Below are positions 1 to 64,000 of a DNA stretch of 64,000 nt, in pieces; the stretch's first letter is position 1, and the number at the start of each line of letters is the position of its first letter. Source of the DNA: Alphaproteobacteria bacterium (GTDB taxonomy: Bacteria; Pseudomonadota; Alphaproteobacteria; UBA828). Under the pieces are notes generated by a model. That model was not told the origin of the DNA and did no database searches. It was given only the letters and a program-made list of their open reading frames with translations. The DNA lies in contig OZ243972.1 in the NCBI GenBank assembly GCA_965214705.1, forward strand, positions 2,048,001 through 2,112,000, in the 5' to 3' direction. A program made the position numbers and the translations under genes.

Positions 1-211
1 CCTTGCCGGCTGACCAGCGCGCTGTTTGCTCCGAGCGTAACGCATGTGCTTGCCGGCTACGAGGGGCGGCAGCATGTTGACACCCTTTGGGGCGTCGCGC
101 GGTTCTAGCCGGCGCCCCTTGCGCTCACGCATTGCGGCTCGGCAACCGGCGCCGCTTGCTTCAGCATACTGATCGTCTAGGCTCGGCCCCCCACTCCAAG
201 GGAGAGCCCCG

Positions 212-730
212 ATGAGCCAGGCCGCCGCTTCCGTCACCCGCATCTCGGCGCCAAGTGCCCACCCCTTCTCGCCGCCCGATATCGTGCTCGCGACCGACCC
301 TGAGGACGAGCGCATCTGGGTGCCGCTGAAGGAGGGCGTCTGGCTGCGCCCGCTGATGTACAACACCGTGCAAGGCGGCTGGTGCGAGGTGGTCAAGGTC
401 ACGGGCGGCGGCTTCGTCTCGCGCCACCGGCACCCGGCGCCGGTCCATGGCCTCGTGCTCAAGGGCGCCTTCCGCTATCTCGAGCACGACTGGATCGCCG
501 ATCAGGGCACCTACATCTACGAGCCACCGGGCGAGGTGCACACCCTCGTGGTCGACGACGACTGCCCCGAGATGCACTGCTTCTTCGCGATCTCGGGCTC
601 GGTCAACTATGTGGACGAGGAAGGCCAGGACGTCCGCGCCGAGGATGTCTTCCACCGCCTCGACCGCGCGCGTGAGCACTACGAGGAGGTCGGCCTCGGC
701 GCCGACTACGTGAAGAACTTCGTGCGCTGA
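212..730 (+). CDS. Cupin-domain protein (ChrR-like / 2,4'-dihydroxyacetophenone dioxygenase family)
   Basis: Cupin metal motifs RHRHPAPVHG and YIYEPPGEVHTL; GGAGAG RBS upstream. Confidence 0.85.
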   Translation: MSQAAASVTRISAPSAHPFSPPDIVLATDPEDERIWVPLKEGVWLRPLMYNTVQGGWCEVVKVTGGGFVSRHRHPAPVHGLVLKGAFRYLEHDWIADQGTYIYEPPGEVHTLVVDDDCPEMHCFFAISGSVNYVDEEGQDVRAEDVFHRLDRAREHYEEVGLGADYVKNFVR

Positions 731-781
731 GCACGTGCCGGGGATCGCTTGCTCAAGGCATCGGGAGGCGGAGGCATCGCA

Positions 782-994
782 ATGCAAGAGGGGTTCGCGG
801 CGGTCGTAAAGCAATCCGGTCCCTGGTGGATCGGATGGATCGAAGAAATTCCCGGTGTCAATTGCCAGGGGCGCACCAGAGAAGAGCTGCTGGAAACGCT
901 TCGGGTAACCTTGCGTGAGGCATTGGAGCTCAATCGCCGTGAGGCCATCGAGGCCGCCGGGCACGATTATGAGGAAGCAACGGTCGTCATATGA
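782..994 (+). CDS. hicB: HicB-family antitoxin
   Basis: WWIGWIEEIPGVNCQGRTREELLETL signature; GGAGG RBS before ATG 782. Confidence 0.85.
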   Translation: MQEGFAAVVKQSGPWWIGWIEEIPGVNCQGRTREELLETLRVTLREALELNRREAIEAAGHDYEEATVVI

Positions 995-1086
995 AACGCC
1001 GCAAACTCGTGCGGCACCTGCGACAACATCACTCGTGTCACGCCCTCACTTGCGGTAGTGCATGGCAACGCCTGCCGCACCTATAA
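991..1086 (+). pseudogene. Truncated HicA toxin remnant
   Basis: ATGA overlap with hicB stop; MKRRKLVRHLRQH resembles the HicA N-terminus, then similarity is lost and the frame closes at 31 codons. Confidence 0.6.
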
Positions 1087-1119
1087 TGCGCCGCCGGTGA
1101 GCGAGGGGGAGCAGCCACC

Positions 1120-1998
1120 ATGTATCCAGCACCGATCGACGAGTATGTGCGGCCGGCGACGGTCGCGGACGCGCTCGCCGCACTCGGCCGCTACGACGAA
1201 GGCGACGCGGTCTTCGTGGCCGGCGGCCAGAGCCTCATGCAGGCGGTCAAGGCGCGGCTGGTCCGCCCACGCTGCCTGATCGACCTCCAGGCGGTGGATG
1301 GGCTCGCCGGCATCGATGTCGGCACGGACGGGGTCCGCATCGGGCCGATGACCCGCTACGCGGAGATCGCCCGTGACGAGCGCCTCACCGGCGCCTGCGC
1401 CGCGCTCCGCGACGCGGCCCAGCGCGTTGGCGACCGGCAGGTGCGCAACCGGGGCACCATCGGCGGCAGCCTCTGCTGGAACTATGTCGCCGCCTGCATG
1501 CCGCCCACCGTGATCGGGTTGGGTGCTGAGCTGGAACTGACGGCGGCCGACGGCGGCACGCGCACCCTCGCAGCGGAAGACTTCATCGGCGGCCCGCTGG
1601 AGACGGCGCGGGAGGAGAACGAGATCCTCACGGCCATCACCATCCCGGCGGCCAAGGGGAGCGCCGGCAGCGCCTACAAGAAGTGGGGCCTCGTCACCGA
1701 CGCGCTGCCGGTGATCGGGGTCTGCGTCGCGTTGGAGGCGGCCGACGGGCGCTGCACCAGCGCGCGCGTCGCTGTCGGCGGGCTCGCGAACGGGCCCACG
1801 CGCTCGGGCGCTGCCGAGGAGGCGCTGGTCGGCGTCGCCGCCGGCGATGGAGACGGCATCGCGGCGGCGCTCGCCAAGGCCGCAGACGAGATCGAGACCC
1901 AGGAGGATCTCTGGGCCGATAGCGACTATCGCAAGCAGTTGATTCGCTCGCTGGGTGCCGAGGTCACGGCCACGGCCTTCGCGCGAGCGGCGGGCTAG
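1120..1998 (+). CDS. Molybdenum hydroxylase FAD-binding (medium, CoxM/CutM-like) subunit
   Basis: AGGQSL and VRNRGTIGGS FAD motifs. Confidence 0.92.
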   Translation: MYPAPIDEYVRPATVADALAALGRYDEGDAVFVAGGQSLMQAVKARLVRPRCLIDLQAVDGLAGIDVGTDGVRIGPMTRYAEIARDERLTGACAALRDAAQRVGDRQVRNRGTIGGSLCWNYVAACMPPTVIGLGAELELTAADGGTRTLAAEDFIGGPLETAREENEILTAITIPAAKGSAGSAYKKWGLVTDALPVIGVCVALEAADGRCTSARVAVGGLANGPTRSGAAEEALVGVAAGDGDGIAAALAKAADEIETQEDLWADSDYRKQLIRSLGAEVTATAFARAAG

Positions 1999-2020
1999 GA
2001 GCGGGGAGAGGAATCCAGCA

Positions 2021-2494
2021 ATGAGCACCACCACGATCACGGTGACGATCAACGGCGAGGTCTTCGAGGAGACCGTGCCGGTCCGCATGCTGCTGGTCGA
2101 CTTCATCCGCGAGCGCGCGGCGCTCACCGGCACCCACATCGGCTGCACCTACGAGGGCGTCTGCGGCGCCTGCACGGTCCAGATCGATGGCGAGGCGGTG
2201 AAGTCCTGCCTGATGGTCGCCGCCCAGGCCGACGGGCACGAGATCACCACCGTCGAGGGTCTGGCCCAGGGCGGCGAGCTCTCGCCCCTGCAGCGCGCCT
2301 TCAACGAGCAGCACGCCCTGCAGTGCGGCTACTGCACGCCGGGCATCCTGATGAACATGGACGAGTTCCTGCGCGAGAACCCGGACCCGACGGACGACGA
2401 GATCCGTCACGGGCTGGTCGGCAATCTCTGCCGGTGCACCGGCTATGCGCACATCGTCGACGCGGTCCGTCAGGCCGCGAAAGAGACCAGGTGA
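2021..2494 (+). CDS. Molybdenum hydroxylase 2Fe-2S (small, CoxS-like) subunit
   Basis: GCxxGxCGAC, QCGYC and GNLCRC cysteine motifs; start moved to ATG 2021 after GAGAGGA. Confidence 0.93.
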   Translation: MSTTTITVTINGEVFEETVPVRMLLVDFIRERAALTGTHIGCTYEGVCGACTVQIDGEAVKSCLMVAAQADGHEITTVEGLAQGGELSPLQRAFNEQHALQCGYCTPGILMNMDEFLRENPDPTDDEIRHGLVGNLCRCTGYAHIVDAVRQAAKETR

Positions 2495-4908
2495 CGGAGG
2501 CGAAGCGGATGACCGGGACAAGCGAAGGCTGGGTCGGCAGCCACTTCCACCGCAAGGAAGACCACCGCCTCATCACCGGCAAGGGGCGGTTCCTGGCCGA
2601 TATCGCGCGGCCGGGCGCGCTCCACATCGTGTTCAAGCGGAGCGATCACGCGCATGCCACGATAAAGAGCGTCGACGTGAGCGCGGCCGAGGCGATGGCG
2701 GGCGTTGTCGCGGTCGTCACCGGCGACGACATCAAGGACGAGATACTGCCCATGCCGCAGCCGGTGGTGCAGCCCGCGCTGCCCGCCACCTACCCAAAGC
2801 ACTGGCCGCTCGCGGTCGGCAAGGTGAAGTGGCACGGCGAGCCGGTGGCGGCGGTGATCGCCCGCGATCCCTACGTCGCTGCAGACGCGGCCGAGGCCAT
2901 CGAGGTCGATTACGACCCGCTGCCCTACGTCGGCGATGCCGAGAGCGCGCTCGCGGACGGCGCCACCATCGTCCACGAGGACTGGCCCGACAACATCATC
3001 TTCCAGATGGATTTCACCGGCGGCGCCGACGAGGAAAGCCAGCGGGCGCACGAGGCCAAGGTTCAGGAGGTCTTCGACGGCGCGGATATCGTGATCAAGC
3101 AGCGCTTCACCTGCCACCGCTGCGGCGTAGCGCCGATGGAGACCAGAGGCGCGCTCTTCGAGTGGGACGAGTCGGATGGCCTGACCGGCTGGCTCACCAC
3201 CCAGCGGCCCCATATCGACCGCCTTGCGCTCTCGGACATCCTCGAAATCCCCGCCGAGAAGATCCGCATCATCGCGCCGCGCGACCAGGGTGGCGGCTTC
3301 GGCGTCAAGGCGCCGTTCTACCGCGAGCCCATGCTGATCGCTTACATGGCGAAGAAGCTTGGCCGTCCGATCCGCTGGATCGAAACCCGCCAGGAACACC
3401 TGATGGCGGTGAGCCAGGAGCGCGACCAGATTCACGATCTCGAGGTCGCGGCAGCGAGTGACGGCAAGCTGCTCGCGATCCGCGATCGCGGCCTCGCCGA
3501 CTGCGGCGACGGCTGCGAGGGGGTCTACTGGGGCTTCCTGATGCCCTTCCTCGGCGCGGTCGAGCTGCCCAACGCCTACGACTGGCCGATCGGCGACATC
3601 AAGGTGAAGGTCGCCATCACCAACAAGTCGGCGCTCTCGCCGGCCCGCGCCTTCGGCGAGTTTCCCACGCGCTTCGCCATGGAGCGCGCCATCGACATGG
3701 TGGCCAAGCGCTGCGGCATGGAGCCGGCGGACGTGCGCCGCAAGAACCTGGTCGCCACGCTCCCCCACATGTCGATTACCAACGAGTATTTCGACAGCGG
3801 CGACTTCATCAAGGTGTGGGACAACCTGATGGCAGAGGCCGACCTGCCGGGCTTCCGCGCGCGCCAGGCGGAGGCGCGGGCCGAAGGCCGCTATCTCGGC
3901 ATCGGCTTCGGCCTCGGCGTGGAGCTTTCGGGCGTCGCCTCCGAGCTGTTCGTGCCGATGGAGAACCAGCCGGGCTATGGTGCGGCGACGGTGCGGCTCG
4001 ACCCGCGCGGCAAGGTGCTGGTGTTCGAGGGCGACGCGCCCGGCGGGCAGGGGCACGAGACCACGGTGGCCCAGGCGGTCGCCCACAGCTTTGGCATCCA
4101 CCCCAACGACGTGGTGGTGACCACCGGGGACACGGGCACCACGCCTTTCGGCTCCGGCACCGTCGGCGCCCGCGCCGGTTCCTACTTCGTCAGCGCCGCG
4201 GTCCAGGCCTGCGACTTCCTGAAGGACAAGATCGGGCGCATCATGGCCCACGATCTGGCCCTTGCGGACACGTCGCCGGCGGACTTCGAGTTCAGGGACG
4301 GCTTCGTCACCTACCAGAAGGACGCGAACATCAAGAAGACGTTCCGCGAGGCGGTGGAGCGCGTCATCATGGCGCCGATCAACCTGCCTGAAGGCGAATC
4401 CGGCGGCCTGGAGCATACCGCCTTCTTCGAGGCCGAGAAGCCGATGATCGCCTTCAACGCCGATGTCTGCACGGTCGAGGTCGATATCGAGACCGGCCAG
4501 TTCAAGATCCTGAGCTGGACCACGTCGGAGGACGTGGGGCAGATCATCAACCCGCAGATCGTCGAGGGGCAGATGCAGGGTGCCATCGTCCAGGGGCTGT
4601 CGAACACCATGTTCGAGGAGTTCGTCTACGACGAGAACGGCCAGCAGCTCACCGCCGATTTCGAGAACTACAAGCTCGCGACTGCGGCCGATGTGCCGGA
4701 CATCAAGGTGACCCATGCGCCGACGCCCTGCCCGTACACGCCGCTCGGCAGCCGCGGCATCGGCGAGGGGCGGCCGTCCGACGTGCCGGGCACGCTCTGC
4801 AACGCGATCTGCGATGCGCTTGAGCCTTTCGGCATCGAGATCACGGACCTGCCGCTCAGGCCGGATTCGCTCTGGCGCAAGATCCAGGCGGCGCGCGGGG
4901 CCTCCTAG
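2491..4908 (+). CDS. Xanthine dehydrogenase-family molybdopterin-binding (large) subunit
   Basis: GGGFGVK, GQGHET, EGQMQG and RGIGE motifs; GTG start overlaps the stop of the small subunit. Confidence 0.92.
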   Translation: MTEAKRMTGTSEGWVGSHFHRKEDHRLITGKGRFLADIARPGALHIVFKRSDHAHATIKSVDVSAAEAMAGVVAVVTGDDIKDEILPMPQPVVQPALPATYPKHWPLAVGKVKWHGEPVAAVIARDPYVAADAAEAIEVDYDPLPYVGDAESALADGATIVHEDWPDNIIFQMDFTGGADEESQRAHEAKVQEVFDGADIVIKQRFTCHRCGVAPMETRGALFEWDESDGLTGWLTTQRPHIDRLALSDILEIPAEKIRIIAPRDQGGGFGVKAPFYREPMLIAYMAKKLGRPIRWIETRQEHLMAVSQERDQIHDLEVAAASDGKLLAIRDRGLADCGDGCEGVYWGFLMPFLGAVELPNAYDWPIGDIKVKVAITNKSALSPARAFGEFPTRFAMERAIDMVAKRCGMEPADVRRKNLVATLPHMSITNEYFDSGDFIKVWDNLMAEADLPGFRARQAEARAEGRYLGIGFGLGVELSGVASELFVPMENQPGYGAATVRLDPRGKVLVFEGDAPGGQGHETTVAQAVAHSFGIHPNDVVVTTGDTGTTPFGSGTVGARAGSYFVSAAVQACDFLKDKIGRIMAHDLALADTSPADFEFRDGFVTYQKDANIKKTFREAVERVIMAPINLPEGESGGLEHTAFFEAEKPMIAFNADVCTVEVDIETGQFKILSWTTSEDVGQIINPQIVEGQMQGAIVQGLSNTMFEEFVYDENGQQLTADFENYKLATAADVPDIKVTHAPTPCPYTPLGSRGIGEGRPSDVPGTLCNAICDALEPFGIEITDLPLRPDSLWRKIQAARGAS

Positions 4909-4944
4909 GCCGTATCCCCCTGCCGTGCCGCGCGGATAGGGGCG

Positions 4945-6291
4945 ATGGCGGGAGACAGAGTACGGATCGGCTCCGGCGCGGGCTTCGCCGGCGACCGCTG
5001 GGAGCCGGCGGTCGAGTTGGTCGAACGCGGCGGCATCGACTACATCGCCTTCGAGTGCCTGGCCGAGCGCACCATCGCGCGCGAAACCCTCGCGCTGCGG
5101 CGGGGGCAGGGGAGCGGCTACAACCCCCAGCTTGAGGACCGTATGCGCGCGGTGCTGCCGCCGGCCGCGACGCAGGGCGTGCGCGTGCTCAGCAACATGG
5201 GCGCCGCCGATCCGCTGGCGGCGGGCCGCAAGACGGCCGAGATCGCGGCCGAGCTCGGGCTCGACGATCGCCGTTGCGCGGTGCTGCTGGGCGACGATGT
5301 GCGGGGCGCCGTCACCGCCCGCCCCGACCTGCCGCTGATGGAGACCGGCGCGCCGCTGGAGAGCATCCTGCCGCGTATGGCGTCTGCGAACGCCTACTTG
5401 GGGGCCGACGCGGTGACGTCGGCGCTGGAAACGGGGGCGCCGGTGGTAGTGACCGGCCGGGTCGCCGACCCCTCGCTCTTCGTCGGCCCCATCATCCATG
5501 CGCTGGGCTGGGATTACGACGACTACGTCAGTCTCGCGCAGGCCACGGCGACGGGTCACCTGCTTGAATGCGCGGGCCAGGTGACCGGCGGCTACTTCGC
5601 CGACCCCGGCGTCAAGGACGTGGCCGGCCTCGCGCGCCTCGGCTTCCCTTTCGCCGACGTGAGCGATGCAGGCTCGGTCACCATCGGCAAGTGCGCCGGC
5701 TCAGGCGGGCGCATCGACGCCGCCACCTGCACCGAGCAGCTGCTCTACGAGGTCGACGATCCGTCGGCCTACGTCACGCCCGACTGCGTGCTGGACATGA
5801 CCGGCATCGCCTTTCGTGAGGTCGGGCCCGACCGCGTGGCGGTCTCAGGTGCGCGGGCGCAGCCGCGCACCGATACCTACAAGGTGAGCATCGGCTATTT
5901 CGACGGCTACCTGGGCGAGGGACTGCTCTCCTACGGCGGACCCAACGCGGTCGCTCGCGCCCGGCTCGCTGGCGAGATCGTGGCCGAGAGGCTGCGCCTG
6001 CGCGGCTTCGCCTACAACGCGTTGGATGCCCGCCTGATCGGGATCGACAGCCTGCACGGGCCTGGCGCGGGCCGGCCCGAGCCCTACGAGGTCAGGCTCC
6101 GCGTCACCGGCCGCACGCAGGACAGGAAGGCGGCAGAAGCGGTGGGCTTCGAGGTCGCGGCGCTTTACACCAACGGGCCGGCGGGCGGGGCAGGGGACGC
6201 GGCGAGCGTGCGCGAGATCCTCGCGGTGCAGTCCGTGCTGCTGCCGCGCCATCTGGTCACGCCCCGCGTCGAGGTGGCGGACGCCGGCTGA
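4945..6291 (+). CDS. Acyclic terpene utilisation AtuA family protein (DUF1446)
   Basis: RIGSGAGFAGDR, FECLAERT, TGRVADPSL, GHLLECAGQVTGG and YTNGPAGGAG. Confidence 0.9.
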   Translation: MAGDRVRIGSGAGFAGDRWEPAVELVERGGIDYIAFECLAERTIARETLALRRGQGSGYNPQLEDRMRAVLPPAATQGVRVLSNMGAADPLAAGRKTAEIAAELGLDDRRCAVLLGDDVRGAVTARPDLPLMETGAPLESILPRMASANAYLGADAVTSALETGAPVVVTGRVADPSLFVGPIIHALGWDYDDYVSLAQATATGHLLECAGQVTGGYFADPGVKDVAGLARLGFPFADVSDAGSVTIGKCAGSGGRIDAATCTEQLLYEVDDPSAYVTPDCVLDMTGIAFREVGPDRVAVSGARAQPRTDTYKVSIGYFDGYLGEGLLSYGGPNAVARARLAGEIVAERLRLRGFAYNALDARLIGIDSLHGPGAGRPEPYEVRLRVTGRTQDRKAAEAVGFEVAALYTNGPAGGAGDAASVREILAVQSVLLPRHLVTPRVEVADAG

Positions 6292-6626
6292 TGCTGATCG
6301 TCCACGACCTCGCCCACGCCCGCGCCGGCGACAAGGGGCATTCCGTCAACGTCTCGGTGACCGCCTATGACGAGGCGGGCTACGAGCGGCTCAAGCGCGA
6401 ACTGACCGAAGCGCGCGTGGCGGCGGCCTTCGCCGCGCTCGCGGACGGCCCGGTGCGCCGCTACGCCCTGCCGGGGCTCGGGGCGTTCAACTTCGTCATC
6501 GAGCGGGTGCAGGGCGGCGGCGTCACCGCGACCGGCGCGCTCGACATCCACGGCAAGAGCCTGTCCTCGCTGATGCTCACGATCCCGCTGCCCGGCAACG
6601 AGCCGGAGGGCGAGACGCCGGGCTGA
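6291..6626 (+). CDS. Small AtuA-associated protein
   Basis: LAHARAGDKG...LDIHGKSLS motif; overlaps the atuA stop. Confidence 0.85.
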   Translation: MLIVHDLAHARAGDKGHSVNVSVTAYDEAGYERLKRELTEARVAAAFAALADGPVRRYALPGLGAFNFVIERVQGGGVTATGALDIHGKSLSSLMLTIPLPGNEPEGETPG

Positions 6627-6636
6627 CTCGAGAATC

Positions 6637-7221
6637 TCACAAGGGCCAGGGTCTGCCCGGCATGCGAAGCCCCACGCCGCGCTCTGGTGGGATCTTAGGG
6701 ACGCCTGTTGTTCTTGAGGCTACGCAGTCTTTGGCGGTGCACGCCGGCTCGCATTCCTCGTATACCGAACACACTTCGTAACGCACATCAAGTCTTTCAT
6801 GAAGAAACTCATCGAACCGCTCAAAAAGTGGAGGATTAACTGTCTCTGGTTCGACCCTAAGAATAACTTTCTGTCTTCCCACACCCAGATAACTGCCGAA
6901 CGATAAGTCGATGTAACCCGGAGGCGTATTTCCTACAATTAAGCCCTCTTCCTGCATCTTCTTGACAACCGATTCCATATCGCTCGTCTGCCCGTCCAAC
7001 TCTACAGATTTGTAGTTGATCTTAGCGGGGCCGGAGCCTTCATTCATCAGGAGAATCCCCAACATTTCACGCCCTGTATCACTCGTGATCACGGGCAATA
7101 CCCAAGGTGTAGCTGTCAATCTATGATGCTCTCTGGTCTCGATGCTTGTCCAGACCAGAGCCGCCGCAGTTACAATAGAGACCACGAGACCGGCCCATGC
7201 TATCAAGTTCTTTAGCTTCAT
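6637..7221 (-). CDS. Hypothetical protein with N-terminal transmembrane helix, lower GC than flanks
   Basis: 194-aa ORF, hydrophobic N-terminus, GAAGGA RBS, AT-richer codon usage. Confidence 0.65.
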   Translation of the reverse strand: MKLKNLIAWAGLVVSIVTAAALVWTSIETREHHRLTATPWVLPVITSDTGREMLGILLMNEGSGPAKINYKSVELDGQTSDMESVVKKMQEEGLIVGNTPPGYIDLSFGSYLGVGRQKVILRVEPETVNPPLFERFDEFLHERLDVRYEVCSVYEECEPACTAKDCVASRTTGVPKIPPERGVGLRMPGRPWPL

Positions 7222-7393
7222 GAGTTTTTTCCTTCGGCCTTAGTCCTGACCGCTTGCTGAAACGGCGGAGAGCTACAGTATCTCGCCGCGTCGGAGGTGC
7301 GACGATTTTGTCCCTCCCGCGTTGGAGCGTCCACAACGGAGGAATGTTCGCATACTCCGCCTGTAATGCTATCGATTGCGGCGACACGAACGA

Positions 7394-7505
7394 CTCCCAC
7401 CTCCCCCTGTCCCCCTCCCCCGAAGGCGGAGGGGGAACGTAGGTGGCGCTGCCTACTTTCCCTCTCCGCCCCTGGGGGCGGAAAGGGTCGGGGTGAGGTG
7501 GGGGT
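7394..7505. repeat. REP/RIME-like inverted pair of GC hairpins
   Basis: CCCACCTCCCCC...GGCGGAGGGGGAA mirrored by TTCCCTCTCCGCCCC...GGGGTGAGGTGGGG. Confidence 0.65.
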
Positions 7506-7592
7506 TTCTCGGGCCGCACTGCATGCGAAATGAGGAACAGTGCGGTAAGTGGGTGCGAACCCGTCCGGTCGGATGGCGCTCCAGGCGCGCCG

Positions 7593-8036
7593 CTAAGCGG
7601 CCGTATCGAGCCAGATCGTGACCGGGCCGTCGTTGACGAGGTGGACCTGCATCTCCTGCCCGAAGCGTCCGGTCTGGACCGGCACGCCGTGCTCGGCGAG
7701 GGAGGCGGCGAAGAGCTCGTAGAGCCGCTCGCCCTCATCCGGCGGGGCGGCGTGGGAGAAGCCCGGCCGGTTGCCGCGGCTGGTGTCGGCCGCCAGCGTG
7801 AACTGGCTCACGACCAGGGCGCTGCCTTCGCTCTTCAGGATCGAGAGGTTCATCTTGCCGGGCTCGCTCTCGAAGATGCGCAGGTTGGCGGTCTTGCGCG
7901 CAAGGAACTGCGCCTGCTCGTCGCCGTCGCCCTGCATCGCGCAGACCAGAACCAGCATGCCGTTGGCGATCTCGGCGACGGTCTCGCCTGCGATATCGAC
8001 GCGGGCTTGCGAGACCCGCTGGATCAGCGCCCTCAT
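7593..8036 (-). CDS. dtd: D-aminoacyl-tRNA deacylase
   Basis: [20 protein letters not shown] and NDGPVT motifs. Confidence 0.97.
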
Positions 8037-8326
8037 GTCTCGATCGGCGCGTGGTAGGTGCGCACGGGCGCCTCGGCAAGCAGGGCCAGGAAGTCATCCA
8101 GCGCACCGGCCTCCTCCAGGGAGGCGAGGGAGGCCTTGTGCGCCTCCGCCGAGGTCCATTCCTCGACGATGATCAGCCTGTCCGGCGTGACGGCATCGAC
8201 CACGAGCTCGACGCGAGAGCAGCCCTCCAATCCGGGGTTCTCGCCCACGAAGGGCGTGAGCATCTCGACCACCTCCTGTCGCTTGCCCGGCTTCGCGGTC
8301 GCGCGCACCAGCACCAACACGCTCAT
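8033..8326 (-). CDS. Antibiotic biosynthesis monooxygenase (ABM) family protein
   Basis: AKPGKR...EGC...[11 protein letters not shown] pattern; GGAGGGAG RBS. Confidence 0.8.
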
Positions 8327-8428
8327 CTCTCTCCCTCCCTCAAACGGCAGGCGCATGGAGGCCGGGGCTGCGCGCCCCGGCCCCATGTGCCTCGGCTACA
8401 AGGCTATATGGAGTGGAGTCCTGTCAAG

Positions 8429-9823
8429 TTAGCCGTAATAGCCGCCGTCCTCCATCAGCCGCCTGGTGCGGTCGTCCATGGCCTTGAGTGCGGACTCGAT
8501 ATCCTTCTCGCCGTTGACGAAGTCGGCGCACTCCTCGCCCATGAGCGCCTGGATGGCGTTCGCCTCCGGGATCTGCATGAGATAGGGCACCGTGTACGGG
8601 AAGGCGCGATAGAGGCCCGCGAGGAAGTTGTGGTCCTGATTGCGCGCCAGGATCGAGGCGCGCGCCGGCTGCGCGCCCGCCGCAACCTTGGCGTCGCCGA
8701 TCGCGGGATCGGTGTAATCGCCCGAGTTGAAGTACTGCATCCAGGCGAACGCGGCCTCCTTGTTCTCCCCGCCCGAATTGATGAACTGGCCGAGCCCGCC
8801 CATTTGCGGCTTGTGGCCGCTGCCCTCGCTCTGGCCCTTGGGCGGCAGATCGACATGGATCACCTCGTGGAACTCGGTGAAGCCCGGATCGTTCAGCACC
8901 GCCGTGCCCCAGTTCAGCGGGCCATAGACCGACGTGCCATTGGCCATGGACTTGTTCACTTCGTCCTCGGTGGCGTTGGCACTGACCGGATGGGCGTACT
9001 TCATGAGCTGCTCAATGACGCGCATCGCTTCGTAGCCCGCGTCGGTCGCGAAGGCCGGGTTCCAGCCGCCCGGCTCCATCTTGTCGAACCACCAGCCGCC
9101 GCAGGTCGCGTGCACGCCCCAGAACACGGTGCCGGCCCAGGCGCCGCGCTGGAAGCAGGAGACGAAGCCGTACTGGTCCTGATCCGGCGCGTGCAGCTCC
9201 TGCGCCGCGCTGATCGCGTCGTCCCAGTTCATCGGCAGCGCGATGCCGGCGGCATCGAAGACGTCCTTGCGGTAGAAGGTCGTCATGACGTTGCCATCGT
9301 CGGTGAGCCCGTGCAGCTCGCCGTCGCCCGACGGAATGCGATAGAGGTCGCTGACCTGCTTCGGCACGTCGGTGAGGTAGTCGTCGCGCCAGCCGGGATC
9401 CTTGGCCAGGTGATCCTCGATCGAATCCATGGCACCGGTGGCGTGGATGGCGGGGAAGCGCCCCCAGTCGATATAGGTGCAGTCGAAGTCCGCCGACTTG
9501 ACCGCCATGCGCGCGATCACGGTCTGGAAGAAGTCCGAGATCGGCTGCCCGGCGAAGTTCACCTCGACGTTGGGATAAACCTTGTTGAAGAGCGGCTGCA
9601 CCGCCCGCTGGGTGTCGCCCCAGCGCTTGCCCTCGGCGAAATAGAGGGTGATCTGGCCGCCCACGTCGGCGAAGACCTCCTTAGGCTGATAGGTCGCCGC
9701 GATGGCGCCGACCGCCGCCGCCGTGCTCGCTTGCAGGAACCGGCGCCGGGTCAGCCAATTCTTGCGATCGGCCGCAACCTGCGCCTCGATGGATTGCCGC
9801 GCCTCATGATCACGATCGTTCAT
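8429..9823 (-). CDS. Tat-exported ABC extracellular solute-binding protein (family 1, sugar-type)
   Basis: Twin-arginine TRRRFLQ signal; FYRKDVFDAAGIALPMNWDD; no permease genes adjacent. Confidence 0.85.
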   Translation of the reverse strand: MNDRDHEARQSIEAQVAADRKNWLTRRRFLQASTAAAVGAIAATYQPKEVFADVGGQITLYFAEGKRWGDTQRAVQPLFNKVYPNVEVNFAGQPISDFFQTVIARMAVKSADFDCTYIDWGRFPAIHATGAMDSIEDHLAKDPGWRDDYLTDVPKQVSDLYRIPSGDGELHGLTDDGNVMTTFYRKDVFDAAGIALPMNWDDAISAAQELHAPDQDQYGFVSCFQRGAWAGTVFWGVHATCGGWWFDKMEPGGWNPAFATDAGYEAMRVIEQLMKYAHPVSANATEDEVNKSMANGTSVYGPLNWGTAVLNDPGFTEFHEVIHVDLPPKGQSEGSGHKPQMGGLGQFINSGGENKEAAFAWMQYFNSGDYTDPAIGDAKVAAGAQPARASILARNQDHNFLAGLYRAFPYTVPYLMQIPEANAIQALMGEECADFVNGEKDIESALKAMDDRTRRLMEDGGYYG

Positions 9824-10053
9824 GATCCGCACTCCCTGGTTCTCGGTTATCGAGTTTCTTGTGCCGGGAGGCGCTCTCGGCGTCCTTCGCGACGCCGTTC
9901 AACCGGAATGACGTAAAACGGCTCTCCCGGCTTGATGGCTGGAACCGTAGCACGGGGCGCGGGAAGGTGGCGAGCGCACAGGGCCGCCTACCAATTGCGA
10001 CCCGAGAGCCACCGTGTACCATCTGCGCCGCCAAGGGTGAGTGGAGGGGGAGT

Positions 10054-11481
10054 GTGACGAGACCATCTGCGCAGGCAGACGCTGCGACCGGCGCGACGCG
10101 CCGGCTCGGGCGCTGGGTCGCCGAGGCGCCGCGCATGTGGAGCGAGGACGCAGAGCGCCGGGCCGCGAGCGCCTTCGTGGACACGGTCGCCTGCATGCTG
10201 GCGGGCGCGGACGATCCGGCCCCGCGCGCGGCCCATGCCGGCGTCGCACGCTGGGGCGCGGGCGGCGCGACGGTCGCGGGGACGGCCGTCGCCGGTACGC
10301 CGCACCGGCTTGCCGCCCCCTGGGCCGCGCTGGTCAACGGCACGGCGGCCCATGCGCTGGACTACGACGACATCCTGGAGATCAGCAACGCCCATGTCAG
10401 CGCGGTACTGGTGCCCGCCCTGCTCGCACTCGGGCAAGAGCGGGACGCCGACGGTGCGGCCTGCGTGGACGCCTTCATCGTGGGCGTCGAGGTCATGGCC
10501 CGGCTCGGCGAAGCGCTCAACACGGCCCACTACTTCAGGGGCTGGCACACCACGTCGACGTTGGGCGCGCCCGCCGCTGCCGCCGCCTGCGCCCGGCTGC
10601 TCCGCCTCGATGCGGCGAGAACGACCGCCGTGCTCAGCCTCGCCACCAGCCTCGCCTCCGGCAGCAAGCGGCAGTTCGGCACCATGGCGAAGCCGCTCCA
10701 CGCCGGACTCGCGGCCAAGAACGGGATCATGGCGGCGGCCCTCGCCGAGTCCGGCGTCACCGCCGCGGCGGACGCCTACGAGGGCGCGCGCGGCTTCGCC
10801 GACCTCTTCGCCGGCGTGCCGCGCGAGCGAATGGAGGCGGCGGTCGCGGATTTCAGCGTGCCGCCCGCGATCGAGCGCCACGGCCTATGGCAGAAGGTCT
10901 ACCCTTGTTGCGGCAGCGTCCATCGCCCCCTCGATGCCCTGCTCGATATGCGGGGGGACGGCGCTTTGCGGCCGCAGGCGGTGACCGCGATCGACGCGCT
11001 GGTGGCGGAGATCGAGACGCATAACCTGCCCTACACCGCGCCCGCCGATGCCATGCAGGCGCGCTTCAGCCTGCCCTACCTGCTGGCGAGCGCGCTGGTC
11101 GACGGCCGGCTCGCGCTCGACGCCTTCGCCGGCGATGCGCTGGCGCGGCCGGACGTGCGCACGCTGATCCCCAGGATCCGCATGCGCCCGGACCCGGATC
11201 AGCCCGGCGGTGCCAACGCCGGCGCGGTGACGCTGCGGGCGACGGTCACGGTGCGGCTCGCGAGCGGGGATGAGCGCTCGCGCACGGTGCAGGAGCCGAG
11301 GGGCCATCCGTGCCGGCCGCTCGGCCGCGACGCACTCCGCGCCAAGTTCGTGGACTGCGCGGCGCGCGCTTTGCCGGCGGCGGAACACGAGGCTGCCTTC
11401 GAGGCGCTGGACGGTCTCGCCGGCGCGCGCAGCCTGGATGCGGTCGCCACTCAACTGGGAGCGGGACATGCCCAAGGCTGA
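10054..11481 (+). CDS. MmgE/PrpD family protein
   Basis: NGTAAHALDYDD, GWHTTST, KPLHAG, KVYPCC and ARFSLPY. Confidence 0.92.
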   Translation: MTRPSAQADAATGATRRLGRWVAEAPRMWSEDAERRAASAFVDTVACMLAGADDPAPRAAHAGVARWGAGGATVAGTAVAGTPHRLAAPWAALVNGTAAHALDYDDILEISNAHVSAVLVPALLALGQERDADGAACVDAFIVGVEVMARLGEALNTAHYFRGWHTTSTLGAPAAAAACARLLRLDAARTTAVLSLATSLASGSKRQFGTMAKPLHAGLAAKNGIMAAALAESGVTAAADAYEGARGFADLFAGVPRERMEAAVADFSVPPAIERHGLWQKVYPCCGSVHRPLDALLDMRGDGALRPQAVTAIDALVAEIETHNLPYTAPADAMQARFSLPYLLASALVDGRLALDAFAGDALARPDVRTLIPRIRMRPDPDQPGGANAGAVTLRATVTVRLASGDERSRTVQEPRGHPCRPLGRDALRAKFVDCAARALPAAEHEAAFEALDGLAGARSLDAVATQLGAGHAQG

Positions 11482-12481
11482 AATGGGAGCGGCCGATGCT
11501 GTCGCCTTCACCCAGGCGGCCACGGTGTTCGACTGCCTCGGGCTCTTCTACGTGCTGGACGAGCCCTACGCGACCCGCTGCCTGGAAGCCGGCGTCAATA
11601 TCTGCAACGTGACCTTCGCGCTGGAGAGCACCTGGGACCAGACCATGAGCGCGGTGGACGAGGGTTTTGGCAAGATCGAGGCCAGCCCCGTGCTCGCGCT
11701 TGCCCGCAATCGGGCGGAGATCGAGGCGGCGCTGGCGGCCGGCCGGCTCGCGGTGGTGCCCGGCACCCAAGGCTCCAGCATGATCGGCAAGGAGCTCGCG
11801 CGCGTGGGCGTCCTCGCGCGCCTCGGCTTCCGCTTCTTCGGCCTCGCCTACACCGGCGCCACCCTCTTCGCCGACGGCTGCGGCGAAAAGCGCGACGCGG
11901 GCCTCAGCTTCCTCGGCGAGGAGCTGATCGCGGCGGTGAACGAGACGCCCATGATCCTCGACCTCTCTCACACGGGCCACCGCTCCCGCGCCGAGGCGGT
12001 GCCGCTCGCCCGCGCGCCGGTCTGCACCCATTCCAACGCCTGGCACCACGTGCCCAACGACCGCAACACCAAGGACGAGACGGTGCGCGCCATCGTCGCC
12101 AAGGGCGGCATGATGGGCGCCTGCTGCCTGCCGCTCTCGGTGAGCCCGGCGGACCAGACCCTCGACCACTTGGTCGACCACATCGACCACTTCAAGGCGC
12201 TGGTGGGCTGTGAGCACGTCGGTATCGGTCTCGACTTCACCGAGGCCTACCAGGAAGCCAAGACCGTGCTGCCGGAATCGGTCCGCTGGCGCACGCTCCG
12301 CCCCGACATCTTCGGTCCGGTCGAGGCCTTCGTGACTCAAAGCTATCCGGAAGGCCTGAGCGGAATCGCCGAGTTGCCCAACCTCGCGGGGCGCCTGTTC
12401 GAGCGCGGCTACGGCGAGGACGAGGTGGCCGGAATCCTCGGGGCAAACTGGCTCCGCACGTTCACGAAATTTGTCGGCTAA
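11468..12481 (+). CDS. Membrane dipeptidase (peptidase M19)
   Basis: DLSH, THSN, RN, HVGIGLDF and ILGANWLR motifs. Confidence 0.9.
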   Translation: MPKAEMGAADAVAFTQAATVFDCLGLFYVLDEPYATRCLEAGVNICNVTFALESTWDQTMSAVDEGFGKIEASPVLALARNRAEIEAALAAGRLAVVPGTQGSSMIGKELARVGVLARLGFRFFGLAYTGATLFADGCGEKRDAGLSFLGEELIAAVNETPMILDLSHTGHRSRAEAVPLARAPVCTHSNAWHHVPNDRNTKDETVRAIVAKGGMMGACCLPLSVSPADQTLDHLVDHIDHFKALVGCEHVGIGLDFTEAYQEAKTVLPESVRWRTLRPDIFGPVEAFVTQSYPEGLSGIAELPNLAGRLFERGYGEDEVAGILGANWLRTFTKFVG

Positions 12482-12505
12482 ACTCTGTGCACGGCGCCCT
12501 CAACT

Positions 12506-12591
12506 CGTCATGGCCGGATTTATTCCGGCCATCCACGTCTCGCCGCCGCACCGGGTTGACATGGATGCCCGGATCAAGTCCGGGCATGACG
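12506..12591. repeat. REP/RIME-like palindromic element between convergent genes
   Basis: CGTCATGGCCGG..CCGGCCATCCACGTC / GACATGGATGCCCGG..CCGGGCATGACG inverted arrangement; same family recurs at 25603-25797. Confidence 0.8.
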
Positions 12592-12604
12592 ACGTAGTGG
12601 CGGT

Positions 12605-13678
12605 TCAGCCCCGCGCAGCGCTGGCCTGGGCCGGGCGTTCGGGCTGCTTGAAGCGGGGCATGACCTCCTCGGCGAAGAGCCGCATGTTGCGCAGCACCTT
12701 CTCCTGCGGCATGCCGCCGAAGCCCATGAAGTTCATGAGCTGCCCGACGCCGCCCTCGTCCCGCATCCAGCGGACCTTCTCGGCGACCGCATCGGGCGTG
12801 CCGAACATGCCGAGGTTGTCGTAGACCTCCTCGAAGGGCACCACGTCGAGCCATTCCAGGATGTCGTTGTAGTTCGCGTATTGCGCGGCGACCTTGCTGC
12901 GGTCGCGCTCGCCCCAGATCTTGGCGGCGGTGCGGATGTACCACATGACACAGTTCTCGATGTCGGCCTTCACCGCCGCGTCGCTCTCGCCGACGTAGAC
13001 GAACTCGTTGTGGGTCATGCGCAGGTCGGTGCGGCCGGACTGGGCGCAAAGCCGGTGCCACACGTCGAAGTAGTTGGTCTTTAGGGTCTCGTAGGGGCAG
13101 AGGTAAGGGCCGATCAGGCCGTTGATGCCCCGGTCGATGACCTTCTGCACGGTGTAGTCGCTGAGCGCCGCCTGCCAGAGCGGCGGGTGCGGCTTGGTCA
13201 AGGGCTTGGGCAGGACCTCGATCTCGGGGAAGCGCCAGAACCGGCCCTCGTAGGCGAAGCGCTCCTCGGTCCAGGCGCGCCTGAGGATGTCGAGGGCCTC
13301 GCTGAAGCGCTGCTCGGCCTCGTCCATCGGCACGTCGAAGCCTTTGAACTCGGCCGGCTGGTTGCCGCGCCCGATCCCGACGTCGACCCTGCCGCCGGAG
13401 AGGTGATCGAGCGTGGCCCAGTCCTCCGCCACGCGCAGCGGGTGCTGAAACGGCAGGACCACGACCGCCGTGCTGATGCGGATGCGGGAGGTGCGCTCGA
13501 TCGCCTGGGCCGCGAGCACCGGCACCGCCGCTCGGCCGTACTGGCTGAAGTGGTGCTCGGTGAACCAGACCGCGTCGTAGCCGAGCTCTTCGGCGACCTC
13601 GACCTGCTCGATGAGCGTCTCGAAGGGCTCGGGATCGCTCTCGCGGACCGCCGGCACGAGAATCAGCGAGAATTCCAT
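12605..13678 (-). CDS. LLM-class flavin-dependent oxidoreductase (luciferase-like)
   Basis: WFTEHHF, HPLRVAEDWATLDHLSGGR and GIGRG. Confidence 0.93.
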   Translation of the reverse strand: MEFSLILVPAVRESDPEPFETLIEQVEVAEELGYDAVWFTEHHFSQYGRAAVPVLAAQAIERTSRIRISTAVVVLPFQHPLRVAEDWATLDHLSGGRVDVGIGRGNQPAEFKGFDVPMDEAEQRFSEALDILRRAWTEERFAYEGRFWRFPEIEVLPKPLTKPHPPLWQAALSDYTVQKVIDRGINGLIGPYLCPYETLKTNYFDVWHRLCAQSGRTDLRMTHNEFVYVGESDAAVKADIENCVMWYIRTAAKIWGERDRSKVAAQYANYNDILEWLDVVPFEEVYDNLGMFGTPDAVAEKVRWMRDEGGVGQLMNFMGFGGMPQEKVLRNMRLFAEEVMPRFKQPERPAQASAARG

Positions 13679-13800
13679 GAACGCCTCCCGGATTCGGTGC
13701 TGCCGCGCACCTTACGCGGTTGACCCGCCGCCCCCTTGTGCCTAGATGCCAGGAGAGCGGCCGCGCTGCCCGGCAGAGCATGGCGATGCGCGTCGCCTGA

Positions 13801-14910
<1,110 letters not shown>

Positions 14911-14983
14911 TCCCCCTCCCATTTGCGGGGCCCGCAGCGGCCGCCGCGTGTATACTCCCGAACCCAGACAGGGAAGCATCGCG

Positions 14984-16132
14984 ATGACCGTGGACGGACC
15001 GCTCAACGGCGTCACCGTAATCGACCTGACGCGCGTGCTCGCCGGGCCATACTGCACCCTGGTGCTGGCCGATCTCGGCGCCCGCGTGATCAAGGTGGAG
15101 ACGCCGGGCGGCGGCGACGATTCCCGCGCCTTCGGCCCCTTCGTGGGCGGAAAATCCGCCTACTTCATGTCGATCAACCGCGGCAAGGAGAGTATCTCCC
15201 TCAACCTCAAGGACGACGGCGACCGCGCGGTCTTCGAGGAGCTGCTGGCGGACGCCGACGTGGTGATCGAGAACTTCCGCGCCGGCACCATGGAGCGCCT
15301 CGGCTACGGCTGGGAGGCGTTGCACGAACGCTACCCGCGCCTGATCTACGCGGCCTGTTCGGGCTTCGGCCACACCGGGCCCTACGCCGGCCGGCCGGCC
15401 TACGACGTAGTGGTGCAGGCCATGGGCGGCATCATGAGCCTGACCGGCCAGCCCGGCGGGCCGCCCGCGCGGGTGGGAAGCTCCGTCGGCGATATCGTGG
15501 CCGGGCTGTTCACGGCGATCGGCATCAACGGCGCGCTCTACCGGCGGACCATGACGGGCGAGGGCGTGAAGCTCGACGTTTCCATGCTGGATTGCCAGGT
15601 GGCGATCCTGGAGAACGCGCTCGCGCGCTACTTCGCCTCGGGCGAGGTGCCGGGGCCGCTGGGCACGCGCCACCCCTCGATCACGCCGTTCCAGGCCTAC
15701 GCGACCGCCGACGGGTACGTGGTCATCTCCGCCGGCAACAACACGCTGTTCGCGACGCTTTGCAACGCGTTGGAAAGGCCCGACCTCGCCGAAGACCCGC
15801 GCTTCGTCGACAACCCCGCGCGCAACGCCAACATTGACGCGCTGGAGCAGGAGTTCGAGGCGATTCTGACGGCGCAGCCGACGGCGCACTGGCTCACGGT
15901 GCTGGAAGAGGCGGGCGTGCCGTGCTCGCCGATCAACCGGGTGGATGACGTGCTTGCCGACCCGCAGGTCGCGGCACGCAACATGGTGATCCGGGCCCAG
16001 GACCCGGTCGCAGGGGAGGTGCAGATGGCAGGCAATCCGATCAAGCTCTCGGGCTATCCCGACCCGACCGAACGGCCGCCCGCGCCGGAGCTCGACCAGC
16101 ACCGGCAGGCGATCGTCGACGGAGACCAGTGA
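14984..16132 (+). CDS. CaiB/BaiF family III CoA transferase
   Basis: DLTRVLAGP, ADLGARVIKVE, NRGKES, ENFR and YDVVVQAMGG. Confidence 0.95.
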   Translation: MTVDGPLNGVTVIDLTRVLAGPYCTLVLADLGARVIKVETPGGGDDSRAFGPFVGGKSAYFMSINRGKESISLNLKDDGDRAVFEELLADADVVIENFRAGTMERLGYGWEALHERYPRLIYAACSGFGHTGPYAGRPAYDVVVQAMGGIMSLTGQPGGPPARVGSSVGDIVAGLFTAIGINGALYRRTMTGEGVKLDVSMLDCQVAILENALARYFASGEVPGPLGTRHPSITPFQAYATADGYVVISAGNNTLFATLCNALERPDLAEDPRFVDNPARNANIDALEQEFEAILTAQPTAHWLTVLEEAGVPCSPINRVDDVLADPQVAARNMVIRAQDPVAGEVQMAGNPIKLSGYPDPTERPPAPELDQHRQAIVDGDQ

Positions 16133-18579
16133 TGCGCGCCGCGGCCTTTGACAGGGCAGGTCGGCGGCAGGGCATCACATTCAGGCGGCTTCGACCGTAC
16201 TGCGCGGCGGCCGGCGCGCTGGCGCTGCTCGGCGTGCTGCTCGCGGCGGGCTCTTGCTCCTGGTTCGCGCTCCCCTCCTACGACGACGCCGAGGAGGTCT
16301 CCGGCCTCGATGCGCCGGTGGAGGTGGTCCGCGACGCCCATGCGATCCCCCACATCTATGCCCAGTCGCCCAGGGACGGCGCCTTCGCCATGGGCTACGT
16401 CCACGCGCAGGACCGGCTCTGGCAGCTTGAGCTGCAGCGCAGGATCGGCCAGGCGCGGCTCGCGGCGGTGGTGGGCGAGCCCGGCATCGAGACCGACAGG
16501 TTCCTGCGCACGCTGGGCCTCTACCGCGTCGCCGAGCGCAACTTCGAGAAGCTGGAGCCCGAGGTGCAGGCGATCTACGAGGCCTATGCCGCCGGCGTGA
16601 ACGCCTATCTGGAGACCCGCTCCGAGATGTTGCCGCCCGAGTTCGTCCTGCTCGGCCACGAGCCCGAGCCCTGGCGGCCGGCTGACAGCCTGGTCTGGCT
16701 CAAGATCATGGCCTGGGACCTGGGCGACAACTTCAGCGACGAGCTGCTGCGCGCGCGCCTCGCCGGCAAGCTCGACCGGGCACAGCTGCAGGACCTCTGG
16801 GCCCAGCATCCGGACGATCCGCCCATGGGGCCGCATGGCGAGGCGCCGGCCTTCGACCCCGCCGGCATCGATTACGCGGCGCTGGATGCGGCCGTGGACG
16901 GCGCCGTGCCGGCGCTGCGTGCCTCCGGCCTCGGCTCCAATGCGTGGGTGCTGAGCGGCGCGCACACGGAATCCGGCAAGCCGCTGCTGGCGAACGACCC
17001 GCACCTGCGGCTGGAGATCCCGAGCGTCTGGTACCTCGCCCACGTCTCGACGCCCGAGTTCGAGGTCGTGGGCGCGACGCTGCCGGGGCTGCCCTTTCCG
17101 CTGCTGGGCCGCACCCAGCATCTCGCCTGGGGCTTCACCAACACCGGGCCGGACGTGCAGGACCTCTTCATCGAGCGGCTCGACCCCGAGGACTCCGCGC
17201 GCTACCTCGCGCCGGAGGGGAGCCTCGCCTTCGACGTCCGCACCGAGACCATCGAGGTGAGCGGCGGCGATCCCATCGAGCTCACGGTGCGCGAGACGCG
17301 CCACGGGCCGGTGGTCTCCGACGTGCTGGAGGATACCGAGGAGTACCTGGAGGCGGGCCACGAGCTCGCGTTCTCCTGGACCGCGCTGGCGGACGACGAC
17401 AAGAGCGCCGAGGCGCTGGTGAATGCCACCGGGGCGGAGGACTGGGAGAGCTTCGTCGAGGCGGTGAGCGACCTCAGCGTGCCGCAGCAGACCATGGTCT
17501 TCGCGGACGCCGACGGCAACATCGGCTACGTGGCGCCGGGCCACGTGCCGATCCGCGCCTCGGGCCAGGGCCACATGCCGGTGCCGGGCTGGACCGGCGA
17601 GCACGACTGGGTGGACCGCGTGCCCATCGATGCGCTGCCGGGGGACCACAACCCGCCGTCGGGCCGCATCGTCACCGCCAACAATCGGATGGTCGCCCCC
17701 GACTATCCCTATTACCTGACCGACGACTGGACCCCGCCCTACCGCGCGCAGCGGATCGAGGCGCTGCTCGACGCCCGGCCCAAGCACGACGTGGCGAGTT
17801 TTTCGGCGATCCAGCAGGACCTGGTCTCGCTCGCTGCGGCGCGGCTCACGCCGGTGCTGCTGGGGCTCGCCGAGCCCTCGAACGACACCATGCGCACCGC
17901 GCTCGCCATGCTCGGCGATTGGGACCACGGCATGCAGCCGGATCGCACGGAGCCGCTCATCTACATGGCGTGGGTCCGGGAGCTGATGCACGTGCTCTTC
18001 GCCGACGAGCTGGGCGACGTGTTCGAGGACTACTGGAAGATCCGCACCGAGGTGATCCACCGCGCGCTCGGCGAGCGCCAGGCGTGGTGCGACGACGTGA
18101 GCACCGCAGGCGCGCAGGAGACCTGCGCAGACGCCGTGAGCCGGGCGCTCAAGGTCTCGCTCGAATACCTCGCCGTCACCTACGGCCACGACATGGAGGA
18201 CTGGCGCTGGGGCGAGGCCCACGCGGTCCACATGAAGAGCCGCATCCTGGGCGAGGTGCCGGCCATCGGCTCCTGGTTCGAGGTCAACATGCCGACGGGC
18301 GGCGAGAAGGAGACGGTGAAGGCCGGCGGCTTCGACGTGGACGACCCGGAGCGCCCGTTCGCGCAGAACCACGGCGCGGGCTACCGCGCGGTCTACGATC
18401 TTGCGGAGCCCGAGAACTCGGTCTTCGTCATCAGCACGGGGCAGTCCGGCAACCCGCTCTCGTCCTACTACGAGGACTACGCTGAGCCCTGGCGTGACGG
18501 GGAATACCTGCCCATGCTCACCGACCGCGCGGCCGTGGAGGAGGACGCGCTGGGGACGCTGGTTCTAAACCCGAGGTAA
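16129..18579 (+). CDS. Penicillin acylase family Ntn-hydrolase
   Basis: GYVHAQDRLWQ and GSNAW (catalytic Ser), LLANDPHL, GQSGNP; stop codon now supplied by the IS66 end. Confidence 0.93.
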   Translation: MMRAAAFDRAGRRQGITFRRLRPYCAAAGALALLGVLLAAGSCSWFALPSYDDAEEVSGLDAPVEVVRDAHAIPHIYAQSPRDGAFAMGYVHAQDRLWQLELQRRIGQARLAAVVGEPGIETDRFLRTLGLYRVAERNFEKLEPEVQAIYEAYAAGVNAYLETRSEMLPPEFVLLGHEPEPWRPADSLVWLKIMAWDLGDNFSDELLRARLAGKLDRAQLQDLWAQHPDDPPMGPHGEAPAFDPAGIDYAALDAAVDGAVPALRASGLGSNAWVLSGAHTESGKPLLANDPHLRLEIPSVWYLAHVSTPEFEVVGATLPGLPFPLLGRTQHLAWGFTNTGPDVQDLFIERLDPEDSARYLAPEGSLAFDVRTETIEVSGGDPIELTVRETRHGPVVSDVLEDTEEYLEAGHELAFSWTALADDDKSAEALVNATGAEDWESFVEAVSDLSVPQQTMVFADADGNIGYVAPGHVPIRASGQGHMPVPGWTGEHDWVDRVPIDALPGDHNPPSGRIVTANNRMVAPDYPYYLTDDWTPPYRAQRIEALLDARPKHDVASFSAIQQDLVSLAAARLTPVLLGLAEPSNDTMRTALAMLGDWDHGMQPDRTEPLIYMAWVRELMHVLFADELGDVFEDYWKIRTEVIHRALGERQAWCDDVSTAGAQETCADAVSRALKVSLEYLAVTYGHDMEDWRWGEAHAVHMKSRILGEVPAIGSWFEVNMPTGGEKETVKAGGFDVDDPERPFAQNHGAGYRAVYDLAEPENSVFVISTGQSGNPLSSYYEDYAEPWRDGEYLPMLTDRAAVEEDALGTLVLNPR

Positions 18580-18847
18580 CTACCCAGGTACCCCGCCGCC
18601 AGATCTGAGTGCGTGCTGATGTTGGTCGCCGCCGGTGCCGTTTGGCCGTCGGCGCATCGATGATCTGCCCCTTGACTGTATAGGCGCGCTCGCCTATGGG
18701 TTGCTCTCTCGCATGAGAGGAGCAGCCGGTGGGGTATTTCGGATCGAAGGCGACGACCGGTCTGAGCCAGGCGCTGATTGCGCTGATGCCCCCGCACTCT
18801 GTCTATATCGAGAGCCACTTGGGGGGCGGGGCGCTGATGAAGCGCAA

Positions 18848-20943
18848 CCCATCTTTGCCATTTTGGCGCGCGCCTGCGACCTAAGTAGTTGCGATGATGG
18901 GCTGATTTTCTGGCCCATCTGGGATTATGGCACTACGTTTGTGCGCTCATCGCGACACTCCCGGGAGCACCGCCCGGCGCCTGTGGGGATCCACCGTGAG
19001 GCCCGCCGCCTGCGCGATGACGCGCGCCTCGGCGTCGGGTTGAGCATCCTGGCGGATGACGATGCGGTTTCCGTCCACCTCCCGGATGGTGGAGGTGAGA
19101 CGCACCCAGCCCGCGAGCTTGTCGCGGATCGTACTCCAGCGGTCATGCAAGCCGTGCGCCGCCAGACGGGTTCGCAGCAGATGAACCGCGTGGTAGGCGA
19201 GGACGGCGATGAACAGGTGGGCGGCGATGCGCGAGGTCTTGGAGTGCCAGACCGGGCGCAGGCCGATTTCGGATTTCAGGCTGCGGAAGGTGGCCTCGAG
19301 CTCTGTGAGCTTCCAGTAGGTTCGGACCACGGTTTCAAGATCCCACTCGACGTGGCTGGTGCGCAGCACATAGATGCCCGCTTGGCGGTCGCGCTCGGCA
19401 TGGAGAGCGTTGCGCCTCCAGCGGACCGCACTGGCCCGCCCCTTCTCTCCGGGCTCGACCTCGATGTCGTACTGACGGTGGACGCGCCTGTACCTTTCCT
19501 TCAGCCGGCCCAGCTTCTCCATCACCTTGGTGAACTGCTTGATGTGGTTCTTCTTCGACAGCCCGCCATGCAGGGCGCGCAGGGCGTCCTCGAAGTTGTG
19601 ACGCTGACGGGCGAGCACGGCCTCGTCCTTCTGCTGGCGCTCATGGCTCCAGACGCACAGGTGCGCTTCGTCGTCCCCTGCCGCGAGACGCCAGGCGCGG
19701 GCATCGTGGCCGGCCCGGGTTTCGAAGGCGGCATCGGCTTCGCGCCCGGGCGGCGCCGAGACGCCGCGGCGAACGGTGATCCAGTGATAGCCGCCCGCCC
19801 GCAGCCAGGCGAGGTTGGCCTCGGTGGAGATGCCGGCGTCCATGATGACCGTGGGCCTGGGGGCGTTGCTGCCGCGCGCTTGGCATTCCAGCCGCCCGAT
19901 GGCGTCGGCGAGAGTGGCCGGCTCGGAGATGTTGCCGGGCAGGATCTCGCTGTGCTGCGGAAAGCCGGCCTGGTTCAGCGACAGGGCCAGGGTCACGATC
20001 GGACAATCGTCACGCCTCTGCTTCGAGCGCCCGAAGCGGGCCAGCGCGGAGCTGGGCCGTCCGGTCATATGGGTGTTGGTCAGGTCGAAGAAGACGATGG
20101 TGTCGGGGATGCCGAAGAGATCGCGCTCCCGGGCGCACAGCGCCTCTTCAAGCGCCGCGCGGTGACGCCACAAGAGGTCGCCGATGCGGTAGAGCTTGCT
20201 GAGCGTGAGCGACTTGCCGCTGTCGACATCGAGCAACTCCAGGGTCGCGCTGTTCGCGCTCAGCCAGCGGAAGGCCTCGCGCTCGCTGGAGGGATGGATC
20301 ATGCGCGCGACCACCAGTGCCGCCGCGATGCGTGCGTCGCGCTCACTTGCGCCCAGCCTCTCCAGCGTCTCGATGAAGCGAAGGTCGTCAAGCGCGGCGA
20401 GAGCCAGGCGCTCGCAGCCCACCGAGCGGACCTGTTCGTGGGAGAGGCTATCGAGACGGACCGTGGCCAGGTCGCTCTCGTCCCCGGGCCGCGACGCGCC
20501 GAGATCGCGGGCGTGAAGCCGCCGTACGACGTCCTCGGCGACGGGGCGCAAGGCGGCATCCGGCTCCAGCAGCGGCTCGCTGCCGGCGAGAAGGGTTTCG
20601 ATCAGAAGCGCCAATTCGCGCCATTGCTCCTCGGGCACACCGAAGTCGGCGCCGAGATTGAGGAGCGTGACCTGGCGCACCCTTCCGCCGATGCGTTCGC
20701 TGCGCACGAGGCGGTAGGTGGCATAGCGCTCGCCACCGTCTCCGCGACCGGTGAGGGTTTTGCGAATGAACATGGCGGCAGGGTCACGGACAGTTTGCGG
20801 ACTGTCAAGGAGCGCCGGCCCACAGACCAAAGATTATGGCACTACAATGGACTTCCCAAAACACAATCCAACAAAATCAGTGCCTTAGATCCCAAAGGCT
20901 ACCCAAAATCAGGCCTTCGGGACCGAAAAGTGGCAAAGATGGG
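18848..20943 (-). mobile_element. IS1634 family element type A, copy 1 (2096 bp)
   Basis: IR CCCATCTTTGCCA at both ends; 4-bp duplication GCAA. Confidence 0.93.
18947..20773 (-). CDS. IS1634 family DDE transposase (type A)
   Basis: MFIRK start, FFDLTN, FGRSKQRR, VIMDAGI and EATFRSLKSEIGLRP. Confidence 0.92.
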   Translation of the reverse strand: MFIRKTLTGRGDGGERYATYRLVRSERIGGRVRQVTLLNLGADFGVPEEQWRELALLIETLLAGSEPLLEPDAALRPVAEDVVRRLHARDLGASRPGDESDLATVRLDSLSHEQVRSVGCERLALAALDDLRFIETLERLGASERDARIAAALVVARMIHPSSEREAFRWLSANSATLELLDVDSGKSLTLSKLYRIGDLLWRHRAALEEALCARERDLFGIPDTIVFFDLTNTHMTGRPSSALARFGRSKQRRDDCPIVTLALSLNQAGFPQHSEILPGNISEPATLADAIGRLECQARGSNAPRPTVIMDAGISTEANLAWLRAGGYHWITVRRGVSAPPGREADAAFETRAGHDARAWRLAAGDDEAHLCVWSHERQQKDEAVLARQRHNFEDALRALHGGLSKKNHIKQFTKVMEKLGRLKERYRRVHRQYDIEVEPGEKGRASAVRWRRNALHAERDRQAGIYVLRTSHVEWDLETVVRTYWKLTELEATFRSLKSEIGLRPVWHSKTSRIAAHLFIAVLAYHAVHLLRTRLAAHGLHDRWSTIRDKLAGWVRLTSTIREVDGNRIVIRQDAQPDAEARVIAQAAGLTVDPHRRRAVLPGVSR

Positions 20944-21493
20944 GCAAGCCTGCGGCCGTGCGCTCGATCGGGATTGACCGCGACGAGCGGGCGCTTGAGT
21001 CCTTCGACTGTGGCTACCCGGTGGAGTTGGTGCACGGCTGCGCCCACTCCTTTCTGGCCTCGTTCCCGTTCCTGGGCCCGGAGCTGGTCTACAGCGATCC
21101 GCCCTATCTGCACGCGACCCGGCGTTCGTCGCAGCGCTACCGCTTCGAGTACGAGGAGGCCGACCACGTCGCGCTCCTCGAACTGCTCAAGGGTCTGCCC
21201 TGCCAGGTGATGGTCTCGGGCCACCCGTCTGCGCTCTATGACGAGTTGCTGGCGGGCTGGCGCCGGCTGGCGCTGCAGGTGACGACCCAGGCCCAGGTGC
21301 GGACCGAGGTGGTGTGGTTCAACTTCGCGCCCGACCGGGTGCACTGGGCGAGCTGCGCGGGCCGCAACTTCACCGACCGCCAGCGCATCAAGCGCAAGGC
21401 GGCCAACTGGGGCCGGCGCTACGAGGCCATGCCGGCGGGCGAACGCCTGGCGGTGCTGGCCGCGATCATGGCCGTCGAGGCTGACGAGGGTTT

Positions 21494-23056
21494 GTGACAG
21501 TGTCGCGCTGGCACGCGGACCTCGCCGCTCACGACGAGGCTTTCGCGTGCCTGCAGGACCTTTTCACCCCACAATCCTTCGCGATGACCGCCGTCAAAGC
21601 CATCCGGGAATGGGGCCAGGGGCTGCTTCGCCTGAGCGCGGCGCTGGTCAAGGAGAACGACGCGCTGGAGCGGGAGAACGCCCGCTTGCGCGAGCGGATC
21701 GCCGAACTTGAGCGCAGCGCCGCGCTCGACAGCACCACCAGCTCCAAGCCGCCGGCCAGCGACGGCCTGAAGAAGAAGAGCGGAGACCAGGAGAAGAAGA
21801 GCGGAGACCAGGAGAAGCGCACCCGGAGCCGGCGCGGCAAATCCGACAGGCCCAGCGGCGGTCAGCCGGGCCACAAGGGAACCACCCTGGAGCGGACCGA
21901 GAACCCGGACCACGTCGTGGATCATGATCCGTCCGCCTGTGAGGGCTGCGGCGCGCCGCTGTCGGACGCCGACCGTCACGGAGCCCCCGTCTGCCGGCAG
22001 GTCTTCGATGTGCCCGAGCCGCAGCCCCTCGAGGCCACCGAGCATCGCGGCCATCGCTGCCTCTGCGCCGCCTGCGGTACCATGACAACAGCCGCCTTCC
22101 CGAACGGCGTGAGCGCCCCGGTCCAGTACGGGCCGCGCATCACCGCGTGGGTGACCTACCTGCTGCACGCTCAGTTCATTCCGGAGAAGCGCGTCGCCGA
22201 GGTCATGAGCGATCTCTTCGCGGTCAAGATCTCAACGGCCACCATCGCCGCCATGGGCCGGCGCACCGCCCGGCGCTTCGAGGGCTTCCTCGATCGTGTC
22301 GCAGAGATCATCCGCACCGAAGCCCCGGTCAAACACCTCGACGAGACCGGCATCCGCATCGCCGCCCGGACCCATTGGCTCCACGTGCTGTGCACCCCGT
22401 TGCTGACCATCCTGCGCGTCGCCAGCGGGCGCGGCCATTTCGACGAGAAGCTCAACGGCATCGTCATCCATGACGACTATGCCACCTACTTCGCTCTCGA
22501 GGGCGTGCGCCACGGGGCCTGCAACGCCCATCACCTGCGTGAGCTCCAGGCCCTGATCGAGATCGAGAAGGAAGACTGGGCAACGAGCACGCACCAGCTG
22601 CTCTCCCGTGCCAACAGAGCCGCCCGCTTCGCCCGCAAGAATGATCGCGACGTGCCCGCATCACTGGTCGCCCGCATCTCGCGAGCCTGGGACCGCATCC
22701 TCGAACGTGCCATCGCCGCTCACGAAGAGATGCCGCCGCTCCAGACCGGAAAGCGCGGACGACAAAAGCGCCGCATCGGTCACAACCTCGCGCTCCGGCT
22801 CCAGAAGTACAAGGAGGGGTGCCTGCGCTTCCTCACCGACCCGCGAACCCCGTTCTCGAACAATGAGGCGGAGCGCGATCTGCGAATGGGCAAGCTGCGT
22901 CAGAAAATCTCAGGCGGCTTCCGCTCGATGCAAGGTGCCTGCGACTTCGCCAACCTGCGGTCCGTCATCGCCACCGCTCGAAAACAGCGCTGGAATGTCC
23001 TCGAAACCCTGGCGCACCCCGATCCCATGCAGCTAATCCCGGTACTGCGCTTCTGA
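21494..23056 (+). CDS. IS66 family transposase (single-ORF type)
   Basis: Coiled coil then SSKPPASD, GGQPGHKG, Zn finger, HLDETG, CNAHHLREL, NNEAERDLR and QKISGGFRS; GTGA overlap with the methyltransferase stop. Confidence 0.93.
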   Translation: MTVSRWHADLAAHDEAFACLQDLFTPQSFAMTAVKAIREWGQGLLRLSAALVKENDALERENARLRERIAELERSAALDSTTSSKPPASDGLKKKSGDQEKKSGDQEKRTRSRRGKSDRPSGGQPGHKGTTLERTENPDHVVDHDPSACEGCGAPLSDADRHGAPVCRQVFDVPEPQPLEATEHRGHRCLCAACGTMTTAAFPNGVSAPVQYGPRITAWVTYLLHAQFIPEKRVAEVMSDLFAVKISTATIAAMGRRTARRFEGFLDRVAEIIRTEAPVKHLDETGIRIAARTHWLHVLCTPLLTILRVASGRGHFDEKLNGIVIHDDYATYFALEGVRHGACNAHHLRELQALIEIEKEDWATSTHQLLSRANRAARFARKNDRDVPASLVARISRAWDRILERAIAAHEEMPPLQTGKRGRQKRRIGHNLALRLQKYKEGCLRFLTDPRTPFSNNEAERDLRMGKLRQKISGGFRSMQGACDFANLRSVIATARKQRWNVLETLAHPDPMQLIPVLRF

Positions 23057-23261
23057 AATCCCCCGCCGCTCCGCTCCACGTCAGCGGCACCAGGCCAGAG
23101 GCATCAGTCCATCACGCGTGAGTGCTCGGCGGAATCAGACCTGGGCAGTTACAACCCGAGGTGAATTTGCGTCTCTCGACGCGACTGCATTCGACCGTCC
23201 CGCACCAAACGCAAATGCCTCCCGCACACTCAGACAAATGTGATTGCCCAACAACCAACCA

Positions 23262-25037
23262 TCATTCTGTTTCCTGACCGGTGGAACGATACTGATCAAG
23301 TTTGGCAACTAAGTTGGCAATGTCTTCCGGAATCTCTTCCTTCCGGTATGCTGACGCTATTCGCATATCACTTATAGTAACCTTATATTTCCTCTGAAGT
23401 GCGTTTCTTAACGACTTGAGAACCTTCTTGCCTGATACAATCCCTAGTCTTGAATCTAACTTGGCCCACTTCCCATCAAAAATTTCCAGTGCCTCCGATG
23501 TCAACCCTGCTCTATCCTTGCCACTATCACTGAAAAAATCGCAGTACCTACTAACGTACTGCCCTCTACAATGTGCCTTAAGCTTCCGCGTAATTTGAGC
23601 GAGCAACGGGCGCACATCGACTTCGACTGCGGGCTCTTCACCCGTACGGCGAGCTCGCTCCCTAACTGCATGCAACACCACTCGATTAAGCACTTCAGGC
23701 AACAAAAGATAGTTTTCGATTTCCTTTTGCTCATGAAAGTGAGCAAACTCAATCTTTCTCTCCAATTCTTGCGTCAATGATCTGGATTCCTCCTCGCAAC
23801 GATAGTCTCGGTCATAAATCGCTGCTATCCGCAGCTTGGGTCCAAGCGCCTTCTCAAGTCCCCATGCCAACGCCTCCACCTTGGGCCAAGATTCGAAACC
23901 ACCCGACTCTAACGCGGTCAGTCCACTGCCCGACGCTAAGTCGCCGTAATCTAGAATCCTGGCAAATCTTCTGACAATTTTGAAGTCGTCAATACCCTCT
24001 ACAAACAAGATACGGCCGTTGCGTGCCAACTCCGTCAAAGTTATATTCTGAATCGATCCAATATTGTCGATAGCATGCTGGACACCTTCAATATCATGGA
24101 GACGCCGGGCAGAACGACGTGACTTGTTTACCAACAGAATTTCACTAGGATCTGCCTCACTCATTATTTCCACTGAATGTGTGGCCAATAATATGTCAGG
24201 ATGCTGGTCTCGGAGAATTCCAAGAAGCTGCCGTTGAACTTCCGGGTGTAGGTAGACTTCAGGTTCATCGACAACGAGCAGATCGGAAGTACTACACCGC
24301 GAAATATGAGTAAGCAACTGACACCAGACCTGAAAGCCGGATCCTGCCCAGAATAGCGCTCGGTCAATTCGATTTTCCGAGACGAACATAGTAAGGCGGG
24401 GTTCCATCCCGGTGATTATTTTGGGGCGCGCTATCGACATGCCCGGCCATGTTTCTTCTACTAAAGAGCTGAATTCCTCAAATCCATCAGGATTCTTTAT
24501 CCAGTAGTTGCGAAAGTGTCGACTTGCTCGCGGCGTGCCAGCCGCCCTCCTTACCGTTTCATCAGTAACAGGAACTTCATCTTGCTCGATCGGACCAAGA
24601 ACAGGTATCACCTGTATCTTGACGGGGAAGGAACGCTTGAAAGCCGATGACGTCGCAATGGGCCTGCCAGCTGTGTCCCAGTACATGGTTACACTCCCGG
24701 CGGTAGGAAAATAGAGAAAAAGGAGATTGCCGTTGGAGTAACGAAATTCAAGCCGAGTATCATCGTCATCATAGTTGTAGTGTACATTGTCCAGAGAAAA
24801 TGGCAGGTTTGTTGCCGAAACGAAATACCCGGCAGAGTTATTCTCTGAATGGGTTAATACGCGTGCCGGACGACGGTTCCCAGTGATTCTCAGGGCGTGT
24901 TCAAGAATGCGAAATGCGTTCAATATAGTAGACTTGCCACTGTTGTTGGGGCCAACGAGGATATTGGTGCTGCGCAAAGAGATAGAGTACTCTTGGAATG
25001 CTTGAAAATTCCGGAGTCTGAGAAACGTTATTGGCAT
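23262..25037 (-). CDS. OLD-like ATP-dependent nuclease (ABC ATPase + TOPRIM)
   Basis: Walker A GPNNSGKS, Walker B LLVVDEPE, ATHS, TOPRIM FVEGIDD...YDRD and EIENYLL; low GC. Confidence 0.8.
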   Translation of the reverse strand: MPITFLRLRNFQAFQEYSISLRSTNILVGPNNSGKSTILNAFRILEHALRITGNRRPARVLTHSENNSAGYFVSATNLPFSLDNVHYNYDDDDTRLEFRYSNGNLLFLYFPTAGSVTMYWDTAGRPIATSSAFKRSFPVKIQVIPVLGPIEQDEVPVTDETVRRAAGTPRASRHFRNYWIKNPDGFEEFSSLVEETWPGMSIARPKIITGMEPRLTMFVSENRIDRALFWAGSGFQVWCQLLTHISRCSTSDLLVVDEPEVYLHPEVQRQLLGILRDQHPDILLATHSVEIMSEADPSEILLVNKSRRSARRLHDIEGVQHAIDNIGSIQNITLTELARNGRILFVEGIDDFKIVRRFARILDYGDLASGSGLTALESGGFESWPKVEALAWGLEKALGPKLRIAAIYDRDYRCEEESRSLTQELERKIEFAHFHEQKEIENYLLLPEVLNRVVLHAVRERARRTGEEPAVEVDVRPLLAQITRKLKAHCRGQYVSRYCDFFSDSGKDRAGLTSEALEIFDGKWAKLDSRLGIVSGKKVLKSLRNALQRKYKVTISDMRIASAYRKEEIPEDIANLVAKLDQYRSTGQETE

Positions 25038-25333
25038 GTGTTGGCATCCAAATCGATTGGAAGAGCGTTGCTTGCGCTGGTTGGGTTATTAGGCCCGAAA
25101 GCGAAAGGAGAAATGATGACATGTATGAGCGCTGAAGCGCAATAGTGATCCATTTGGTGAGATGGGTGTATACGGATACGATAATCGTCGGACAGTGGCG
25201 AACCGGCTGTCAACTTGGGGCTGATAACATTCACTGCGACTATTGCTCCCGTTGCCGAAACAAGCCGAGCGTGCTGTAAATTGAAATTGGGAGAAAGCGT
25301 CAGAGGGCCCCGTGGTGATTTGTCGGCATCAGG

Positions 25334-25528
25334 TTAGCGAAGGGTGCGCTTGGGGTGACTGCCGCGTTCGACGATGCGAGCCGCGGCTTTCCGCGCCTGA
25401 TCGCGGTCGTGGGGCATGGGGACGAGGCGTGCAATAGGCTTACGGTGGCGTGTGATGGTCAGGCTTTCGCCCCGGTCGGGCAGTCGGGGCAGGTGCCTTT
25501 CGGCCTCGGAAGCGCCGATCCGTTCCAT
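25334..25528 (-). pseudogene. Degenerate Phd/YefM antitoxin
   Basis: MERIGASEAERHLPRL..GESLTITRHRKPIARLVP; short, no toxin partner visible. Confidence 0.65.
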
Positions 25529-25602
25529 CGTGAGCCTCGGTTCAGTGTCGGGCGAGATATAGGTGCGCTCTGAGCAGGCGGCAAGCGGCGCAACCACTAT
25601 GA

Positions 25603-25797
25603 CGTCATGGCTGCACTTGTTGCGGCCACCCACGCGAGTACCGCGGAGAAAGATGCCCGGAATAAATCCGGGCATGACGAAGTGGGGGAGTGGGGGTGCG
25701 GCGGCGCGGCTTCTGTGCCGCGGTTGCGGCACTAGAAGCGTGCGCGACGTGGATGCCCGGAACACCCCCGGACTTGATCCGGGGGCCGGGCATGACG
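25603..25797. repeat. Cluster of REP/RIME-like palindromes
   Basis: Two GATGCCCGG...CCGGGCATGACGA units plus a degenerate inverted unit; same family as 12506-12591. Confidence 0.75.
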
Positions 25798-26010
25798 AGG
25801 TGGGGGAGTGACCGGGGCCGAGCGTAGAGGGCCCCGGACCATGGTGCAGTGTCTTGTATCATATGATAGGGGTACGCTGACGTACGATTAATCACTCTAA
25901 ATCAGTGAATTGTCGTATTCTCAGCGCGATGAGCTTAGTCTAGAATACGCGCCTGTACGCTTCCTTCAGGTACCTATTTGGTTCCCCAAACTGCCTCTTG
26001 GAAAAAGGTT

Positions 26011-26052
26011 AAGGGTTGGGCAGGCTCTCTCTCGAGAGCCTGCCCAACCCTT
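26011..26052. repeat. Perfect 19-bp stem hairpin at the IS91-like element end
   Basis: AAGGGTTGGGCAGGCTCTC-TCTC-GAGAGCCTGCCCAACCCTT. Confidence 0.9.
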
Positions 26053-26314
26053 TTGAACGAAGCCGCGGGCCACGAGAGGCGAAGTTGAGCTATGTGGAAA
26101 GTGCGCTGATGTCAGCGTCAGGCGGCATCCACCGGCAGCAGAGTTGCGCATAAAATCGACGCTCGCGCCGGTCTTTCGGCAGGCATGCGGGCGCACGCTG
26201 CGAGGACTGAGCGGGGTGTGAGCCGAGGGCTGTCAGCCCGGCTCAAGCGGAGACAGGTTCGGTCGTGCGTCGGCGCTTTGGCGCCGTTGCGCGGGGCCGA
26301 AGCGAGCGGGCGTC

Positions 26315-27757
26315 TCACGGTTTCCCCCTGTGGGTCGGCGGCAGCGCCGGCGGGCCGCGCGTCGAGCGGGGCTCATGGCGGCGGCGGATTTCGCGGACGA
26401 GGCGCATGACGCCGCCGCAGTGGGGGCAGGCCACGGGCGCGGTGCCGATCTCGGGCTCTTCGTCGGGCTCGGCCCGAGCGCCGTCCACGCTTCCCTCGGG
26501 GGCGGCGCAGCCGAGGGCGCCGAGAGCCTGGCGTGCTCTCTCCAGCGTGCTGGCGCGGCAGCCGTTGGCGAGGATGCCGAAGTAGCGAATGCGGTGCATG
26601 CCGTCCGGCAGGACGTGCCTCAGGAAGCGGCGGATGAACTCGTCGGCGCTCACGGTGGCGATGCCGTAGCGCGGCTTTCTCTGCCCCGGCGCCTTGGGCT
26701 TTCGGTGGCGGAAGGAGACCGTCTCGCCGTCGAAGGAGACGATGCGGCTGTCGGAGATGGCGATCCTGTGCGTGTAGTGCGAGAGGTACCGGAAGACCTG
26801 CTCAGGCCCGCGGAAGGGCCGCTTGGCGTAGACCACCCAGTCCCTGGCCCGGGCGGCGGCAAGCGTGGCGTGGAACTCGCCGGGATTGGCGAGGTGGGCG
26901 AGGGTGCCGTGGAACTCTCGCCGTCGAAGGAGACGATGCGGCTGTCGGAGATGGCGATCCTGTGCGTGTAGTGCGAGAGGTACCGGAAGACCTGCTCAGG
27001 CCCGCGGAAGGGCCGCTTGGCGTAGACCACCCAGTCCCTGGCCCGGGCGGCGGCAAGCGTGGCGTGGAACTCGCCGGGATTGGCGAGGTGGGCGAGGGTG
27101 CCGTGGAACTCCAGGTCCCCCCGGCCGTGGGCGCGGGCGAGCTCCTCGAGGAAGAGGCGGCGGAACAGGCTGCCGAGGACCTTGACGGGGGCGAGGAAGG
27201 TGGTGCTCCCCGTCTTCCACTCGCCACTGTCTACGTCGAAGCCCGCGTTGGGCACGACCACGTGCAGGTGCGGGTGGAAGCGGAGCTTCTGATCCCAGGT
27301 ATGGAGGACCGCGGTGCCGCCGATGCGCATGCCGCCGTGGCGGGGATCGGCGGCGATGGTGCGCAGGGTCTCGGCGACGGCCCGGAAGAGGATGTCGAAC
27401 ACCACCCTGCGGTGCGCGCATGCAGAAGGCAATGGCGGCAACCTCCTTGGGCAGGGTGAAGACCACATGGAAGTAGGGCACCGGCAGGATGTCCCCGGCG
27501 CGCTCCTCGCTCCAGAGGTTGGCGGCGAGACCCTGGCAGGTGGGGCAGTGGCGGTTGCGGCAGGAGTTGAAGAGCGGATGCTCGCGCCCGCAGCCCTCGC
27601 AGGCGTACATGTGGCCGCCGAGCACGGCGGTGCGGCACGCCTCGATGGCGCCCATGACCTTGAGCCGGGCGGCGTCGATGCGCCCTTTGTGGCGCTCACG
27701 GAAAGCGGCGCCGGCGCGGCGGAAGATCTCCGCCACGCCCGCGCGTTCGGCCTCCAC
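26315..27757 (-). pseudogene. IS91 family HUH/Y2 transposase, frameshifted
   Basis: SCRNRHCPTC, HVVFTLP, HPHLH, RYLSHY and RIRYFG; apparent 7-bp insertion near 27415-27421 and 194-bp tandem duplication 26722-27111. Confidence 0.88.
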
Positions 27758-27763
27758 GCGCCG

Positions 27764-28642
27764 TCAGTTGCGCAACGCTGCGAAGCCTGAGATCGGGTGG
27801 TCGAGGCCCTCGAACATCTTGCCGGTGACGCGGGCGTAGTGACGGGTCGTGTTCGCGCTTCGATGGCCGAGCATGTCCCGGATCACCTCGATATCGCCGC
27901 CGCGCTCGAGGAGATGGGTCGCCGCCGAATGGCGCAGGCAATGGAAGGTGTAGCTGCGGTCGAGCTCGGCAATGTCGCGCGCCCTCCTGAAGGCGGCCTG
28001 CAAGGTCTCCGTTGCGATGGGCCTGTCGAGCGAGACGCCGTAGAAGAGCCAGTTCGTCGGACGCGGCCAGATGTTCCTGTAGTAGACGCGCAAGTAGTGG
28101 ATGACGATGTCCGGCAACGGTGCCATTCTCTCGGTGCCGCCTTTGCCGGAGGGGATGTGCAGCAGCTTCTTCTCCGACAGGATGTCGCCGACCTTGATGG
28201 CCAAGGTCTCGGAGATGCGGAGCCCGCCGCCATAGCCGGTGACAATGGCAGCACGGTGGCGGAGGTCGGGTGTCGCAAGGATGAGGTGCTCGACCTCCTG
28301 CTCCGACATGTAGCGCGGCAGCTTGCCGGGCTTCTTGCGGGAGCGCAGGCCGGCGACATGGTCAGGCCAGCCGAGTGTGTCGATGTAGAGGAAGTTCAGC
28401 GCGGCGAAGGAGACGTTGGTCGTGCCCGGACTGAGCCCCTTGTCGATCCGCCCCAGGTACCACTGGCGCACCTGCTCGGCGTCGAGCTCGTCCGGCGAGG
28501 CGTCGTAGTACCTGGCCAGGTTCTTGATCTCGCAGATGTAGGCCTTGGACGTGCTCGCGGCCAGATTGGCGATGCGGAGCTGCTCCTCCATGCGCTGGCG
28601 AAGAGGGGTGACGGTGTTCGTGTCGCACGCGGTCCCGGTCAT
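27764..28642 (-). CDS. Tyrosine recombinase associated with the IS91 transposase
   Basis: SAM-like N-terminus (PLRQRMEEQL), GLRISE, GKG, HCLRHS, LGH and TTRHY. Confidence 0.92.
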   Translation of the reverse strand: MTGTACDTNTVTPLRQRMEEQLRIANLAASTSKAYICEIKNLARYYDASPDELDAEQVRQWYLGRIDKGLSPGTTNVSFAALNFLYIDTLGWPDHVAGLRSRKKPGKLPRYMSEQEVEHLILATPDLRHRAAIVTGYGGGLRISETLAIKVGDILSEKKLLHIPSGKGGTERMAPLPDIVIHYLRVYYRNIWPRPTNWLFYGVSLDRPIATETLQAAFRRARDIAELDRSYTFHCLRHSAATHLLERGGDIEVIRDMLGHRSANTTRHYARVTGKMFEGLDHPISGFAALRN

Positions 28643-28880
28643 TATCGATCTCCCTGGATCGCGACGGCGCGCCGCCGGACCGATCCGGCGACGGTCCGTC
28701 GCAGGGGTCGATGCTAACCACTGGTGATCGGGAGGCTGCTGGGGATCCGCCACCCGACGGGCGGAGCGCCACTGACGCAACCGGGAAGCGAACGCACAGA
28801 ACAAACGGCACCCGCGACGCCTCGGAAATGAATGAACTCTACGCCGCTAACTCCGCGTAGCGGCTTCGTTCAAACGCGCC

Positions 28881-30065
28881 ATGCCCAAAATCACCAAGAG
28901 AGCCGTGGATGCCCTGCTCCCTGCCGAACGCGAGCGCATTGTCTGGGACGACGACATCAAGGGCTTCGGCGTCCGCGTCCACCCGACGGGACGCAAGGTC
29001 TACATCGTCAAGTACCGGCACGAGGGACGCTCCGTCAAAGTCACCATCGGGCCCCACGGGCCCATTACACCGGCCGCCGCTCGGGCCAAAGCCGCCGAGA
29101 TCGTGACGCTCGCAAAGACCGGAAGGGATGTGGCAGGGAAGACGCCCCACGCAAGAGGGAGCGCCACCATGGCGAAACTCGCCCAGCGCTTCTTGGAGGA
29201 GTATGCGCCTGCCCATCTGAAGCCCAGCACTGCCCGGCTATACCGAAAGGTCATCGACAACCGCATTCTCCCTCGGCTCGGCAAGCGCCGCGTCAGCGAT
29301 ATCGGCAAGAGCGATGTCGTTGCCCTCCATCACGACATGCGCGACGTCCCCGACCATGCCAACCGTACGCTAAGCGTTCTCTCCCGTATGCTGACGCTCG
29401 CCGAGGTCTGGGAGATGCGCCCCGATGGCGCAAACCCGTGCCGGCACGTCAAGAAGTACCCCGAGCACAAGCGCGAGCGGTTTCTCTCGGACGACGAATA
29501 CCGGCGTCTCGGCACCGCCCTGCGTGACGCGGAGAGAGAGGGCTTTGTTTCTCCGGCGGCTGTTGCTGCCATCCGCTTGCTGATGCTGACCGGCTGCCGG
29601 AGCGGGGAGATTCTGGCCCTGCGTTGGGACTACGTCGATCTGGAGACGGGCGAGCTTCGGTTGCCCGCCTCCAAGACCGGCGCCAAGATCGTGCATCTGG
29701 GCGACCCGGCCATCGCGGTGCTGCGCGGCATTCCTCGCAAGGAGGGCAATCCGTGGGTATTCCCGGGCGTGAAGTCGGGTCGGCACATGACCTACCTGCA
29801 CGACTCATGGCGTCGCGTTCTCAACCGTGCGGGGATCGAAAACCTGCGCATCCACGATCTTCGGCATTCGTACGCGAGTGGCGGTCTTCTGGTGGGCGAG
29901 GGATTGCCGATGATTGGAAAGCTCCTGGGTCACAGCAAGGTGCAGACCACAGCCCGCTATGCTCATCTGGCCAACGATCCTCTGAAGGCCGCTGCCAACC
30001 GCATCGCGAGCCGCTGGAGATCCTGCGCAGCGGCGACGGGCTGCTCGACCGCGCCGGCACCCTAG
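28881..30065 (+). CDS. P4-like island tyrosine integrase with Arm-binding domain; extreme C-terminus replaced
   Basis: VWDDDIKGFGVRV, TGCRSGE, SKTG, HDLRHS, LLGH and TTARYAH. Confidence 0.9.
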   Translation: MPKITKRAVDALLPAERERIVWDDDIKGFGVRVHPTGRKVYIVKYRHEGRSVKVTIGPHGPITPAAARAKAAEIVTLAKTGRDVAGKTPHARGSATMAKLAQRFLEEYAPAHLKPSTARLYRKVIDNRILPRLGKRRVSDIGKSDVVALHHDMRDVPDHANRTLSVLSRMLTLAEVWEMRPDGANPCRHVKKYPEHKRERFLSDDEYRRLGTALRDAEREGFVSPAAVAAIRLLMLTGCRSGEILALRWDYVDLETGELRLPASKTGAKIVHLGDPAIAVLRGIPRKEGNPWVFPGVKSGRHMTYLHDSWRRVLNRAGIENLRIHDLRHSYASGGLLVGEGLPMIGKLLGHSKVQTTARYAHLANDPLKAAANRIASRWRSCAAATGCSTAPAP

Positions 30066-30523
30066 ACGCCTCGCTGCCGGCGGACCGCGCCCGCCTGCGG
30101 AAGCTGCTGGCGCACGCGCTGCCGGACTGGCGGGGCGAGCCCCCGGCCGGCGGCTCGATGACGGTCCAGCGTCCCTCGGGCCAGTCGCGGCTGGCGCTGC
30201 ACGTCATGCCGGTGGGCGACGCGGAGGCGGACTTCGGCGGGCGCCGGGTGGCGGCACTGGTGCTGATGGTGGACCCGGCGCGGCGGGCGCGCATCGACCC
30301 CGCGCGGGTGGCGGCGGCGCTCGGCCTGACGGCGTCGGAGAGCCGCATGGCGGCGTTGCTGGCCGAAGGCGTGCGGGTGCAGGAGATCGCCACGGACCAG
30401 GGCTGGTCGGAGGAGTATGTGCGCTGGCTGGTCAAGCGGGTGTACCGGAAGCTCGGCATATCGGGGCAGCAGGTCGAGCTGGCACGGCGGGTCCTGGCGG
30501 TGGACGCCCTGCCGCGCCGCTGA
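30013..30523 (+). pseudogene. 3' half of a LuxR-type HTH regulator (5' end deleted)
   Basis: LGLTASESRMAALLAEG...EIA...VKRVYRKLGI; no start codon, joined out of frame to the integrase. Confidence 0.75.
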
Positions 30524-31121
30524 GGGCCGCCGGCGCCGACTCTTCCGTTGCCACCCCCGTCGCCTCGCCGGGCGCGGTCCCGATACCACCAGAATTGGAG
30601 GATTCTACAGGCGTTCGGGGCCGTTTACGCTTCCACGATCAGGAATCCGTCGCGGCTCGGGGGACCGGCCGGCCCCGGCCCGCGTGGTGCAGCGGGGGAA
30701 TGGATCGATGGCCGCGATCCTTCTTGAGATCTCCGTTCTTGAAGACGGTCCTTGCAGCACGATGCTGCGTCGGGCGTCTCAATGGCGTCGGTCGCAGATG
30801 CGGATCGGCAATCGCGATAACGCCCTCGGCGCGGCCGGCATCCGGGTCCGGCGGGCCGTAGGCCGGTTCCCTGGCGGCGCCCCGGCGGACGCTGCGTCCA
30901 TCGTGAGGGCCGATGGGGCTTCCTCGACAGCGTGGCGGGCGGCGAATTCGGACCCGCGGGGCGGCCCGCGAAGGGGTATTCCCGGTACGCAATGGACCGA
31001 TCAGGTGCCGACGACGCCCATGGGGCGCCGGAGCGGGCCCTCGGGACCGAAAATACGTGGAACGACAACGATTTGCGCCGACATCGGGGCGGCGCAGGGC
31101 GGGAGTCCGCCGAGCCGTTTT

Positions 31122-31335
31122 GTGCGCGATAGCTTTTGCTATCGAGCACTATCTTGTCAATAGGAAGTTGCTCCACGCCATTGTCGGCAGCAGCCGCATG
31201 GCACGAGATTCCGCTGCCGCCGGACATCAAGCCATTGCGTTGCATGGGTTTTCGGAGGAACGAACAAGGCCGTGCGGGCGGCGTAGCCAGGATACAGGGT
31301 CTGCCGACCCCGCCCAACTTTACGCTCGATAGCAC
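31122..31335. other. Putative recombination (res/lox-like) site next to the Cre-like recombinase
   Basis: GTGCGCGATAGC-TTTT-GCTATCGAGCAC imperfect palindrome and a third GCTCGATAGC copy in CAACTTTACGCTCGATAGCAC. Confidence 0.45.
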
Positions 31336-31919
31336 TTTCTGAATTCACGCCCGACCGGCGCTCGCGGCCCGTCTTTTGCCTCATTGCCGTCGCCAACCGC
31401 ACCGGCCGTCGCGCTATCTTAGCTCGACGGCCGTCTCGGCACACTCCCGGCGCCGCTCAGGCGGGGCTCAGGTCCGCCCCTGCATCTTGGCCAACTGCGC
31501 CGCGCCACTGCGCCGCGCCAGAAGCCGCTCGCCGTAGCGGCTTACCATGCCGATGCACTTCCACCGCCCGGCGTGGAGGATCGCGGGCAACTCGATGTCG
31601 GCGGCGACCATGTCCTGAGCGGCGCCGACCCGCGCGCTGTGTCCCGAGAGCCCCTTCACCACCGTTTCCGGCAGGCCGGCCTTGCGCGCCATCGCCTTGA
31701 AGATGCGCGGCACCTGGCAGGGATGAAGCCGCTCGCCGACCCGCCCTCCCTTGCCCACCGAGCGGAACAGCATTCCCTCCACGATCCCGGCGCGGTCGAG
31801 CCAGGCCCGCACCAGCCGGACGGTGTCCGGGCCGACCCAGACGACCTCGCCCACACCCTCGCAATCGGTCTTGGACCGGCGTACCAAAAGACTGCCGTCT
31901 CCCTGTAATTCCACCATCA

Positions 31920-34073
31920 CCCAAGTTGGCACTTTTTCCGGTTGCTCAATGCCGGTCTGCCCATATTTTGCGGACCGAAGTACCACATATTGGGGTAGCT
32001 CCGAGATGATGCCACTATATGTGTAATTGAGGCGCTGGAAGCGCGTTGTAGTGCCAGGAGTTGTTAGGTATTGACGATTTTCCCTTGACCCCAGACCCCA
32101 AGCCGACAAATCTTGGCCCCTCGCAACAATCTCGCGACGGGCGACATGTTCATCAGGGCAACCAAGACCCACACCACCGACGGCAAGCCCGTCCGAAGCC
32201 ATCGCCTCGTGCTTTCCCAGCGCATCGGCGACAAGGTCAGGCAGCGCACGCTCCTCAACCTCGGCACCGACTATCCGGTGCCGAAGGAGAAATGGCGCGA
32301 AGTGGCCGAACTCGCCGAGGCGCTGCTGCACGGCCGCCCGCCGCTGCTCCAAGCCGTCCCGGACGTGCAGGCCGCAGCCGAGGACATCGTCGCCAAGCTC
32401 AGGGCCAGGGGGTTCCGCGTCGAGGCGATGCAGGAAGAGGCGCGCAAGCCCGAGATCGCCACCGTCGACCTCGATACCCTGGAGCATGAGAACCCGCGCA
32501 CCGTCGGCTGCGAGCGCCTGTGCCTCAAGGCCCTCGACGACCTTGGCTTCGCCGAAATCCTCCACGGCCTCGACATCAAGGGCCGCGACGGACGCATCGC
32601 CAGCGCGCTGATCGTCGCCAGGATGGTCCATCCCGCCAGCGAGCGTGATACCAGCCGCTGGCTCCGCCACGACAGCGCGGCCGCCGAGCTCCTGGGCCTG
32701 GAGGGCGACCGCAAGGCGCTGCGGCGCAAGACGCTCTACCGCATCGGCGACCTGCTCTGGCGCCACCGGGCCGCCATCCAGAGGGAACTGTTCAACCGTG
32801 AGCGCGCGCTGCTCGACCTGCCCGAGACGATCGCCTTCTACGATCTCACCAACGTCCACTACCACGGCCACACCGACGGCGAGCTTCCCAGGTTCGGGCG
32901 CTCCAAGCAGAAGCGCGACGACTGTCCCCTCATCACGCTGGCGCTCGACGGTGCGGGCTTCCCGCGCAGTTGCGAGATCCTGCCCGGCAACGTGAGCGAG
33001 CCGGGCACGCTGCACGAGGCGCTGGCCCGGCTCGAGGCGGTATGCGGCGGCACGGCGGCGAAGCCCACGGTGGTCATGGACGCGGGCATCGCCACCGAGG
33101 AGAACATCGTCTGGCTGGGCGAGCAGGGCTACGACTGGATCGCGGTCAGCCGCGGTGCCAGGCCTGCGCCGCCCGAGGGCGGACCCGAGGCCCTGCTGAT
33201 CACCAGCGCGCGCCACGAGGTGCGGGCCTGGCGGCTTGCCAGCGAGGACGGCGAGGCGCGGCTCTACGTCGTCAGCGAGGGCAAGAAGAAGGCCGAGAAC
33301 GCGATCATCGGCCTGAGGCGGAACCGCTTCGAGGCGGCGCTGCAAAGGCTCCACGGCGGCCTTGCGGTCAAGGGCCGCCTCAAGCGCTACGACAAGGTGC
33401 TGGAGAGCATAGGCCGCCTCAAGCAGCGCTTCTCCGCCGTCGCCAGGCACTACGAGATCACGGTCGAGAAGGCGGACACCGGCCCCAATGCCACCGCCGT
33501 GCGCTTCAAGCGCAGGCCGCGATACGACGAGGCCGATGAGGGCGCGGGCGCCTATGTGCTGCGCACCAGCCACGTCGACTGGGATATCGAGACGGTCCTG
33601 CGGACGTACTGGCGGATCACGGATATCGAGGCGACATTCCGAAGCCTGAAATCCGAACTCGGCCTTCGCCCGATCTGGCACCAGCTCGACCGGCGCATCG
33701 CGGCCCACCTGCTGATCGCCGTGCTGGCCTACCACGCCGTGCATCTGATCCGTTCCCGGCTGGCCGCGCGGGACATCCACAAGTGCTGGGCATCGATCCG
33801 CGAGAGCATGCGGACCTGGGTGCGGATCACCACGCGCCTGCGCCAGACCGACGGCACCTTAATCGTCAATCGACAGGACACGCGCCCGGCCGCTGAGGTT
33901 GCCGCAATCTCCTCGGCGGCGGGCGTGGAACCCGCCATCCACCGCACGAGGACCCGCCTGCCGAACTGACAGAATCCAACAAAATGTAGTGCCATGTTGG
34001 AACCGGCCGAGAGAAATATCGCGTTACATCAACACGATAAAGGACATGGGTAGGACAAAAGTGCCAACTTGGG
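31920..34073 (+). mobile_element. IS1634 family element type B, copy 1 (2154 bp)
   Basis: IR CCCAAGTTGGCACTTTT; 4-bp duplication ATCA. Confidence 0.94.
32146..33969 (+). CDS. IS1634 family DDE transposase (type B)
   Basis: FYDLTN, FGRSKQKR, VVMDAGI and EATFRSLKSELGLRP. Confidence 0.93.
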   Translation: MFIRATKTHTTDGKPVRSHRLVLSQRIGDKVRQRTLLNLGTDYPVPKEKWREVAELAEALLHGRPPLLQAVPDVQAAAEDIVAKLRARGFRVEAMQEEARKPEIATVDLDTLEHENPRTVGCERLCLKALDDLGFAEILHGLDIKGRDGRIASALIVARMVHPASERDTSRWLRHDSAAAELLGLEGDRKALRRKTLYRIGDLLWRHRAAIQRELFNRERALLDLPETIAFYDLTNVHYHGHTDGELPRFGRSKQKRDDCPLITLALDGAGFPRSCEILPGNVSEPGTLHEALARLEAVCGGTAAKPTVVMDAGIATEENIVWLGEQGYDWIAVSRGARPAPPEGGPEALLITSARHEVRAWRLASEDGEARLYVVSEGKKKAENAIIGLRRNRFEAALQRLHGGLAVKGRLKRYDKVLESIGRLKQRFSAVARHYEITVEKADTGPNATAVRFKRRPRYDEADEGAGAYVLRTSHVDWDIETVLRTYWRITDIEATFRSLKSELGLRPIWHQLDRRIAAHLLIAVLAYHAVHLIRSRLAARDIHKCWASIRESMRTWVRITTRLRQTDGTLIVNRQDTRPAAEVAAISSAAGVEPAIHRTRTRLPN

Positions 34074-35037
34074 ATCAGATCAGAGACTTGCAGGGAGACC
34101 AGTTCCGACCGGCGGAGCATCGCGTCGTAGGCCACGGCGAGTAGCGCGCAGTTTCGATCGTCGATCGTACGGTCGCCCGCGGCCTCCATCAGGCGCTGGT
34201 GCAGCAGCCAGGTCAGTCCCGTCGCCTGGTCCTGGCGGCGCCCCTTGCGCCGGTACATCCGCTTGAGCGCGAGCCGCACGAGCGGGCTCTTCACCGTCTT
34301 CTCAAGCCCCAGGGCCCGGTGGGCGATGGCGATGCTGGTGACATAACGCCGCACCGAGGCCGGTGCCCGGACCTCGCCCATGGCATCGACAAAGGCCGCG
34401 ACTGTCTCCGGCGCCGCCGGCAACGCCCTTTCCCCGCGTTCGTCACACCACCTGGCATAGATGGCGAGATCGCCGCTCTCGTAGGCGTCGACGAGAACGT
34501 CCTGCGCCTGTCCGCTGCCCGCCTCCGAGATGGCGATGGCGACCTTGAGAGGTATCTCTCCGGCTTCCACCGCAACCAGGAGTCGTTCCTCGCCGGCCTC
34601 CATGAGACGGCGGAGCTTGCCGACGTATTCGGCCGAATAGCCGATCTTGGTGGCGATCTTGCTGTTCGAGTAGCCGCGTCCGGCGAGATCGCCGATTGCC
34701 TTGAACAGATCCCCCGGACAAGGCTTGGTCCGTGCGGTGTTCTCGACAAGGCTCGAGAGCAGGATGTCCTCTTCTGACAGATCGGTGACGATCGCCGGGA
34801 TCTCCGTCTGCCCGAGCGCGAGGAAGGCTTCCATCCGGCCCTGGCCGTAAACCAGGTTGTAGGCGACTTCACCGTCGGCGCCGCGGGTCCGGCTCACCTT
34901 GATGGGCTGCTTGAGGCCGACCTTGTCGATGCTGTCGACGATCTCCGCGAATTTTCCGGCGTCCCGGAAGCGGGGATTGAGCACGACGATGCGCTCGATG
35001 GGGATTGTCTCGATCACGATATCGGTGTCGGTATTGT

Positions 35038-36615
35038 TCATAGTGCGATCTCCGAGATTAGGGCCCGCGCGGCCATGGCGTAGAAGTGGTCCAGCGTCTC
35101 GAACCGGAACGCATCGAGCATCAGGCCGTTTTCCTCGGCGAGGCGGATGCGGTTCGTGTCGAGAATAGAAAGCGGCAAGAGGTAGTAGTCGAGGATCGTT
35201 TCATTGGCGTCGTCCATGCGAAGGGCGACCGTGAGGTCGGGTGCGAGGCCGGTGTCCAGCCTGATCTTCCAGCGCCTGGAACCGGTCTTGGTGTGCCGGC
35301 ATCGGGCTACGACGACGGAGGCGGTGAACTCGCCGTTCACGGTGAGAAGATCCGTGACCGGATCCTGCGAGACGGTTCCACCGATCCTTTCAATTTCGGC
35401 GATCGCCGTAGCGACCGCGTCGGCGTGGATCCGCCGAAGCGTCCGGTTGATCTCGATGTAGCGGTAGTCCCGGTCGGGTGTGAAGCCAATCCGCCGGTAG
35501 GCGCGCACCAGGCTGCCGAAGCGCGCGGCGTAGCATCCGCTGGACGGCATGTTGTCGGCCTCGTCGATCACCAGACCGGAGAGAAAGCCCTCCTTCTCGA
35601 GCAGGCCTCTCAGCCGGTTCAGCATCTCGTCGTCGGAGAAGCGGCGGTTGCGCTCCCGGATCATGCCCTGGGCGGTGTAGAACAGCTTCTCGTCGACGAT
35701 CGGCTCGAAGGCGCCGTCGGCCCGGATCCATTCTTCCGGTGGATTGTTCTTGTGTTCGCCTTTCAGCTTGTAGGAGTGCCGGTTAAAGATGCAGTTGCCG
35801 ATATATTTCTCGTTGGTCAGAACCTGGTGGACGGTGCCGCGCGTCCAGGGCCGGCCGAGATCCGTCACGATTCCCTGCTCGTTGAGCAACGCGGCGATCT
35901 CGCCTTCGAGCCTGCCTCCGTCGATGAACTCGCGGTACATCCACCGGACGGTCTCGACTTCCTCTTCCGGTCCGGGCACGAGGATCACTCTGTCCGTTTG
36001 CAGGCTCTTGCGCTGACCCCTGTCAAGAATGCCCTGCGGCTCGCGGCTCTGGTCGATGCGCATGCGGCGCAGTCCATAGCCCGCCATGCCCCCCATGCGG
36101 TAGCCGAGCTCGATAAGCCGGCACTGGCCGGCGAACACCTTTTCCGAGAGCACACGGCTGTGTTCGGCGGCCACATACCGCTTGAGACTCTTGACCACCG
36201 TGGACATCGGGCTGCCGTCGTTGACGAATTGGTCCATGCAGTAGTGGACCTGGACCCTGGCCTTTCTGCAGGCGAATTCGAGGGATGCGCCCTCGTCCTG
36301 ATCCTGAAACCGGCCCCAGCGGCTCACGTCGTAGACGAGGATCGTATCGAAACCGGCATCCGCACTCTGCGCGTCTGCCAACATTTGCTGCATGCCGGGC
36401 CTGTTCTCGTATCGCAGGCCGCTTCTCGCCTCGTCCGAATAGGTGGCGACGAGCTCCATGTCGTTATCGTCGGCGTAGCGCTCGATGACCGCCATCTGGT
36501 TCTCGGTCGAATATTGCTGGAGGTCGGTCGACATCCGGACATAGGCGACGGCGCGTCGCCGCGGCTTCGGCTGTTCGGAATTCGAATCCGGTTTGGGGTT
36601 GGGCTTGCCAGTCAC
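35038..36615 (-). CDS. Large serine recombinase
   Basis: AYVRMST catalytic motif, YDVSRWGR, GYGLRR and LTNEKYIG recombinase domain. Confidence 0.93.
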   Translation of the reverse strand: MTGKPNPKPDSNSEQPKPRRRAVAYVRMSTDLQQYSTENQMAVIERYADDNDMELVATYSDEARSGLRYENRPGMQQMLADAQSADAGFDTILVYDVSRWGRFQDQDEGASLEFACRKARVQVHYCMDQFVNDGSPMSTVVKSLKRYVAAEHSRVLSEKVFAGQCRLIELGYRMGGMAGYGLRRMRIDQSREPQGILDRGQRKSLQTDRVILVPGPEEEVETVRWMYREFIDGGRLEGEIAALLNEQGIVTDLGRPWTRGTVHQVLTNEKYIGNCIFNRHSYKLKGEHKNNPPEEWIRADGAFEPIVDEKLFYTAQGMIRERNRRFSDDEMLNRLRGLLEKEGFLSGLVIDEADNMPSSGCYAARFGSLVRAYRRIGFTPDRDYRYIEINRTLRRIHADAVATAIAEIERIGGTVSQDPVTDLLTVNGEFTASVVVARCRHTKTGSRRWKIRLDTGLAPDLTVALRMDDANETILDYYLLPLSILDTNRIRLAEENGLMLDAFRFETLDHFYAMAARALISEIAL

Positions 36616-37193
36616 TGGGACCTCATCTTCGGTGTCGCCCCGCCCGAAGGCGCGGCGGCGTCCCTTGTTGCGGCAGCGGCGGCATGGTGCTTGCGGGCCG
36701 CCGATTCACGCCCGCACTCGTTGGCCATGTGGCGTTTCAGAGGCTTGGAGATGCCGGATAAGGGGGTCTCGTCTTCGTCGAATCCCTCGGCGCAATAGTG
36801 CACGTCGATACGGGCTCGGCGGCAGGCAAACTCAAGGCAGGCGGCCTGGTCGGGAGTGTGGAAGCGGCCCCAGCGGCTCGGATCGAGGAGCAGAACAGCG
36901 TCGAAATCGCCTGCGCCAATTTCGAGGTCGCGCAACATCTGCTGAAGAGCGGAGCGGCCGTCCGTCGTCAGGCCGCTCCCGCACTCGTCGCAATAGATCC
37001 GAATGAGCTCCATGTTGCGGTCGCGCGCGAACCGGACGATGGCTTCGAGCTGCTCGCGTAGCGTGTCTCCTTCGAGCTGCGTCGCCGAGCGGAGATAGCC
37101 CGCGACGGGCCGTTTCGAGGCAAGTCGTCCCGGCCGCGTGTCGGTTCTCAGGTTTCGATCGAAGGCCACCGAGATCTTCCCCTTCTTGCGCAT
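36612..37193 (-). CDS. Resolvase-domain paralogue lacking the canonical catalytic serine position
   Basis: GYLRSAT aligns with AYVRMST; DPSRWGRF and LEFACRRARIDVHYC closely parallel the downstream recombinase; ATGA overlap. Confidence 0.8.
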   Translation of the reverse strand: MRKKGKISVAFDRNLRTDTRPGRLASKRPVAGYLRSATQLEGDTLREQLEAIVRFARDRNMELIRIYCDECGSGLTTDGRSALQQMLRDLEIGAGDFDAVLLLDPSRWGRFHTPDQAACLEFACRRARIDVHYCAEGFDEDETPLSGISKPLKRHMANECGRESAARKHHAAAAATRDAAAPSGGATPKMRSQ

Positions 37194-37301
37194 GGTTTGC
37201 CGTGCCGAAGCGGCGGTTCCGCCATGCTGTGCAAACCGGGGGAGAGTTCCGGAGGGCGTGGCGAGAGTCCACAACCCAAAAGTAACCTTTCAAATCCCGA
37301 G

Positions 37302-37317
37302 GTAACCAGTTGGTTAC
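37302..37317. promoter_or_regulatory. Palindromic operator candidate in the divergent recombinase/XRE promoter region
   Basis: GTAACCA-GT-TGGTTAC perfect inverted repeat; extra GTAACC half-site at 37282. Confidence 0.5.
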
Positions 37318-37324
37318 TTCTTGA

Positions 37325-39478
37325 CCCAAGTTGGCACTTTTTCCGGTTGCTCAATGCCGGTCTGCCCATATTTTGCGGACCGAAGTACCACATATTGGGG
37401 TAGCTCCGAGATGATGCCACTATATGTGTAATTGAGGCGCTGGAAGCGCGTTGTAGTGCCAGGATTTGTTAGGTATTGACGATTTTCCCTTGACCCCAGA
37501 CCCCAAGCCGACAAATCTTGGCCCCTCGCAACAATCTCGCGACGGGCGACATGTTCATCAGGGCAACCAAGACCCACACCACCGACGGCAAGCCCGTCCG
37601 AAGCCATCGCCTCGTGCTCTCCCAGCGCATCGGCGACAAGGTCAGGCAGCGCACGCTCCTCAACCTCGGCACCGACTATCCGGTGCCGAAGGAGAAATGG
37701 CGCGAAGTGGCCGAACTCGCCGAGGCGCTGCTGCACGGCCGCCCGCCGCTGCTCCAAGCCGTCCCGGACGTGCAGGCCGCAGCCGAGGACATCGTCGCCA
37801 AGCTCAGGGCCAGGGGGTTCCGTGCCGAGGCGATGCAGGAAGAGGCGCGCAAGCCCGAGATCGCCACCGTCGACCTCGATACCCTGGAGCATGAGAACCC
37901 GCGCACCGTCGGCTGCGAGCGCCTGTGCCTCAAGGCCCTCGACGACCTTGGCTTCGCCGAAATCCTCCACGGCCTCGACATCAAGGGCCGCGACGGACGC
38001 ATCGCCAGCGCGCTGATCGTCGCCAGGATGGTCCATCCCGCCAGCGAGCGTGATACCAGCCGCTGGCTCCGCCACGACAGCGCGGCCGCCGAGCTCCTGG
38101 GCCTGGAGGGCGACCGCAAGGCGCTGCGGCGCAAGACGCTCTACCGCATCGGCGACCTGCTCTGGCGCCACCGGGCCGCCATCCAGAGGGAACTGTTCAA
38201 CCGTGAGCGCGCGCTGCTCGACCTGCCCGAGACGATCGCCTTCTACGATCTCACCAACGTCCACTACCACGGCCACACCGACGGCGAGCTTCCCAGGTTC
38301 GGGCGCTCCAAGCAGAAGCGCGACGACTGTCCCCTCATCACGCTGGCGCTCGACGGTGCGGGCTTCCCGCGCAGTTGCGAGATCCTGCCCGGCAACGTGA
38401 GCGAGCCGGGCACGCTGCACGAGGCGCTGGCCCGGCTCGAGGCGGTATGCGGCGGCACGGCGGCGAAGCCCACGGTGGTCATGGACGCGGGCATCGCCAC
38501 CGAGGAGAACATCGTCTGGCTGGGCGAGCAGGGCTACGACTGGATCGCGGTCAGCCGCGGTGCCAGGCCTGCGCCGCCCGAGGGCGGACCCGAGGCCCTG
38601 CTGATCACCAGCGCGCGCCACGAGGTGCGGGCCTGGCGGCTTGCCAGCGAGGACGGCGAGGCGCGGCTCTACGTCGTCAGCGAGGGCAAGAAGAAGGCCG
38701 AGAACGCGATCATCGGCCTGAGGCGGAACCGCTTCGAGGCGGCGCTGCAAAGGCTCCACGGCGGCCTTGCGGTCAAGGGCCGCCTCAAGCGCTACGACAA
38801 GGTGCTGGAGAGCATAGGCCGCCTCAAGCAGCGCTTCTCCGCCGTCGCCAGGCACTACGAGATCACGGTCGAGAAGGCGGACACCGGCCCCAATGCCACC
38901 GCCGTGCGCTTCAAGCGCAGGCCGCGATACGACGAGGCCGATGAGGGCGCGGGCGCCTATGTGCTGCGCACCAGCCACGTCGACTGGGATATCGAGACGG
39001 TCCTGCGGACGTACTGGCGGATCACGGATATCGAGGCGACATTCCGAAGCCTGAAATCCGAACTCGGCCTTCGCCCGATCTGGCACCAGCTCGACCGGCG
39101 CATCGCGGCCCACCTGCTGATCGCCGTGCTGGCCTACCACGCCGTGCATCTGATCCGTTCCCGGCTGGCCGCGCGGGACATCCACAAGTGCTGGGCATCG
39201 ATCCGCGAGAGCATGCGGACCTGGGTGCGGATCACCACGCGCCTGCGCCAGACCGACGGCACCTTGATCGTCAATCGACAGGACACGCGCCCGGCCGCTG
39301 AGGTTGCCGCAATCTCCTCGGCGGCGGGCGTGGAACCCGCCATCCACCGCACGAGGACCCGCCTGCCGAACTGACAGAATCCAACAAAATGTAGTGCCAT
39401 GTTGGAACCGGCCGAGAGAAATATCGCGTTACATCAACACGATAAAGGACATGGGTAGGACAAAAGTGCCAACTTGGG
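37325..39478 (+). mobile_element. IS1634 family element type B, copy 2 (2154 bp)
   Basis: Same IRs; 4-bp duplication TTGA; near-identical to copy 1. Confidence 0.94.
37551..39374 (+). CDS. IS1634 family DDE transposase (type B)
   Basis: Protein differs from copy 1 at one visible residue (FRVE vs FRAE). Confidence 0.93.
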   Translation: MFIRATKTHTTDGKPVRSHRLVLSQRIGDKVRQRTLLNLGTDYPVPKEKWREVAELAEALLHGRPPLLQAVPDVQAAAEDIVAKLRARGFRAEAMQEEARKPEIATVDLDTLEHENPRTVGCERLCLKALDDLGFAEILHGLDIKGRDGRIASALIVARMVHPASERDTSRWLRHDSAAAELLGLEGDRKALRRKTLYRIGDLLWRHRAAIQRELFNRERALLDLPETIAFYDLTNVHYHGHTDGELPRFGRSKQKRDDCPLITLALDGAGFPRSCEILPGNVSEPGTLHEALARLEAVCGGTAAKPTVVMDAGIATEENIVWLGEQGYDWIAVSRGARPAPPEGGPEALLITSARHEVRAWRLASEDGEARLYVVSEGKKKAENAIIGLRRNRFEAALQRLHGGLAVKGRLKRYDKVLESIGRLKQRFSAVARHYEITVEKADTGPNATAVRFKRRPRYDEADEGAGAYVLRTSHVDWDIETVLRTYWRITDIEATFRSLKSELGLRPIWHQLDRRIAAHLLIAVLAYHAVHLIRSRLAARDIHKCWASIRESMRTWVRITTRLRQTDGTLIVNRQDTRPAAEVAAISSAAGVEPAIHRTRTRLPN

Positions 39479-39659
39479 TTGAGAATTATCTGCCTATTTC
39501 GATGAAGTAGAGAAGGGCAAACCGATAATTCCCGGCTGTCGGGCTGGGAGCGCTGCAGTTGCCTCGCCGGGCGTGGTCCCGACGCTGCGAGAGTGCTTGT
39601 CGCGAGAGCCAACCCGTTGCCTGCCTGCGGGATCAATGATCTCAAAGGGAGGAATACCG

Positions 39660-40091
39660 ATGGGTAAGATCGATCAATCGCTTGGCAGAGAACTTCGACG
39701 CAGGCGAACAGCCGATGGAGACACGCTCGATAGCCTCGCGGAGAAATTCGGGGTCTCGGACAAGACTATCGGGAAGTGGGAACGGAGCGTGGCGATGCCG
39801 TCCGCGACGAGCATTCGCATGCTCGGAAGGCTCGGTCTGATCAAAGATTGGTTGGGTCGAAATGGCAGCGGCGACAAGAAAGACGTGCAATCCTCGCATT
39901 CCCAGGAGGACGACAGGGTCATTCAAACGCCGGGGTATCCGGAATCGGAAATGCGGGTCAGGGTGCAAGTGATCCGGGACGCCGAAGACCGTGAGCTCGT
40001 AGCGCTATTCCAAGCATTCTCGACCGATGAACGGAGGACAATTCTGGAGATTCTCCACTTGGTGATCAAAACCCACCGCTCTGGTGACTGA
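39660..40091 (+). CDS. XRE-family HTH transcriptional regulator
   Basis: LRRRR..TLDSLAEKFGVSDKTIGKWERSVAMPS; GGGAGG RBS; divergent from the recombinase operon. Confidence 0.85.
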   Translation: MGKIDQSLGRELRRRRTADGDTLDSLAEKFGVSDKTIGKWERSVAMPSATSIRMLGRLGLIKDWLGRNGSGDKKDVQSSHSQEDDRVIQTPGYPESEMRVRVQVIRDAEDRELVALFQAFSTDERRTILEILHLVIKTHRSGD

Positions 40092-40510
40092 CGGCATCGC
40101 GGTGCCAGAGCGAATATGTGCGTGAACTATGGTGCATCGATCTGGATAAGACCCCGCGATACACCTAGATTGTTGCGGAGCGGCGGTTCGACCGGTTGGT
40201 TATGGGTCGCTGGGGGGGATCACAGCCGGTGTAGAGCGCGGCCCACCCACTGAGCTGTCGGTTGAACGTGGGGACCGCCAGGAGGGTGTCGGAGAGCGCG
40301 TCAGCCCTTGGCGATCTTCTCTTCGGTGGCGTTCCTGGCGAGTCGCCCTCGCCCTTTTGGGCCGAGGACGAGGCGCGGGCGCAACTGTTGCCTCACCCCG
40401 GCTGTGGATTTGATGCCGGGAGCCGTTCGCTGAACATCGCCGCCGCACTCATCCTACCAGCGGCCTGCGGCGGGCGTGAGCGGCAGCCCAAGGAAGGCAG
40501 GTCGTTGGGA

Positions 40511-41392
40511 ATGCGGGGAGACAGTTCAGGATCGGCGCTAGGCGCCGAGGTCGTGGCGACGGTCAAATGGTTCAATCCGGTGAAGGGATACGGCTTCCTG
40601 ACGTCGGCGGACGGCTCTCGCGATCTCTTCTGCCACGTGTCGGCGGTAGCCCGAGCGGGGTGGGACAGTCTGCCTGAGGGCGCAACCGTCACGTGCGAAG
40701 TCGAGCACGGCCCTCGGGGCCCGCAGGTCTGGCAGATCCATTCCGTCGATGCCTCGACCGCGTCCACGGGCGCGGCGAGAAGCGGAGGGTCGCGGCGCGG
40801 AGAGTACGGACATATGCATGGTGAGCAGGGTCCGGCTTACGGCCGCCGCGTTGTGGCCATGGTCAAGTGGTTCAATTCGGCAAAGGGTTTCGGGTTTCTG
40901 GTTCCCGACGACGGCTCGCCCGATGTGTTCTGCCATGCCACGGCTGTCAGGGAAGCCGGTTACGACACGCTGCTGGAGGGCGCGACCGTGACCTGCGAGG
41001 TGGCGGAGGGCCAGCGCGGTCCGGCGGTGTCGTCCATCGTCGCCGTCGATTTCTCGACCGCCACGGCCGATGGCGGAGGCCGTGACGAGCGCTGGCTTGA
41101 GCGTCGGGACGGCCGGTGGGGTCACGGCGAGGCGGTCGGGCCGGTCGAGGAGCGTTTCGGCCTTGTCAAGTTCTACAGCTCCGCCAAGGGCTACGGATTC
41201 GTGGTCCCGGACGACGGCGGCCCGGACGTGTTCCTGCACGGTAGTGTTCTCAACCGCGCAGGCCTCGGCGGCCTGGGGACGGGTCAGCGCGTGCGCGTCG
41301 TGGTGGAGCAGGGAGCTCGCGGTCTTCAGGCGACCGAGATAATGCTCTTATCCCATCTTTGCCATTTTGGCGCGCGCCTGCGACCTAAGTAG
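40511..41392 (+). CDS. Protein with three tandem cold-shock domains (C-terminus extended into IS1634)
   Basis: VKWFNPVKGYGF/DLFCH, VKWFNSAKGFGF/DVFCH and VKFYSSAKGYGF/DVFLH; original stop TTA-TGA split by the IS. Confidence 0.9.
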   Translation: MRGDSSGSALGAEVVATVKWFNPVKGYGFLTSADGSRDLFCHVSAVARAGWDSLPEGATVTCEVEHGPRGPQVWQIHSVDASTASTGAARSGGSRRGEYGHMHGEQGPAYGRRVVAMVKWFNSAKGFGFLVPDDGSPDVFCHATAVREAGYDTLLEGATVTCEVAEGQRGPAVSSIVAVDFSTATADGGGRDERWLERRDGRWGHGEAVGPVEERFGLVKFYSSAKGYGFVVPDDGGPDVFLHGSVLNRAGLGGLGTGQRVRVVVEQGARGLQATEIMLLSHLCHFGARLRPK

Positions 41393-43447
41393 TTGCGATG
41401 ATGGGCTGATTTTCTGGCCCATCTGGGATTATGGCACTACGTTTGTGCGCTCATCGCGACACTCCCGGGAGCACCGCCCGGCGCCTGTGGGGATCCACCG
41501 TGAGGCCCGCCGCCTGCGCGATGACGCGCGCCTCGGCGTCGGGTTGAGCATCCTGGCGGATGACGATGCGGTTTCCGTCCACCTCCCGGATGGTGGAGGT
41601 GAGACGCACCCAGCCCGCGAGCTTGTCGCGGATCGTACTCCAGCGGTCATGCAAGCCGTGCGCCGCCAGACGGGTTCGCAGCAGATGAACCGCGTGGTAG
41701 GCGAGGACGGCGATGAACAGGTGGGCGGCGATGCGCGAGGTCTTGGAGTGCCAGACCGGGCGCAGGCCGATTTCGGATTTCAGGCTGCGGAAGGTGGCCT
41801 CGAGCTCTGTGAGCTTCCAGTAGGTTCGGACCACGGTTTCAAGATCCCACTCGACGTGGCTGGTGCGCAGCACATAGATGCCCGCTTGGCGGTCGCGCTC
41901 GGCATGGAGAGCGTTGCGCCTCCAGCGGACCGCACTGGCCCGCCCCTTCTCTCCGGGCTCGACCTCGATGTCGTACTGACGGTGGACGCGCCTGTACCTT
42001 TCCTTCAGCCGGCCCAGCTTCTCCATCACCTTGGTGAACTGCTTGATGTGGTTCTTCTTCGACAGCCCGCCATGCAGGGCGCGCAGGGCGTCCTCGAAGT
42101 TGTGACGCTGACGGGCGAGCACGGCCTCGTCCTTCTGCTGGCGCTCATGGCTCCAGACGCACAGGTGCGCTTCGTCGTCCCCTGCCGCGAGACGCCAGGC
42201 GCGGGCATCGTGGCCGGCCCGGGTTTCGAAGGCGGCATCGGCTTCGCGCCCGGGCGGCGCCGAGACGCCGCGGCGAACGGTGATCCAGTGATAGCCGCCC
42301 GCCCGCAGCCAGGCGAGGTTGGCCTCGGTGGAGATGCCGGCGTCCATGATGACCGTGGGCCTGGGGGCGTTGCTGCCGCGCGCTTGGCATTCCAGCCGCC
42401 CGATGGCGTCGGCGAGAGTGGCCGGCTCGGAGATGTTGCCGGGCAGGATCTCGCTGTGCTGCGGAAAGCCGGCCTGGTTCAGCGACAGGGCCAGGGTCAC
42501 GATCGGACAATCGTCACGCCTCTGCTTCGAGCGCCCGAAGCGGGCCAGCGCGGAGCTGGGCCGTCCGGTCATATGGGTGTTGGTCAGGTCGAAGAAGACG
42601 ATGGTGTCGGGGATGCCGAAGAGATCGCGCTCCCGGGCGCACAGCGCCTCTTCAAGCGCCGCGCGGTGACGCCACAAGAGGTCGCCGATGCGGTAGAGCT
42701 TGCTGAGCGTGAGCGACTTGCCGCTGTCGACATCGAGCAACTCCAGGGTCGCGCTGTTCGCGCTCAGCCAGCGGAAGGCCTCGCGCTCGCTGGAGGGATG
42801 GATCATGCGCGCGACCACCAGTGCCGCCGCGATGCGTGCGTCGCGCTCACTTGCGCCCAGCCTCTCCAGCGTCTCGATGAAGCGAAGGTCGTCAAGCGCG
42901 GCGAGAGCCAGGCGCTCGCAGCCCACCGAGCGGACCTGTTCGTGGGAGAGGCTATCGAGACGGACCGTGGCCAGGTCGCTCTCGTCCCCGGGCCGCGACG
43001 CGCCGAGATCGCGGGCGTGAAGCCGCCGTACGACGTCCTCGGCGACGGGGCGCAAGGCGGCATCCGGCTCCAGCAGCGGCTCGCTGCCGGCGAGAAGGGT
43101 TTCGATCAGAAGCGCCAATTCGCGCCATTGCTCCTCGGGCACACCGAAGTCGGCGCCGAGATTGAGGAGCGTGACCTGGCGCACCCTTCCGCCGATGCGT
43201 TCGCTGCGCACGAGGCGGTAGGTGGCATAGCGCTCGCCACCGTCTCCGCGACCGGTGAGGGTTTTGCGAATGAACATGGCGGCAGGGTCACGGACAGTTT
43301 GCGGACTGTCAAGGAGCGCCGGCCCACAGACCAAAGATTATGGCACTACAATGGACTTCCCAAAACACAATCCAACAAAATCAGTGCCTTAGATCCCAAA
43401 GGCTACCCAAAATCAGGCCTTCGGGACCGAAAAGTGGCAAAGATGGG
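41352..43447 (-). mobile_element. IS1634 family element type A, copy 2 (2096 bp)
   Basis: Same IRs and transposase as 18848-20943; 4-bp duplication TTAT. Confidence 0.94.
41451..43277 (-). CDS. IS1634 family DDE transposase (type A)
   Basis: Translation identical to copy 1. Confidence 0.92.
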   Translation of the reverse strand: MFIRKTLTGRGDGGERYATYRLVRSERIGGRVRQVTLLNLGADFGVPEEQWRELALLIETLLAGSEPLLEPDAALRPVAEDVVRRLHARDLGASRPGDESDLATVRLDSLSHEQVRSVGCERLALAALDDLRFIETLERLGASERDARIAAALVVARMIHPSSEREAFRWLSANSATLELLDVDSGKSLTLSKLYRIGDLLWRHRAALEEALCARERDLFGIPDTIVFFDLTNTHMTGRPSSALARFGRSKQRRDDCPIVTLALSLNQAGFPQHSEILPGNISEPATLADAIGRLECQARGSNAPRPTVIMDAGISTEANLAWLRAGGYHWITVRRGVSAPPGREADAAFETRAGHDARAWRLAAGDDEAHLCVWSHERQQKDEAVLARQRHNFEDALRALHGGLSKKNHIKQFTKVMEKLGRLKERYRRVHRQYDIEVEPGEKGRASAVRWRRNALHAERDRQAGIYVLRTSHVEWDLETVVRTYWKLTELEATFRSLKSEIGLRPVWHSKTSRIAAHLFIAVLAYHAVHLLRTRLAAHGLHDRWSTIRDKLAGWVRLTSTIREVDGNRIVIRQDAQPDAEARVIAQAAGLTVDPHRRRAVLPGVSR

Positions 43448-43845
43448 TTATGAGGCTGCGTCGATGCCGCTTCTTGTTGCCGGCATATCTCCCGTGACGG
43501 GAAACGTGTCCGCAACGTCGGAACCGTCCTGACCGGGCGTAGGTAGGAGGCCTATTTGACCATCCGCTTGAGGCCCATCAGCGTCCGCACCTTGACCGCC
43601 GCAGAAGCCAGCCTGGCCGATATCTCGATTTCTTCCCCCGTCCGCGGCGAGACATTGTCGTCGCCTTCCTGGCCGGCTTGCGCACTCGCCTGATCTTGAG
43701 AAGACCGAAAACCTCCTCTACCACGACCTGATCGTCGACAAGAGGCTTTGCTCGGGAACGCGGACGTAGAGGCTCCACGCGGCGCAGCAGTTCCCGTGCG
43801 AACGCTTCGGGAAATCTCGTTCGCGGTCTTGGGTCGGACAGCCTC

Positions 43846-44175
43846 TCACCGGGGCGGCTCCTCCGACCAAGAGCCCTGATTCTGAATGCAGGCAGCAAGG
43901 CCGGCTTCGTAGATCCACTCGGCCGCATCGTCGGGCTCTTCGCGGAAGGCGGCCTCTACCGCGTCAATGACCTCCTCGTAGAAGTCGCGGTCCAGCTCGA
44001 ACATGATGATCGCGGCCGGCTCGGCGTGGCGCTCCTCAAGGTCAAGCTCCTGGACCTCGTGATCGACGCAGGGCCAGATTACGTGCTCCATGATGTCATC
44101 ACGGGTCTGGGCACCGACTGTGCCGGGCAGGACGATTGCGGCGGCGAGCGCGGTGGCAATGATGATGGGTTTCAT
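43846..44175 (-). CDS. Hypothetical secreted acidic protein
   Basis: Signal peptide MKPIIIATALAAAIVLPGTVGA; two Cys; GAGGAAGG RBS. Confidence 0.7.
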   Translation of the reverse strand: MKPIIIATALAAAIVLPGTVGAQTRDDIMEHVIWPCVDHEVQELDLEERHAEPAAIIMFELDRDFYEEVIDAVEAAFREEPDDAAEWIYEAGLAACIQNQGSWSEEPPR

Positions 44176-44563
44176 CGGTTCTGTCCTTCCTCATGAATCG
44201 CAGGGCCACTCGTCATTGCCGGCGGGTGGTCCCTTCTTGGGTCCGTGGAGTTGCGCGATGGCTTCCGCATTTTCTTCATATGCTGTTCCGGGGCCTTTTT
44301 GGGCATGATGTCAGCCATCTGCTCGGCGTGATTCTGTCGATACCGCCTTACCCGGATCGCGGCCATACGAAGCTCTCTCTGGTAGAGTCAGATGGTGGCG
44401 ACTACCGAAGCACCGGTAATGCCTGCCCATATGTGAATTGGCAGAACTGCTGCCATACCGACAGTCGGTTCTATGATCAGAATCGCGGTATGGAGGGCAG
44501 CCACTGGAATATGCTTCCGCATCGCGCCACCATCTTGATTCCCTGCTCCACGCCAACTGGCCT

Positions 44564-44929
44564 CTAAAATTCCCCTTCTTCTGGGTCCTTAAGGTGGCGA
44601 TGGGGATCCATCGAGTCGTGCAGCACGCGAAGCACATCGATCGTGGGCGGCTCAGACGGTTCGCCGACACGGTAGAGAACGAGATGCCGCCCTCTCCGTC
44701 CACCGCGCGCCACATGCAGCGTCATGAGACCAGGGGCAATGTCGTCGCGTGGCCTGGAACCGGTAACCTGCGGTCCCGCCGTCAGCGCCTGGATAGCAAG
44801 CCTCAGGATTTCGCCATAGACATGCGCTTGCGCAGTTCCAAACCGCTCGGACGTCCAGTGCAGGATGCTCCGATAGTCACCTTCGGCCGCGGCGGTCAGG
44901 CGAACTCGCCACCGGCCGCCGCCGGTCAT
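44564..44929 (-). CDS. parE: ParE/RelE family toxin
   Basis: VRLTAAAEGD..IL.WTSERFG..QA..Y, RDDIAPG and HLVLYRV. Confidence 0.88.
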   Translation of the reverse strand: MTGGGRWRVRLTAAAEGDYRSILHWTSERFGTAQAHVYGEILRLAIQALTAGPQVTGSRPRDDIAPGLMTLHVARGGRRGRHLVLYRVGEPSEPPTIDVLRVLHDSMDPHRHLKDPEEGEF

Positions 44930-45231
44930 CGCTCAACTTCGCTGATGGACGAGCGGTCGGCAATCTCGTCTGGGGATAGCGCGGAAAGGTGAGCCCCCAA
45001 CGCATCAGCCGTGTCGAACGCGAGGAAGCGTCCGGCTGCAATGTCGGCGATGCCGGTCTCTGCAGCTTCGCGCATGGCCTTGAGGCGTATCTCATCCTCC
45101 GATTCCTGCCGCTCGACCAGCCTGAGCCCTTCGCGCAGGACCTCACTGGCATTCTGGTAGCGGCCGGACGCCACAAGTTTGGCGACCAGGGACGCCTGAT
45201 GTTCGGTGAGCACCACATTGCGCGTCGGCAT
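44926..45231 (-). CDS. parD: ParD family antitoxin
   Basis: TRNVVLT..VASGRYQNASEVLREGLRL; ATGA overlap with the toxin. Confidence 0.9.
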   Translation of the reverse strand: MPTRNVVLTEHQASLVAKLVASGRYQNASEVLREGLRLVERQESEDEIRLKAMREAAETGIADIAAGRFLAFDTADALGAHLSALSPDEIADRSSISEVER

Positions 45232-45410
45232 GACGCTTCCTCCCACTGCGGGCGTATGTTGGCATATTATGCTAGTATCCGTTCGTCTGAAAGGTCTCAT
45301 GGTAGGGCCGCAAGGGGGCGGCAGGAGCGGAATTTCGTTGCCGGCGCGGCGGACCGCGCAATGGTGACGTGCGGGCCCAACCCCGGCGGCGTAGCCAAGC
45401 GACCGCCTGG

Positions 45411-45707
45411 CTATGACATCCTGCCTCCCATGGAGGCGAGAATGATGCGTTCGACCCTGTCCAGGGAGCAGCCCATTTGGATGTTGAGGGCGTCGCACGC
45501 CTTCTGGACCTCCTCCCAGCTGTCCATCTCCATTTTGGTGGGGAAGTAGCCGGGACCCTCCGCCGGTACGATCCGGATTGGGCGGGAACCTTCGCGCACC
45601 TCGGGGGCGGGCATCAGCACATGGGGGTTGGAAACGGAGTCGTACAGGGTTCCGTCTTCTTCGATGAAGCTGCATTTGCAGAGCTTTTCGGCGATGACCC
45701 GCTTCAC
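45411..45707 (-). CDS. Hypothetical protein
   Basis: 98-aa ORF with GGAGG RBS before GTG. Confidence 0.55.
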   Translation of the reverse strand: MKRVIAEKLCKCSFIEEDGTLYDSVSNPHVLMPAPEVREGSRPIRIVPAEGPGYFPTKMEMDSWEEVQKACDALNIQMGCSLDRVERIILASMGGRMS

Positions 45708-46471
45708 GAAGCGTCCTCCGTGCCGGGGGCTACGGTCTGACCAGACTGTCGCCGTCGGGCATTGGGGGCTCGCTGCGCCGGTGCGAACCCTATTGGCGTA
45801 CGGGCCAAACGGCTTCCTTCACCGGAGTGCCGAAGGCGATTCGGTATTCCTCAACATGGCAGGCCGCGACGCTGGCTGAAAGAACGTAGTCCATGATCGG
45901 GAGCGTCCTTGAGTCGCATGGTTCCAGCTCCCGCAAGTGAAACTGTCAAGGATCGAACCGAACGGTGCCGTTATTGCGTCGAGGACTCGTTACGCAAACC
46001 GCACGCCGAGTATCAAAGACAGCCTCTCTCGCGGAACGCCGTAAAATTGACGCCGCTGGCGTGTACCAGCCGCGTTTTACCTAGCGCGCCGAGCCGAAAT
46101 ACGGTCTCCCTGTTGCCGTAGGGGATGCGCGATGGCGTGCTGCTATCTGAGCTTGTGTGGACCACCGGAGACTGCTGAGGCGACCACGCAAGGCTGCTCG
46201 ATCCGCTAAGACGCCGGGTCCTGGTTCGTCGGCTACCCCGCTTCTGCGTCGTCGGAGGTAAGGCGGATATCTCTGCACTGCCGCGCCCTCCGACCCAATA
46301 GACGTCCAGATTCTCTCAACGTCTATCCCAACACTCTCACCACTATAATCTAAACTCCAGTGGTATCATTAAGAGATCCCCGAACACTATCCTTCACTTT
46401 ATCTACAAGCCGTTTACTTGGAGATTTTGAACCCGTTTCGTGCTTTGCTATAGCCAAGCTGATTAAGTCCA

Positions 46472-46638
46472 AAGGCTTATCCCTTTGAGCACGGCTTGCC
46501 CAAATGTGGAATGCCAGCTTGCCCACCCTGCAGTTGCTAACGCTATGAAAGGGCTAGAAAACAGGATCCATGGCAAATGACTTCGTCGAAGCAGCCGGTA
46601 CAGCATCTTGGGGAGCCGGAACCAGAGGGATAAGCCCT
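46472..46638. mobile_element. 167-bp MITE with IS1595/ISSod11-type ends
   Basis: Ends AAGGCTTATCCCT / AGGGATAAGCCCT; 8-bp duplication TAAGTCCA; excision restores SILDLISLAIAKHETG in the host gene. Confidence 0.8.
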
Positions 46639-46767
46639 TAAGTCCAAAATACTATCTTTAGTTTTGGAGCTCACAAATCCATACCTGTATTGGCCACGCA
46701 GCATGTGAAAGGTCTTTAGAAGGTAGAAGGAGTTTCTAGGCAATCGCTTGATGTAATCACCTATTAA

Positions 46768-47969
46768 GGAAAGTCTGAACAACCCCATCTTGGCGGCTTC
46801 GAGGGGGAGAGGGGGCTTGGATTTGAAGCTCGACGATATTGCCGGCAGGCCGGGGGCTGCTTTTGTCGCGGGATACGGAGCGAACGGGCGATATCCGCGT
46901 CGATCCGCCGCATTCCCCGTCGTCCCGCCGGCGGCGGGCGGACTGCTCCCCTGTCATTGCGTCGCGTAGCGGCCGGCGATCAGCAGGTTCGAGAACCCCA
47001 GCAGCAACGCGATGCGCTGCCTGTTCTTCGCCACGCCCCGGTAGCGCACCTTGGCGTAGCCGAAGTGCCGCTTCACGTACAGGAACGGATGCTCCACCTT
47101 CGCCCGCACCGACGCCTTGCGCTTCTCGGCCGCCGCTTCGGCGCCACCCCCGGCCAGCAGCCGGCGCCGCCCCGGCTTCATCGCCACACGCCACTCGACA
47201 CTGCCATCCCGGTGCTCAGGACGCTTCTCCACCCCCTGGTAGCCTGCGTCGCCCCACGCCGTCACCTCGGCGCCATGCAGCAGCGCTCCCGCCTGCGTCA
47301 CGTCGCTTGCGTTGGCCGCCGTCGTCACCACGCTGTGCGCCAGACCAGACCCGGCGTCTACCCCGATGTGCGCCTTCATCCCGAAATACCACTGCTTGCC
47401 CTTCCTCGTCTGACGCATCTCAGGGTCCCGTGCGCGGCGCCGGTTCTTCGTCGACGACGGCGCCTCGATGATGCTCGCGTCAACGATCGTCCCCGTGCGC
47501 AGCCAATGGCCGCGCGACGCCAGGTGCGCATTGATCTCCTCGAACAGACCCGCGCCCAGGCCGTGCCTCTCCAGCAGATGCCGGAAGTTCAGGATGGTGG
47601 TCTCGTCGGGCAGCGCCTCCGTCAGGCGCAGCCCCACGAAACGCCTCACCGACTCCACCTCGTAGAGCAGGTCCTCCATCCCCGGATCGCTCAGGTTGTA
47701 GAACAGCTGCACGCAGTGAACGCGCAGCATCACCCTAAGCGGGTACGGGCGCCGACCGCGCCCCGCCTTCGGATAGAACGGCTCGATCCGCCGTTCCAGC
47801 CGCTCCCAGGGAACCAGCTTGTCCATCTTCTCCAGGAACAGCTCGCGCCGCGTCCGGCGCTTCTTCAAGTCGTGCTCCAGTTCCGAAAAGCTCGCCTGTG
47901 CCATGACCCGATCATCCAATCTGCGACTCCTACGAAAATCATGGCACACCCGACTTGATCAGACCTTCC
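46768..47969 (-). mobile_element. IS5 family element (1202 bp)
   Basis: IR GGAAAGTCTGAACAA / TTGATCAGACCTTCC; TTAA duplication. Confidence 0.94.
46954..47904 (-). CDS. IS5 family transposase
   Basis: LPDETTILNFRH, IVDASII, FGMKAHIGVD, GDAGYQG and RAKVEHPF. Confidence 0.95.
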   Translation of the reverse strand: MAQASFSELEHDLKKRRTRRELFLEKMDKLVPWERLERRIEPFYPKAGRGRRPYPLRVMLRVHCVQLFYNLSDPGMEDLLYEVESVRRFVGLRLTEALPDETTILNFRHLLERHGLGAGLFEEINAHLASRGHWLRTGTIVDASIIEAPSSTKNRRRARDPEMRQTRKGKQWYFGMKAHIGVDAGSGLAHSVVTTAANASDVTQAGALLHGAEVTAWGDAGYQGVEKRPEHRDGSVEWRVAMKPGRRRLLAGGGAEAAAEKRKASVRAKVEHPFLYVKRHFGYAKVRYRGVAKNRQRIALLLGFSNLLIAGRYATQ

Positions 47970-50900
47970 TTAACTCCTGCCAACCCGCTGGTCTGCTTTT
48001 CACAACGACACTAGCCACAAGAAATTCTCCTGGCCCGGAGCCGCCAGACCTCAACCACATCTCAAACAATGGGGTCATCCTTGGAGAGGCAATATCCCTC
48101 TCGTGTTCTGCAACTACGGTTGCGGGGATTGAATCGACAATACTGTTCCATAACTCCTCTCCCTCCAACTTTTCGAACCCAGCTCCCAGGCCAAATTTAA
48201 TGTGGTCAAACACAGCAAAACGCTCTTCCGCCATTATTGGGCTCAGAATAAACAACACCTGCATCTCTTTGCTCCAAGCGCGTACGACTTCGTGCAGCAG
48301 CTCCCCCTTTATCTCAGAACTTACGTAGTCGCTGTTTCTCAAGGCGCGAGCGGCCGCTTTCAGGACCTGCATACACTCAAACAAACTGGAATCCCTCACA
48401 AACGCTCGAATATTCTGGTTGTAAGGCACACTGCGGTCATACCGGCCGTCGGCTATCTGATCCTTCAATGCCACAGGCAGAGTAGACCGGGCCGCTTCCT
48501 CTCTTAGGTGTTTCTTTAACCTTCCTATTGCCTGCTGGTTGGGACTCCACTTCGCAGCTGAATATGGATCAAAATCGCCATCCATCCCCGTTCTGCGCTC
48601 GAAGCCGTCGTTTACGTCACGCAAATCAGCCGTCAATATTCTCAATAGCTCTTCCCGCCGTCGATCGACACCAGAATAGAACTCAATAACTTCTGGAAAA
48701 CTCATATAAAAAGAGTCCTTCAGAACAAACTCGCAAAATGCGGCACCATGATGCATCCTGTGCGCTCCGAAAAATATATCCAATGAACATATCTGAAATG
48801 ATACAGCACTCCGCCTCGACAATAATATTTTCACAACTCATAACCTCGAAAAGCTTCGCACAGTCAACATCAATCGACATATTGGTGCAAAACTTTGCAG
48901 ACGAAACGATAAATTCCTTTTTTGTGAAGCCATTTCGTCTTTGACGGATAAGGTCTTCGCAAAATGCCCCTATGACAGCCAGCGCATCCTTCATATCTGG
49001 AAAATTACCATAGTCGGGAACCTTCCTATAGGAGAAAAAAATCAAAAACAAAAATCTCTCGAACATGTCCGCTCGGTTAACCGGACTGTAATCTATCCCA
49101 CTAGCGTAAATTGCCAGCAGCGTCAGGCATACCAAAGGTGTTCTGTGAACATTTAGATTCTCGATGTCATCAGCTAACCTTTGCAAGGCCGCGTTCTCGT
49201 CAAGATCATAACCAGCGGAAATGAACTTTTGCACTATTTCGCGCATCTGACCTCGTTCGAGTGACCACAAGAAAAATACGTCTAACTCAGCATCGAGCTG
49301 CCCCTCATACTGCCACACGGCAACTTCACTATCGCTCAATCCCAGCAGAATCGTGAGGGGAACCTGAGGATGAGTCTTCTTGATGTTGTTAATCTTCCGA
49401 TAGTTAATCGGGCCGCTTTCATCCAGTATAATAGCACTAAGGTCAGCTGCATTCAATCCAAGCTCGTCAATCCGATCCCGAATGTAGCTCTGAATTCCTG
49501 TCTCATGATTTTGGAGCTCGCTCGCATTTATACATAGAGCGAACTTCCGAGGCTTTGACTTCCAGGCCGAAAGAGCCAGGTATCGCCCCAGACTACTCAA
49601 GCCAAATTGACGGGGCGCAATTACAAAGCAGTCGCGAAAAGGCTCGCGCAACGAGTCGGACGTTAAAACTATTGCGGAGTTGTCATCCGAACTAGATTCA
49701 GTTTGATCGGCAATATTGGCACCACCCATACAGCAGGAAAGGACGCGTAACACTTCAAACAAGCGTTCACATTGTTCTGTAGTAAGGCCAATATTCTACC
49801 ATACGCATGACAGTCGGGCTCAACGGTCGATTCGAAGTCTCCGATTTGGCCGTGGCGCAAAGTGACTATGCCGGTATCGTTCCTGGAAAACATTGTTCCG
49901 GCAACAAATCTGTCGTGAGCCCATTGTCGGTAGTGAATGTTCAGGGAAGTCAGTTCGTCATCAATTACAAGAATAGAATATCCTAGAAGATCAGACTTCT
50001 GCGAAAACAATTGTGGCGCCGAGCAGTGTACGTAAGAATCTGTGCCGTTGGTGATGTGAAAGGATTCTTGGTTGTGGACGTGGCCGTTAAGACCAAATCA
50101 AAATAACGTAAGCACAAGGATCTAATTTCCTCTTCGGCCCAATCTGTTAACCATTCGAAGGGGTGATGCATAATAAGGATCTTATATCCATGGCCAGATT
50201 CTTCTAGCCATGCGTGCAACCTTCTCGTCTCAACCGGAAGTTCTTTATCATCACTTATAGTGTTTTGGTTTTCATCGCGCAGGCCTCCGAAGGAGTATAG
50301 GGCGGTGTCTAAGCAGTAGATGCCAATACTGTTCGGAAGATCAAATCCACGTCCACAGAACGATGCAGCTGTGAGCGGCCAATCGGAAATGGACGCCTGC
50401 CACTCCAAGAAGGGCAGGAATTTCGATTTTAAAAGATGTTCCTGAGAGCCATATACTGTATCGTTGAATTGTGTTTCGGTGGTCTCTCTCTCCTGTAGTC
50501 CCTTTAGGAGAGGTAAATTCGTCTTTGTGAATTCTCTGTCAATGTCGTGATTTCCAGGGACAATAATCGACCGTTGGCGGGTTATGCCAAGTGCATTTAG
50601 TCTTTCTCCAAATATGCTAGTAAATACTGGTAGGCTTCTCGTTCAGTACCCTCCTGAAGTATATCTCCAGTGAATGCTACGAATACTTCGTCCATTTCGC
50701 TGATTTGTCGCTGCAAGTCAGCGAAAAACTCACGTAAAACGACACCTTGTTCTTCGTGCCAGTTCTTGCGCAAGTGCAAATCAGAGATATGTAGAATTGT
50801 GGTTGGCATTTTGACTTAGACTCATTCAAGACTTGGGGAAAGAATTGTATCGACATTGGCGGTCGTTATCAAGAGGGACATTTCTTGAGGTGGATTTCGG

Positions 50901-51985
50901 CCGGTGGGGGGCGGGCGATGGCATGCGAAGTGGCAGTTCAATTGAATTTTGGTTGGGCTGTCAGGATTGAATGTCTGATGGTGGTGAGGGCAAGATTGAG
51001 GGGCGTATTGTTAGTTGGGCGGTTCGAGATGGGTACCTTGGTCTGGCGCATGGCTGACAGGACGGGAACTGAGATGTCGGCAGTTACTAGGGTTTTGTGA
51101 GGGGATGCGAACCGGCGCCGGTGGTCGCTCAATCGTTGGCGGGGGTCAGTCATCCGGATGCCGCAAAGCCTCCGGACGCTCAAGCGGTGCGCCCGAATAT
51201 GCCTAGCCCGGCGCTCGCCTAGATTCAATAACTATATGAATTGACATACTTTTTCCGGACAGCGCGACTTTCTATCCCTAAATCAATCCCACACCAAGTA
51301 TGATACTTGTGCGTCCTCCCGTAGACCTCCGGATACCTCAATCATCGTGGCTGATGTCACCATGGTAATCCCTCGGTGGGTCGGGATGACACGGGCGGAC
51401 AGCCATGTTGGACGTCCGTTGGGCCAACAGAATGATCCCTGTACACGATGGTTTCAAGGTTGCAACCCTCCGGCGGGACCGTTCCACGGTTCGGCCGAAG
51501 CCTTACCATTGATGTCAGGCGTTCCGTCGCGCCGTCGAGGCCAGGTAGGGTCTACCGATGGAGGAGCGTTCCCAGGTTCCTCCGTGGCGGTCGGACCGGG
51601 TCGCAGACGATGACCGCATAGAGGAGGGTCGCCGAGCGCGACCTGATGTCGCCGGGCGTGGCGCGCTGCGAGCCCTGTTCGCGCAGGCACCGCGAGAGCT
51701 CGGGAGCGTTTCGCGGCATCCCGCTCTGGGACCCGAACTGTACGGTGATCGGGATCGCCACCGGCCGGGAGCATGGCCCCTATGACAGCGAGGCCGATGT
51801 CGCGCTCCGCCTGGCCTTCGTCAAGCTCTCGCGAAGTGATGTCAAGGTCGCTGCCATCGGACTGACTGACGTCGGCGATCGCCGCCAGCCGGGCCCTTCA
51901 GACGTTCCTGCGAACGTCGTGGACCGTGCTCACGAAACCGCCGCGATTCCAAGCCCACGGATATAGCGACACCGATTGATCAACC

Positions 51986-52414
51986 TCACACAACGCGGGT
52001 CTCGAGCACGAGGTCCCGGCCGAGCGCCCGCACGGCCTCGTGGATGCGGTTCGCGGAACTGCGGTGACGCGGATCGAGCATCCTGCGCACGGCCTTTTCG
52101 TCGATGCCAAGGCGGGCGGCCAGCGCAACACGGGTCGTTCCGGTTTCGCGAAGCGCCACTGCCAGCGCTGCCTTCACCGCGGTGTCGGCGGGCACAGAAA
52201 CAAGATACTCGCCCGATCGGCACGCGCTGGGTTCCGGGATCGGTTCGGGGTCGTCGATGCGGCCGGCGATGGCCTCCTCGAGCGCGTCGGCGGCCTCGGT
52301 CAGTGCTTCGGTTTCGTCGGCGCCGGACGTCAGACACTCCGGCAAATCGCGGAACGAGACGACAATCTCGTCGACTCCGGTGCGCTGCAATTGCGCGGGA
52401 TAGATGAAGCGCAT
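51986..52414 (-). CDS. hicB: HicB-family antitoxin with C-terminal HTH (no hicA adjacent)
   Basis: YPA..VVSFRDLPECLTSG..EAL..A.DAL; LAARLGIDEKAVRRMLDP. Confidence 0.85.
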   Translation of the reverse strand: MRFIYPAQLQRTGVDEIVVSFRDLPECLTSGADETEALTEAADALEEAIAGRIDDPEPIPEPSACRSGEYLVSVPADTAVKAALAVALRETGTTRVALAARLGIDEKAVRRMLDPRHRSSANRIHEAVRALGRDLVLETRVV

Positions 52415-52507
52415 GGTTGGCTCCTCCATTCAGCCCTGGCGACAGTCGCTCCGCTGAAGAGCCAGCGGGCGGATCACCGGAAATCCCTCGACAAATCCAA
52501 GGGCCGT

Positions 52508-52945
52508 TTACTGCAGGACCCGTCTCAGCCAATCGCGCGTGACGGCCTCTCGGTCGCTCCGCCGCTCGGCGGGACAGATCTCCCAGCGCGGCTCCTCGAA
52601 GTTGTCCGCGGTATCGATAATGATGTAGCGGCGGCCGTCGCACTTCAGATCGACCCGGCCATTGGTGCCGATGATCCACAGCGCGTCCGGCGCGAGCTTG
52701 ATCACCCGATCGGTACGGTCGTGGAGTTCGAGCGTCGGAATCCGTGTCGCCTCGACACCGAACACCTGCATCATCTTCTCGTGCATGAGCACGGATGCGC
52801 CCCGACGAGCCTCCCAAACGTCCGGCAACCATTCTCCGATCATCGCGTAGAGCCCGTTCAGACGCGCTTCCCAGTCTTCGACGCGCCGCCTGACGTGCTC
52901 CGCGTCGATGGCATCGCTGGTGACCTCCTCCAGAACCGTCTTCAT
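52508..52945 (-). CDS. Hypothetical protein
   Basis: 145-aa ORF with GGAG RBS and plausible codon usage. Confidence 0.65.
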   Translation of the reverse strand: MKTVLEEVTSDAIDAEHVRRRVEDWEARLNGLYAMIGEWLPDVWEARRGASVLMHEKMMQVFGVEATRIPTLELHDRTDRVIKLAPDALWIIGTNGRVDLKCDGRRYIIIDTADNFEEPRWEICPAERRSDREAVTRDWLRRVLQ

Positions 52946-53299
52946 CGAACCGCTCCACCCTGCCGCCCGGTCGGCGGGCCCATTCATTATCCGCGCCGCG
53001 GCATGCGGAGTTCTGCGCACCGTTCGGCGTGTGCTCTTCAGAAAGCAAGGGCCGTTCCCCGGGGGACGGCCCTTGAGCCGACAGCATGCTGCCGGCGGGT
53101 AACTGCGGTCTCCTTACATCGTTGGGTTCGGTCGAGCAACCGGTGCGGCGGTGCCGCGGATGGCGACAGCACGCTTCCGAAGGCGTGATATCGTCCGCAT
53201 GCGCGCGATGGCTGCGTCCAGCCTTTGGCTCCAACCCGAGCGGGGCGTAGCGGTTTGTCTGGTGGTGCTGCTGGAACAGGCATGACGGGAACCTGGACG

Positions 53300-53637
53300 A
53301 TGAACACCTCCGACTGCTCCGTCGAACGCGGCAGCGGCAACGTATTCGCCGACCTCGATCTTCCCGATGCCGATTCTCACCTGCTGAAGGCCGAACTCGT
53401 GAGCCGCATTGACGACATCATCCGACAGCGCCGCACGACCGAGGCGAATGCCGCACCCGCGCTTGGTCTCTTGCAACCCGAGCTGTCGCGACTGCTTTGC
53501 GGTGAATTCCGCGCGTACTCGCCGGGGCGTCTTTTCACTTCCTGATGGCCCTCGGCTGCGATATCGACATCGTCATCCGACCTTCAGGTTCGGACACCGG
53601 AGGAACACTCCGCATCGCGCCATCCGAAGTCAGCTGA
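53300..53637 (+). pseudogene. XRE/HigA-like antitoxin, frameshifted near 53535
   Basis: GSGNVFADLDLPDA..LLKAELV; alternative frame continues FLMALGCDIDIVIRP. Confidence 0.75.
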
Positions 53638-54008
53638 TGGCACCGCAGCCAGATCATGCGCCGAACGGGATCGCTGCGACATTGGCGGACCACCACCACG
53701 CCATCGTTCGGCGTCGGTGCATCACGACCCGGTTTGTCTCCGATATCGGCGATCCGATGACCCACCCGGCCCGGCCGCGTCGGGCTCGCGCGCCGTTTCG
53801 GCGCGTTGCTTCCAACCCGGCGCGCTGACGATCCTGAGAACCGTGTCCAGACCCGGAATTCGCTATCCTCGGAGGGCCTCGCAGGGCCCTTCTCGCGACA
53901 GGTGTCGGCGCTGGTCCAGGAACACGGGCACTTGATCGTCTTGGTGGAGGTTGCGGTGCTTCCGTTGCCCGGCGGGCCCGCAACCGCGCGCGCCGCCTCG
54001 TCGAGGCG

Positions 54009-54314
54009 TTAGATGACGGCGGTAATCGCCAGTCTGCACTTCATCAGCTGGACGAGCGAACCCACCAGTGCGTCGGCTTGACGTTCGGCAAAGCCTGCGG
54101 CGACGAGTTCTTCCGTGGCAACCCGGGTGTCGAACCGAAATTCGCGTTGTGCCGTTTGCGACGGTTCGTCGAGATGCTTGTCGCTGGCGATTTTCTGCCT
54201 GATCAGCCGGACGAGCAGACACACATAGGCGTCGGCTTGCTGCCTGGGCATATCCGCTGCGACGAGCTTCTTGAAGAAGGCGTGTGTGTCGAACCGGATT
54301 CTGGGTCGTTCCAT
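54009..54314 (-). CDS. DUF1640/CCDC90-like protein with a duplicated N-terminal motif
   Basis: FDTHAFFKKLVAADMPRQQADA and FDTRVATEELVAAGFAERQADA. Confidence 0.6.
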   Translation of the reverse strand: MERPRIRFDTHAFFKKLVAADMPRQQADAYVCLLVRLIRQKIASDKHLDEPSQTAQREFRFDTRVATEELVAAGFAERQADALVGSLVQLMKCRLAITAVI

Positions 54315-54644
54315 CGGCGCATCCTAACCCCCTTGTTGCACGATTGGGAACATGCGATCCGAATTCGGGTCCGTTTCCGGCAGGCTCTCCTCATTCCCGT
54401 AGTGCCTCAGGGCACGCCGGCGCCGGCACTCGGTCCGAACGACTGAGTATTCCTGAAGCGCTGGATCTCGTCGAAGGCATCGCACACCTGTCCAGGTCGC
54501 CAAGCGGGCGCACTGATGCCGAGAACCATGACCGTCCGACAAAATGCGATTGCAGCATGCGGCTCGGGCATGGATTCGACCTCGATGGGCATTTTCTTTC
54601 CTGCTTATCCGTGACACTCCGCCGGACAGCGTGTATGTTCTCAA

Positions 54645-56797
54645 CCCAGGTTGGCACTTTTGTCCTACCCATGTCCTTTATCATGTTGATGTAACGCGAT
54701 ATTTCTCTCGGCCGATTCCAACATGGCACTACATTTTGTTGGATTCTGTCAGTTCGGCAGGCGGGTCCTCGTGCGGTGGATGGCGGGTTCCACGCCCGCC
54801 GCCGAGGAGATTGCGGCAACCTCAGCGGCCGGGCGCGTGTCCTGTCGATTGACGATCAAGGTGCCGTCGGTCTGGCGCAGGCGCGTGGTGATCCGCACCC
54901 AGGTCCGCATGCTCTCGCGGATCGATGCCCAGCACTTGTGGATGTCCCGCGCGGCCAGCCGGGAACGGATCAGATGCACGGCGTGGTAGGCCAGCACGGC
55001 GATCAGCAGGTGGGCCGCGATGCGCCGGTCGAGCTGGTGCCAGATCGGGCGAAGGCCGAGTTCGGATTTCAGGCTTCGGAATGTCGCCTCGATATCCGTG
55101 ATCCGCCAGTACGTCCGCAGGACCGTCTCGATATCCCAGTCGACGTGGCTGGTGCGCAGCACATAGGCGCCCGCGCCCTCATCGGCCTCGTCGTATCGCG
55201 GCCTGCGCTTGAAGCGCACGGCGGTGGCATTGGGGCCGGTGTCCGCCTTCTCGACCGTGATCTCGTAGTGCCTGGCGACGGCGGAGAAGCGCTGCTTGAG
55301 GCGGCCTATGCTCTCCAGCACCTTGTCGTAGCGCTTGAGGCGGCCCTTGACCGCAAGGCCGCCGTGGAGCCTTTGCAGCGCCGCCTCGAAGCGGTTCCGC
55401 CTCAGGCCGATGATCGCGTTCTCGGCCTTCTCTTGCCCTCGCTGACGACGTAGAGCCGCGCCTCGCCGTCCTCGCTGGCAAGCCGCCAGGCCCGCACCTC
55501 GTGGCGCGCGCTGGTGATCAGCAGGGCCTCGGGTCCGCCCTCGGGCGGCGCAGGCCTGGCACCGCGGCTGACCGCGATCCAGTCGTAGCCCTGCTCGCCC
55601 AGCCAGACGATGTTCTCCTCGGTGGCGATGCCCGCGTCCATGACCACCGTGGGCTTCGCCGCCGTGCCGCCGCATACCGCCTCGAGCCGGGCCAGCGCCT
55701 CGTGCAGCGTGCCCGGCTCGCTCACGTTGCCGGGCAGGATCTCGCAACTGCGCGGGAAGCCCGCACCGTCGAGCGCCAGCGTGATGAGGGGACAGTCGTC
55801 GCGCTTCTGCTTGGAGCGCCCGAACCTGGGAAGCTCGCCGTCGGTGTGGCCGTGGTAGTGGACGTTGGTGAGATCGTAGAAGGCGATCGTCTCGGGCAGG
55901 TCGAGCAGCGCGCGCTCACGGTTGAACAGTTCCCTCTGGATGGCGGCCCGGTGGCGCCAGAGCAGGTCGCCGATGCGGTAGAGCGTCTTGCGCCGCAGCG
56001 CCTTGCGGTCGCCCTCCAGGCCCAGGAGCTCGGCGGCCGCGCTGTCGTGGCGGAGCCAGCGGCTGGTATCACGCTCGCTGGCGGGATGGACCATCCTGGC
56101 GACGATCAGCGCGCTGGCGATGCGTCCGTCGCGGCCCTTGATGTCGAGGCCGTGGAGGATTTCGGCGAAGCCAAGGTCGTCGAGGGCCTTGAGGCACAGG
56201 CGCTCGCAGCCGACGGTGCGCGGGTTCTCATGCTCCAGGGTATCGAGGTCGACGGTGGCGATCTCGGGCTTGCGCGCCTCTTCCTGCATCGCCTCGGCAC
56301 GGAACCCCCTGGCCCTGAGCTTGGCGACGATGTCCTCGGCTGCGGCCTGCACGTCCGGGACGGCTTGGAGCAGCGGCGGGCGGCCGTGCAGCAGCGCCTC
56401 GGCGAGTTCGGCCACTTCGCGCCATTTCTCCTTCGGCACCGGATAGTCGGTGCCGAGGTTGAGGAGCGTGCGCTGCCTGACCTTGTCGCCGATGCGCTGG
56501 GAGAGCACGAGGCGATGGCTTCGGACGGGCTTGCCGTCGGTGGTGTGGGTCTTGGTTGCCCTGATGAACATGTCGCCCGTCGCGAGATTGTTGCGAGGGG
56601 CCAAGATTTGTCGGCTTGGGGTCTGGGGTCAAGGGAAAATCGTCAATACCTAACAAATCCTGGCACTACAACGCGCTTCCAGCGCCTCAATTACACATAT
56701 AGTGGCATCATCTCGGAGCTACCCCAATATGTGGTACTTCGGTCCGCAAAATATGGGCAGACCGGCATTGAGCAACCGGAAAAAGTGCCAACTTGGG
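54645..56797 (-). mobile_element. IS1634 family element type B, copy 3 (2153 bp)
   Basis: Same IRs (one substitution); 4-bp duplication TCAA. Confidence 0.93.
54749..56571 (-). pseudogene. IS1634 type B transposase with a 1-bp deletion near 55431
   Basis: CCTTCTCTTGCC versus CCTTCTTCTTGCC in the intact copies; ORF split in two. Confidence 0.88.
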
Positions 56798-56828
56798 TCA
56801 ATATGTTCCTGATGCGGAGGTCACGGAT

Positions 56829-57764
56829 ATGGCGTTCAAAGTGGCATCGCGGGTGCGCGGGATGAGCGACGAGGCCTTTCGCAAGGCCTTCGGCAGAGAG
56901 GAGCAGTGCCTCGCGGCGCTGGTCCGGCTGCGCTGGCCCGACGGCTTCGTCTGTCCCTCCTGCGGCCATCGCGGGCATTGCCTGCTGGCGGGCCGGGGGC
57001 TCTACCAGTGCAACCGCTGCAAGAGGCAGACCTCGCCCACGGCGGGCACCATCTTCCATTCGACCAAGCTGCCGCTGACACTGTGGTTCGCGGCCATCCA
57101 CCTGATCGTGACGGCGAAGAACGGCGTCTCGTCGGTGGAACTCGGCCGCCGGCTCGGGGTCAAGCAGCCGACGGCCTGGGCCATGAAGCACAAGATCATG
57201 GCAGTGATGGCGCGGCGCGAGGGGGAGACGCGGCTCTCGGGCCGGGTGGAGATGGACGACGCCTATCTCGGCGGCAGGCGTTCCGGCGGCAAGCGGGGCC
57301 GGGGTGCGGCCGGCAAGACGCCCTTCGTCGCCGCAGTCTCGACCGGCCCCGAGGGGCGCCCGCGCAAGCTGAAGCTGGTCCCGGTCAAAGGCTTCCGCAA
57401 GCGAGAGATCGCGCGCGGCGCCCCGCGCTGGCTGGCTCCCGGATCGGAGGTCGTGACGGACGGCCTCGGCTGCTGGAGCGCGCTCGACGAGGGTGCTTGC
57501 AGCCATCGGGCGATCCGCACCGGCGCAGGCCCCAAGGCGGCCCGCGTGGCCTCGTTCAAATGGGTCAACACGACGCTCGGCAACATCAAGAGCGCGGTCA
57601 CCGGAACCTACCGCAAGCTCGGCCCCGACCATGCCGAGCGCTACCTCGCCAGCTTCGCCTGGCGCTACAACCGGCGCTACCACCTCAAGACCATGATCCC
57701 GCGCTTCGTCCACAGCGCCGCACGAACCAACCCGATGCCTTATCGCATCCTCGTCGCAGGATGA
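56829..57764 (+). CDS. IS1595 family transposase
   Basis: RWPDGFVCPSC Zn ribbon, TAGTIFHSTKLPL, VEMDDAY, GKRGRG, VTDG and WRYNRR. Confidence 0.94.
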   Translation: MAFKVASRVRGMSDEAFRKAFGREEQCLAALVRLRWPDGFVCPSCGHRGHCLLAGRGLYQCNRCKRQTSPTAGTIFHSTKLPLTLWFAAIHLIVTAKNGVSSVELGRRLGVKQPTAWAMKHKIMAVMARREGETRLSGRVEMDDAYLGGRRSGGKRGRGAAGKTPFVAAVSTGPEGRPRKLKLVPVKGFRKREIARGAPRWLAPGSEVVTDGLGCWSALDEGACSHRAIRTGAGPKAARVASFKWVNTTLGNIKSAVTGTYRKLGPDHAERYLASFAWRYNRRYHLKTMIPRFVHSAARTNPMPYRILVAG

Positions 57765-58497
57765 GAATCAGGGATAAGCAGGTTTTCTTTTGCGGCGCAG
57801 GACTGGTAGCGGTGTCGGTCCAGGTCGTACTTGAAGCGAGTGCCACGACCGATGGGTAAACCTCCCGCAGCAGACGCTCCGATCGCCTCGAATTTCAGAG
57901 TAGGCAAATCGCCGGGGCATCTCTCTGACCCAGCGACGCCCGATGAGAAGGTGCGGCGTCTGGTCAGCGCGTTTCTCCCTGAACTTCCCCAATGTTGGGG
58001 ACGCGCGAAACGCACAAGCGCTTTATCGTTCCCACCGGTATCGGCGCAGCCGGGAACAGACCCAGGAAGAGCTGCCCTGGGTCCGGCTATCGACACGGAA
58101 CGCGTCTTGCGTTTGGGCGAGACGCATTCGGAACACCAGGAGTGCCAATTTCCGCAACCGCCCGAACCCGATCCCGCACAAACTCCCGCACGCCATGCAG
58201 GCTGAACGGGCTCGATGAGCGAAACGCCATCGGCGAATGTACCGAGCCGGGACTGTATCGGGCGTCTCCGCGATACAGGCCCGGCCGCCCATCGTCGATG
58301 TGTGCATGTACCGCGCTCGCCGTCCGCCCGATATTCGGCACTCGTCGAGGAGAGCGACCGATGACGACCGTGACACTTCAGACTGCGCCGCAATGCCATG
58401 CCCGCCGGGCACTGTCCAGCAGGCGGTCCGGCTCGTTCGCCCGCTGCCGGTGCGCGTCGGCACGCTCGATCCTCTGTCACACCTCGGATCGACGGCG

Positions 58498-58746
58498 GTG
58501 ACGAAGAGGGTCACCAGAACCGAGACCCGGGCCGCAACGGGCGCGCTCCTTCCCGAATTCCTCCGATCCCACGAGGCGGCGGCCATCCTGCGATTGAGCG
58601 TGCGAACCCTCGACACCTACCGGTCGAAGGGTGGAGGGCCCGCCTACTTCGTGTTTGGCAATCATGTCGCGTACGCCCGCACCGACCTCGCGAAATGGGC
58701 TGCCGCGCGGCGGAGCTGGACCACCGCTCATGCGGACACTCTCTGA
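58498..58746 (+). CDS. Excisionase-like HTH (HTH_17/AlpA-type) protein
   Basis: FLRSHEAAAILRLSVRTLDTYRSKGGGPAY; start uncertain. Confidence 0.75.
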   Translation: MTKRVTRTETRAATGALLPEFLRSHEAAAILRLSVRTLDTYRSKGGGPAYFVFGNHVAYARTDLAKWAAARRSWTTAHADTL

Positions 58747-58997
58747 ACGGGCCGAAGCTGTAGCGGGAACGGATCCGCCAGGGAGGTGGAGGAGGTGGAC
58801 GGGTTCGCGGTGATATCGAGCGTCCTCACATCCAGGCTTCGCCTTCCCGGGCGGTCATCGCGCCGGTCGCCGCGGGCGCTGTCCCAAACTGCGGGTGGAG
58901 CGGTGGCAGGCAAGCGCGCCGGTCGCCACGGACTCCGATGGCTCCGTACCTCCGGTTGTATCGGCGAGCGCGCCAGCTTGACCGATCGGCGAAGACG

Positions 58998-59681
58998 ATG
59001 CCCGTGACGAAGCTCGACATCGAGCTCCAGCGCGTCATCGCGGCCTGGCTCGAACGCTCCGGCATGAGCGCCGAGATGCTCGGCGAGCTCGCGCTTGAAG
59101 ACGCCGGTTTCGTGGCGGAGCTGAACCGTGGCCGCTCGCCGCAGCTCGACGCGGTCGATCGGCTCCTCGGCTTCATGGACATCGCACCCATCGGTCCGCG
59201 GTTCCGCCAGGAGATCGAGGCGTTCCTCATCGTCACCCACACCAGGCCGACCGTGCTCGGCGCCAACGCCGTCGGGAAATCCTCTTTCGTGTGGGAGCTG
59301 AGAAGCGGGACGTCGCCGACGCTCAAGAGCACCTACCAGGTGAGGACGTGGATGCACGGCTTTGCCAATGAACTCGACCGCACCGCCATCGCGTGGCTGA
59401 TCGCGAACGATGCACCCGCCCCGCCCTATGGGCTCTCCGCGGTATTCGCGCCCTGGACCGATGACGACCGTGGCTTGGGGACGCTCGACGAGAGGACCTT
59501 TCTCACCGTGCGCGAGGCGGCGACGCTCCTCGGCCTCACACCCCGAACGCTCGACGGCTACCGGGTCACCGGCGATGGACCGGCGTTTCACAGGTTCGGG
59601 TCCCGGGTGTTGTACGCGCGCTTCGACGTCGAGGCGTGGGTGAAGGCGAAGCGCCGACCAAGAGTTTCGAGCGTCGCGTGA
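58998..59681 (+). CDS. Tandem Cro-like HTH x2 + excisionase-like HTH protein, paralogue 1
   Basis: Two IxAxL..GMS..G..A.xD...V..L..G.SP.L repeats then FLTVREAATLLGLTPRTLDGYR..GDGPAF. Confidence 0.8.
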   Translation: MPVTKLDIELQRVIAAWLERSGMSAEMLGELALEDAGFVAELNRGRSPQLDAVDRLLGFMDIAPIGPRFRQEIEAFLIVTHTRPTVLGANAVGKSSFVWELRSGTSPTLKSTYQVRTWMHGFANELDRTAIAWLIANDAPAPPYGLSAVFAPWTDDDRGLGTLDERTFLTVREAATLLGLTPRTLDGYRVTGDGPAFHRFGSRVLYARFDVEAWVKAKRRPRVSSVA

Positions 59682-59815
59682 TGGCTCCCGGCTCCAACCA
59701 GGACCGCGTCGCAAGCGCACGGGCGGGCGCGAAGCCCTTGGAGCGGTTCCACGCGATCGCATTCCCCCATTGGCCACCGACGTGAGCGGCTGAATTCCCG
59801 CAGGAGTGTGCCCCC

Positions 59816-60520
59816 ATGACGACGCTCGACGATTCCATCCGCCAGGCCATCGAGGCGTATCTCGCGCGCACTCGTCTGAGCGAGCGGAAACTGGGCGCGT
59901 TCGCAGTCGGCGACCCTGCACTCATCCCGCGAGTCAGGGCGGGCGGCTCGATGCGGCTCGGCACCGCCGACCAGCTGCTCACCTACATGAAGGAGGAGCC
60001 CATCGGTCCGGCTTTCCGCAGCGAGGTCGAGGCGTTCCTGTCCGAGACCGGCATCGGGGAGCGCACGTTCGGGTCCAAGGCCGCCGGAGACCCCTCGTTC
60101 GTGACGAGGCTCCGGAGCGGGGCGTCGTCACGGCTGTCCACCGTCCAGCGGGTGCAGGGGTGGATGCGCGCCCACAAGGATGAGCTCATCCGCGCCGCAG
60201 CCGCGCGGAAGCAGGCCGAGCTCAGGGAGACATCGGATGCCCCCTCTTCGGGCTCGGTCACGAAGGACACGCTCGACGCCTCGGCGCCGCAGCTACAGTC
60301 CGGCGACGAGAGCGCACTCGAGAGAACAATTCCCGCCGAGGCCGATTCGAAGATGTTCTTCACGACGAGCGAGGCCGCGGCCCTTCTCACACTCTCGCCC
60401 CGCACACTCGACCGCTATCGTGAAACGGGTAAAGGACCTCCGTTCTTCCGGATGGGGGCTGCCATCCGGTACCTGCGATCCGATCTCATGGAATGGGCAT
60501 GGGCGCGGCGCCAGGATTGA
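59816..60520 (+). CDS. Tandem Cro-like HTH x2 + excisionase-like HTH protein, paralogue 2
   Basis: IEAYLARTRLSERKLGAFAVGDP / VEAFLSETGIGERTFGSKAAGDP / EAAALLTLSPRTLDRYRETGKGPPF. Confidence 0.82.
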   Translation: MTTLDDSIRQAIEAYLARTRLSERKLGAFAVGDPALIPRVRAGGSMRLGTADQLLTYMKEEPIGPAFRSEVEAFLSETGIGERTFGSKAAGDPSFVTRLRSGASSRLSTVQRVQGWMRAHKDELIRAAAARKQAELRETSDAPSSGSVTKDTLDASAPQLQSGDESALERTIPAEADSKMFFTTSEAAALLTLSPRTLDRYRETGKGPPFFRMGAAIRYLRSDLMEWAWARRQD

Positions 60521-60614
60521 GTTCGCGACCGGGTCTGATGAGGTCATGGTCATCGACCGTCCCGAAGCGAGGTGGGCCGCGCGACAAGCTGAATCGCAAC
60601 CGGAGTATGCCTTC

Positions 60615-61229
60615 ATGACGACGCTCGACGACTCCATCCGGGGAACCATCGAGGCGTATCTCGCGCGCACGAACATGAGCGCAAGGAAATTTGGCGTGCT
60701 GGCGCTCGGCGACCCCGGCTTCGTCTCGAGTCTCAAGTCGGGACGGTCGCTGAGACTCGACACCGCCGACCGGGTGCTCCAGTTCATGGACGAAGCGCCC
60801 ATCGGCCCCAGGTTCCGCGACGAGGTCGAGGCGTTTCTGTCCCGCACGGCCATGAAGCCCTACAAGCTCGACGAGAAGGCCTTGGGTGACTCCTCGTTCG
60901 TCCAGAAGCTCATGAGCGGGGCATCGCCCCAGCTCCGCACCGTCGAGCGGCTGCGGAGCTGGATGCACGACACCCATCCCACCTCAGGCTCGGGACCACT
61001 CGTCGAAGGACGCCCTCGCGGGAGCAGACCCTCTCCGCAGGGCGCTGCTCCGACGTTCCTCTCGACGCGCAAGGCCGCGGCCCTGCTCGCGCTCTCGCCC
61101 CGAACGCTCGATCGCTTCCGAGAGATCGGTACGGGGCCCCCGTACTTCCGGTTGGGGCAACGCATCATGTACTCGCGCGAAGACCTCCTCGAATGGGCGT
61201 GGTCGAAGCGCGAGAGCCCAGAATCCTGA
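60615..61229 (+). CDS. Tandem Cro-like HTH x2 + excisionase-like HTH protein, paralogue 3
   Basis: Same MTTLDDSIR start and GGAG RBS context as paralogue 2; same three-domain layout. Confidence 0.82.
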   Translation: MTTLDDSIRGTIEAYLARTNMSARKFGVLALGDPGFVSSLKSGRSLRLDTADRVLQFMDEAPIGPRFRDEVEAFLSRTAMKPYKLDEKALGDSSFVQKLMSGASPQLRTVERLRSWMHDTHPTSGSGPLVEGRPRGSRPSPQGAAPTFLSTRKAAALLALSPRTLDRFREIGTGPPYFRLGQRIMYSREDLLEWAWSKRESPES

Positions 61230-61510
61230 ACAACGACACGTCGTGTCCCCCCGGCCCTGCGTTTGGTCACCCTGCAACCGGCGTCGCGCGCGCCGGCCTC
61301 GTCCGCCACCGCTCCAGAGCCACCTGGTGATTGCGGCGCTTCACGGAATCTGCCGAGGATCCGCACATGCAGCGCCTGCCCGGCGCCGAGAATGTCGGAG
61401 CCGGACGCCGCGTGGGCCGGAGGGTCGCCGACGGCTGCGAGCGCGGATTGAAAAAAGCCGCACTCGGTATTACAAAGGGATCATGAAGACGGGCGCTCGC
61501 GAGGGCCAGA

Positions 61511-61894
61511 TTGCAGACGTTCAAGACCAAGGCGTTCGCCCGGTTCGCCGACCGCGAGGGACTGGAGGATGCGGCCCTGTGCGAGGCCGTCCGGCGCGCC
61601 CGCGATGGGCTGATCGACGCCGACCTCGGCGGCGGCGTCATCAAGCAGCGCATTGCCCGCAAGGGCGGCGGCCGGTCCGGCGGGTTCCGCACGATCGTGC
61701 TGTTCCGCCGGGGCGCGTTGGCGTTCTTCGTCTACGGGTTTGCCAAGAGCGACCGGGAGAACCTTCGGCGCAAGGAGCTCTCGGGGCTGCGTTCGCTGGC
61801 GGAAGAGTATCTGGCGCTGGACGCGGCGGGTCTCGCGGCCGCGCAGGCGGTTGGCGCGATAATCGAGGTGGAATGCGATGACCAAGCAGTATGA
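61511..61894 (+). CDS. higB: RelE/HigB family toxin
   Basis: FKTKAFARFA, DADLGGGVIKQRIAR, GRSGGFRTI and YGFAKS. Confidence 0.88.
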   Translation: MQTFKTKAFARFADREGLEDAALCEAVRRARDGLIDADLGGGVIKQRIARKGGGRSGGFRTIVLFRRGALAFFVYGFAKSDRENLRRKELSGLRSLAEEYLALDAAGLAAAQAVGAIIEVECDDQAV

Positions 61895-62195
61895 GAGCGA
61901 GGTGCTGGCGTCGGTGCACGAAGCCGCGCTCGGTCTGGCCGAGGCGGGCCTCATGTCGAAGCGGACCATGCGCAAGTTCGACGAGATGTGTCTCACGCCG
62001 GTCAGGGAGATGACGCCGGAGGACATCCGCGCGCTTCGGCTGCGCGAGCATGCGAGCCAGGCGGTGTTCGCGCGCTACCTCAACGTGACGACGGGTCTGG
62101 TGAGCCAGTGGGAGCGCGGCGAGAAGCGCCCGCGGGGCGCCTCCCTGAAGCTCCTGACGCTGGTGGCGAAGAACGGTCTCGGGGCGGTCGCCTGA
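61878..62195 (+). CDS. higA: HigA-type XRE HTH antitoxin
   Basis: SQAVFARYLNV..VSQWERGEKRPRG; overlaps the toxin. Confidence 0.88.
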   Translation: MTKQYESEVLASVHEAALGLAEAGLMSKRTMRKFDEMCLTPVREMTPEDIRALRLREHASQAVFARYLNVTTGLVSQWERGEKRPRGASLKLLTLVAKNGLGAVA

Positions 62196-62323
62196 CGGAT
62201 ACCCGCGGCCCGCCTTTTGGTGCCATTCATCGCCAGCGCCTGCACGTCGTTGGCGGGACAAAAGGCCTGGTTTGGGGGTCCTGCCATGGCGCGCCATGGC
62301 AGGATTTTCGTGCGCATGTTTTG

Positions 62324-62350
62324 GTGATCGTGCTCGACACAAACGTCATT
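62324..62350 (+). pseudogene. Possible PIN/VapC toxin N-terminal remnant
   Basis: GTG-start MIVLDTNVI only; downstream sequence unrelated. Confidence 0.35.
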
Positions 62351-62830
62351 TGGCGCGGTCATGGCAGACCCGGAAACGGGTATTCGGGCGCAGGTCGCGT
62401 ACTGAAGAAACGTGGTTCGGGAGCGCTGCCATCGGTGGGTCGTTGTCACCGATGACGCATGCAACGACGGCGCCACCGGCAAGACCGGGCGGCCGGCTCG
62501 TTAGCCGGCATCCGGCAACGAGTCATCGCCGCCAGGCGGTTTGATGATCGCTGGCGCCGAACCTGGACTTGGCAGAGACCACCCCTGCGGTTTCGAGCGC
62601 GGGGCGCGGGGCCTCTTCGGAGGTCCTTGCTTGATTCGTCCAGGCTGAAGCACACATCCGGTGGTCCGGCGGACTCGGGACGCCGTTGCCATCCGCCCGA
62701 GGTACGGTTCCGAACATGGCTCCATCAGGAGCCCCGTTGCCTTGACGGCTCCCGTCATGGTCTACGTCGTCAACGCGACGATTGACGCTTGGCAGGCCGA
62801 GAACGACGTCCTTGCAGAGAGCGAGGGGAC

Positions 62831-63077
62831 CGCGGCGCGGGAAGCCCCGACGCCGGATGCGGCGGCTGCGCGGGCGGGTTGAGACCCAGGTGCCAAGGCT
62901 TTGCCAGCGGGGCGGGAAGGGAAGCTGCCTGCGGTGGCCCCCTCACCTGTGGAGCGTCGCCCGGATTCGTGAAGTACCGAAGTACCGCCGTTGGCAAAAG
63001 ACTGCAGAGCGGTGGCGGGCGCGGTGGAACCCAACGGCGCCTGCCCGTCAGCTGCCGTCGGGGCTTCCCGCGCCGCG
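62831..63077. repeat. Nested long-range inverted repeat
   Basis: Perfect 22-bp IR CGCGGCGCGGGAAGCCCCGACG (62831-62852 / 63056-63077) with inner 11-bp stem 62900-62910 / 62988-62998. Confidence 0.75.
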
Positions 63078-63165
63078 TTTCCTGGGGGTTTCACATGACC
63101 GACATCTATCACAGCTCGATCGCATCAAATGCCATCGGCGCCAAGTCAAGGACCCTCAGGACAGG

Positions 63166-63537
63166 TCATGTCCGCAGTGTCGTCTCGTAAACTCGTCGCC
63201 GAGGCGGCCGCCTCGAAACTGACTCGGGTATCCCTAAAGCTCTCGCCCCACTTTCGGCCACGAGTCTCCTCGCGATTCCCGGTCTAATGATCTCATGGGG
63301 CGTTCGGGGCAGGCCTGGTTCCTTATCGTGTGGCAACAGACCCAACAGTGGCTTCAGTTCATCGGGATTGGAAACTTTTCGTCGCAACCGATACAGATTT
63401 CTGTTTAGTTCGTGGCGAGCCGTGCTTAGTTCATCCTCATGGAGCTGACCCTGCCTAAGCAGTTCTGCGTTCTCAACCACGGAGATCACCTTTTTTACGT
63501 CGCCGCTGCGACGCTGTTTCCAGTCGACTTCGCCTTC
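63166..63537 (-). pseudogene. 3' end of a lower-GC gene cut by the IS91-like element
   Basis: Frame open from the element junction (EGEVDWKQRRSGDVKKVISVVENAELL...) to a stop at 63166. Confidence 0.55.
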
Positions 63538-64000
63538 GGTTAAGGGTTGGGCAGGCTCTCTCTCGAGAGCCTGCCCAACCCTTTTGAACGAAGCCGCGGG
63601 CCACGAGAGGCGAAGTTGAGCTATGTGGAAAGTGCGCTGATGTCAGCGTCAGGCGGCATCCACCGGCAGCAGAGTTGCGCATAAAATCGACGCTCGCGCC
63701 GGTCTTTCGGCAGGCATGCGGGCGCACGCTGCGAGGACTGAGCGGGGTGTGAGCCGAGGGCTGTCAGCCCGGCTCAAGCGGAGACAGGTTCGGTCGTGCG
63801 TCGGCGCTTTGGCGCCGTTGCGCGGGGCCGAAGCGAGCGGGCGTCTCACGGTTTCCCCCTGTGGGTCGGCGGCAGCGCCGGCGGGCCGCGCGTCGAGCGG
63901 GGCTCATGGCGGCGGCGGATTTCGCGGACGAGGCGCATGACGCCGCCGCAGTGGGGGCAGGCCACGGGCGCGGTGCCGATCTCGGGCTCTTCGTCGGGCT
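63538..64000 (-). mobile_element. IS91-family/tyrosine recombinase element, copy 2 (partial, runs off the window)
   Basis: Matches 26007-26469 including the hairpin (63542-63583) and transposase 3' end. Confidence 0.92.

Follow-up and report, generated by a model that had tools for sequence, protein, structure and literature searches.

A Dam-like gene with its own promoter, found in an IS66 insertion sequence and in unrelated elements, probably controls the activity of the element that carries it

The usual picture of insertion sequences (IS) is that most are kept in check through weak promoters, by host factors or by small repressors encoded within the transposase gene itself. The locus described here raises the question of what a gene for a DNA adenine methyltransferase-like protein does inside an IS66 element. 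We analyzed a 64,000-nucleotide stretch of an alphaproteobacterial contig (OZ243972.1; hereafter the window) and found that positions 18576-23152 are occupied by an IS66 element of the ISBst12 type, bounded by inverted repeats (GTAACT...) and flanked by a target duplication of 8 bp (Table 1). An earlier note on this DNA had reported two genes enclosed by these repeats and duplication, with the stop codon of the methyltransferase gene overlapping the transposase start, and all of these features were present in the sequence. The TGA of the first gene, which we call ORF1, and the GTG of the transposase gene overlap as GTGA, and ORF1 is translationally coupled to the transposase. The window transposase matched Pfam DDE_Tnp_IS66 (PF03050; E = 1.4e-38, 133.4 bits against a cutoff of 23.1), and that of an intact copy matched NCBIfam IS66 (NF033517; E = 3.2e-84, 283.2 bits against a cutoff of 180). 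Like the ISBst12 group (ISBst12, ISDge4, ISGst1 and ISGka4), the element has a single tnpC-type transposase gene, no tnpA or tnpB, GTAACT... ends and an 8-bp duplication, and its left end GTAACTACCCAGGT resembles the terminal repeats of the group as quoted in the ISDge4 passage of PMC12898284. Unlike that group, it carries an extra module of about 810 bp, which follows the left end, precedes the transposase gene and consists of promoter, operator and the 222-aa ORF1, so that the transposase is not its sole gene. A 1666-bp sister IS in the same genome (L132) has identical 14-bp ends and the transposase as its only gene.

Table 1. Positions of the features of the IS66 element in the window, and of the intact ORF1 used for comparison.
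Feature	Position	Strand	Remarks
Left target-site duplication, AACCCGAG	18568..18575	.	8 bp; identical to 23153-23160
Left terminal inverted repeat (IRL), GTAACTACCCAGGT	18576..18589	+	14 bp
Promoter-like region with putative dyad operator	18672..18700	+	TTGACT (-35), ATAGGCG-cgct-CGCCTAT, TATGGG (-10-like)
ORF1, 5' part	18729..18847	+	Codons 1-39 and part of codon 40; GSK motif, motif I (ESHLGGGA)
Nested IS1634-family element	18848..20943	-	2096 bp; boundaries from comparison with uninterrupted copies
ORF1, 3' part including stop	20948..21497	+	DPPY (motif IV), motifs V-VIII, basic C-terminal helical hairpin
IS66-family transposase, tnpC-type	21494..23056	+	520 aa, GTG start; Pfam and NCBIfam
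Right terminal inverted repeat (IRR), ACCTGGGCAGTTAC	23139..23152	+	
Right target-site duplication, AACCCGAG	23153..23160	.	Pairs with the left 8 bp
Intact ORF1	L004:1382-2050		Comparison with the window copy

The window copy of ORF1 is inactivated, being split by a nested IS1634-family element whose transposase lies on the minus strand (18947-20830, 627 aa; NCBIfam IS1634, E = 5.1e-83). This element is flanked by a GCAA duplication (18844-18847 and 20944-20947) and has 20 full-length copies in the genome at an identity of 99.9% or more. Joining the two parts of ORF1 as the earlier note had proposed proved exact, and at other sites of the genome the sequence of the uninterrupted copies runs on across the junction. 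In those copies ORF1 encodes 222 aa with YFGSK, ESHLGGGA, DPPY and EVVWFNF.

ORF1 could have been captured once by a single element, but this was ruled out by the number of copies and by linkage. The genome holds 13 copies of the element, 12 of them uninterrupted and each with a different 8-bp duplication, together with two diverged relatives. Within this genome ORF1 lay upstream of all 15 transposases at 75% identity or more and was absent from all 12 at 53-58%. The pairing of methyltransferase and IS66 genes, for which a search of other genomes had been suggested, was found in five of them, where ORF1 preceded 25/25 transposases at 73% or more and 0/4 at 40-64%. Thus, in six genomes, ORF1 was upstream in 40/40 close transposases and in 0/16 more distant IS66 transposases. 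When 80 loci were instead picked by ORF1, in 14 genome assemblies that carry the labels of four phyla, an IS66 transposase was directly downstream in every one. These features are far beyond chance; the element is an active IS66 insertion sequence of the ISBst12 type, and the ORF1 module, which the earlier note had placed in the accessory-gene slot inside the repeats, is an integral part that transposes with it. A five-copy sublineage with a frameshifted ORF1 nonetheless spread, and ORF1 is therefore not needed in cis; its loss was not obviously penalised while intact copies were present. An ORF1-deleted derivative had reached more than 100 copies in one genome.

The Dam-like fold and motifs of the protein were borne out by structure and profile comparisons. 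An AF2 model of ORF1 (pLDDT 92.9) consisted of a Rossmann core with two C-terminal helices, and E. coli Dam was among its best Foldseek matches (E = 4.8e-7). SAM-binding motifs and a catalytic DPPY in a Rossmann fold, which characterise the D12 class (Dam family), were all found in ORF1. The ORF1 family profile aligned with DpnM (2.6e-9) and Dam (1.2e-5) over N- and C-terminal blocks, and residues 74-183 of DpnM had no counterpart in this alignment. Only about 55 residues separate motif I from DPPY in ORF1, and the profile alignment gave no target-recognition domain in the stretch that joins the SAM-binding half to the catalytic half; the earlier note had seen very little room for one, and it is indeed the ~110-aa recognition insert of DpnM and Dam that is missing. 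ORF1 matched PHROG 56 and PADLOC MTase_II, both at about 6e-21, and scored below the curated cutoffs of the Dam-family HMMs (PF02086, 14.6 versus 22 bits; TIGR00571, 25.9 versus 114.85 bits). D90, P91 and P92 were invariant across 73 sequences, and DPPY was present in 117/118 close and 111/116 distant full-length homologues.

A BLASTP alignment to Upf31 of plasmid pB8 covered residues 1-220 of ORF1 and 1-224 of Upf31, including DPPY and the C-terminal domain, at 43% identity (E = 5e-61). By sequence, the ORF1 protein is a member of the IncP-1beta Upf31 family. The upf31.0 products of pBP136, R751 and pB8 resemble it in size (224 versus 222 aa), in the alignment of motif I, DPPY and the basic C-terminal helices, and in being annotated as adenine methylases. 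In the promoter of upf31, too, an inverted repeat lies between the -35 and -10 boxes. For Upf31, the only relative to have been studied, a preprint (bioRxiv 10.1101/2024.02.05.579024) reports that GATC methylation was undetectable and that strain ER2796 gave no SMRT signal, in a test from which a plasmid bearing the Upf31 inverted repeats was absent. The same preprint reports that Upf31 repressed its own promoter from 4.76 to 0.09 XylE units, an effect described only for a hybrid R751/pBP136 Upf31; the C-terminal domain was required, the candidate operator was an inverted CAGCATCG repeat, and Upf31 was proposed to act partly via KorB. While Upf31 is a single-copy plasmid backbone gene with the half-site ATCG/CGAT and KorB as its proposed partner, the IS-borne ORF1 proteins form a clade of their own, with ATAG/CTAT as the half-site and with a transposase gene to which ORF1 is coupled.

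IS-borne ORF1 shares with the Upf31 family an inverted repeat that overlaps its own promoter, as judged from sequence. The IS-borne dyad occupies the position equivalent to the Upf31 operator CAGCATCG...CGATGCTG. The pattern TTGAC-N3-ATAG-N9-12-CTAT had 16 matches in the genome, all of them within copies of the IS, as against 0.07 expected. The dyad pattern was found in 72/80 related and 8/14 divergent loci, and several of the remaining loci (8 close and 6 divergent) had near-matches to it. In a more distant clade, ATCG-N10-CGAT replaces ATAG-N10-CTAT, and half-site and protein clade thus change in step. The dyad is single in each element, at the promoter; no site was found in the IS ends or elsewhere in the genome outside the IS copies. 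The -10 box of the window copy is weak (TATGGG), and a consensus promoter scan made no call at the promoter-like site of the window. Among the elements examined, we saw no evident separate transposase promoter between ORF1 and the transposase start.

In the gene-tree comparison that had been suggested, the IS-linked ORF1 proteins formed one clade (support 100/99) with a plasmid-borne sister group, and 134 of 198 matching plasmid records were conjugative by MOB-suite typing. Within the IS-linked clade ORF1 precedes three kinds of transposase, namely the window type, IS66 transposases at 23-38% identity to it, and an ISNCY-type transposase that has a 4-nt overlap with ORF1 as in the window element. 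The transposase partner switches on the tree, and the module has passed as a whole from one transposase to another, unrelated one. Function with unrelated transposases fits promoter control better than a transposase-specific cofactor. The dN/dS of ORF1 was 0.14-0.33 relative to 0.26-0.28 for the transposase, and the module is under purifying selection.

On balance, and with modest confidence, we favor the reading that promoter and regulator form a portable module, which represses itself and in this way sets how much transposase is expressed. The three parts of this module, which follow the left end and precede the transposase gene, are a promoter, an overlapping dyad operator and the 222-aa Upf31-family Dam-fold protein. 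By homology to Upf31, the ORF1 protein would bind the dyad ATAG-N10-CTAT between -35 and -10 via its basic C-terminal helical domain and, once bound, repress the sole evident promoter of the bicistronic ORF1-transposase operon. Since such a repressor could act in trans, transposase output is predicted to fall with rising copy number and to peak on entry into a naive cell. If the SAM-binding and DPPY motifs, which are strictly conserved, still transfer methyl groups, the likely target would be a rare site such as the operator and not the whole genome. This putative mechanism is carried over to IS-borne ORF1 from a plasmid protein of 43% identity whose description comes from a single preprint, and KorB, the partner proposed for Upf31, has no counterpart in an IS. 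In addition, the retention of DPPY in close and distant homologues alike is not expected of a pure repressor. A self-contained epigenetic switch for transposition is a tentative and less likely possibility, in which the Dam-fold protein both binds its dyad operator, which overlaps the IS promoter, and N6-methylates the adenines in it. Transposase would then be produced only while the operator is unmethylated or hemimethylated, as it would be right after replication or when the element arrives in a naive cell. With promoter, operator and enzyme travelling as one cassette, both IS66 and ISNCY-type elements could have adopted it, and the negative methylation test of Upf31 would have overlooked the activity, since the cells tested did not contain the target repeats.

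The earlier note had offered end marking, restriction shielding and a change of host methylation as roles for the enzyme. None of these gained positive evidence; Upf31, in the preprint, showed neither GATC methylation nor an SMRT signal and was autorepressing, and the IS ends contained no operator site. The timing of transposition by end marking would be a self-supplied analogue of the Dam control of IS10 and IS50, with ORF1 methylating sites at the ends of the IS or in its promoter, and transposition confined to the hemimethylated DNA that replication leaves behind. The Dam-family fold with its conserved catalytic residues and the half-sites with adenines on both strands, overlapping the promoter, are consistent with it, and the SMRT test, with no repeat-bearing plasmid, leaves room for methylation at the operator only. 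However, the only family member tested, Upf31, was negative for methylation under the conditions used, the dyad occurs once per element and at the promoter rather than the ends, and the terminal 14 bp are identical in the sister IS that has no methyltransferase. We regard this model as quite unlikely.

Orphan methylases are common on conjugative plasmids, and the relatives of ORF1 are backbone genes of such plasmids. ORF1 could be an orphan DNA adenine methyltransferase that is functional and recognises a short or relaxed site, methylating host and element broadly, protecting IS DNA from restriction or altering host expression, with autoregulation serving only to control its own level. The almost invariant catalytic and SAM-binding motifs and the matches to phage and type II methyltransferase profiles agree with this, and the missing recognition domain could mean low specificity. 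Yet a short-site enzyme would have shown in the SMRT data for the whole E. coli ER2796 genome, so the negative result with Upf31, reported along with the lack of GATC methylation, counts against it. The Dam HMM scores below cutoff and the spread of the frameshifted sublineage do so as well, and restriction protection would be of little gain to an IS once it is chromosomal; we consider an orphan methylase doubtful. It is very unlikely that ORF1 is a plasmid-derived passenger of the transporter IS (tIS) type, with no role in transposition and kept for host benefit or by hitch-hiking. Its plasmid-borne sister group and the spread of the frameshifted and ORF1-deleted lineages would suit a passenger. 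ORF1 is enclosed by the IS ends. Elements with methyltransferase passengers are on record, and in IS220 (IS1380 family), according to a review, a methyltransferase-type gene lies within the inverted repeats as here. The novelty is thus narrower in scope than had been supposed. Unlike IS220-type tIS as that review describes them, ORF1 is upstream and translationally coupled, brings a promoter and recurs in several IS lineages, and this speaks for a function that serves the element and not for cargo. The constant slot in three transposase lineages of two IS families, a dN/dS as low as that of the transposase and the lack of an evident transposase promoter of its own in the elements examined all argue against a passenger.

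Adenine methylation at the transposase promoter or end is tied to transposition timing in IS10/Tn10, IS50/Tn5 and IS903, which depend on host Dam and GATC sites; unlike these, the window element itself encodes a Dam-fold protein, with putative methylation. IS1 InsA, the product of a small upstream IS gene, limits expression and binds the IS ends, and the methyltransferases M.SsoII and M.EcoRII repress their own promoters. In all three, binding near the own promoter limits expression, as proposed for ORF1, whereas their folds and DNA-binding parts are unrelated to it and the ORF1 dyad is internal, not at the ends as with InsA. In contrast to the usual regulation of IS, a methyltransferase-fold protein with its own operator has been recruited here to the upstream, translationally coupled position in three or more transposase lineages, which belong to two IS families. 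Selection maintains it as tightly as it does the transposase, and the elements have expanded to many copies in uncultured bacteria. This Dam-like gene with its own promoter, present in unrelated elements too, probably controls the activity of the element itself. The left end, ORF1 and a reporter make a concrete and cheap system that could reveal by what means an IS senses how many copies of it are present, and could tell whether the widely annotated Upf31-type "DNA adenine methylase" genes encode enzymes, repressors or proteins that are both. In metagenomes such genes number in the thousands and bear the methylase label without evidence.

The window transposase had less than 60% identity to every match in the plasmid collection searched, with 47.4% as the highest value among the 25 records listed. 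Its coding sequence includes a tandem duplication of 21 bp (~21771-21812) that is missing in 8 of the 12 uninterrupted copies, and the uninterrupted element is 2456 or 2477 bp long.

We searched the source genome of the element (7.92 Mb in 3 contigs; 98.5% complete and 8.7% contaminated by the tool's figures) and identified 13 copies with 98.5-100% identity. The earlier note had called for uninterrupted copies, and 12 were found (2456 or 2477 bp). In the window copy the first gene, ORF1, is interrupted by a nested IS1634-family element with a GCAA duplication; the join that note had proposed, 18729-18847 to 20948-21497, proved exact, since the uninterrupted copies read straight through it and yield an ORF of 222 aa, its TGA overlapping the GTG of the transposase gene. 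Pfam gave no match for either broken ORF1 piece in the window, so the pieces were not joined and one of the intact copies in this genome was used. Each copy was flanked by a different 8-bp duplication, indicating that the whole unit, including ORF1, transposes. ORF1 was intact in 7 of the 12 uninterrupted copies, while the remaining five formed one sublineage sharing an additional G at about codon 31, in the G-run that encodes the GGG of motif I, which broke the frame. All five occupied different sites with their own duplications, indicating that ORF1 is not needed in cis. The extra G may be a homopolymer assembly error, but the further substitutions that these copies have in common count against it; such a run in the SAM-binding loop might serve as an on/off switch or else reflect an assembly artefact.

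Coordinates of the element, its neighbours and related loci (window positions unless a contig of the source genome, C1-C3, or a locus is named)
Feature	Position	Remarks
IS66-family element	18576-23152	left end GTAACTACCCAGGT, right end ACCTGGGCAGTTAC
8-bp direct repeat AACCCGAG	18568-18575 and 23153-23160	flanks the element on both sides
Transposase ORF, 520 aa	21494-23056	Pfam PF03050 E 1.4e-38; NCBIfam NF033517 E 3.2e-84, over cutoff
Nested IS1634-family element, 2096 bp	18848-20943	transposase on minus strand; NCBIfam E 5.1e-83
Second copy of the nested element	41352-43447	
Penicillin-amidase-family gene	16129-18579, 23153-23163	Pfam E 2.1e-236
591-aa ATPase gene	23262-25037, minus strand	PADLOC AriAB 1.1e-24, GajA 6.4e-23
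21-bp tandem duplication in transposase gene	~21771-21812	KKSGDQE repeated
Frameshifted copies	C2:111126-113581, C2:614906-617361, C1:781904-784359, C1:2517651-2520106, C1:3642877-3645332	
Copy with additional 32-bp insertion	C3:2819842-2822350	near transposase gene 3' end
Paired diverged relative (L133)	C1:1549300-1556900	arms 636-3018 and 4658-7040
-35 box and putative operator, divergent IS66	L123 3402-3460	
Non-autonomous derivative, genome G403	L147 138-1618, reverse strand	8-bp duplication GTTCGACC

Two identical copies of a diverged relative (82% DNA identity; ORF1 88%, transposase 75%) were also present in this genome, as was one fragment. The two copies, 2383 bp each, form an inverted pair separated by 1639 bp, a composite-transposon-like arrangement; the ORFs between the arms had no Pfam match. 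The tandem duplication in the transposase gene was shared by the window copy and 4 of the 12 uninterrupted copies and was absent in the other 8. The genome is very IS-rich: the nested IS1634-family element occurred in 20 full-length copies at >=99.9% identity and 3 partial ones, and a family related to it (~78% identity over parts) in many dozens. The window copy sits at the exact stop codon of the penicillin-amidase-family gene, and because the GTAA of the IS gives a new TAA, the protein stays the same, ending ...NPR-stop both without and with the insertion. Directly adjoining the IS is a gene for an ATPase that fits the OLD, GajA and AriA defence-system models; AT content seemed higher, by eye, from this gene onward.

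We counted the link between the two genes from the transposase side, so that ORF1 was not presupposed. In the source genome, ORF1 lay upstream of 15/15 close transposases (>=75% identity) and of 0/12 distant ones (53-58%). Five other genomes holding the element gave 25/25 close full-length transposases (>=73%) and 0/4 distant ones (40-64%). The source genome also carries a methyltransferase-less relative, a single-gene IS of 1666 bp with identical 14-bp ends (L132); the element thus amounts to an ISBst12-type IS with a module of 810 bp added. Counted from the ORF1 side, an IS66 transposase, in some cases broken, was directly downstream at all 80 best genome loci. These came from 14 assemblies (by record title 11 Alphaproteobacteria, 1 Dehalococcoidia, 1 Binatia and 1 Tectimicrobiota), and since the set was picked by ORF1, it is evidence of spread and not of exclusivity. 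Among 400 evenly sampled genomes of the phylum we found only two near-full-length relatives, at 42-45% identity, neither of which was of the IS type; the element is thus not found in most genomes searched.

The wider family was large. A word-indexed search returned 3508 proteins at E <=0.001, of which the best 120 were all 71-96% identical and ~220 aa long, a few of them carrying the name DNA adenine methylase. An exhaustive search gave 5983 representative clusters, of which 493 fell below 1e-30; a single full-length representative exceeded 61% identity. ORF1 matched 198 plasmid records, every one below 60% identity and 134 typed conjugative; the matches inspected were backbone genes, including upf31.0 of IncP-1beta plasmids, and no IS66 stood beside those inspected (<=54% identity). 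Scanning viral contigs with the query P0121 yielded one relative, 46% identical to that query and 51% to ORF1, which adjoined a phage portal gene and had no IS.

The module has been joined to more than one kind of transposase. Scanning metagenomes with a relative of 74% identity as the query gave 14 loci with ORF1 62-78% identical to our own. At six of them (L116, L117, L121, L123, L124, L125) the IS66 transposases were only 23-38% identical to ours; in L123, repeats GTAACTACTCACC... enclosed ORF1 and the transposase, and in L117 a different pair, GGTAAGCTCTGAC..., did so. Two further loci, L112 and L115, were whole elements with different ends (CAGCA.TTCT...), whose transposases were 60% identical to each other and 45.6% to an annotated ISNCY family transposase; the ORF1 stop again overlapped the transposase start. 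Another locus, L113, had the same left end as these two plus a fragment; four loci were too short for a call, and one had ORF1 by itself. A maximum-likelihood tree of 34 proteins placed all IS-linked ORF1s in one clade (support 100/99), whose sister group consisted of plasmid and viral-contig genes. Within it, the ISNCY-linked group (99/93) was sister to the group with our own type (100/98), and genes linked to the other IS66 type were both basal and nested. The module therefore changed partners more than once; as the tree was midpoint-rooted, we claim no direction. We rejected an ancient association with a fast-evolving transposase, since ORF1 identity declines smoothly from 96% to 62% while transposase identity falls abruptly from >=73% to <=38%, and a methyltransferase-less transposase at 57% is intermediate.

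Standard Dam models fell under their cutoffs on ORF1 (PF02086, 14.6 vs 22 bits; TIGR00571, 25.9 vs 114.85 bits). A profile built from 73 family members matched both DpnM (2.6e-9) and E. coli Dam (1.2e-5). The alignment covered the N-terminal SAM-binding block as well as the DPPY block and left ~110 DpnM residues between them without a counterpart. The AlphaFold model was confident (pLDDT 92.9), with a Rossmann core that leads into two long helices (residues 181-221), and its top Foldseek match was E. coli Dam (E 4.8e-7, TM ~0.54). Methyltransferase profiles from phages and defence systems matched the C-terminal two thirds at ~6e-21. By these profile and structure results, the earlier view that the protein has little room for a recognition domain was right. 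A homodimer prediction (2 copies, alignment A1) scored 0.24 against a mark of 0.42 and was given no weight. The cassette is under selection: relative to our own copy, ORF1 gave a dN/dS of 0.14-0.33 over 10 informative pairs, one of them saturated, and the transposase gave 0.26-0.28 over 3 pairs.

The only studied relative of ORF1 is Upf31, and the pB8 protein was 43% identical over the whole length, with the DPPY motif and the basic C-terminal helices aligned. The available text of a preprint (bioRxiv 10.1101/2024.02.05.579024) reports that GATC methylation was absent with Upf31 in a dam-minus host, and that Upf31 expressed from a vector in methylation-free ER2796, with the IncP plasmid absent, gave no SMRT kinetic signal. 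According to the same text, full-length hybrid Upf31 strongly repressed its own promoter (4.76 to 0.09 XylE units), the C-terminally truncated R751 allele repressed poorly, the candidate operator consists of inverted CAGCATCG repeats, and the C-terminal domain is predicted to dimerise and contact KorB. In pB8 the repeats read TTGACAGCATCG-N10-CGATGCTG and lie between the -35 and -10 boxes. In the equivalent position, ~57 nt before ORF1, the IS-borne genes had TTGAC-N3-ATAG-N9-12-CTAT, which was exact in 72/80 close and 8/14 divergent loci, with near-matches in several others. The dyad was specific to the element, as its 16 sites in the source genome (0.07 expected) were all within this IS or its relatives; bare ATAG-N10-CTAT had only 9 further sites genome-wide, about chance level. 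The half-site varied together with the protein clade: ATAG/CTAT accompanied the IS clade and Xanthomonas and Shewanella plasmid genes, and ATCG/CGAT accompanied IncP-1beta, a P. aeruginosa plasmid, two chromosomal genes and three metagenome contigs. The rule of a consensus sigma-70 scan demands T at the last -10 box position and so passed over the TTGACT-17-TATGGG site; this was given no weight either way. In the divergent IS66 of L123, the -35 box and putative operator start ~25 nt from the tip, inside the 28-nt inverted repeat, and a protein bound there could also hinder transposase end binding.

This putative operator dyad is the main new evidence for an autoregulated promoter that would also drive the coupled transposase gene. 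The best-supported mechanism, which we favour by a little over an even chance, is that promoter, operator and Dam-fold regulator form a portable cassette setting the output of transposase. By homology to Upf31, the ORF1 protein would bind and repress; it might also act in trans and thereby sense copy number. The main point against a purely repressive role is the DPPY motif, retained in 117/118 close and 111/116 distant full-length homologues, which speaks for retained catalysis or base flipping. The motif would also suit a broad orphan methylase; with no methylation signal reported for Upf31, we regard this as unlikely. Methylation of the operator or ends that times transposition would use the motif and, at the operator, the dyad; the same Upf31 results bear on it, and we judge it rather improbable. 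That ORF1 is a mere passenger has a precedent, as IS with methyltransferase passengers are a known category (tIS, e.g. IS220) in the available text of a review, and the frameshifted copies are in keeping with it. Given the dN/dS values, we consider it very unlikely.

ISBst12-type IS and Upf31 are each already known; in the full-text literature searched, ISfinder aside, we found no description of a Upf31-like gene upstream in IS66 or ISNCY elements. Metatranscriptome contigs from four libraries of three studies matched the element at 85-99% identity, and two runs of a single study each contained a contig bridging the ORF1-transposase junction. Stretches without cover in the RNA-library contigs X19 and X20 were given no reading. 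Because the contigs show no strand and DNA carry-over is possible, the junction contigs are a weak hint of co-transcription. In another genome, G403, a related IS66 is represented by a non-autonomous 1481-bp derivative in >100 copies (e.g. at loci L147 and L139-L143), with ends GTAACTGCTCACCCC... In this derivative the transposase part is degenerate and ORF1 is internally deleted, its first ~44 codons being fused to the last few, and the mini-ORF still abuts the transposase start.

Follow-up and report, generated by a model that had tools for sequence, protein, structure and literature searches.

The regulation of ICEs and genomic islands has been described in detail for very few alphaproteobacterial systems, such as RdfS/FseA/QseM of ICEMlSym. 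P2 Cox and 186 Apl are dual excisionase/repressors, which join a Cro-like switch to an excisionase function in a temperate element. The AlpA/HTH_17 regulators of islands (e.g. CP4-57) are small winged-HTH proteins of the MerR-like type whose genes adjoin P4-type Arm-DNA-bind_3 integrases, while F TraY and R388 TrwA are ribbon-helix-helix proteins. The DNA-binding motif of TraY is duplicated within a single chain, and TrwA is the first product of trwABC. RdfS has been reported to be required for excision and to bind both attP and its own promoter (PMC11963761).

The window analyzed here, a stretch of 64,000 nucleotides from an Alphaproteobacteria bacterium (contig OZ243972.1), contained four intact, co-oriented ORFs on the plus strand, designated g0 to g3 (Table 1). 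In g1, g2 and g3 two tandem repeats of about 58 amino acids were followed by a disordered linker and, C-terminally, by an HTH_17 domain, which was the sole domain in g0. The original prediction of three Cro-Cro-Xis fusion genes preceded by a lone Xis-like gene, with ten DNA-binding domains in 2.7 kb, was thus reproduced with respect to the ORFs, the repeats, the HTH_17 domain in all four proteins and the number of predicted domains (3 x 3 + 1 = 10 in 2.73 kb).

Table 1. Positions of the g0-g3 cassette, its domains and its flanking features in the window
Feature	Position (nt)	Strand	Description
IS1595-family transposase	56793-57764	+	Left flank; DDE_Tnp_IS1595 E 2.8e-32, Zn_ribbon_IS1595 E 7.4e-16
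Conserved block of about 120 nt	57860-57978		Upstream of cassette; candidate promoter/operator or att-related
g0	58498-58746	+	Lone winged-HTH (HTH_17) protein of RdfS-like type, 82 aa, GTG start
g1	59004-59681	+	Array-position-1 paralogue; 2 XRE-like repeats, linker and HTH_17
g1 HTH_17			Residues 168-218 of P0002, E 1.4e-8
g2	59816-60520	+	Array-position-2 paralogue, 234 aa
g2 repeat 1	59816-59998		aa 1-61
g2 repeat 2	59999-60175		aa 62-120
g2 long helix and disordered linker			aa 121-177
g2 HTH_17	60356-60511		aa 181-232, E 1.3e-11
g3	60615-61229	+	Array-position-3 paralogue, 204 aa, short linker
g3 HTH_17	61056-61208		aa 148-198, E 1.1e-9
RelE-type toxin	61511-61894	+	Right flank; PF06296 RelE E 8e-44
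XRE antitoxin	61878-62195	+	Right flank; HTH_3 E 3.4e-6

Domain architecture of the array genes

The genes g1 to g3 were paralogues also at the nucleotide level, where they formed the direct-repeat families D1-D3 with 60-74% identity, and the spacers within the cassette were short (94-257 bp). The common start context expected for g2 and g3, CTGAAT..GGAGT.TG.C..C ATGACGACGCTCGACGA, was found in the sequence and was kept in both syntenic loci described below (L058 and L036); it can be read as a start codon with its Shine-Dalgarno sequence (GGAG). The GTG start of g0 was likewise kept in both loci. For g1 the alternative starts ATG 58998 and ATG 58938 were considered. GTG 59004 is most likely the start, since L058 has GCG and L036 has GTC at the codon corresponding to ATG 58998, while all three sequences have ATG or GTG as the third codon.

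The Pfam model HTH_17 (PF12728; gathering cut-off 27 bits) was matched above its cut-off by all four proteins, with 34.8 bits for g0 (E 1.9e-8), 35.3 bits for g1, 45.0 bits for g2 and 38.8 bits for g3. The cut-off of the NCBIfam model TIGR01764, 'excisionase family DNA-binding protein' (28.8 bits), was missed by g0 (17.6 bits), g1 (23.0 bits) and g2 (20.5 bits), and g3 gave no match. In the ESM Atlas a single 'HTH_17 regulator' cluster was obtained with a score of 0.95. Comparison with RdfS of ICEMlSymR7A (8dgl), a protein of an alphaproteobacterial ICE, gave a phmmer E value of 2.9e-6 for g0, residues 11-71 of which aligned to residues 9-69 over 61 residues. RdfS was also the best structural match of the C-terminal domain of g2 (VIA Z 8.9, 32-35% identity; Foldseek E 1.8e-3, 34-35% identity). 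By sequence and predicted structure, g0 and the C-terminal domain of g1 to g3 are closest to this ICE excisionase, in agreement with the excisionase-like character originally assigned to the domain. RdfS differs in that the chain in 8dgl is a single domain of 91 residues, whereas g1 to g3 have about 120 extra residues, which make up two XRE-like domains. Furthermore, RdfS works with the adjacent IntS and oligomerizes via an extra helix, whereas the array in the window is without an adjacent cognate integrase.

A profile-profile comparison of repeat 1 with repeat 2 by hhalign, based on 56 family members, gave a probability of 99.4% (E 1.9e-21) over 56 columns with 36% identity, which indicates that the two N-terminal units are genuine internal duplicates. 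The AlphaFold2 model of g2 had a pLDDT of 82.5, with values below 50 for residues 142-176, and showed helices at residues 4-18, 23-31, 36-41 and 48-57 in repeat 1, followed by helices at 64-78, 82-90, 95-100 and 107-140 and by a winged HTH at 181-230. VIA-align gave Z values of 7.8, 7.7 and 7.7 for repeat 1 to 3f51, 1y7y and 1rio, and of 7.2 and 6.7 for repeat 2 to 2o49 and 5j2y; values below 8 are common for small helical domains. The repeats superposed on ClgR, C.AhdI, the lambda cI N-terminal domain, P22 c2, SATB1 CUT and RsaL over 57-63 residues with Z 7.2-7.8 and an rmsd of 2.1-2.6 A, and the repeat profile matched HipB in register (E 0.021). Each repeat models as a four-helix fold of the lambda-repressor/XRE type, in agreement with the Cro-like repeats originally proposed.

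The cut-off of the Pfam model HTH_3 (PF01381; 23 bits) was missed by the repeats, with 11.9 bits (E 0.23) for g1 and nothing for g2 and g3, while phrog_7669 matched repeat 1 of g3 (E 1.8e-6). When the repeats were compared by hhalign with the HTH of the S24 repressor that accompanies related genes in ICEs (see below), repeat 1 gave a probability of 40.8% (E 2.8e-4) and repeat 2 one of 1.6%. The likeness of the modeled repeats to Cro/cI-type (XRE) proteins such as lambda cI-NTD, P22 c2, C.AhdI, ClgR and HipB extends over the whole domain of each repeat. The arrangement differs in that g1 to g3 carry two such predicted domains per chain, fused to a winged HTH, instead of forming a homodimer. A prediction for two copies of g2 as a homodimer scored 0.00 in two runs and was counted neither way.

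The segments SMRLGT, SSRLST, SLRLDT and SPQLRT had been put forward as the recognition helices. In the model they occupy the loop that joins helix 3 to helix 4 and the beginning of helix 4, and in the register of the HipB match they align to 'ESVRLNT', which follows the HTH; this assignment was rejected. The putative recognition helices of g2 are DPALIPRVRAG and DPSFVTRLRSG.

Paralogue clades and sister genes in ICEs

Homologues of g2 numbered 338 at E<=1e-3, and a profile of the double repeat matched 313 cluster representatives at E<=1e-10 (3341 at E<=1e-3) among 1.84 billion. Twelve loci were identified by a degenerate DNA pattern for the PIGPxFRxEVEAFL junction. A search of the genome contigs with the protein P0003 gave no confirmed relative. 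The survey of the architecture and its gene neighborhoods that had been suggested with the original prediction showed that the array recurs in other genomes and that a sister clade exists in ICEs. In the tree the three array positions formed separate clades with SH-aLRT values of 100 for position 1 (7 rows), 99 for position 2 and 99 for position 3, and 98 for positions 2 and 3 together. The 204-aa orthologues of g3 shared contigs with the 234-aa orthologues of g2. The three genes g1 to g3 are old paralogues, each specific to its position in the array, and the family to which they belong is undescribed.

The possibility that the architecture was already catalogued had been raised at the outset; the repeats were found to be covered by no Pfam or NCBIfam model, HTH_17 alone being catalogued. 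Searches of the literature, which covered the full text of articles, yielded no account of the double-repeat plus HTH_17 architecture or of the family. Passages of a preprint on a Sphingopyxis ICE mention only generic HTH, WYL and S24 regulators, and a term search of a paper on a Novosphingobium ICE gave no match. At present the genes carry no annotation beyond 'HTH_17 / helix-turn-helix domain-containing protein', and the N-terminal double repeat merits a family model of its own. No match was found in a plasmid collection (tblastn, E<=1e-6) or in a phage collection (E<=1e-3). The originally suggested relation to prophages was consequently abandoned; the context is that of ICEs and integrative islands.

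Sister to the array clade was a group of genes that occur as single copies in F-type ICEs from the same genus. In L015 the gene heads a pilin-like/TraL/TraE..TraC operon immediately upstream of the pilin-like gene, in L044 it heads TraL..TrbI, and in L032 it heads TraE. In L045 the operon that it heads continues with a 151-aa gene and with the genes for a TrwB-type coupling protein and a TrwC relaxase. A divergent, adjacent S24 CI-like repressor was present in 10 of 16 rows of the ICE clade and in none of 30 rows of the array clade, nor was one present at the array in the window. The intergenic regions between ICE-clade gene and repressor were about 90 bp long, and this context shows the layout of a cI/cro-type switch. 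The 'cro' position of the ICE genes opposite the S24 repressor fits the predicted tethering of a single-chain Cro-like unit to an RDF-like unit.

In six of seven divergent intergenic regions a conserved TTGNNN-N16-18-TAYGTT motif ended 7 nt before the ATG, and the ICE-clade transcript is probably leaderless. A GTTSY-N6-GTTC direct repeat was located at -21 in six of seven ICE-type promoters; its definition was post hoc and drew on sequences that are related, there is overlap with the -10 element, and it is a lead only. The genome from which the window derives contained at least four ICE-type copies, with four switch modules of two types.

Members of a third clade were single chromosomal genes between dnaK-dnaJ and housekeeping genes, and in the 12 kb covered these loci contained no integrase or conjugation gene. 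Hence not all members of the family are bound to mobile elements. A DDE_3 transposase adjoined the gene in L047, the sole third-clade locus of this kind.

Proposed function and alternatives

The best explanation overall, to which we give slightly better than even confidence, is that the cassette encodes multi-domain regulators of the excision and transcription of integrative elements, with g0 as the winged-HTH part alone. Within a chain, both XRE-like domains together would form a built-in pseudo-dimer reading a bipartite operator, while the tethered RdfS-like domain would bind and bend the DNA of promoters or recombination sites. In this way each protein would join Cro-like transcriptional control to a recombination-directionality or architectural activity that serves an integrative element. 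Island arrays consist of two or three paralogues plus g0, diverged at HTH positions, and have P4-type integrases, serine recombinases or genes of toxin-antitoxin systems as neighbors. Their products probably recognize different sites and act together in controlling whether the island is excised or expressed. The functional logic proposed for g1 to g3 is that of P2 Cox and 186 Apl. These proteins are small and single-domain, whereas g1 to g3 would place the two activities on separate fused domains. AlpA-type regulators differ from g1 to g3 in being single-domain and single-copy, and are not known to carry XRE-like repeats or to form arrays.

If the fused protein couples the switch to excision, one polypeptide would coordinate derepression, excision and transfer of an ICE. 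The S24 repressor facing a triple-domain protein that is the first product of a transfer operon appears to be a widespread module, distinct from the system of ICEMlSym.

The position of the ICE-clade genes could also point to relaxosome-accessory proteins or transfer-operon activators of the TraY/TrwA kind, which would bind oriT-like DNA and recruit the relaxase, the arrays allowing non-conjugative islands to be mobilized by ICEs in the same cell; we consider this unlikely. Like TraY and TrwA, the ICE-clade genes are first in a transfer/Dtr operon, upstream of traA-traL-traE or trwB-trwC. This position holds for L015 (before the pilin-like gene, traL and traE), L044 and L045 (before TrwB and TrwC). 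F TraY shares with g1 to g3 the single chain with a duplicated DNA-binding motif, and the ICE-type copies of the genome are possible helpers. The fold, however, is ribbon-helix-helix in TraY and TrwA and is modeled as XRE-like plus winged HTH here; TraY and TrwA are, moreover, encoded on plasmids and are not known to have a CI-like repressor beside them. No oriT or relaxase was found near the array in the window, the genes of which have no tra neighbors. An RdfS-like domain and an S24 repressor in divergent orientation better suit a role as switch and RDF.

Rather improbable is a decoy or cross-talk set, in which the paralogues bind CI-type operators of resident or incoming ICEs (or phages) and sense or block the activation of a helper. 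Such a set would be in keeping with the sister relationship of array clade and ICE clade, with the switch modules in the same genome and with the location of arrays among toxin-antitoxin and Abi genes. Between 24 g2-type and 29 g3-type proteins, 29 sites were at least 80% conserved within each group and differed between the groups. These fixed differences, which count also in favor of the multi-domain regulators proposed above, were concentrated in helix 2 and helix 3 of repeat 1 (positions 23, 26, 31, 36-39 and 44), so that paralogue-specific substitutions cluster in the HTH of this repeat. Against a decoy set, the ICE-type promoter/operator motif GTTCC-N6-GTTCC occurred three times in the window (4.2 expected) and was absent near the array, a result that is silent on binding in trans; in addition, no phage relatives were found.

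Of similarly low standing is the proposal that the island arrays are specificity-diversified single-chain 'Cro-Xis' hybrids, by means of which a non-conjugative integrative island would sense or interfere with CI-type switches belonging to the several F-type ICEs of its host genome. If it were true, the paralogues would each be adapted to a helper of their own, and the island would excise and hitch-hike when the ICE is induced, or would block the ICE. This would amount to a satellite-helper regulatory system among conjugative elements on a hitherto undescribed architecture. The arrays of position-specific paralogues on islands rich in integrases and toxin-antitoxin genes offer a natural experiment in the divergence of DNA specificity and a candidate case of cross-talk between islands and ICEs.

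Conservation and surroundings of the cassette

The multi-domain regulators favored above are supported by conservation of the cassette in syntenic loci. The whole g0-g3 array was syntenic in L058/L059, a metagenome contig with about 88% nucleotide identity, and in L036, a congeneric genome with 72-76% identity. All genes had been described as intact, and all 12 orthologous ORFs of the three cassettes were indeed free of stops at dS values up to 0.52. The NG86 dN/dS ratios were 0.34-0.64 at dS 0.18-0.52 and below 1 for each whole gene (g0 0.56-0.57, g1 0.53-0.54, g2 0.34 against L058), while single domains reached 0.97 (g2 repeat 2) and 1.68 (g3 linker, 27 codons). These ratios suggest only moderate constraint on the cassette. 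Lone HTH_17 genes also preceded the arrays in L037, L038, L050 and L058. Decayed arrays occurred elsewhere: the position-2 gene was cut to 149 aa in L035 and L038, and in the same genome as the window an array on C3 was split by an IS and the copy at C3:15277 carried a TAG stop.

These decayed arrays, the IS-riddled surroundings, the fairly high dN/dS ratios and the lack of a promoter-like site would be in line with a non-functional remnant of decayed or accreted elements that drifts neutrally and is intact by chance, but this least probable of the readings is opposed by the open ORFs, the whole-gene ratios below 1, position-specific clades common to several genomes, the short spacers and the conserved Shine-Dalgarno and start context.

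The surrounding region, from about 21.5 kb to past the end of the window, was riddled with IS, among them an IS91 with a frameshift and IS copies in duplicate, and also contained a truncated resolvase, so that the earlier description as an otherwise decaying island is a fair label. No integrase, repressor or conjugation gene adjoined the array. When the window was searched by tblastn with the integrase of L058, S24 repressors and XRE neighbors, the nearest match was 28.5 kb from the array; this nearest integrase was 39% identical to the one adjoining the L058 array. In L058, the closest orthologous cassette, the integrase lies 296 bp from g3, and six of the 10 array loci examined (L014, L037, L039, L040, L041 and L058) had a tyrosine integrase at a distance of about 6 kb or less. 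IS traffic in the window has probably parted the cassette from its integrase.

The conserved block upstream of the cassette aligned with the regions that precede g0 in L058 and L036, showing long runs of invariant columns and, by blastn, 82-84% identity. Between this block and g0 the window contained 514 extra bases (57979-58492) compared with L058. An ORF overlapping the block (57831-58205) had no Pfam match. Rfam gave nothing at E<=1 for positions 57500-62500, and between 57700 and 62300 there were no sigma-70-like promoter sites and two terminator-like sites (2.1 expected). A repeat search of the intergenic regions of the cassette revealed no convincing operator repeats. No tRNA genes were present in the window or in eight of nine related loci; L040 has a tRNA-Met adjoining a serine recombinase. 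The 105-aa antitoxin of the right flank was of the same type as those near the arrays in L036 and L040. Downstream of the window an AlpA gene was observed (L013:15927-16256).

Architecture and folds of the cassette proteins

Four intact co-oriented ORFs, g0 to g3, were present on the + strand at 58.5-61.2 kb. All four exceeded the Pfam cut-off for HTH_17 (34.8-45.0 bits against 27), which was C-terminal in g1-g3 and the single domain of g0. The N-terminal 120 residues or so of g1-g3 matched no Pfam or NCBIfam model, the sole trace being HTH_3 in g1 (E 0.23). Among PHROGs, phrog_7669 (unknown function) matched single repeats with E of about 1e-6, and phrog_66 ('excisionase and transcriptional regulator') matched the C-terminus. 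Profiles of the two repeats, each of about 58 aa, aligned in hhalign with a probability of 99.4% and E 1.9e-21; the two units are thus true internal duplicates.

With AlphaFold2 and a 56-sequence alignment, g2 gave a model of mean pLDDT 82.5 that contained four helices in repeat 1 (4-18, 23-31, 36-41, 48-57) and four in repeat 2 (64-78, 82-90, 95-100, 107-140), followed by a disordered linker (142-176) and a winged HTH (181-230). In a VIA-align comparison with 48,161 PDB representatives, repeat 1 superposed on ClgR, C.AhdI, lambda cI-NTD, P22 c2 and 5d50, the Rep repressor of a temperate Salmonella phage, over about 60 residues (Z 7.1-7.8, rmsd 2.1-2.6 A); repeat 2 superposed on the SATB1/HNF-6 CUT domains and RsaL (Z 6.5-7.2), all these Z-scores being within the range common for small helical domains. 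The repeat profile also aligned with the whole domain of the XRE antitoxin HipB (E 0.021). Because such Z-scores are common, we infer that the repeats are XRE-like from several concordant weak lines and no single strong one. The C-terminus superposed on RdfS, the excision factor of ICEMlSymR7A (PDB 8dgl; Z 8.9), the GIsul2 excisionase and Pukovnik Xis. RdfS was also the top Foldseek match of the g2 model (34-35% identity), with nothing at E<=1e-3, and the g0 sequence matched it with E 2.9e-6. The winged HTH is homologous to RdfS. The original prediction had taken 'SMRLGT'-type motifs for recognition helices; both the HipB alignment and the model placed them in the loop after helix 3 and the N-terminus of helix 4, and the preceding D-P-x-F/L-V/I-x-x-L segments are the candidate recognition helices.

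Positions of cassette genes, relatives and neighbouring features
Feature	Sequence	Position	Strand	Detail
g0	window	58498-58746	+	82 aa, GTG start
g1	window	59004-59681	+	longer readings from 58998 or 58938
g2	window	59816-60520	+	234 aa
g3	window	60615-61229	+	204 aa
Block upstream of g0	window	57860-57978		about 120 nt
Additional bases	window	57979-58492		514, between block and g0
ICE-type control region	L015	7711-7803		compared with equivalents in L029, L031, L032, L033, L053, L016
ICE head module, family gene	C1 (L005/L015)	1977084-1977683
ICE head module, family gene	C3 (L006)	236843-237442
ICE head module, family gene	C1 (L008)	3021440-3022039
Fourth ICE-type module	C3	369374		PilO-like gene next
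Chromosomal-type gene	L047	5818-6522
Chromosomal-type gene	L049	5818-6504
Chromosomal-type gene	L054	5818-6534
Chromosomal-type gene	L056	5535-6224
Single repeat in long frame	G126:C5	10007-10165
Single repeat in long frame	G291:C77	8491-8649
Single repeat in long frame	G058:C51	28054-28212
Single repeat in long frame	G245:C1	166479-166652
DDE_Tnp_1 ORF	window	32113-33969		618 aa
DDE_Tnp_1 ORF	window	37518-39374		618 aa
IS91 (Y2_Tnp)/tyrosine-recombinase pair	window	26315-28804		frameshifted
Same pair	L013	1846-4134, 5673-7961, 9399-11687		intact
ParB_N/recombinase genes	window	33866-37274	-
Multi-CSD ORF	window	40262-41392	+	376 aa
AAA_21/AAA_15 ATPase	window	23262-25037	-	591 aa
Low-GC segment	window	22000-26000		0.53-0.59
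Low-GC segment	window	48000-52000		0.47-0.54

Spread of the family and its ICE-type and chromosomal relatives

The g2 search gave 338 homologues at E<=1e-3, among which the 234-aa and 204-aa forms recurred together on the same contigs. Among 1.84 billion sequences, the cluster representatives that matched a double-repeat profile made from 34 sequences numbered 3341 with an E cut-off of 1e-3, 313 with 1e-10 and 92 with 1e-30; most were 200-260 aa long. At E<=1e-10 matches were present in 16 of the 20 congeneric genomes searched, in only 1 of 16 from other genera of the family, and in 18 of 400 genomes of an even class sample (19 of 401 with the window's own genome), full-length double repeats occurring in 8 of those 18. 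Related loci were located in MAGs labelled Defluviicoccus sp., Alphaproteobacteria bacterium, Rhodospirillaceae and one Vicinamibacteraceae; the sequenced plasmids and phages searched gave no match. Single repeats matched the profile (E 1e-11 to 1e-15) within open frames 500-935 aa long from other families of Alphaproteobacteria, and the repeat may occur in further architectures.

A maximum likelihood tree of 46 full-length members (IQ-TREE quick search, LG+G4; 7 of 53 unique rows left out, six with <200 aa or X and one duplicate) split an ICE clade (16 rows, SH-aLRT 91) from its sister, the array clade (30 rows, 91), the groups being set by gene order and not by sequence. In locus L015 of the window's genome, a single-copy family gene was followed by a pilin-like gene (145 aa), traL, traE and, farther on, traC, and an S24 peptidase/HTH repressor was divergent from it. 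TraL and TrbI (L044), TraE (L032), or a TrwB-type coupling protein and TrwC relaxase (L045) were encoded downstream of other copies. A role of the family as TraY/TrwA-like relaxosome accessory or in mobilisation is considered unlikely. The divergent adjacent repressor occurred in 10 of 16 ICE-clade rows versus 0 of 30 array-clade rows, absences being soft as locus lengths differed. Such an arrangement corresponds to a cI/cro switch in which the family protein takes the place of cro. In control regions of about 90 bp, TTGNNN-N16-18-TAYGTT ended 7 nt upstream of the family-gene ATG in six of seven loci, which points to a leaderless first gene. In 6/7 of these regions a direct repeat, GTTSY-N6-GTTC, was present at -21; it was defined post hoc.

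The window's genome contained three near-identical F-type ICE head modules (S24 repressor, family gene, pilin-like gene, traL, traE, traC), two of which (L006, L008) had two S24-like genes in tandem, and a fourth, differing module.

In a third clade, represented by four MAG loci, the family gene was chromosomal and single, with dnaK-dnaJ on one side and housekeeping genes on the other. The conserved neighbourhood comprised dnaK, dnaJ and a MetE-like gene, followed by either an FAD monooxygenase or a homocysteine methyltransferase; in L047 a DDE_3 transposase adjoined the family gene. No integrase or conjugation gene occurred in the 12 kb covered at each of the four. Genes of this type may have been domesticated or may be the scar of an island.

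Conservation and age of the array

All four cassette genes were present in the metagenome contigs L058/L059 (about 88% nucleotide identity) and in a congener (L036; 72-76%), and 12 of 12 orthologous ORFs were open. Nei-Gojobori dN/dS against L058 was 0.56, 0.53, 0.34 and 0.64 for g0-g3 (dS about 0.2), and 0.52-0.58 against L036 (dS 0.40-0.52); the method tends to raise dN/dS in GC3-rich genes, and per-domain values were noisy. These ratios point to moderate purifying selection, and neutral decay is improbable. The block upstream of g0 was kept in 3/3 syntenic cassettes. The window carried additional bases behind this block relative to L058, which in turn had about 370 more between g2 and g3.

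Position 1, 2 and 3 genes each formed one clade (SH-aLRT 100, 99 and 99), positions 2 and 3 being sisters (98). The array is therefore an old, position-specific one and did not arise by recent local duplication. Between 24 g2-type and 29 g3-type proteins, 29 sites were fixed differently, concentrated in helix 2-helix 3 of repeat 1, the pattern to be expected should the paralogues differ in the DNA they recognise.

Proposed role and island surroundings

XRE repressors and HTH_17 recombination directionality factors are textbook parts. We propose that the two XRE-like domains of one chain would act as a covalent pseudo-dimer reading an operator, and that the tethered RdfS-like domain would provide recombination directionality or architectural DNA binding. 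Cro-like and Xis-like roles would thus be joined in one protein, as in P2 Cox and 186 Apl, where, however, one small domain unites both. According to PMC11963761, RdfS binds both attP and the promoter of its own gene, and excision requires it. We found no Pfam or NCBIfam family model, and in the full-text searches no paper, that describes a protein with two XRE-like domains joined to an RdfS-like one, its placement across from a CI-like repressor in F-type ICEs, or position-specific arrays. For the regulation of ICEs and islands, the triple-domain family offers a solid and testable lead, but it does not amount to a categorically new system.

Island-type arrays comprised two or three paralogues, usually with a lone HTH_17 gene in front, and were surrounded by P4-type tyrosine integrases, large serine recombinases and numerous toxin-antitoxin/Abi genes. 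Six of ten array loci had an integrase no more than about 6 kb away; in L058 it was separated from g3 by 296 bp. In such islands the diversified paralogues and g0 probably control excision or expression of the integrative island. In the window's genome (7.9 Mb), g2 had 21 matches, among them four ICE-type copies and, on contig 3, a second array that is interrupted by an IS. That the paralogues cross-talk or interfere with the switches of resident ICEs is a doubtful alternative to control of the island itself.

On its two sides the window cassette had an IS1595 transposase and a RelE/XRE pair. Among integrase, repressor and transfer genes, the closest to it in the window was the integrase at 28881, which shared only 39% identity with that of L058. 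Two identical DDE_Tnp_1 ORFs were located 5.4 kb apart, and an IS91/tyrosine-recombinase pair occurred once in the window and three times just downstream, indicating very active IS traffic. The window array has probably been stranded by such traffic.

Three genes were consecutive between the identical IS copies: one ParB_N/RepB-like, one for a large serine recombinase (525 aa) and one ORF with a resolvase domain (220 aa). Two segments were low in GC compared with about 0.67 elsewhere; ORFs of the one at 48-52 kb had no Pfam matches, and the other contained the AAA_21/AAA_15 ATPase. A further ORF matched OB_RNB and, in 3 stretches, CSD (E 2.2e-51); with its three cold-shock domains it encodes an unusual multi-CSD product within the island.
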